A stretch of 62,435 bases of DNA, the filler included, from Hausera hauseri (lineage: Eukaryota): the NCBI GenBank assembly GCA_046269625.1. It is 10 parts of 10 records of this genome, joined end to end, with 100 filler letters (N's around TTAATTAATTAA, not from the genome) between each part and the next. Parts side by side here need not be neighbours in the genome. Positions count along the whole stretch, not along the records: positions 9,349 to 14,709 come from JBJURY010271397.1; positions 14,810 to 19,257 come from JBJURY010576005.1; 8 more parts are not named here. One strand, written 5' to 3'. The notes below the pieces were generated by a model. It saw nothing but the letters and a program-made list of their open reading frames with translations, was not told the DNA's origin and did not search any database. The position numbers and the translations under genes are program-made. The number at the start of each line of letters is the position of its first letter. The first letter of the stretch is position 1. This document shows positions 1 through 62,435 of the stretch, in pieces.

Positions 1-1
1 C

Positions 2-223
2 TTTTTCGTCGTATTCTGGATCGTTATCGTTCTTTGTTTATGTCTGATATCGGGTTTGATGTTGTGTAAATCCGACTATCACAAATCCCATCTCCAGTTG
101 TCCAACATTTGCGGTCACATCAACGAACAAGTGCCATTGTATGTTGCCGACGTACGGGACAAAGCAATGAAATTTCTCAATCAGTATGTCATCAATCAGC
201 ACCTGGGAAAATCAGAATTGTGA
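2..223 (+). CDS. 3' end of a membrane-protein gene (TM segment + short tail ending KSEL; weak resemblance to the LRRC59 C-terminus)
   Basis: Frame open from base 2: FFVVFWIVIVLCLCLISGLMLC...HLGKSEL*; AATAAA at 258-263. Not in the ORF track (5'-truncated). Confidence 0.5.
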   Translation, partial: FFVVFWIVIVLCLCLISGLMLCKSDYHKSHLQLSNICGHINEQVPLYVADVRDKAMKFLNQYVINQHLGKSEL

Positions 224-513
224 TTATTTTTCACCGTTTATTTATATATTTTGCACAAATAAATGTGGATTTTACCTTGTTTATATCATTTCTCGTTCTC
301 TGACGTATGAGAATGTTAATTACAACCATTCGTTATCTACTGATTATAAAAATTGTGCTTCAGATTTTAAGAACTCTTCGGCTTCTTATTTATGCTGCGG
401 TTTCCGTGATTCACGCAATAATAAAGACTAAATATCGAATACCGATGTTCAATCATACCGACCGGATTGTATTGCTTATTCAGCAAATCAGTCAATGAAT
501 TATTGCAAATCAT

Positions 514-3500
514 GTGAAATCTCATGTTCAGCCATTCTATAATTACAACAACTACTTTATAACTCCGCCCGTTGCAGCACAATTTTCTAATCACCAATTA
601 AATGTCCAAGGTTATTCTCCGTTTAATAAAGTCAGTTATGTTCGACCACCATATGAAAAAAGTGATAAAAACAAATTTGTATATTATCCATATCCCTATC
701 AAACCAGTCCATTCCGAGAATTTATCCCCGGAAATTATCAAAATCAACAGATTTATTATCGACCAGATTCACAAGTTATGCCGCCTGTTCCAAATCAAAA
801 CTATCAAATCTGCCAAAAAACCAAACGTTCAACAACCACTGAATCCATTCCCGTTGATGATATGAATCGTTATTATAAAGATGGACAAAACTTCGGTAAT
901 TTCAAAGCACCGCAAAACAATTCATTTCATTATTTCGATCAAAATTCGTTTCGTAAGAAGCGACCAAACACTACAGAATCAACGAAAATAACACCGACGA
1001 AAAAACGCAAATTGGTCAATCAATCGTTTCCAACGACGAACAGTTTTGATGATCTTTACCAGAAATTGAAATCGGCAAATTACAATTCGCTGCTGATGAG
1101 TCCGACATTTTCTCAATCGCCAACTTTGTTGCCACCTCAGGGATTTATCGATTCCAAATCGAAATACAACGTGTCACGGAAATCGGTGAAATATCGAAAA
1201 TACAAATCGTCGGTATTTACATTTGTCAAATCAAACAAGTTCAGTGATGAGAAAGAATCGGATTTATATTTGAGGAATTATTTAGATGACAGTATTATTT
1301 CAAATCAGCAGTTGTTATCGAAACAAAATGTGGATTATGATGTATTTTCTGATATAATTTGTCCATCACCAGATAAAATGTTGTCAGATGATATTCTGTG
1401 CAATATTTCTTCGTCAAACAACAATGAGAACACAGTCACAAGTCATCCAGCCAGTCCTGAATTTATCAATCCTCCTGATACTCATTACAACACAAATGCC
1501 TTCCAATCTGATAATCATCACAATAAGCAAACACTGTTCATTGATTGTCAAACTGCAAATCCAATTCTACAGCGGAATATCGTCACACCAATTGTCGCAT
1601 ACACGGAAAATGAAACACGACTCATCACTGAAGTTCATCCAAGTAAAACAGAAGAACTCAACAATTCCTACATTCAGTTGTCCGGCAGTTTTCTCAAACG
1701 CACAAAAATCAACGGGAAATCATTTTCCAACATCCACATTGAAGAAGCCGTCAGTATCGCATCATTGACAGCATCAAAAAACCACAATTCCTGTCATCAT
1801 TGCTGTTCATTTCTCAGCGGCCTTACGTCAATACGGAAATGCGGTCGATCCATTGGATTAGAGACGACTGATGATTATTATTTCTGTAGTACGAGTTGTT
1901 TAACGAATTTCAAATTGAAATGTTCGTTTGATTGTGTGTCAGACAATGTGACAAATGGCACGAACAACAGCAACAACAACAGTCGATTGCAGACTACGCA
2001 AATACGAATCAAGAGTACTCCGTATAAACCACCGAAAAACTACAAGAAACTATGTGATTTTGAACAATACGTTCGTCGACGATTTCCCAGTGAAGGACAG
2101 AATGAAATAATGGCAAAGCCTGTCCAGATCACAGATTCAATCAACAAACGTCTTATAGGAATTAATTACAGTTATTATCGTGGTGATAAATTGTCCCCGC
2201 TGTGTCGAGATATCGATAAAGACGACGAGAATTATCTCTTGACGAAATATGCCTATTCATATCATGGACGAGATTTGTCAGACAAACGGCTGTGCGTGTT
2301 GTGCCAAAATATCGGTGATAATGATGAGAGTGTCTGTGGACGACTGGTCAATGTCGATGTTGACATGTGGGTACATTTGAATTGCGGTTTGTGGTGTTTT
2401 GAGGTATTTGAGACCGTCAGTGGATCTCTGATGGATGTTCAGTCGTCATTGCAGAAGGCATTGAAAACATGCTGTTCACATTGCAACACATTTGGTGCCG
2501 GGATTCAATGTTACCGTAGCAAATGCTCGTTCATTTACCACGTGCCTTGTGCCTACAAAATTGGATGCATTTTCTACACGGACAGAGGAATGTATTGTCC
2601 AAATCATGCAGTGCTCAATCACCCAATGCATTTGAAATCTCTGCGTGTTGATCGACGTGTTCTTGTTTATCGTGATGAAAGTGCACTTATTGCCCGTGTG
2701 GTGTCTGACGATCATGAATTGAAAATGAAATTCCGTACGGGATCATTGATCGTCAATTGTATCGGCCAACTGTTGCCGGAACAATTGACGAGTGGCCGAT
2801 TCAATTCCAGTTCGATTATCTATCCAGTTGGATATCACGTGACGAGGATTTATTGGTCACCGACACAATTAAATCATCGATGTAAATACGAATGTTTCAT
2901 TGAAGACGACGGGAATCTGCCTTTATTCGTTGTGAAATTTATCGACAACGGCTGTGAAGTGGTTTTTTCAGATCGATCTTGTGATAATTTGTGGAAAAGT
3001 ATTTTGACAAGAATTGCCGCACTGCGTGAAGATGCCGGATTGACGAGATTGTTCCCGCTGTATCTGTCCGGTGAACAGTTATTCGGTCTGACAGAGCCGC
3101 ACATTATTCGTGTAATTGAATCGTTGCCGGGTGTCGAGATGATCAAGAACTACGCCTTCAAATTTGGCAAAATGCAGCTCATCACCGAAATGCCTCTGGC
3201 AATCAATCCGACAGGATCTGCTAGGACAGAACCGAAATTACGAACGTACGTCCGCAGGGTACAGCCGGATGCGCCGTACAAATCATCGCAGTGCGGCGTG
3301 TTGAAGGCGAAAGCTAGTTGCCCTTACATTTACGAGCCTCTGCTCAGTCGAACTGCCATTATCAATTCGCGAACATTGCAGTACAAGAAAATAAAGTACG
3401 AATGGATGGACAACGTGATTTTGTCTCGATCGAAAATTCAAGGACTCGGTTTATTTGCTGCCCGGGATTTCGATAAATCATACATGATCATTGAGTATAT

Positions 3501-3837
3501 CGGTGAAATAATCCGCAATGAGGTGGGAAATAGACGGGAAATGATGTACCAGGCACGGAACAACAGTATCTACATGTTCAGATTGAATGATGATTTGATT
3601 ATTGATGCTACTGTACAAGGGGGACTGGCACGTTACATAAATCATTCGTGCAGTCCGAATTGCGTCGCCGAACTTCTGTCGTTGGATTGCGGCGATCGGA
3701 TTATCATCACAACGAAGCAGCGAATTGAAAAAGGTGAAGAACTGACGTACGATTACAAATTTGATTTCGAGGACAACAAATCAGATCGAATTCCATGTCT
3801 TTGCGGATCGGTAAATTGCCGTAAATGGATGAATTAG
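514..3837 (+). CDS. trr: Trithorax-related (Trr; KMT2C/D C-terminal-half type) H3K4 methyltransferase, uninterrupted ORF; true start uncertain (first ATG 778)
   Basis: Extended PHD (CVLC...WVHLNC...YHVPC..CPNH), FYRN (IYPVGY), FYRC (SGEQLFGL), Win motif GSARTEP, SET (GLGLFA, ARYINHSC, EELTYDY), post-SET ending CGSVNCRKWMN; AATAAA ~4085. Confidence 0.9.
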   Translation: MKSHVQPFYNYNNYFITPPVAAQFSNHQLNVQGYSPFNKVSYVRPPYEKSDKNKFVYYPYPYQTSPFREFIPGNYQNQQIYYRPDSQVMPPVPNQNYQICQKTKRSTTTESIPVDDMNRYYKDGQNFGNFKAPQNNSFHYFDQNSFRKKRPNTTESTKITPTKKRKLVNQSFPTTNSFDDLYQKLKSANYNSLLMSPTFSQSPTLLPPQGFIDSKSKYNVSRKSVKYRKYKSSVFTFVKSNKFSDEKESDLYLRNYLDDSIISNQQLLSKQNVDYDVFSDIICPSPDKMLSDDILCNISSSNNNENTVTSHPASPEFINPPDTHYNTNAFQSDNHHNKQTLFIDCQTANPILQRNIVTPIVAYTENETRLITEVHPSKTEELNNSYIQLSGSFLKRTKINGKSFSNIHIEEAVSIASLTASKNHNSCHHCCSFLSGLTSIRKCGRSIGLETTDDYYFCSTSCLTNFKLKCSFDCVSDNVTNGTNNSNNNSRLQTTQIRIKSTPYKPPKNYKKLCDFEQYVRRRFPSEGQNEIMAKPVQITDSINKRLIGINYSYYRGDKLSPLCRDIDKDDENYLLTKYAYSYHGRDLSDKRLCVLCQNIGDNDESVCGRLVNVDVDMWVHLNCGLWCFEVFETVSGSLMDVQSSLQKALKTCCSHCNTFGAGIQCYRSKCSFIYHVPCAYKIGCIFYTDRGMYCPNHAVLNHPMHLKSLRVDRRVLVYRDESALIARVVSDDHELKMKFRTGSLIVNCIGQLLPEQLTSGRFNSSSIIYPVGYHVTRIYWSPTQLNHRCKYECFIEDDGNLPLFVVKFIDNGCEVVFSDRSCDNLWKSILTRIAALREDAGLTRLFPLYLSGEQLFGLTEPHIIRVIESLPGVEMIKNYAFKFGKMQLITEMPLAINPTGSARTEPKLRTYVRRVQPDAPYKSSQCGVLKAKASCPYIYEPLLSRTAIINSRTLQYKKIKYEWMDNVILSRSKIQGLGLFAARDFDKSYMIIEYIGEIIRNEVGNRREMMYQARNNSIYMFRLNDDLIIDATVQGGLARYINHSCSPNCVAELLSLDCGDRIIITTKQRIEKGEELTYDYKFDFEDNKSDRIPCLCGSVNCRKWMN

Positions 3838-4141
3838 GCGCGTTGATTTTCGTTTTGATTACTTTTCTTATTTTCCACAGATTTTTTTATTTACCTGTAC
3901 ATTTTCTCTGTATATAGAATGTGTGTGTGTGTATAAATTTGAGTTACTTTGTAGATGTTTCTTCCAGAATTGTGTTTGTTTTGTTTTCAAACTTTCTTTT
4001 CACAGCGTGTATATTCAATATTCAACATCATTTATATCATTTTTGAATTGTACTTAAGCATAATCAAATTGAAGCCGTGATTGAAATAAATGTACTGAGA
4101 GATTTTTATTTTGCGTTATTTCCAGAATGATTTCACCTTAC

Positions 4142-4307
4142 CTTCAGCATCATACGAAGCGCATGCAACTTGGTTACACACAACGAACAGGCCAGCGTAA
4201 CGCCCTTCTTTCTCCACTATCCAACCTGTAGACGCCATCCCGATAAGAGTGAACAAGCACCCAACCGCTCCAACAGCGAGAGCTGCAATAAGACATGGCT
4301 GCTTCAT
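4142..4307 (-). CDS. First coding exon of a claudin/PMP22-superfamily protein
   Basis: TM1 followed by W...GLF..C....C signature; donor AG|GTAAG at ~4141; upstream acceptor ttttacag ~4344. Confidence 0.7.
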
Positions 4308-4979
4308 CGTTAAATCTCGTTTACTTTAGAACTTTCCGTCAACTGTAAAAGAAACGATTTAAGAAAAAAAATATTTAGCATGTTCTCATTCANNNNNNNN
4401 NNCCTAAATTGTTGTTTAAACTTTGACTTTCAGATTTTCGTTTTACAATGAGTATCACTCACACCTAAGGATACATTAGTTTTTACATTATCGAATGACG
4501 ATAAACACAGGAAAATTTCGATTCCAACGTCGAGCATTACTATGGACAGAATGAAGATTTATTAAACAGACCCAAACAATCATGACTTTACAGATTTTTC
4601 TTCTTCGCAAAGGACCTATAATGAACCTTACGTTGGCATTCAGGTAGCTGATATGTGTTAACTTTATTAATTCACAAGTATTTCTAACATAGTATGAGTT
4701 TTACTTCCGCGCTTAATCTACATATTTGAGTTCTACATTTTCGTCCGTGGAAAAGAATATTTGAATACTTATTTCGACTACTAATACGTGGTTATACAAA
4801 GTGAACACTTCAAATGAAAGTTTTTCCTTTAGATTTTTCTGTCATGTATGGCAAAGGTCAACGTGCTAATATACAATTCAATTTTATTTATACGATAACA
4901 GTGGGTCAAATGTCACGTATCAAGAATAAGAGTTGATACCAGTTATCCAACACAACATTAAAACAAAATTGATTTCTCT

Positions 4980-5079
4980 NNNNNNNNNNNNNNNNNNNNN
5001 NNNNNNNNNNNNNNNNNNNNNNNTTAATTAATTAANNNNNNNNNNNNNNNNNNNNNNNNNNNNNNNNNNNNNNNNNNNN
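4980..5079. other. Artificial contig linker (also 9249-9348, 14710-14809, 19258-19357, 23813-23912, 39263-39362, 48192-48291, 53127-53226, 57941-58040)
   Basis: Identical N44-TTAATTAATTAA-N44 spacer (six-frame stop) nine times. Confidence 0.99.
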
Positions 5080-5344
5080 TGAAAACAAATGCAACAAAAT
5101 ATGTACAAATGTATGATAAAATACAATCAATCAACTTTTTCATTACAATATAAAGCGAAGCAAAAAATACAAGTCCAATAAGGAAATTAATCCGTTGTTG
5201 TTGTTGCCGTGTTCGTCTCATTTCAACTTTCATACGTTGTATGAATAGAGATTTGACAATTAATTCAATATATTCCCGTCGACTAATTATTTTGGTTTCT
5301 GCGAGATCACACAAAAACTGCACATCAAACACATGTCCAATCAA
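5080..5344 (-). CDS. Small ORF with C-terminal hydrophobic segment, divergent from pPolB; probable Maverick accessory gene
   Basis: Open ORF running into the contig end; position next to pPolB. Confidence 0.3.
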
Positions 5345-5496
5345 AATTCATCGGTCAATTTCTTAATCATGCTTTCAATGTACTGTTCCATGTGACTTTT
5401 AATTGTNNNNNNNNNNCCATATTTTAATTCATAGTATTTATAACTTAATATAAAACATTTATTTTGTTTTCCATTCAGAAGTGTAGTAATTATCCC

Positions 5497-8400
5497 ATGT
5501 ATTGCGTCTCGCGCATACATGTGGAGCAGGAGCAGTGCCATCAGCAGATGGCTAAATATTACAATGTTGGCACGGGCTCATATTTGTGCCCAACGTGTTG
5601 TAGTATTTTGTCCCTTGTCCATACCCCGAGTTTTATGCGATGCACAAGCATCATCTTGGCCCGTTTATGCGTGCAAAGAAGATGATGGTTGTGCATTGCC
5701 TCACATACCAGCAATACTGTAGTAGTATAGTGCATGACGTTGATGGTTGCCATAGTGTAATGGAGCAGTACTACGGCGCCACAACGGTGCACGGTATACG
5801 TGCCTACGTTTGTCCCGGTTGTTCGATAGTTGATGAAATTAACTATGAACAATTTTATAAGCAGTACAGTGTCCACTTGAACCAGTTTCAGCGGTCCAAA
5901 AAGGAAATAGTGATAGCGACAAAAAAGGTCAGTATCCTCTCAACAAGCAGAAAACGTAAGGCCTCAACAAGTCTTGACGAGTACATCCGAAACAGTACCT
6001 AACAGCAGCAGGTGCAATAGCAGGAACCTTGTTTTACTGTCAAGTACGATCTAAACATATCGTACGTGGACATGAAAGTAAACATGTTGGGGACAATACC
6101 ACTACAGCTGAGACATATTCCGTCCGGTGTGCGCAGCCGGTTAGAATTAGAGGTCGAGAAATTCAAACGCAACAACTGCAAGGTGCAATATTATGCACTT
6201 GTAGAATTTAAAAACTTTGAAGGTGACTGGAAGCAGTGCTACCTGTCACATCGAGCCGTACTATATTAGAAAGATTTTATTGCAGATGTAGGCGAAAAAT
6301 TGGATGAGAAATTCGCCAACAATAAAAAATGGGTAGTGGATGGCGAATTATAAGAACTGTCACACTCGGCTTTATCACAACAAAGTCGAGTGACGTGGTG
6401 TATTTGTCTGGACGGTCATTCATACCGACACATGCATATCCAAGCAGTCTCCGGCGGCAGGGAATGTATAAAATACCGACGACGAATACTGTTTTCTGTA
6501 CAGTATTTTGACCGTATTGAAGTACAGCGAAGTGAACAGATATCACGCAAATCGTCCAAATCAGTATGGGCAGTATTTTTCCAAATTGCAATTTGATGAA
6601 TACTGGATGCCGATGAAACTGAAAACCATTCCTGCCTTTGAACGGCGTAATCCTACTCTGGCAATTAACGTTTTCCCGTACAACACAATAATTGAAATAG
6701 CGGAAGACAAAGAAATTTATAATAATCGCCATGTGGACATAATTTATCGCAGTCGAAATCCGAATGGATGCTCGGTAAATATGTTGCTGTTGCAGCAGGC
6801 CAAAAAGTTTCATTACTCAGTAGTGACAAATCTGAATACGATGCAAATAGTGTCCTGTATGTCTGCATGGATGCAGGTTAAAAACAACATGGGAGAAACA
6901 TGTGATTCTGTTTAAACAAAATTCGTCAGGAACCACAATGTATGTTATGCCTATCTAACAGGAACTCAGGTTCACTCATTGGTCAAAAACAGACAGTCCG
7001 GCATATTTAGTATATGCCGATATAGAAGCTATCTTACCACGGCACAACATATGACCATAAACATGTTCCAATCGCCGTCGGTATGTTGGTTGTCCCAACA
7101 AAAGCCGCATATCAACCTCAATATTATGTTTTCCACGGATGGAATTGTGTACACAATTTCTTGCATCAGTTGCAAACCATAGTGGAAACTAAAATCGCAC
7201 CCTAGTACAGTAGAAATAGCAATAAACTCTTAATGTGGACAGATGAAGATGAACGCCTGGCGTTTGCAGTAACAGATAAATGTTACATGTGCCACAAAAT
7301 ATTGCCGTTTGACGCACTGAAACGGCTCGTATCGGATGACGATCATTTTACTATTCGATATCTCGGAGCAGTATGTAATTCATGCAATTTATCAAGGCGT
7401 GTGTGACCATTCTTACCGCCGATTTTTCATAATTTTCGAGATTATGATTGTCACCATATATTGAAATGGGCCACTAATGTATTTCCCCACTCGTAACTGT
7501 CAGTAATCCCAACAACAATGGAAAAATACCTGTCCCTGTCAGCACGCATAAACCGGTTCCAGGTACGCTTCCTCGACTCATTGCAATTTCTCAGTGAGTC
7601 TCTAGCAAAGTTCTTAAATACCTTGCCGGATGTGCCGGTAACATTGACGCAATTTCCCACACATATTGCCCGTAGAAAAGGCATATTTCCGCATGACTTT
7701 GCAACATCATATGAGAGACTCCGAACAGCAGAGGAACTACAGCCGCGATGGACAGGTAGAGCAGAGGATGAATATCGGAAAGCACAGAGCTGTTGGACAG
7801 AACTAGGCTTCAGAAACATGTTGGAGTACATACTTCAGTATCTGAAACTGGATGTGTACTTATTAGCCGATGTGTTTCGAGCTAAAGCGTTAGCTGAAGA
7901 GAGGCTGGAGCCGCTCAACTTTTATTCCATACAGGGAATGAGTTTGGCGTCAGCTCTAATGCCACTGGATTGAGACATTGAGCTGCTGCAAGATCTGGAA
8001 ATGTACCGGCTGTTTGATGTTGGTATTCAATGCACATTGCTCATGGATTAGTTGCGGTGCTGTTAAACAGAGAAGAAGTCGTTCTGAACCGGCCAAGTTA
8101 CATCGGACAAGTGGTATTGGACCTGAGAAAGTTGCGGATGTATCAGCTACAGTATCGCGACTTTGCACGTTACCGGCAAATGTTTGACGGCTGTGACATT
8201 AGTATAATTGCCGGTGACACAGATAGTTTTTTCCTGCGGCTGAAAAAAGTCAATCGCAAACAGCTACTACAGCAAATGCAGCCAGAAGAATTACTGGACA
8301 CGTTCAACTACCCACCAGATCATCCGTTTTACAGCAGCCCGATAACCGACAAAATCGGACGCTTCAAGGATGAAAGCGAAGGCCGGGTTCAGTATCGTGA

Positions 8401-8710
8401 ATGGATATTCCTACGCCCAAAGAGCTACAGTCTTCTGACGGACTGTGGACCGAAAATGCGAGCAAAAGGAGTCCAGCTGAAGCAAACGGAAATCGGCCAC
8501 AATGATTGCCACCGTATATATGAAGCAGCAGCAGCAGCAGCGGAAGGGGGCCAATCAGTGGCTGTTGTGTCTCAAGCTATCATCTGATCAATTGAGCACC
8601 AGCTGTAAACAATAAATGGTGCGAAAGTCGCTTTGTCATGTAACAGTGATAAGCGAAATTTGGTGGGGCGAAATAAGAGTTGGGCATATGAACATTGGCG
8701 GCTGAAATAA
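5497..8710 (+). pseudogene. Maverick/Polinton protein-primed DNA polymerase B, frameshifted, with internal deletion
   Basis: GSGW motif (6329), FERRNP..INV, EndoVII-like CxxC..DH..CxxCN (~7280-7395), FHNF..YD.H, RFLDSLQF, KGIFP, YLKLDVYLLADVF, RPSYIG..VLDL, GDTDS, FKDE, LRPKSYS, KGV, DKR; stop overlaps AATAAA. Confidence 0.9.
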
Positions 8711-9141
8711 ACGCACGTCAAAACAATCGGTGCTCTGTCGGTTCAGTTCAGTTCAGTTAGTGTGACAATCATTGATAATTATCCGATGTATATAGCTTTT
8801 TATATTTCAATAACGTATTTTATTCAGTGTCTTCTGTGTTTTATTTTCAGTTACTTACTTAACCTATTATTATGAAGTAAGATAGAAGTAAAAGTAAAAC
8901 AGTAACCTTGCACGAGAAAACAAAACTAAAATCACAAAAACATGCAAAGTAAGTCACTTAAATCATGGTAAAATTCCCCATTTTAAATATTGGGAATTTG
9001 ACGCCGCGACTTTCATTGTATCCTTTGAGCTCCAGTGTCAGGTAGCCTTTAGCTCCTTCCGGTGGCAAAACTGCTGCTGCTTCTCCGGCATGTGAACTGG
9101 CAATTTTCGCCATATTTCCTTTGAGAAAAATCGACGATGTA

Positions 9142-9248
9142 AGTAGTAGAAAAATGCCGGTCCTGGCTCACCCCCTCCAACAGCCAATCCGAAGCGTGCT
9201 TGATGCGCACACCCGCACGGCCGGATAGAATCAGCGACGTAGATTCTA
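9142..9248 (+). mobile_element. Left terminus of a (second) Maverick
   Basis: Starts AGTAGTAG; reverse complement GGGGG...CTACTACT resembles ends at 9551, 53738 and 61293; CCAAT box inside. Confidence 0.55.
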
Positions 9249-9348
9249 NNNNNNNNNNNNNNNNNNNNNNNNNNNNNNNNNNNNNNNNNNNNTTAATTAA
9301 TTAANNNNNNNNNNNNNNNNNNNNNNNNNNNNNNNNNNNNNNNNNNNN

Positions 9349-9551
9349 CAAATTCAAATTTTTACACGTACCTAAAATCCATACAGTACGCGTGCTTGTG
9401 TGTATCCACTTTCTGACTGTGTGTCGCCCATCTCCGCCCTATTAATTGTGCGTGCGTGTATCGTTTTTTCTACCCCATGACTCATCCGCGAACCAAACTT
9501 TTCCTTCCTTCCGCGGGGGGGTCTGATCTCATGCGCTCCTATCCTACTACT
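9349..9551 (+). mobile_element. Right terminus (TIR end) of a Maverick
   Basis: GGGGGGG-TCTGATCTCA-TGCGCTCC-TATC-CTACTACT; compare 61257-61293 GGGGGG-TTGGCTAAG-TGCGCTCC-CTTCTTT-CTACTAC. Confidence 0.6.
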
Positions 9552-9793
9552 GCTTCTCCCTCTTCTAGCGCATTTCCTTTATATTTCTCAAAGCCGTACC
9601 GCTATTAACTTTTGCTCAGCTCGTCACGCGCTATGTTTATTACTCGGTTCAAAGTCCATTGCTCGATTTCCTTTCCGGCCGGGGGGGGTCGTGAGAAAAT
9701 TTTAGTGAAATGTTCAGAATAGCCAATCAGATGGGGAAAACTGCTCGGCGGACCAATTAGAGCAGTGCGGCAGAACGCTCACTTCTACCTACT
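9552..9793 (+). mobile_element. Possible second, degenerate Maverick right end
   Basis: G8 run, two CCAAT boxes, ends CGCTCACTTCTACCTACT. Confidence 0.35.
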
Positions 9794-12700
9794 CCCCTGG
9801 CTCCACATCATTTTCTCCCTTCTTTTTTTTAAATGATAAGTATATTTACACAACTTCATCAACCCACGCAAACACTACAAATATCTACAACACCATCTCC
9901 ACTTTTCTTCGCTCATCCGACTTTTGTATCACGAATAACGGCTCTACAGTACCTGTCTTTGGGACTCTACAACCTTCTTCACCTTATATCCACCTCCATA
10001 TAACTTTCCGCATCCGTGGTTTCATGAATTTATCGCCAACCATAAACACCACGTATAAAGCCACCACAAAACCAAAGCCAGTTATACTAATCCAAAAACC
10101 CACTACCCCTACTCCTCCTAATAGCACTTCCACCCTTACTTCTTTTGCTCCGTTCCCTCACTGTACTGAATTCATTATTGACAACCAAAAATCCAGTAAA
10201 ACTTGGTTGCAATTCCACCGACTGTGACTACAAGAAAATAAGGTTACTAAAACACATCCTCCTGTTCTTGCTTCCTAATAATATGAAAACACGAATTCAC
10301 AACATACTTCAAATCTTCGAACTCCCTGATCCACATTTACAACTTTTCAACGCTGTCCTTAAGATCACAGAATCCTCAATGGACACTATCATACAACGCT
10401 TCTTCCACGACAATGCTGTAGGCGCACAACGACCATCAGAATTTTTACGTACTTCTTTGGCACATTTACACACTAGGCGTCACGAAAGAACACAATCCAG
10501 AACTACTTCGCCACTACTTCCTCAACGTGTTACCCATCCACATTCGGGCTGTACTTACCGTGGTGGAGGATTCCACGGCTCTTGAGAAACTGGCCCAATT
10601 AGCCGACAAGACGCACGACGTTCTACACTTAAACTCCCTACCAATCGTTTCGACGGCAGTTGCCGCTAACGGTATTCAAAGCAACAACACATCATTAGAG
10701 CAACAGATAAATCAGTTACTTGCCGAAAATATAGCACTACACGCAAAAATGAACAATATTAACAACAAATTAAATGAACTTTCCCTGTTCCGCCGAAGGG
10801 ATTTTGTCGCTCATAGCGCTCATTCTGTACTTAGAAACTGGTCACAGTCGCTTGCGCGGTCTTCTATCTGCTGTTATCACAGCAGATTTATTAAAAGTGT
10901 CAAAAATGCTGCATAAGGTGCAAATTTTATAATAAAAGTTTTTCTTCAGACACCGTTGTTTGTATCTACCACGCAAAGTTTAAAAATCAAGCCCGTAAAT
11001 GCATTCCAGCCTGCACTTTCAAAACAGATAAGAACGATGGATGTGCTACCTTTTCTTCTAATAGTCGTCTTAATTCATCTTTCCGAAAAACCTAAGATTG
11101 CCGCCAGAAGTCACGGAAAACTCTGGCGAAGGCACTGCTACCGCTGCTACAACGCAATCAATTAATTTCCTCATTGATACAGGTGTAGCGATTTCCTTAT
11201 TACCACAAACTTTTCCTGTACAAAATTTACCATTCAGAATTAAGTCTTTATACACCGCTTCAAGTCAAGCTCTGCACATTTCTGGTATGGCTAAACTATC
11301 TTTTGTCTTAACAAAATTTCCTTCACCTTTCCACTGGACGTTTACAGTTGCTAATGTCCAGACGGCAATTCTAGGGTCCGATTTTCTACCACATTATAAT
11401 TTATTAATTCATTGCGGTCAACTGTGTCTGAGGAGCAGCATCACTGGCAGCCTTACTGAGCATATAAATAGCATTTCGGCTACCGCGCAGTCGATCGAGA
11501 GGAAACCAAAAACTGATTCGAATTTCCGTAATATTTCATTTCGTCAATTTGTAAATAATAATTTTGATATTCAATCGAAGTTCGATGTTGTCAATTGTGG
11601 TACTATCACCAACGTTAATTTACTCCACGAAATCACTTAATCCAACATCATTTTCAATTCGACAATCCTGCAACAAATATTAATTGACCTTATGTCAGCA
11701 AACAATTCACAAATTGCATCCGCTACTACTCAAGCTGTTTCACCATCATCACTGAATCTCTCACAGTTACCTACAACTTTGCAGCAATTCGTCAACACAT
11801 CATGTCCACGCGTACTTAAGAAAGATTGTACGTTTACCCCTGCAAACAGTACTTTACGCCACATAGTTACACAGCATCAACGACCAATACGCCAGAGTAC
11901 GACAACTATCACCTCGTCGTAGACAGGCTGTAGAAGCTGAATTTCTAGAACTAGAACGCTCCGGCATCGTACGCCGTTCCAAATCTCCTTGGGCATCACC
12001 TTTACATGTTGTACAAAAAAGGAGGGCACTCTTAGACCATGTGGTAAGTGCCGACAGTTGAATAACTTGACTCTCATAGACGCGTACCTCCTGCCACTCA
12101 TCAAGGATATTTTGCATCGCCTTAATTTAACCGCAATTTATTCGACCATTGATTTGGCCAAAGCATATTATCAAATACCAGTTTTACCCAAAGACATAAA
12201 AAAGACTGCTGTCACTACTCATTTTGGTCTCTACGAATACCTGTTTATGCCATTTGGTTTGCGAAATGCCGCACAAACTTTTAGGCGACACACTGATTCA
12301 ATCCTCTCAGATTTCCCATTTGCGCACCCTTACATTAATGATATTCTGATCGTTTTGTCTTTAGCCAAGCAACACCAGGAACACCTCCACGCAATATTCC
12401 AACGCCTTAAACACCATAATTTTCAAGTCAGTTTTGACAAATGCCATTTCTTCAAAAAGCGCATCAACTTTTTAGGCCATGTTATTTCACCAGACGGCCA
12501 CTCTCCCCAACTAAACCGCGTTGAAGCCCTTAAGAATATTTAGTTACCACGTACAACCACTGAAATGCGCAGTTTCCTTGGTACACTACACTTTGTACAT
12601 AAATATGTACCATATTGTTCCGAACTGACAGCACCATTTGCACACTTAAGTGGCGGCAAAAAACATCAGCCAATTTAGTGGACACGTGCATTGGTTGAAA

Positions 12701-14531
12701 AGTTTGTTAAGCTACGCGAAGGGATTAAGACCGTCGAGATTCTCGCTTTCCCCAAGCCTGACGAGGAACTTATCCTTACTACAGACGCTTCAACCATTGC
12801 GGTAGGTGCTGTGCGTCATGAAATCCACTAAGGAGAAAATCAAGTGCTAGAATTTTTCTCTCGTAAGCTAACATCTCCTGAAACTAGATATTCAACGTTT
12901 GATCGAGAATTATTAGCCATCGTTCTTACTTTAAAGCATTTCTCCCACCTACTTGTCGCTCACCATTTTACCATACATGCCGATCACAAACCCTTACTTA
13001 ACATCATGGCTACGAAACATTCTTTCACACGCCAAGAACTACAGATATTATATTTGTCGACATTTAACTTCGACATGAAACATATCAATGGGATTAATAA
13101 TTTAGTTGTCAATTTTTATCTAGGTCGGTTAGTTCGATTAGTTTCTTACCAATCTTCACTCAAGCACAAATTCAACAGAACCAGCCACCTCAGGGAATAC
13201 TTAATTCTTTCAAGTCTTGCACAATTGTTAACGGTGTGGCTTTAGACACTTCCAAACCAGGTCATTCCGTAATAATTCTTGCACCATCGTTGCAAAAACA
13301 AACATTTAACAATGTACGTTCGCTACACCACCCCGGTGCGGAAGCCACTTTTCGTTTACTCCACCGACAAGTAATTTGGCCGACAATGCGTTCCGATGTG
13401 TAGATATTGGTTAAGGAGTGTGTGGCTTGCCAAAAATACAAAATAACTAAGCATTTAAAGCCACCACTGTTCCACTTTCCCTGCACATCGAGGTTCGAAT
13501 CCGTGCATATTGACATCGTCGGACCTCTTCCTCCAGACAACGGTCATCAATTCATTCTCACCATAATGGACAGTTCCTCACGATGGCCAGAAGCCATCCC
13601 TCTGCGGAGCACAAACACCGACACTATAGCAGACGTTTTTATTCGTACATGGATTAACAGGTTTGAATCACCTCGCTTCATCATCACGGACCAAAGTTCA
13701 CAATTTGAATCCAATTTGTTTAAATCCTTTGTTAACCGATTGGGGATCCATCACATACATACTGCGCCTTACCATCCCCAATCGAATGGCATTTTAGAAC
13801 GTATCCACCGAACATTGAAAACGTCACTAAGAGTCCTTAAAAAGTCCAATACTAGTTGGACGACTATTAGTTCGTTTGTTCTACTTGGCTGGCGGAACAC
13901 TCCGTCCACTTCTACGGGATGCTCACCTACTGAAGCCTTATTCGGAGCTCCTGCACGACCATTGTTCGAACTAACTGCCTTAGACGACACTCCTACAGAT
14001 TAAACAATACGGGCGTCACAAAATCACTTCGTCGAGGTCAGCAAAGATTTATTCTGCAGGATACTTCACAAAGACAAAACATATTTACCCGAAGACTTGT
14101 GTTTGGAAAAATTCGTATGGCTAAAAAATCAGACGCCGTGCGGTTTTAAGCCAAGGTATCTGAGGCCCTATAAACTGATACAGCTGCATTCACATAATGC
14201 TACTATTTCTAAAGACGGCAAAGAACTTACAGTACATATTACTAACTTATTGCCCGTCTTCTTTGTCGACGACACTTCACCAATCGAGACTTCAACCTAT
14301 TTTTTCACTCCTACACTTTCTGCTGTTCTTTTGTCTGTTGCTGTACCAGTTTCACCTCTTCCTTCTGCTCCTAGTTCTGCTTCATCATTTTCCATACCTT
14401 CTACATCTATTCCTATCTCTCTTCCTTTCTCTACCACTCGCTCTGTCTCATTTACTACTTCTACTTTTTGGCCTAACACAATTCCAATTTCTGCTTCAAT
14501 TTTAGTCTTTCCTCCTTCATTCACCTATTGA
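9794..14531 (+). mobile_element. Ty3/Gypsy LTR retrotransposon, degenerate (gag ~10145-10916, PR ~11160, RT ~11940-12540, RNase H ~12770-13120, IN ~13300-14270)
   Basis: QRPSEFLR, LAQLADK, FLIDTG, MPFGLRNAAQTF, LTTDAS, YSTFDRELLAI, H..H/CVAC Zn finger, VHIDIVGP, ITDQ, YHPQSNG..ER; order PR-RT-RH-IN; stops and frameshifts. Confidence 0.92.
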
Positions 14532-14970
14532 GCTCATAGTTGCTTTTGTGTTGTTCCGAAGTTATGAGATTAAAACAAACATATTAAATGAATTTGACAT
14601 AGAATATAATTTTACAATTTAAGATCGATAGCGGGTTACAAAATCACAAAAATAATGCTAAATTAAAAAACGACGTGCGACAAAATAAAGTTCCACTGGA
14701 TCTGATTTTNNNNNNNNNNNNNNNNNNNNNNNNNNNNNNNNNNNNNNNNNNNNTTAATTAATTAANNNNNNNNNNNNNNNNNNNNNNNNNNNNNNNNNNN
14801 NNNNNNNNNACCGCTGTGAATGGAATACGTTACGATAGTTCTGCAACAGTTTACACACAAAGTGTGTTTTACCACTTCCACTGGGTCCTACAATCTGGAA
14901 AATTGCGTTATTCTGAAGCAACAGCAGCTCCATATTGATGAATAAATACTTTTATTATATTTGTTTATAT

Positions 14971-14995
14971 TCACGTCATACACACATATAAATAG
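14971..14995 (+). promoter_or_regulatory. TATA-box promoter of the TBP-like gene (TCACGT + ACACATATAAATAG)
   Basis: TATAAATA ~30 nt before ATG 15020; the same 14-mer and a TCACGT occur at 61200-61220; upstream short ORF ends in TGAATAAA (14938-14946). Confidence 0.6.
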
Positions 14996-15019
14996 CTACA
15001 GCACAAACACTTTTCCATA

Positions 15020-15745
15020 ATGTTAGCTAATATCAACTACCGCGGACATGTTACTGACTGTAACATTAATACGTTACCTTTTAATCAATGGAAGCCGAGG
15101 CAGTATATTCACAAATGTCTACCGGATTTTACATGCATCATATTTCCATCGGGAAAGTGTCGTATCATGGGTTGTCGCAAGCCAATCACAACTGACAGCA
15201 ACAGTAGTATACAACTACCATTCGGAATAGTCATTGACCAAATCCAATCAATAACGGTAACGACTGAGTTAGACTTTCCTCATCAATCAATCAATCTGTA
15301 CAAATTAGCCATGGCCACTGAGTGTGTTTATGAGCCCGAACTCTTTCCTGCACTGAGACTGACATCGTTTCGACCACTCTGTGTCAATGTGTTTAGTAGT
15401 GGGAAAATCGTTGTACTCGGTATTCGAACAATAAACTATGAAACGATTATTAATGAAATTAAAAACCACATAAATGTTTTAATGCATCAAAATAATATAC
15501 TCTGCACAACAAACTATAAATATCAATCATCTGTTCATTCAGACATTACTACTACTACTGCAATGGAGCACAACAATGATGACAATACGATTCTGCTCAG
15601 TGATGATGATGATGATGTTGCCAATAACAAAAACAACAATGATGACAATACGATTCTGCTCAGTGATGATGGCAACAACAACAACAACAACAACGATGAT
15701 GATGACTATGACGACATCATCAACAACAAGCAACATGAGCAGTAG
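15020..15745 (+). CDS. Divergent intronless TATA-binding-protein-like protein with N/D-rich C-terminal extension
   Basis: Two TBP half-repeats: IIFPSGKCRIMG and INLYKLA...YEPELFPAL...VFSSGKIVVLG. Confidence 0.85.
   Translation: MLANINYRGHVTDCNINTLPFNQWKPRQYIHKCLPDFTCIIFPSGKCRIMGCRKPITTDSNSSIQLPFGIVIDQIQSITVTTELDFPHQSINLYKLAMATECVYEPELFPALRLTSFRPLCVNVFSSGKIVVLGIRTINYETIINEIKNHINVLMHQNNILCTTNYKYQSSVHSDITTTTAMEHNNDDNTILLSDDDDDVANNKNNNDDNTILLSDDGNNNNNNNDDDDYDDIINNKQHEQ
15571..15700 (+). repeat. 38-bp direct duplication (63-bp period) plus (GAT)n/(AAC)n microsatellites
   Basis: CAACAATGATGACAATACGATTCTGCTCAGTGATGATG at 15571 and 15634. Confidence 0.85.
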
Positions 15746-17151
15746 TAGCATGACATGTCGACAACAAAAACCTCTAACACCATCACAAAATGTTATGCCG
15801 CCGCCACCAATTGACAAACCCAAACAACAACAACAACAACAGCAACAGCATTACAGCACAAACATCCCGCCATTGACTCATCAATTCCCACAAATGAACA
15901 CCGCAAACACAGCACCATCAAGTCAATTACCATCACCCGCACACTCACGTAAAACACAACCGTCGACAAGTCATTCATTACGGTCACCATCACCAGCCAG
16001 TTCACGGTCACAGGCAGCATCATTTACCAACAGTCCAGCAGCAAATATGATGCGTCCAAATGTCCATGGTGGGTCATTACCCAGTGGAAATAATATTCGT
16101 GGAAATGTGCCGATGACAGGGAATATGCAATCGATGACGGCAAATAGCAATTTGATGAGTAATTAAAAATGCTGATAAAGATGACGTGTATTAATGGGCA
16201 TGATTTAGTTGACTACAGTAACATGAATAAGGTTCTCAGTGATTTGTTTATCAGTCAGGCACTTAGTGAGTTGATGACGATAAGTAATGCCGTGTGATGA
16301 TTTGTCGTGTAGATAACTACAAAGAGGAAATGCAGAAACATGAAATGCAGAAAATGTTCATGATGTCTGGGCTACCATCTCTGCCACCTGCTGCTGCAAT
16401 GAGACAAATGGCATGGCCACCCCCGCCGTCACCTCATGACCAACGTGACAGATTCCCCCTCGTACCGGCTGACTCATGGCTCAGTGCATTGCAGGCACAA
16501 GGGGCTACTGCCGGTGCTGCTGATATTTTCCAGACAGATTTGGCAGCATCACTTCTACGAATGTTCAGTCAGAATCAACCACAACAGAATCGACCGCGAT
16601 CAGCTGCCGGACTCAATTTGACTAGTGGAGGTCAATCAGGCAATCCACAACAGGACAAACCAGGATCAGGACGGGCGTCAGTGAATCATAGCAGTAGTGA
16701 TTATCAACGGGCAGCAGTGGTTGGTTTTGTCCATGGACTTTACGGTGGTGACGCAGCACAGGAACAGCAGCTGCTCACGGATGGACCAGAAATGGAAATG
16801 ATGCGGGCTATTCTCGATGGCCATGTCCATCCAAATGCACTGTTCAACATGATCAATTTCCCTAAACCAACAACAAATGCCGGTCTTCATTTAGAGCAGC
16901 AACAACCACCGGCAGCCCACAGCTTGGCAATGCCGAGTGCAGCCAATTTCCTTGGTCTACCGACACCGCCAATGCATCCTCAGTCCATTTTATCGCAACT
17001 ACAGAATCAGCCATCATCATCAGTCAAAGCACCGACTGCCGGTTACGGCAGCACCAGTTCCTCTGCAGCCGCAGTTGCCTCACAGTGTCCAAACGACATT
17101 TACCAGATAATAAAGTTGATGGCGTTGAACCAGCGTACGCCACCCAGGTAA
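15694..17151 (+). CDS. Two-exon Q/P/S-rich low-complexity protein (intron 16159-16312); start uncertain
   Basis: A|GTAATT donor and TGTAG|AT acceptor join ORFs 15576-16166 and 16294-17151 in frame (phase 1); stop overlaps AATAAA. Confidence 0.6.
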
Positions 17152-18173
17152 TAAACTGTACAGAAGGGTAGGCGCTCTGTTGTGACCGTCGCCATCGGAC
17201 TGACATAATAAATTTTGATTTTGTTTTGGTCTTCTGAATCGCCAAAAATTAATTTTAATTTCATGAGAGGTGGAGAATGGAAGGATTGCAAAATCTTACT
17301 TTGTATTAAAAATTCAATTTAATTTTTGCTTCAGAAAATTAGTTATCAATCTTTTTAACAATTGCTGTCTAACATCATACAATAAATTAAATTGATGAAT
17401 GAAATGCATTAAACAAATCACTAATTAAATGGTGAAGTTCATTTTCGTTACTAATTAGAAAAATTCACTTGCATTATTCATCAAAATTAATTCAGAGCAC
17501 TTGGTGATTTATTAATAAAAATTTATCAAGACATTAATCGGTGTAAACACATCGATGAGTTAATCAAAAAATATTTACCGGATTCCCGGGATACAAATTG
17601 ATATTTGGTCCATTGTTTTAATAAGTGGCTATTTACAAAATTGATGAAGGTCACTCGTACCATTTCTCACTGTTAGGGCTTGATTTGAAGTAGCGAATTT
17701 CTGTCAAAGAAATTTATTTTCCATATTATGGCTTGTTCTGTGAAATTCGTTCAAACGAATGAAAAAACTTATTAGGAAAATCAGGTTTGGTAACAATTTT
17801 GTCCTTTTATGCAATGAGTTTGGTTAAAGACGAAAGGAATCATCTGATGTTGCTAAAGAAGGCAATGAGTTGGATGACGCTTGTACTAAATCGAATCGAA
17901 AACCAAAGAAATCGAACATTGGCAGGAGGTTTAGTTTGTTTAAGTTGAGGTTGGCGATTTGGTTTTTGGTGGAGTTGGCGAAGTGTGATACTAGTTTCGT
18001 GGTTGCTGATGTAACAAATCTTGGTAATTTTTCGTGTTGATGGGCGTTTTGTAATTCAATACACATTTGAGTTTTTTGTGTGTATGGTGATTAATCGATA
18101 ATTGTTACACGAGCAAACACAATTTGTCATGACTGTTGTCCAACTCATAATTTCATACGTATTTATTGTCACA

Positions 18174-18814
18174 GTGACAGCAGTAGAGAGACTCATCAAA
18201 AGTTATTGCGTAATTCCATCGACGTTGCAGCATTGGTAATTTATCCACTTGATCATTGATTACTGTCATTACAGCAGCGTCCTACAACTGCAGCTGACTC
18301 ATCCATCCAGTCAGTCGATGGGTCATCATTAGTCGGTAATTCATCATTTACAGCTGACACAACGCCAACTGTGGATTTCCCTGCTGATTACGACGAGGAT
18401 GATTGCAGTATTACGCGATTGCATGACGACGATGTCATTGGACGAGACTGCTCTGCCGTCTGTAGCAGCCCATCTGCTATGATGGTGACTTTGCTACGGC
18501 AGTTGTTGATATATCCGGACCATTTCTGCATATGGCTGTCGTACGCAATGTAAATTTGATTCTCGAATTCCATTGTCAGATGTCGCTTATTTAGCACGGC
18601 ATTCCTCGTTCTGTCCACTGTCTACGTATCATTCCAGGTTGATAGACTCGAACAGACAGTGTTACGCGTCATCCGCAATGACAGACTCTATGGGATTGTG
18701 CCCGGCATGTCGGCGGATACTCTGACGGAATTTGGTCGGGCACGATTGATATTGACTGGGCAAATTGAACAAATGAGTCAATTGATGAAAGTTGTTAGGG
18801 AAAAATTATCGTAG
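18174..18814 (+). CDS. 3' exons of an unknown host gene (introns 18236-18274, 18485-18637)
   Basis: GT-AG introns restore one frame ending ...EQMSQLMKVVREKLS*; the 39-nt intron contains an in-frame stop. Confidence 0.55.
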
Positions 18815-19357
18815 TGTTGTGTGTCGTTTGTAATTTTTTGTTAATTTGTGTTTTTGGGGGGGGGGTAGGTATATGTATTGAGTTGATTTTTATTTTGTGT
18901 TATTTGCGTGTGATGAATATTGATAAGTTTGCGTTGTGCGTAGAGTGGAGGGTTGGCAAATATATTTGTTGATTTGATCCACTTGTATAATTCATACGCA
19001 TACACTATGCCATACCGTCGTGATGTATACCAATTGAAATAAATTCGGATAAAATTCTCAACAGAGAAATATCTTTTCATCAACCCACGCTAACAACTGG
19101 TCATTCTGTATTGGTGCGGTAAGTTGTAATCAATGCTTATTCATTTCTGATACTCAAATTGATACCAGGTAATATCGTCAATTTGAATAATAATTTGTCT
19201 CTTTCACAGTTATGACTCACTTTGTATCGTCGACAAGTTCGATGACTGACGAAAATTNNNNNNNNNNNNNNNNNNNNNNNNNNNNNNNNNNNNNNNNNNN
19301 NTTAATTAATTAANNNNNNNNNNNNNNNNNNNNNNNNNNNNNNNNNNNNNNNNNNNN

Positions 19358-19547
19358 CAACGACAAAACTGATGCTTGCAGGAAACTAGTTCTACTGGCT
19401 TGGTTGAGTAATCGCTAAGGCAAATAGCGCACTCTTTTCCTATCGTGGTGAAGGTTCCCTTTGGGTTGTAAACTGAATAACGGTATATTGTTTTTTGTTG
19501 AAATCCGTGCGACAATACGGGTGTGGAGTTCAAATCGGGAAAATAAC
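19358..19547 (-). CDS. RING finger exon (truncated by contig end)
   Basis: CAIC..CKH.FC; acceptor ctttaag at 19548. Confidence 0.75.
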
Positions 19548-19608
19548 CTTAAAGTAATAAAAGGAAATAAACAGTTTACTACAATTAATTTTTATTAATA
19601 AGTTAATT

Positions 19609-20020
19609 TCATTCAAAATCTAATATTGTGTAAGGTTGTGGGTTTCTCCAACTCTCCGGCCAACTGCTATCATCCTCATCGATCACCAGTACTATGGATG
19701 GGCGATTGTCAACGTTCAAGTAAGTAATAATTCCTTCCATGACATAAAAGTCCACTGTTTCAAGACAATAAGGACAATACTGACTACAACTCAAATATTC
19801 CAATACACATGGCGACATGACAGGACAACCAGGTTATCCGCCTCCAATTTGAGGCACATCCAGCAAAAGGTGCAGGCTCGTCGGCAACAAGGGCAGTTGC
19901 TTTGCTCATCTAACCAAGTGTTAATATAAAGCTGGCAGTATGCATGTCCACATGGTAGTGTCGTTTCATTCGTTATTTTTTCCAAACAAATCGGGCATTT
20001 TTCCATCTCTTCTTCAATTT
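19609..20020 (-). pseudogene. Double RING finger exon, frameshifted in RING 2
   Basis: CPIC..PCGH.YC..Y..W....CPCC, then CWMC..CRH / CPYC in the adjacent frame; acceptor ttcttag 20021; downstream AATAAA. Confidence 0.8.
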
Positions 20021-20131
20021 CTAAGAAATAATAATTTTATTCCAACCATAATTTATAAATAGCTTAATTCTTCTAAATCAATATAACAATTCTCTAAATT
20101 ACAACATTTATTCTTATTATTTATTAACAAC

Positions 20132-20454
20132 CTATAAATTATCATTTCCAATTAGTCGTTCGATTTCTTCTATATCTTCGTTAGTCAATGTGCATATTGG
20201 ACGCAGCAAGGAATAGTCTTCATCCATAGTAGCCAGGCTCAAACTGATTATTTCGCTGCACTTGCCACATCTAAATAATTCGTCTTCCTGATTTAGTTCT
20301 TGTATAAACTGACATAGTGGACAACATCCTCTGTTACGACATATCACACAGGCTGAATTCAATACTATTATCGTATGTCCTTATATAAATTCAACATCAT
20401 TATAATAAACGATTGTTCGCATCGTGATATTTCCATTTTTATTATTCCAACAGA
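20132..20454 (-). pseudogene. Cys-rich (CxxC x3) Zn-binding exon with one in-frame TAA
   Basis: CVIC, CPLC, CGKC; acceptor tttaag 20455; downstream AATAAA. Confidence 0.5.
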
Positions 20455-20514
20455 CTTAAATACCATTGATTATCAATATACATATATTTCTAATTAACTG
20501 AAGTAATTTCACAA

Positions 20515-20822
20515 TCAAATGGCCATCTGTACAAGTCTATTTAGGCCTAGTATATATAGATCATGCTGATCCCCTGGTACCGGATTCCCATCCTCCTCTG
20601 TTTCACTTTCTTCGTCTTCTTTGTCGTCTGGAATTACCACTACTGTGACTCCTCGACACTGATACGAACTTATTTTCCTCCGGCAAAAGGGGCATGTCTG
20701 ACTCTTCGATAGCCATCGATCTGCGCACTTAACACACATAATGTGTGTGCACCGAAAAAGTGCATAATGCCGTCCCAGTAATCCAAAACAAATTTCGCAT
20801 TTCACTGGTCCGTATTTGCTGT
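20515..20822 (-). CDS. C3HC4 RING finger protein/exon with acidic tail
   Basis: CEIC-x12-CTH-IMCVKC..W....CPFC; acceptor ttcag 20823. Confidence 0.85.
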
Positions 20823-46070: not shown

Positions 46071-49000
46071 GATTATTGTATAGCATTATATTATAAAACG
46101 AGTAACACTGAAAGACAAAGCAAGAAACCTTACAGAAATAACTATGATTAAATAACATTCTATTTGTGTTTGACAGGAGCGGCTGGAAACCTCGGTGGTA
46201 AGTTCGAAATAATACATCATGCCATTCTTGTATACGAAAATATTGAAATTAAATCTGAATGTGTTGAGCTTTATCTTTGTTTTAGAGAGTTGACATATTG
46301 GTGTATTTATTTTATTCTTTATTTTATAGCGATGACAAATTAGTGTATTCAAGTTTAATCTTTGTTTTCAGGTTCTGCTCTTGGGTGTGTTTTTTTTAAC
46401 CGCCAGTATCAGTTGTTGTAAACCTTCAGCGATATTTGAAAGCAGAACTGTATCATCTGCGTATTGGAGTTCCGGCACGGTGTTACCACCTATTGTGAAA
46501 GGACCATAGTTTGCTCCTTTTTATCGTCTCTGACATTTCTAATTATATTCACGGCATAGATGTTGAACAGATATAAGTAGAGTGTACATCCTTGTCGTAC
46601 TCCTTTTAGTTTCTCGAACCATTCAGATGTTTCTCCCGATATTCTTGCAAATGCTTGTCGTTCTTGATATTCCATGTCTCTCATGATATTTCATACGTTG
46701 TTTTGCTGTACACAGTCAAAAGCCTTGGTGTAATCAATGAAACAAGTATGAAGGTCTTCGTTGTACTCTCTGCACTTCTAAAAGATGTTTATCATTTTGA
46801 AGATAAGGTCTATCGTGCCGCGTCTGCCTTGTCGGAAACCAGCTTGCACTTGTTGTATTTCTTCTGATTTCATTTTCATTATTTTCATGATGACATGTAA
46901 GAGGATTTTGCTGGTATGACTTATTAGATGTATGGTGCGGTGTTAAGATACACAGTTTTAGAATATCATTCTTTGGTTTGGGAACGTATCCTGATTTTTC
47001 CATGCCTCGGACCAGTCAGTACTGTTCCAGATATTTATACATAGTGCGTGATACATTCTGGCGCTGCCTTTTTCGCCTGCTTGAATTTATTCAGCTCATA
47101 TGTTTATCACACCTTGGTGATTTCCCTTTTTAATTCTATTTATTGCCGAGATCACTTCTAAAAACGGTTCTTGCTCTTTATCATCGTCTTTCATTACTGC
47201 TTCTTTACTGTTTTATGTCTGTATTTTTTCCTGTAGTATTCTTTTCATCTTGCTAGAATGTCCTTGATTTCTGTTAGTGTCTTCACGTCTTTATCATCTA
47301 TTACCTATAGATTTGGTTTTGGTTTAATAACTATTGCTAGTGCTTTAAATTCTCTGAACATTTTTCCATTTTTTTCCTTTTTTTTTTGAAGATCTTCTAT
47401 TTTGTTTGATGCGTTTGTTATGTATTGTTTTTTGTCTTTCCTGTTTTCTCTTCTGTTTTTTTCTGGTACACATTCTATAGTTGTCTCTGTTCCATTTCGT
47501 CCCCTCCCGCTTCAATCTTATTCTCTCTTCTATGAGATTCAGTGTTTCGTTTGTGATGTAGTTCTGTTTCTTCTGAGTTTTTTTTGGAAGCATTTGTGTG
47601 ATGTGGAAATAAAAACCAACCAAGATCAAGCTGTATAAGAGCAATGCTCTTAGCACCCTTCTCCAAGGTTCAGAATGTTGGAAAATGACAATCACCATAG
47701 AAAGAAAACTTGAGGTGTTCCGAACTAAATGCCTACGTAGGATTATGACGATATTCTGGCCAAAGGTCATTTCAACGACAGTCTCAGACAAAAAGCAGGG
47801 GTGACCACCATTTCAGAGATCACCGGAGAACGCAGATGGAGATGGCTGGGCCATGTGTTTAGAATGTCAGCCGGTTCACTGCCTAGAAACGCTATCCAAT
47901 GGACACCCCAAGGAAAGATAATCCCTGGAAGACCCAAGGAGAAATGGCGAAGGACAGTGGAAAATGATTTGGAAAACACAGGTCTAACTTTTCAGACGGC
48001 TGCAAAAACAGAGAAAAACAGACAGAAGTGGAAAGCCCTCAACATTGCCTCAAGTATCAGGCGGTACACGAGAATTGAGTCAGTGAGTGAGTGAGATGAA
48101 GAGCTCTCTTGCTTGTGGCTAAGTAATCAGGTGTCATGACTTCTTGTATTGCCATTAGAATTTCGAATTTGTTTTGGACTTCGATGTTGTTNNNNNNNNN
48201 NNNNNNNNNNNNNNNNNNNNNNNNNNNNNNNNNNNTTAATTAATTAANNNNNNNNNNNNNNNNNNNNNNNNNNNNNNNNNNNNNNNNNNNNGATCGCACA
48301 CAGGACCTTCTTGCTCTGATGTGACGTTGTCCAAAAGGGGTGTGAAATAATCCCGAAAACACAGCACAAGGTCCACAAGTTTATAGAGTACCGCATACAA
48401 TGTAAAACCTGTAAAAAAATAATATTTAAATTGGTGTAATGCTTGACTGTGGAGAATGGCCATATTTCATTCAGAACCATATTCCTCATACATGAACTAC
48501 AGAAACACTTCTTTCACTTTCTTAATAAATTAGAACTGTTCAGCAACACCTAGATGCACTTCTTTTTCTCACCATGGACATTGGTTGTGTTTAAAAACCT
48601 ACTGCACGTTCTACATAGACAGAGTTTGATGTCATCCAATGAGCGCTCCTAAGAAAAAGGATGTTTGAAATCCTAGATGCCTTAAAATGCTGCCTAGTAA
48701 GGTACCTTAACTTTGACTGTATAGACGGATCTGATGGCAGCCACAGTATTCAATTCTATTTCTTTTCTCCAAGAAAAAAACACAAACATGTCAAATATAA
48801 CGAATGTCGAGCAACCAACATATTTATTAGACCAGCAATAGAGCGCAGTGTTTGGATTCTTCACTCAGTGTCTTTGAGCTATACGTTTGGGAGGAAGAGC
48901 CCTTCAGAACTCAAGTGCACATGGTAAAAAACTCATAGATGTGTTTGAACACATTATGAGCTGCCCTTGGTGTCTTACTAGTAAGGGTTTTATTACTAAG

Positions 49001-49200
49001 CGAACACAATCAGCACCGTGCCATTCAAACCTTTACGAGTCTCCCTGCATGTACTGAAAACGTTTACAATTGTAAATAAATTTCAAGACTAGTGTATGTC
49101 ACCAAGTAACAAAATGTTACTAAATAAAAAACGGCCAAAATATATTACAATAAGATAAACTCTTAGACTGGCATAAAATGTTTACAACCATTCATCAAAA

Positions 49201-49749
49201 TTAACGAGTTTTTTGGAACGATGCTTTTCTCATTTCATGTAATTTCTTTTCACTGCTATCAACTGCTTTAATATTGGGAGGTTGCACTGAAAGCCGTCGT
49301 TGAATTCTGAGTTCTAGTTTCGATTTACAACGTTCATTAAGACTGGGTTTTATTGGCATAGGAATTCGTGATGCAAGAGCAGAACTAGATCTGTGTGATA
49401 TATTATTTTTATCGTAGTCACGAGAAATTTCAGCATAACTCAACTCACAAACTTCCTTATCACTAGAATTTAGAAAATTATCCATATCAACATCAACATT
49501 GGAATTCTCTTTTAAATTACTGTTTCGTTGACTACTCTCGTGTTTCTTTTGTAAATTTACCAAATAATCTCTAAATTCCACCTTCGAATTTTTTGGGTAA
49601 TAGTGATTGAGTCATTATCGAATCGTTAAGCACTTGATCAATTTGAGCTAGCGTGACGTAGTCATCATCTTCAGGACCAACTTGTGGTTTTGGATTGATT
49701 TGATGTTTTCGAACAGCCGAATTGTCGCTGAGAGGAATGTTAATTTTAT
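49201..49749 (-). pseudogene. Host-like hydrophilic ORF with one frameshift (~49585)
   Basis: Open frames 49749-49585 and 49581-49201; no recognisable domain. Confidence 0.35.
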
Positions 49750-49979
49750 CTGTATTAGTCTACCACTTTCCCCCCGACACACCACATTAAATATCTCCAC
49801 ACAAAAAAATGAAATTTGTCAAGATAAAATTTGATGACCGACTTAATTAGTATTTGTGGAACGAGTTGCAGCAAATTGACGCATTACGTACTTTGCAATG
49901 GTGCGTGTCATTTTCTAACAAGGGAAATTTATTTTCAGATACAGAATTTGTCAGGAAAACTAATTAGTAAATCGAGTGG

Positions 49980-50095
49980 TGATTCTTTTGTACAATTCTC
50001 TTTACTACACAATCGACGCCACTGTTTTCCGTTGAACTTTTTACGAGCTCCAATTGGAATTTTAACGTCACCCTTTCGGCAACATTTTTGTGCAG
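49980..50095 (-). pseudogene. cic: Fragment of the Capicua (CIC long isoform) N-terminal conserved region
   Basis: [33 protein letters not shown] matches the CIC motif [27 protein letters not shown]; similarity stops abruptly. Confidence 0.8.
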
Positions 50096-50164
50096 ATATT
50101 CCACAACCGAGAGATCTGATGGAACAACTGGTACTGTGGTGGTCCCCGAGTCCGCGGCACCACA

Positions 50165-53126
50165 CAGACCACTGTCACCTCGTAGGCGAAAGGCAGTCGA
50201 ATCAGAGTTCAATGAACTTGAAAAGGCTGGCATTATTCGAAGATCAAAATCACCATGGGCTTCACCATTGCATGTAGTGACAAAGAAAGATGGCACTTAT
50301 AGACCATGTGGTGACTATCGTCAGTTAAACCATCTAACAGCCCTGGATGCTTACCCTTTACCTCTCATAAAGGACATCCTGCACAGTCTTACCAATACTA
50401 ACACGTACTCCACAATTGACTTGCATAAAGCTTATCATCAAATTCCGGTTGCACCTGATGATATTCCAAAAACTGCTGTTATTACTCCATTTGGCCTCTA
50501 TGAATATACCTTTATGCCATTTGGCTTACGTAGTGCTTACCAAACCTTTTCAACGGCACATTGATACCGTCCTCTCAGGCCTTGACTTTGCTCATCCATA
50601 CATTAATAACATATTACTTGCCTCCACATCTGTTAAACAACATCAAGAACACCTCCGTATTATTTTTCACAGACTACATCACAGCGATTTGGAAGTCAAC
50701 TTCTCCAAGTGTCATTTCTTTCAAAAACGTGTTAATTTTCTAAGCCATGTTATCACTCCTCACGGCCACTCTCTGCAACCGGATCGACTACAACAATTGA
50801 AGAACATAACGCTACCGACGAATACTACGGATATGAGGAGTTTCTTAGGCACACTCCACTTCATCCACAAATACGTACCGCATTGTTCTGAGCTTATAGC
50901 ACCTTTCGCACATCTATCATCAGGAAAAAAGAGACAGTTGATCCACTGGACTCCTAATTTGGTAACCAAATTTGATCACTTACGCGAAGGCCTAAAAACC
51001 GTCGAAATACTAGCCTATCCAAAGCCCAATGCAGATCTTATACTCACCACCGATGCCTCTACCACAACTACCGGTGCAGTACCACACCAAATTTCTAACG
51101 GCGTCGATGAGCCATTAGAATGTTACGCCCGAAAACTTACACAACCCGAAAGCCGTTACTCAACATTTGACCGTGAGTTACTCGCCATATTTCTGGCAGT
51201 AAAACATTTCAAACACCTACTTCTCTCGTCCATTCGTCATTCAAACTGATCACAAGCCTCTCCTGCATATCATGTCGTCAAAACAGCCATCACTGAGGCA
51301 AGAACGACATATATCATACCTGTCTACATTCAGTTTTGTTTTAGAATACATCTCAGGCACAGACAATTTGGTAGCAGATTTCCTATCGATTCGGTTGGCT
51401 CCATTACAGTAGAGCTGATTTTCTCGTCCGAAGTCTTAAAGGCCAATCAACCGTCTGCTGACTTCCTTAGCCTTTTCAAATCCTTTGAAATCATTGATGG
51501 CATTGCTTTTGATACATCGAATTCCGGTAATAAAAAAATCATTCTAACTCCACCTTTGCAAAAGCCAACCTTCCTTCATACACATTCACTCCATCATCCG
51601 TGTTCGAAAACAATCTTTCGCCTGCTTCAACGTAATGTAGTTTGGCCATCAATGCGCAAAAATGTACAGGATTGGGTTAAGGAATGCGTATCCTGTCAAA
51701 AATACAAAATCAACAAACACCTTAAACTGCCACTTTATCATTTACCCTGTACATCACGTTTTCATACGGTTCATCTTTATCTCGTTGGCCCTTTACCTTC
51801 TGACAACGGATATCATTATATCCTTACTATGATGGATCGTCCTTCTCGCTGACCTAAAGCCGTTCCTCTTCGTTCAACGAACATTGATTCAGTAGCCGAC
51901 ACCTTTATAAAAATCTAAATCAGTCGTTTTGGCTCCTCACGTTATATAATAACGGATCAAGGTCCACAATTTGAATCGGAACTCTTTAGATCACTTGTTA
52001 AACGCTTGGGAATATCCCATTTCAATACCACACCATATCATCCTCAAGCTAATGGCCTCCTTGAAAGATTCTATCGAACAATGAAAATATCTTTAAAAAT
52101 CTTGGCTGACAATCATAGTAATTGGACGTCCATTCTACAATTTGTTCTACTAGGGTGGCGCACCACACCCTCCACCACCACGGGTCGTCCTTCAGCCGAG
52201 GCACTTTTTGGGACTCCAATACGGGCTCTATTTGAACTTTCCGACTACGACGACAATACCACAGACGGAAACATTCGTGCAGAACAATCTCACTTCGTCG
52301 AGGTCAGTTCAGACTCATTCTGCCATCTCTTTAACAACAACAAATCGTACATTCCGAAGGATTTGTACACCGCCAAGTTTGTGTGGCTGAAGAATCAATC
52401 GCCTTCAGGCTTTAGACCTCAATATGTTGGCCCATTCAAATTGCTAAATCTCTCACCTCATACAGCTACCATCTTACGCCAAGACAAACCTTACAACGTT
52501 CACATTTCGAATCTGAAGCCCGCTTTCTTCATTAATGACAATTCGCATGCCAATTCTATCTCCTATTCAGGCTCATCCCCTAGTCCCTCAAGTCTATCCT
52601 CAAACTTTCTCCATGACATTGCGCCGTTGCAGCAATCCTTTTTCTGTCACACTCAATCGCCACCGTCCATCTCGCTTCCCTCTCTGTCATCATTCCCACC
52701 ACTTTCTTCACCTCCATTGTCTACATCTAATAAACCAGATAATCTCACAAAACTTTTATCACAAAATGTCGCCCAACAGCCAAGCACAAATCAATCAAGT
52801 AAGGCACGCAGAGTGACATTTAGCACCTACAGCAAGGAAAAGTTCTTTGATGGTACACAACGCCTGTCACATACGAAAACCAAATCGGCATTAAACACTA
52901 TTCCTTTGTCGCGATTTATTGCTTTTATCTTTCTTGTTTTAATCTTTCCGTTTTAACTTTACACAGTTTCTCTTTTGGCCATGGGGGTGATGTGGTGCCG
53001 CGGTCGCGGACGTAATTCTGTATCATCATTTGAATCAGACTCATATCCTAATATCAACATACCGATGGTTGTATCAGGAATTAATAATTTCCCAGATTTA
53101 ATACGAATGATCTCTCCAACAAATGG
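50165..53126 (+). mobile_element. Ty3/Gypsy relic (RT-RH-IN, PPT 52983-52990, 3' LTR start 52991), related to 9794-14531; gag/PR missing
   Basis: SPWASPLHVV.KKDG..RPCGDYR, MPFGLR, LTTDAS, YSTFDRELLAI, YHPQANG..ER, GPF; GGGGGTGA|TGTGG. Confidence 0.92.
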
Positions 53127-53226
53127 NNNNNNNNNNNNNNNNNNNNNNNNNNNNNNNNNNNNNNNNNNNNTTAATTAATTAANNNNNNNNNNNNNNNNNN
53201 NNNNNNNNNNNNNNNNNNNNNNNNNN

Positions 53227-53738
53227 CACCAATGGAAAAGAGAATTCGACATCTAACGTATTTGTCATATGAATTGTCTTCCATTGTGACAAAACTGAAT
53301 CAGCTTATTTCATCAATCACTATTTGGATAAATAAAGATTTGTAAATGTTATGTAAATAAATTTTTATTTCTTATGCTTTTCTCTTTAATACCGCTTTGT
53401 TCTGGGGTGGTAAAACACAATCGGCGCCAGAATGCTTTGTTCCGGGGTGGGAAAACCCATTCGGCGCCACAATGCTTTGTTCCGGAGTGGGAAAACCCAT
53501 TCGGCGCCACAATGCTTTGTTCTGGGGTGGGAAAACCTACTTGGCGCCACCTTCTTCCCTGATTAATCAGTTTTCATCACCCCGCCATTATCTGCTCTAC
53601 TCCCATTGGCCAGTTTCCCTTCCCACGATGACGTGTCCTCTTCTCATTCGCCAGTTTCACTTCCCTGCGATGACGTGTTCTCCTCCTATTGGCTTCCTTC
53701 CTTCCCCCAGGGGGGGTTGGCGCGAAGTCCTCACTACT
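53227..53738 (+). mobile_element. Maverick right end (gene 3' end + AATAAA, repeats, TIR ending ACTACT)
   Basis: CCCCCAGGGGGGGTTGGCGCGAAGTCCTCACTACT; compare CCCTTAGGGGGGTTGGC...CTACTAC at 61251-61293. Confidence 0.65.
53391..53550 (+). repeat. 4 x 40-bp tandem repeat inside a Maverick terminal region
   Basis: AATGCTTTGTTCCGGGGTGGGAAAACCCATTCGGCGCCAC head to tail, no spacers. Confidence 0.95.
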
Positions 53739-54955
53739 TGTGATCAAAAAAGTACGGTGAATAATGACAAATTTAAATTAATCCCCTTCAAAGTACTCTG
53801 CTTGTCTAGCGATGCACTTATCCCGGCGTTGATTCCATGATTGGAAGCACTTCTGGAAGGCGTCTTTCGGAAGAGCCTTCAGCTGCTCTGTCGTGGCTAC
53901 TTCAATCTCGGGAATAGTGTCAAAACGCTTTCCTTTCAGTACGATTTTTACTTTTGGGAAGAATCAGAAATTGCACGGTGCTAAGTCCGGAGAGTACGGC
54001 GGGTGTGGACAGATAGTAATATTTTTTTGCCCAAAACTCGCGAATCAGAAGCGATGTGTGGCACGGTGTATTGTCGTGATGAAGGAGGAAGCCGTTGGCC
54101 CATTTTTTGGTCTCGTTCAAAAATGTTGTAGTAAGCCCTTGTAATATTCGAAGTTCACAGTCGTTCCCCTTGAAACGAACACTGATCGCACTATGCCCCC
54201 ACTATAAAAAACAATGAGCATGATCTTAATGTTCGACTTTGACTGACATGCCTTCTTAGGGCAAGCAGAACCACTCTTTTTCCATTGGAAACTCCGCATT
54301 TTCGTTTCAGGGTCATAGGCGTACACCCAGCTTTCATCTCTAATTATAATTTGGGCCATAAAGTTCGGATTTGCATCAAGACGACCTTTCAATTCCATGC
54401 AAACTGACATATGAATTTTCTTCTGCTGGATACAAATTTCTCAGTGACTCGTCTCATTTGCAAATCATCGGTTAAAATGTTTTCATGGACACTCACGTGA
54501 TATTTAGTTCCTCAGCAAGCTCTCGAGTTGTTCAATCGCCTGTTTCATCGAACCATTTTGCCACTTTTTGCACGTTTTCATGTGTTTTTGAGGTCGAAGG
54601 ACGTCCCGACCGTTGCTGGTCTTCAACGTTTACTCATTCCCGCTATTAATTCACTCATACCACTTGTAAACAATCTTCAAAGTCACCACATTATCACCAC
54701 ACACTGATTTTAACATTTCATTAACTTCTTTGGCACTTTTTTGCAACTTAAAAGAAATCCATGACGCGCGACAAATACAGAAAATATGACCTCACTATTC
54801 TAGCTCTAGAAGCTGACAAACAAGTCTCAAATTGTTCAAATTTGGTACAGAATATGTCAATGAATCGGCCTATTGAACGTATTACTTCAAACGGATGTAG
54901 CGCCAGCGGTTCCTGGTTAAAACATTCATTCACCGTATTCGTCATTGGACATATG
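53739..54955 (-). mobile_element. Mariner (DD34D) transposon relic
   Basis: RDESWVYAYDPETK, LHHDN, YSPDLAPC; residual TIR core TACGGTGAAT (53753) / ATTCACCGTA (54928). Confidence 0.88.
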
Positions 54956-57900
54956 CAACAGTTATATGTAACTAGGTGTCGTAATTACTCAATACAAGTA
55001 ATCATTCAAGTCATGTGCCATATTTACCATACAGAGCGTGGTGTACGTGGTGTTCATAAATACGTGGTTTTTTCATTCCAATATGTCACAAATAAGTGTT
55101 GTAGTCATACATATTGAAATTTTTGCGATATAAAAAGTCACAATTCATCATACAAACCATTAGTCAATTTCTGAACCATCTAAACAGAATTATGCGTAGG
55201 ATATGCATTCAAAACAACTGCCATATAGTTCATCATTCGTAAAGGCTGGACTACCCCCGAATGACATCCTCATGGTGTTAACAAACTTTTAAAACGGTTT
55301 TTTTCGATTAGGAGAGTCATCAAAAATGGTAGTCATCACTTTTACTTGATTTCCAATGTCGACAAGATACAATTTTTGTCGACATCACCATATTTTCCAC
55401 TGTCTTTTTCGAACATAGTGGCTTCAGCATCATTTCTTATTGACATTTGGTTTCTCCCATTCCAGCTAATCTTTCTTTATTATATTCGCTCAATGATGAC
55501 ATTCAATTGGACATTTCTTTACGTTCCCCAAATATAATTGTCTAAAAATGTCAAAAATAAAAATAATTAAAAAAAGAAAAAATAATCATAATTATAAATA
55601 ATTAATAATAATTATTAAAATTATAAAAGAATTATTAAACAAATAAAAATAATTAAAAAAAAAGATAAAAGTGAAGAAGAAAATTAAAATATAATAATTA
55701 ACCAAACAATAAAACAATTAACCACTTTATTCCACATAATTGCGCGCTTTAGTAAAACAATAATAAATAATGGGTATAGATTGTTACGTAAGATAAATAA
55801 CAATAACAAATAACGATAATAAATATGAATATGAATAAACATTAATTAAAAGTTATCATTATATTATTAAAATTGGAATTTTAAGTAAAAATTTGAAATA
55901 AAAAACAAATTTAATCATAATTCTAATTAATAAGAAGTTCGTAAATGCCATCTTATTATTCAATAAATAAAATCAGTGTTTCTTTATTGAATGTTGATTT
56001 ATCTAAGCAAAAACATTCTGCTGTTTCCCTTTTATTATTGTTCAGAGGAAAACAACAAGAAGAATGGTTCGACTAGCCTTTCAACATTTTTTGAATTTTT
56101 AGAACGGCTGTTCTACGTCATCTAACTCTAACAAGATGAGGTTAAAGTTGGTTGGACGCCATGATGTTTTACGTTTTGGGGAATTACGTAAAAAAGCCGT
56201 AAGAACAAAATGTAAACGGTATCATTTGAGTTTTGTATAGCAAAAGAAATGTTGAAAAGGAAGTAGAATGACTATATAAAAATGCTAGTCGTAGATTGAG
56301 GAACTATTCGAAACTTGGTTCGAAAAGTTTTTCTATTATTGTTGAACTGACTATTAACTGACTATTGAGATAATGAAATATCAACAGATGTTTTATTAAT
56401 TCCCTATGACTATTGATTACCTATTGGCGTAACAAACATGTTTTATTCTGATACGAATTGCGGATTTATGATTTAATTACATGTATCTCTGTATTCTTGG
56501 TAATTGCATGGAATTTAATTTGTGAACCAACTATTTTTTAATTGTTTTCCACATGTGACAGTACCCAGCAAAGTACTATATATACTTAAACAGAACTGTA
56601 TAATCAGAACCACAAAAGATAACTTTGATTCACAACCAAGTGCATCATGTCTAGCTGTAAGTTTGAATTGGCATTTTATAACTATGATTGTTAAAATTTG
56701 TATAAACTTTGTAACGTACCTTTGGTTTCATATTACAGAATATTTATCATTTTTGTTTCATCCTTAAAGGAAATAAGTAAATAAGTAATCGCTCTTAATA
56801 ATTTTGCGCAGGTACCGACGCACGATCGGTCCGACACCCCAGTAATTGACCATTAAGTAAAACCTTAGTAAGTAAATTAATTCCTTTACGGGGCCCTTAT
56901 ACACTACTTATAGGATAGTTAAGTAAGATCCCTGTTCTTTCTCTGTCTCTACTCGTTAATCTCCATAGACGCGTATAATTGACGGAGAAAACTGTCCCCA
57001 ATAACGTTATTGTTCTCTTCAATAATTGATTTAACAACATAAAATATCGTTGCTCTCCCATCTCAGTTATTGGACATTTGAACATTATTGATAACGGCAA
57101 ATTACTAAAATAACGAATAGATGTTTATTGAACCTTGATTCGAATACAATATTGTATTTGAATAATTTATTGTTAATTATAATAACTTAGAATAGTAGAA
57201 AGAAGTAATGATTATTGATTAATGATTGAAAAATAATTGCGTTTTTGATATAAAAACATGAGCGTAATATTTCAATAATATAATAACCATCTTCAGTTTT
57301 GACAATTAAAATAATTTAAATAAATTTCCACTGCATGTTTTTATTGCCTAATGACTTATTGCCATTGCATGAAATTATGTGAACGTGAATTGATTTCGTA
57401 CCTTGACCATTAAAATGATGTGAAGTCTCCCCGATGTAAGAAGACTTATCTCCATGACATGCGAAATGATAAGCTAAATTAGAGAGCAGTACTTTAGGAG
57501 TACGGGATTTATTACTGGCAAAATGGGAAATTTTTGTTGACTTGAATATGCATTTTAAATTTAAAAAGTCAGTTCATATTGATTTTTTTCAAATTCCTTT
57601 TAAATACAAATGTTCCATCAGAATATCATTTGTCTGATATTCTGGATTGTTGTTCTCATTGGAATGTTTGTCAATTTGGTTCTATCTATCTGTGCTTAAA
57701 GATTTATTGATTTTAGTGTGTTTCACCTTCAAAATCACCTCAATTGGTTAATCAATATAAGAGTTACTTAGCATTTATTAAGTACTTTTACCATATTGGA
57801 AAACCTTGTTTTTTATTCACTGCACAGCACTGCACCGCACTTCTATTAATTGCCATATAGGTTTTCATATATGAGGAATCGATTGACGTCATTAGATTGA

Positions 57901-58129
57901 TCGAATAATGTATGCTTGACCGAATAGTATCGAATATTTTNNNNNNNNNNNNNNNNNNNNNNNNNNNNNNNNNNNNNNNNNNNNTTAATTAATTAANNNN
58001 NNNNNNNNNNNNNNNNNNNNNNNNNNNNNNNNNNNNNNNNTTGGTATAGGAAAGCGTGTCATACGCAGATAAATCACAAAGAACAGATTACTGATGAAAT
58101 CTAAACAAGAAGACACATGTACACTGCTT

Positions 58130-58857
58130 AAGGTGGATTCCAGCAGAGGAAAGAGGAAGGGCGCGAACTAGATAGAGAACAGATACAGTTAGGAAAGTCC
58201 TGGAGTGACCTTGGCTGCACTGGACAGATCTGGCTGGTCCATGATGCTTTATACTTCAAGATGAACTAGGAGGTGAAGAAGAACTTTTCCTGTACGCCTC
58301 GATGAATGAAGAATAACTGTACATTATATGAACTGTATACAAAACAGGAAAAAACACCATTCCAAAGAAAAAATATGAAAAAAAAACATATTGTGCAAGT
58401 CAGATCTCTCACTGCAGTGAACAAGAGAGCCGTGCAGTATCATATAAAACCCATACTCCTATGTGATTGCAAATCTTGGACATTGAGTAAACAATTGGAA
58501 AATTCTTTGAAAGGAACAGAGATGTAGTTTCTCAGAAGAATGCCGAAAATCCCATATACGGTAGTTTGAACAAATAAAGATATTGTCCACGAAGCAGATG
58601 CAGAAAGAAGGCTTATCGCTAAGTTAAAATATAGACAAGAATGTTTTGGAAAGAGACGTTCCGGAGAACTTAGCCACCACAGGCAAAATACCAAGAGATA
58701 GAAGTAGTGCATACAGAAAAAGAAGCGTCTAGATGATCTGCATGAATGGCTCGGAGGACATTTACCATTAGATGTGACTGGGGGCATCAGAAATCGCAAA
58801 ACACGGAGATCCGTCCCTACGGCTTACGCTGCACAGCTAGGCACCTGATGATGATGA
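58130..58857 (+). mobile_element. Two degenerate LINE 3' fragments; the second ends in a (TGA)n tail
   Basis: PILL..CKSWTL...L...EM*FLRRM.KI.Y...TN; TGATGATGATGA at 58846-58857. Confidence 0.7.
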
Positions 58858-59199
58858 ATTTAGTTATGAGAACATGCAGTTAAAATAAATAGCAAGAGGC
58901 CTCGCCTCACTAAGGTTAAATGAAATTAGCTTAATTCGATTCAAATTAGTCACTTGGTAAATTATTCAAAATAGATCAACAAGCTTGGAAAAGAAAAGAA
59001 TCGGGTACATTGCATAAAATATAGCATAATTAATGAGATATATTGTAGAACATTGTACTAACCGAGTAGTGGTGTTTAATGAATTCAGAATGATTAAATC
59101 GGATTTTCGATATGATCATCATGATGCCATATGAAAATGTTATTCAAAAACAAAGTAGCATCATAGTTACATCTCTATTACTTCCACTGTACGACAATA

Positions 59200-59385
59200 T
59201 TAACAATGATCAAAAATCGTTTCATTTATAAAGAAATCTCTTTCTGCTAAAAGTCCAGGTTGGTAAACAGTGATACTTCGTACACTTTTGCATGAAATAA
59301 TTTCCGACAGCGTATCGGTGCTAAACTTACATTCGTATTTACCCGTGTTGTTTAAATTAACTTTTTGCAGAAAGAGTTGCAACTT
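59200..59385 (-). pseudogene. Immunoglobulin-domain fragment
   Basis: LQLFLQKVNLNNTGKYECKF matches the Ig E/F-strand L.I..V...D.G.Y.C pattern. Confidence 0.5.
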
Positions 59386-61040
59386 TACCGGGCCTTTCCA
59401 TAGGACATCATTAAAGAAAAAGGGGTTTCTCCATACACTTCAGCTAAAACACTTAATGAATTGCAGTCTATTTCTGAGTTACCACAAAATGGGATAGTGT
59501 TAGTCATAGTAATTATAAGGAAGCGCAGCTTACCTGGTCCAAATATAGTTGTAGCAGTCTTTTAGATTACATGCTAGTATATATGAAACTAGATGTATAC
59601 TTGTTAGGTGATGTTTTCGAACGGTTTAGAAAGGAGATTAAGTTGCAGAATGGTTTAGAGGCTGTTAATTTCGTGTCCATTTCCGGATTATCTTGGGTCG
59701 CTGCACTGAAATCAAATCCGGAAATATACAATTTCTTTCAATCAGGTATTCGCGGTGGTATGACTTTTGTAAATAAGCATAGGGTTATCGCCGATGAAAG
59801 CACAAGTCCCTTGTATATAGATGTGAATAATTTGTACGGCTGGGCCTTATCACAAACTCTGCCATTTGCGAATTTGTCTTGGATTTACGATGAGGATAAA
59901 TTAAATAGTCTTACTGAGCAATTGCCTTATGTTGACAATGTTAGGAAAAAATGAAACCTAGTATTTGAGGTTGATTTAAGCATTCCATCTGACAAGCATG
60001 ATAAATTAGATTAATTGCCTTTAGCTCCAATCAATCAATGTCCTCCTGGTTCCAAAGTAAAGAAAATATTGCTGACACATGAGCGTAGGTCAAACTATGT
60101 TATTCACTATCGGCTGTTACAGTTGTACATGGAGTTAGGCGCTGTAGTTGAAAAGGTTCATCGCGCACTTGAGTTTAATCAAGGCTATCTTTTGGATTAT
60201 ATCAATTTAAATACTGCTAAGAGGGCTGCAGCGAATAATCCTTTTGAGAAAGATTTCTTTAAGCTTAAGAACAACAGTTTATATGGCAAGGCTGTTGAAA
60301 ATCTTCTGAAAAGGTCCAACTTGAGACTGTGTAATAATGATAAGAAGCTTAGTGCATATGCTACCAAGGCACAGTTTAAAGAAAGCATTATTATAGCCGA
60401 TTATCTAGTTGCCGTTCTCCTCGATAAAGGCATGGCTACATTAGACAGGCCCTCATACATTGGTCAGCCCGTACTTGATCTTTCCAAGTTGCGGATGTAT
60501 GAGTTAAATTATATCGAGTTGGAGTTTTATAGGCAACAGTTTAACTGTGAGATAAATATTATTGCTGGTGACAGACACAATTTCTTTCTTGAGTGTCATG
60601 GAGTTGATTGGCGATCACAGCTATTGCCAGCAATAAAAGCTAATAAACAGTTGGACACGTCTAATTACGAACATAGTGATCCGCTTTACTCAACTAGTTT
60701 CGCGCCTGTAATCGTAAATTTTAAGTATGGAAGTCTGGGCTGTGTCGAATACCAAGAGGCTATTTTCTTGAGACCAAAATGTTGTGCATTGAAAACTCAA
60801 AGCAGACCAGTCCTCAAATGCAAAGAAATAAATCTGAAACAAACAGACTTACAGTTCACCAAGTATCAACAGGCATATGAAAATTGGTGTGGAACAACAG
60901 TTGACCAGGAGCTCGTTGGAACGAAAAACCACCAGCTAATGACAATCAGTACCAAAAAGAAGGCACTAGACCCGTTAGACGACAAAAGACAGTGGTTTGA
61001 CAAAAATAAAAGTGTCGCATTTGGACATTACTGTATATGA
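59386..61040 (+). pseudogene. Maverick pPolB, 5'-truncated, catalytic motif C mutated
   Basis: KGV.PY, YMKLDVYLL.DVF, GIRGG, YIDVNNLYG, KLKNNSLYGK, RPSYIG, IIAGDRHN (DTDS lost), LRPK, DDKR; AATAAA 61085. Confidence 0.93.
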
Positions 61041-61189
61041 TTTTTGATTGTTGTTGTACATATTTTTATTGTTGTTGTTGTATCAATAAAAGTTTTTTGA
61101 TTAATTTCTTTTTTGTTCTTATTTTGATAAGCTTTTACTGAAATACGTTTTATCGTATTGTAGGAGGGAGGAAGAAAATTTTGTGTTAC

Positions 61190-61293
61190 CATCGACCAAT
61201 CACGTTACACATATAAATAGAAAATTTTTTGTCATATCGATTTTTTACTTCCCTTAGGGGGGTTGGCTAAGTGCGCTCCCTTCTTTCTACTAC
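61190..61293 (+). mobile_element. Maverick right-terminus-like sequence (CCAAT, TATA, G-run, CTACTAC)
   Basis: Similarity to 9515-9551 and 53705-53738. Confidence 0.55.
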
Positions 61294-62435
61294 AACGACG
61301 GTTTCGTTTTTCATTATTTCAACCGCGGCATTAAATACACTGTAAATGTATATCACTGTAGATTATTCGAGCGCTTTAGCAAAGTGAACCTCCAGTCTCA
61401 GGTTTCCTGCTGAGGTAACTGAGTCTGTTCAATGTCACAATACGGAACCAGGACAAAGGTGATGAAAGGATAGGTGGACTTGAACAATTACATCGATATG
61501 CCATTGTTGACAATTTTGTTCGGCAAACCCATGTTGCGCACGATAGATTGCATATATGTGCAAACGTAATCGCCGGTCTCGAAATCCTGCTTGTATGTCT
61601 CAACAAAATTCTCATTCTTACCCAAAGTGATGCAATTTACATTGCTATGGGTAAATATTTCCGAATCGGTGTATAACTGCCCGTTTGTTGAACAGTTGTT
61701 TAAAATGTAACGAGCACAAATTTCGGCAATCGCATATCGCAAAACAGTGCGTCATTGTAAAACGTTGTCAAACCTTTGGGTATGGTGTAAAAGACGAGTT
61801 CTGTACGTTGTAATGGGTAACAGGCATTTTGTGTTTCCAAGCCCAATCGATGTCCCACGAGCACAGATGGTTCTGTCTTTACTCGACGTACGTATAATTG
61901 TGCCTCGCTAATTTTCAGTATGGGTTTGAGATTTGCAACTGCAGTTTTTAAACAAAAACCATTGTCGCTGCGTTTGAGCCTAATCATGGCTTTAACACCG
62001 GGCAGTAGGTATTTCGGCTGATCGGAAAAGTGAGAGTACAGCGGTCCACACATTGTAAGTGATTTTTATTCTGCCACCCATGCCTGAAGGTTTGCTGCAG
62101 TGGAGTCATATCCAATGGTTTTCGTCAAATGAGTCGTTTTCGTATCTGCACTGTAATTCAGAGCCGTATTAATAAGTGCTTTGATATTGTATAGACTGGT
62201 TTTGCCTTCAATTTTGACGCTGTTTAGAGTCAGTGAAGTCTCCTGGAACAGTGTAAGGAAAAGGTAATTGGCCTGTGTGACAGTCTGTTGCAGCGAGAAC
62301 CGTTAATGCATCCTTTTTAACAATGATTTTTACATAGAGTAGCGTATCGTTCAAATTTAGGTATTCATTGTCCGATGCCATAATGTTGAATTGAATGTCA
62401 ATGTTATCGTCCGTCGAGACGGAATCAACGGGGTA
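61294..62435 (-). pseudogene. Maverick/adintovirus double-jelly-roll major capsid protein, frameshifted, cut by the window end
   Basis: IQFNI....EYLNLNDTLLYVK, LNYS, QPKYLLPGV...IRLKR, A.LYVRRV, CYPLQR......IPKG, LP...LV, GNLRLEVHF..AL, VEI. Confidence 0.85.

Follow-up and report, generated by a model that had tools for sequence, protein, structure and literature searches.

Does a Maverick-like element in the genome of Hausera hauseri carry a TBP of its own, and if so, which promoters would that protein read? The question was raised by an intronless TBP-like gene within the stretch of 62,435 nucleotides analysed here (the window), for which the original prediction had proposed a Maverick origin and a basal transcription factor acting on an element-specific motif. 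It bears on a long-standing problem, namely whether the Mavericks of animals are active as viruses and what sets the timing of their capsid production.

The window consists of ten unplaced contigs joined via N-TTAATTAATTAA-N linkers. Because positions 14810-19257 and 58041-62435 come from separate contigs, they are not linked, and for the same reason no linkage follows from the presence of Maverick pieces at 5080-9248 and 58041-62435 in the window. The evidence first offered for a Maverick origin therefore falls away. It consisted of a promoter motif at 14971-14995 that recurs in a Maverick end at 61200-61220. Both occurrences exist, with 0 expected by shuffling, but the words ACACATATAAATAG and CAATCACGTTAC are found in 0 of 9 sibling ends of this second Maverick family and the contig is unlinked, arguing that the match is due to chance and that no promoter is shared. 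The TCACGT portion of the motif was likewise rejected as a conserved element, since CACGT occurs in only 5 of 63 regions upstream of the TBP-like gene. A plus-strand ORF upstream of that gene, with a stop codon overlapping AATAAA, proved to be the antisense shadow of a minus-strand packaging ATPase gene that starts at 14933. The features that did stand, together with those found subsequently, are collected in Table 1.

Table 1. Features of the window that bear on the TBP-like gene and on the second Maverick family (positions count along the window)
Feature	Position	Strand	Remarks
Packaging ATPase (A32/IVa2-type), N-terminal 41 codons	14811-14933	-	Walker A GPSGSGKT; contig end interrupts gene
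TATAAAC box, candidate target of the element TBP	14963-14969	-	36 nt before ATPase ATG
Canonical TATA box TATAAATAG of the TBP-like gene	14987-14995	+	33 nt before ATG
TBP-like ORF, 241 aa, intronless	15020-15745	+	Saddle in residues 1-157, then acidic low-complexity tail
Downstream region with low-complexity ORFs 15576-16166 and 16297-17151	15576-19257	+	Single-copy, unlike sibling copies
Terminal region of second Maverick family	61060-61291		Siblings share 60950-61291, then diverge; ends ...TCTACT at 61291

The ORF encodes a protein with a TBP fold and no N-terminal extension, as originally predicted. Pfam PF00352 (TBP) matches it at 51.8 bits (cut-off 22.9; 7e-14), with the match confined to residues 74-138, that is, repeat 2 only. 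Residues 1-160 were modelled with AlphaFold2 from an alignment of 110 relatives; the model has a pLDDT of 94.4 and contains both saddle halves, so that the bipartite saddle of TBP is found in the predicted structure. The model aligns with human TBP over 147 residues (Z 13.0, rmsd 2.8) and with 38 TBP entries of the PDB at Z 11-13, the top non-TBP structure reaching 6.2; an ESM Atlas search with the protein returned TBP clusters only. The motifs YEPELFP, VFSSGK, IFPSGK and IQS named at the outset are all present, and the two losses claimed for repeat 1 were also confirmed. In place of its Phe stands a Pro that is invariant (P26 in 110 of 110 relatives), and helix H2 is absent from the model, where none lies between the strands at 46-52 and 70-83. 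Helix H1 is shortened and H2 missing in the subclade of the window; a second clade, whose elements have PLA2 genes, retains a short H2-like stretch, and the loss of H2 is therefore a subclade trait.

Individual residues were mapped by aligning 23 family rows on a canonical TBP. The yeast TBP numbering given here follows in part Table 1 of PMC12529657. Three of the canonical four intercalating Phe residues are kept, and the F99 position is Pro in all 21 rows that have a residue there. At the sequence level, the TFIIB-binding stirrup E-P/x-E-L-F is intact, with E186, E188, L189 and F190 in 23 of 23 rows, and F207 is equally conserved (23/23). The residues kept relative to canonical TBP are N69, F116, K120, G125, Q158, E186, E188, L189, F190, P191, F207 and K211. 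Seven changes on the DNA face are constant in the family (V71N, F99P, V122R, T124M, N159S/T, V161T and L205N), and the invariant new DNA-face residues are, in family numbering, N6, R48, M50, S77 and N123.

Linkage to Maverick genes is established by the sibling copies. Among 20 whole genome contigs with the TBP-like gene, chosen for length, 18 carry the ATPase and 4 the protein-primed polymerase (pPolB). The ATPase fragment in the window gives weak P-loop and Pox_A32 matches, and a full-length ATPase lies at the corresponding place on sibling contigs (Pox_A32, E 1e-4); in the window, the ATPase and TBP-like starts face each other head-to-head across an 86-nt gap. Three single contigs (L031, L133 and L182) hold TBP, ATPase, integrase, putative minor capsid and major capsid (MCP) genes together. 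One of them, L182, is among 14 contigs selected by MCP rather than TBP, most of the others stopping short of the TBP position. From metagenomes, 80 of 131 confirmed loci were fetched, 40 of them at least 2.5 kb long, and these 40 carry the ATPase (21), MCP (10) or pPolB (8). Across copies, pPolB is followed by opposite-strand cargo (RING, orphan and dUTPase genes) and TBP, and then by ATPase, a small ORF, integrase, minor capsid, MCP and protease.

Pfam identified these genes at TBP loci as pPolB (DNA_pol_B_2, 2e-21 on L117), a rve-chromo integrase (rve, 1.6e-14 on L117 and 1.2e-12 on L063; also found in the genome's own copies), a Pox_A32/IVa2 ATPase, an adenain-type protease (Peptidase_C5, 1.1e-7 on L084) and PLA2. 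The model of the MCP alignment A2 is a double jelly roll that matches the MCPs of iridovirus, PBCV-1 and mavirus (E 1e-15 to 1e-13), and the putative minor capsid (penton) gene, which has no Pfam match, is named from its position and conservation. Over 20 loci, distances between TBP proteins covary with those between ATPases (Mantel test without control for relatedness, rho 0.79, p 0.001). A search for terminal inverted repeats or a 6-bp target duplication found no pair; no contig examined spans both ends. Scans of viral contigs gave no match with the MCP and ATPase alignments, and with TBP they gave only a TBP of giant-virus type (on L051). Taken together, the linkage to ATPase, integrase, capsid and pPolB genes in many copies supports the conclusion that the TBP-like gene is conserved cargo of a Maverick/Polinton clade, and the original proposal of a Maverick-borne, divergent TBP is borne out on these new grounds.

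The cargo of the genome family (L042:4246-5973, L045:4101-5063) consists of a dUTPase, a RING-finger gene and a conserved orphan, C5, the last likewise preceded by the YATAAAC box described below. Related elements carry KilA-N/DUF3627 genes and LRR genes (L113, L117, L129; L081, L099), and a ubiquitin-conjugating-enzyme-like ORF adjoins a related element on L077. On L185 (contig C318939), a pair of inverted repeats of ~500 nt follows the MCP and protease genes, and past it the pPolB-side start sequence appears in the same orientation, which suggests head-to-tail copies.

The copy in the window differs from its siblings downstream of the TBP-like gene. Positions 15900-19257 have one match in the whole genome, and a tblastx comparison of the downstream region with other loci found nothing beyond 11 codons at the junction. 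The summed depth of a DNA run, which is not a copy number, is 1e5-4e5 across 14810-15554, falling to 9-15 for most of the remaining contig. Because the downstream part is single-copy and does not resemble the siblings' cargo, the window's TBP copy may have been truncated or may represent a rarer variant. The two ORFs in this region are Q/P/S/N-rich with no significant Pfam match, and could be private cargo (activator-like) or flanking DNA.

Elsewhere in the window, the broken pPolB at 5080-9248 is 60-78% identical to TBP-linked polymerases and probably belongs to the same family, while identity to these polymerases is only 35-61% for the pPolB at 59478-61040, which represents the second family. 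At 61291-62435, the Maverick end is abutted by the 3' portion of a broken MCP gene that matches a different set of contigs, which points to a nested insertion or a junction. A sibling terminal region (L202) abuts another pPolB. The other contigs include a probable mitochondrial genome (23913-39262; 15.35 kb, with ND4-, ND6- and COI-like genes by eye and its last 77 nt repeating the first), an uninterrupted ORF of 1,019 aa corresponding to the C-terminal part of trithorax/MLL (778-3837; PHD, FYRN, FYRC, SET), three tandem repeat units of ~2,541 nt (42200-48191), and degraded LTR-retrotransposon RT/integrase-like ORFs, also by eye (9349-14709 and 48292-53126). The mitochondrial-like and trithorax-type ORFs suggest that the genome is that of an animal.

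The regions upstream of these genes provide the clue to function. The prediction of a TATA box close to the ATG of the TBP-like gene was correct (Table 1), and either TATAAATA or TATAATA lies within the last 60 nt before the start in 54 of 63 genome copies; among 60 copies examined, 51 have TATAAATA, placed 34 nt before the ATG in 40. The motif ACACATATAAATAG, which had been proposed as element-specific, is thus this canonical TATA box, and is probably read by host TBP. Of the idea that the element encodes its own basal factor for a motif of its own, the divergent Maverick TBP stands and the motif named does not. The better candidate for an element-specific box is YATAAAC, which reads toward the ATPase on the opposite strand (14969-14963). 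TATAAAC occupies this place in 51 of 60 genome copies, and in the genome family the two boxes are arranged back-to-back within the 86-nt gap.

Metagenomic copies show the same division. YATAAAC was counted 25-60 nt before the ATG, with start codons assigned by the first-Met rule and near-duplicate upstream regions removed. It precedes the ATPase in 15 of 22 cases, PLA2 in 10 of 11, minor capsid in 7 of 11, MCP in 4 of 8, the small ORF after the ATPase in 6 of 9, C23 in 1 of 5, the protease in 0 of 5, the integrase in 3 of 12 and TBP in 0 of 46. Pooled, 43 of 71 packaging and virion genes have the box ~35 nt upstream and 28 lack it, versus 0 of 46 TBP genes. A canonical TATAWA[ATG] precedes 20 of these 46 TBP genes, the other 26 being without one in the interval scored. 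At 20 loci where both genes could be paired, the box is found at the ATPase and not at TBP in 14 and at neither in 6. An unbiased gene call on 23 loci placed YATAAAC before 59 of 185 genes in the sense orientation and 0 in antisense (shuffle mean 2.6), and the top upstream 6-mer found de novo is ATAAAC (64 observed, 5.4 expected). TATAAG precedes only 1 of the 71 packaging and virion genes. In the window's clade 30 of 40 sites read TATAAAC, and in the PLA2 clade (clade B) 20 of 37 read CATAAAC, two changes from canonical.

Canonical TBP is expected to bind YATAAAC poorly. Its C-terminal repeat makes the contacts with TFIIB and with the 5' half of the box, and its N-terminal repeat those with the 3' half. 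In the element protein the C-terminal repeat is the best conserved and the N-terminal repeat the most altered, and the non-canonical C of YATAAAC lies in the 3' half. We infer, with moderate confidence, that the element TBP is a late factor that reads YATAAAC before packaging and capsid genes by way of host TFIIB and RNA polymerase II. Early in the cycle, host TBP/TFIID would transcribe the TBP-like gene from its canonical TATA box. The small TBP would then bind YATAAAC by its re-tooled DNA face, carrying the seven changes listed above, and its YEPELFP stirrup would dock TFIIB. Because the stirrup is intact, the normal TFIIB route is expected, unlike that of herpesvirus vTBP. Regulators that bind H2 of TBP include TFIIA, TAF1, Mot1/BTAF1 and Brf1, and in the window's subclade the loss of H2 might free the protein from them. 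TBP and YATAAAC together would then form a minimal early-to-late switch, convergent with the herpesvirus vTBP/TATT system. Several observations count against the late-factor reading. The box is absent from 28 of the 71 packaging and virion genes, among them the protease (0/5) and half of the MCP genes (4/8), 26 of 46 TBP genes show no canonical TATA box in the interval scored, and one intercalating Phe is missing, while KSHV ORF24 needs all four. If the reading is correct, the element TBP is predicted to prefer YATAAAC over TATAAAAG and over scrambled DNA.

The genome also contains TFIIB- and BRF1-like sequences. An intronless, divergent but full-length TFIIB-like ORF of 302 aa lies at L173:994-1902, and exon-like TFIIB pieces occur on further contigs; a complex prediction of the TBP-like protein with the L173 core, run without alignments, scored 0.01, a value taken neither for nor against a contact. 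A GC-rich BRF1-like exon on L152 (contig C202075) is unlike the AT-rich BRF1-like gene on L153, which may point to DNA from a second organism in the assembly.

The alternative that survives best, which we nonetheless consider unlikely, is that host TBP reads both boxes and the element TBP is a decoy, sequestering TFIIB or other factors or blocking host promoters. Such a role would fit the invariance of the TFIIB stirrup in a protein that has lost one Phe and H2. Canonical TBP tolerates C-substituted TATA boxes: the titles of PDB entries 1qn3 and 1qna describe crystals of the wild-type protein on such variants, and host TBP may therefore suffice. However, a decoy would leave the invariant new DNA-face residues without a reason, as well as the avoidance of YATAAAC by the TBP gene itself, and the prevalence of CATAAAC in clade B also argues against a weak TATA box read by host TBP.

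It is more doubtful still that YATAAAC is a poly(A) or termination signal or a stop-codon context, with the TBP-like protein acting elsewhere, for example at canonical TATA boxes or at the termini. The minor poly(A) hexamers include TATAAA and CATAAA, 31 of 258 YATAAAC sites overlap the stop codon of the upstream gene, and the box is found at 16 of the 115 gene ends after which no gene was called. On the other hand, the box precedes the head-to-head ATPase in the 51 of 60 copies noted above, where no gene ends, and it lies upstream of 27 of 129 genes for which no gene on the same strand ends within 120 nt. The distance to the following ATG is the more tightly constrained, with a peak of 52 of the 258 sites at 30-39 nt before it, and 53 of 274 gene ends have an ordinary AATAAA. 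A promoter role fits YATAAAC best, and the box could also have a dual or poly(A) role.

The box might also be a late promoter read by the machinery of a helper virus or by another element protein, leaving the TBP-like gene with a separate role. Virophage late promoters mimic those of the helper virus, and several conserved orphan genes lie within the elements. The TBP-carrying elements have no known helper, and the box is both TATA-shaped and TATA-spaced in an element that itself carries a TBP, making a reader other than a TBP unlikely. In favour of the late-factor reading, YATAAAC was found before 0 of 112 genes in 14 pPolB elements from IMG/VR without a TBP match; since these controls are distant (pPolB 27-36% identical, no MCP-profile match, partial contigs), the box and the TBP gene may merely mark one clade.

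The copies and their descent bear on the remaining alternative and on whether the gene is functional. A genome search with the TBP-like protein gave 5,382 first-look candidates; the 150 that were scored are 73-87% identical to it, the window's self-match aside. Two homologue searches found 164 and 691 relatives beyond the H. hauseri genome. In a midpoint-rooted tree of 30 rows, from which the host TBP exon L193 was left out, the family forms a branch separate from plant, protist, archaeal and giant-virus TBPs with support of 100/99, and the tree check that had been proposed thus sets it apart from canonical and giant-virus TBPs alike; because of the midpoint rooting, no donor is claimed. Although 32 of 65 genome copies have in-frame stops, a host TBP/TRF paralogue or processed pseudogene, passively amplified, is refuted by the constant place of the gene among Maverick core genes in unrelated datasets, the split from canonical TBPs, the purifying selection on shared variants and the location of canonical host TBP exons on other contigs, and we regard it as extremely improbable. 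The finding named in advance as fatal, a single-copy host paralogue never linked to Maverick genes, is the opposite of what was seen.

Selection was assessed on the same 65 copies, which are the top protein matches, a choice that biases dN downwards. Singleton variants have a pN/pS of 0.98 (neutral), versus 0.33 for variants in at least 5 copies, and the median dN/dS between the window copy and the 64 others is 0.29; among 263 metagenomic pairs with dS 0.05-1.5 it is 0.41. The combination of neutral singletons and constrained recurrent variants therefore indicates selection during propagation and decay after insertion. The TBP-like gene is under purifying selection while elements propagate, and many of the genomic copies are now decaying.

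If the late-factor reading is true, the pairing of a dedicated TBP with a box of its own at packaging and capsid genes would speak for an autonomous late phase. We lean slightly towards the broader view that a widespread Maverick clade has the smallest known private late-transcription system, an altered-specificity TBP of ~150 residues acting on YATAAAC with host TFIIB and Pol II; these elements would then possess a true, helper-independent early-to-late viral programme. The vTBP strategy of herpesviruses would have been invented a second time, independently and by way of TFIIB, and the elements would supply a natural orthogonal TBP-promoter pair whose altered-specificity TBP could serve studies of TATA recognition. 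The read-out is simple, since a reporter with the 7-bp box and a single small protein are all that it requires. A search of the open-access literature turned up no report of a Maverick TBP paired with a cognate promoter or of such a mechanism; the "TATA" matches in PMC12220804 are in author names only.

Among known systems, the cellular TBP family (TBP/TRF and archaeal TBP) shares with the Maverick protein the two-repeat saddle and the acidic YEPELFP stirrup. The Maverick protein differs in its identity of ~23%, in the replacement of F99 by Pro, in its seven DNA-face changes and in its own branch of the tree. Many giant viruses have their own RNA polymerase. Giant-virus and mirusvirus TBPs (BFVD matches; available portion of PMC10132985) are alike in being a virus-borne TBP fold, but their genomes are large, and the giant-virus TBP on L051 groups with canonical TBPs. 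That IMG/VR contig, giant-virus or mirusvirus-like, encodes RNR, PolB and heliorhodopsin beside its canonical-type TBP, which has Asn at the L205 position as in the Maverick family.

The gene set is that of Mavericks/Polintons and adintoviruses as given in the accessible portion of PMC8502044: pPolB, rve integrase, A32/IVa2 ATPase, double jelly roll MCP and adenain, with PLA2, present in one clade here, also part of it. In that portion of the paper, Starrett et al. (2021) name TBP once, in a figure legend, and the word "promoter" is absent. A TBP in a pPolB-type element, of this or of another family, is therefore already annotated there in passing.

The closest functional parallel is the vTBP of beta- and gammaherpesviruses, which likewise is encoded by a virus, mimics TBP, has a polar DNA face and is matched by a non-canonical TATA-like box before virion genes; use of host Pol II, proposed for the Maverick TBP, would be a further likeness. 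According to the available portion of PMC12529657, the DNA face of KSHV ORF24 is polar, with changes that include V122N and L205S, and the protein reads TATTWAA. Its 752 aa comprise a Pol II-binding domain and all four Phe residues, which it needs; it lacks the acidic residues for TFIIB and depends on five partners. The Maverick protein, unlike ORF24 as described there, has a core of ~150 aa, keeps the TFIIB stirrup and has YATAAAC in place of the TATT late box. The two systems are likely to be convergent.
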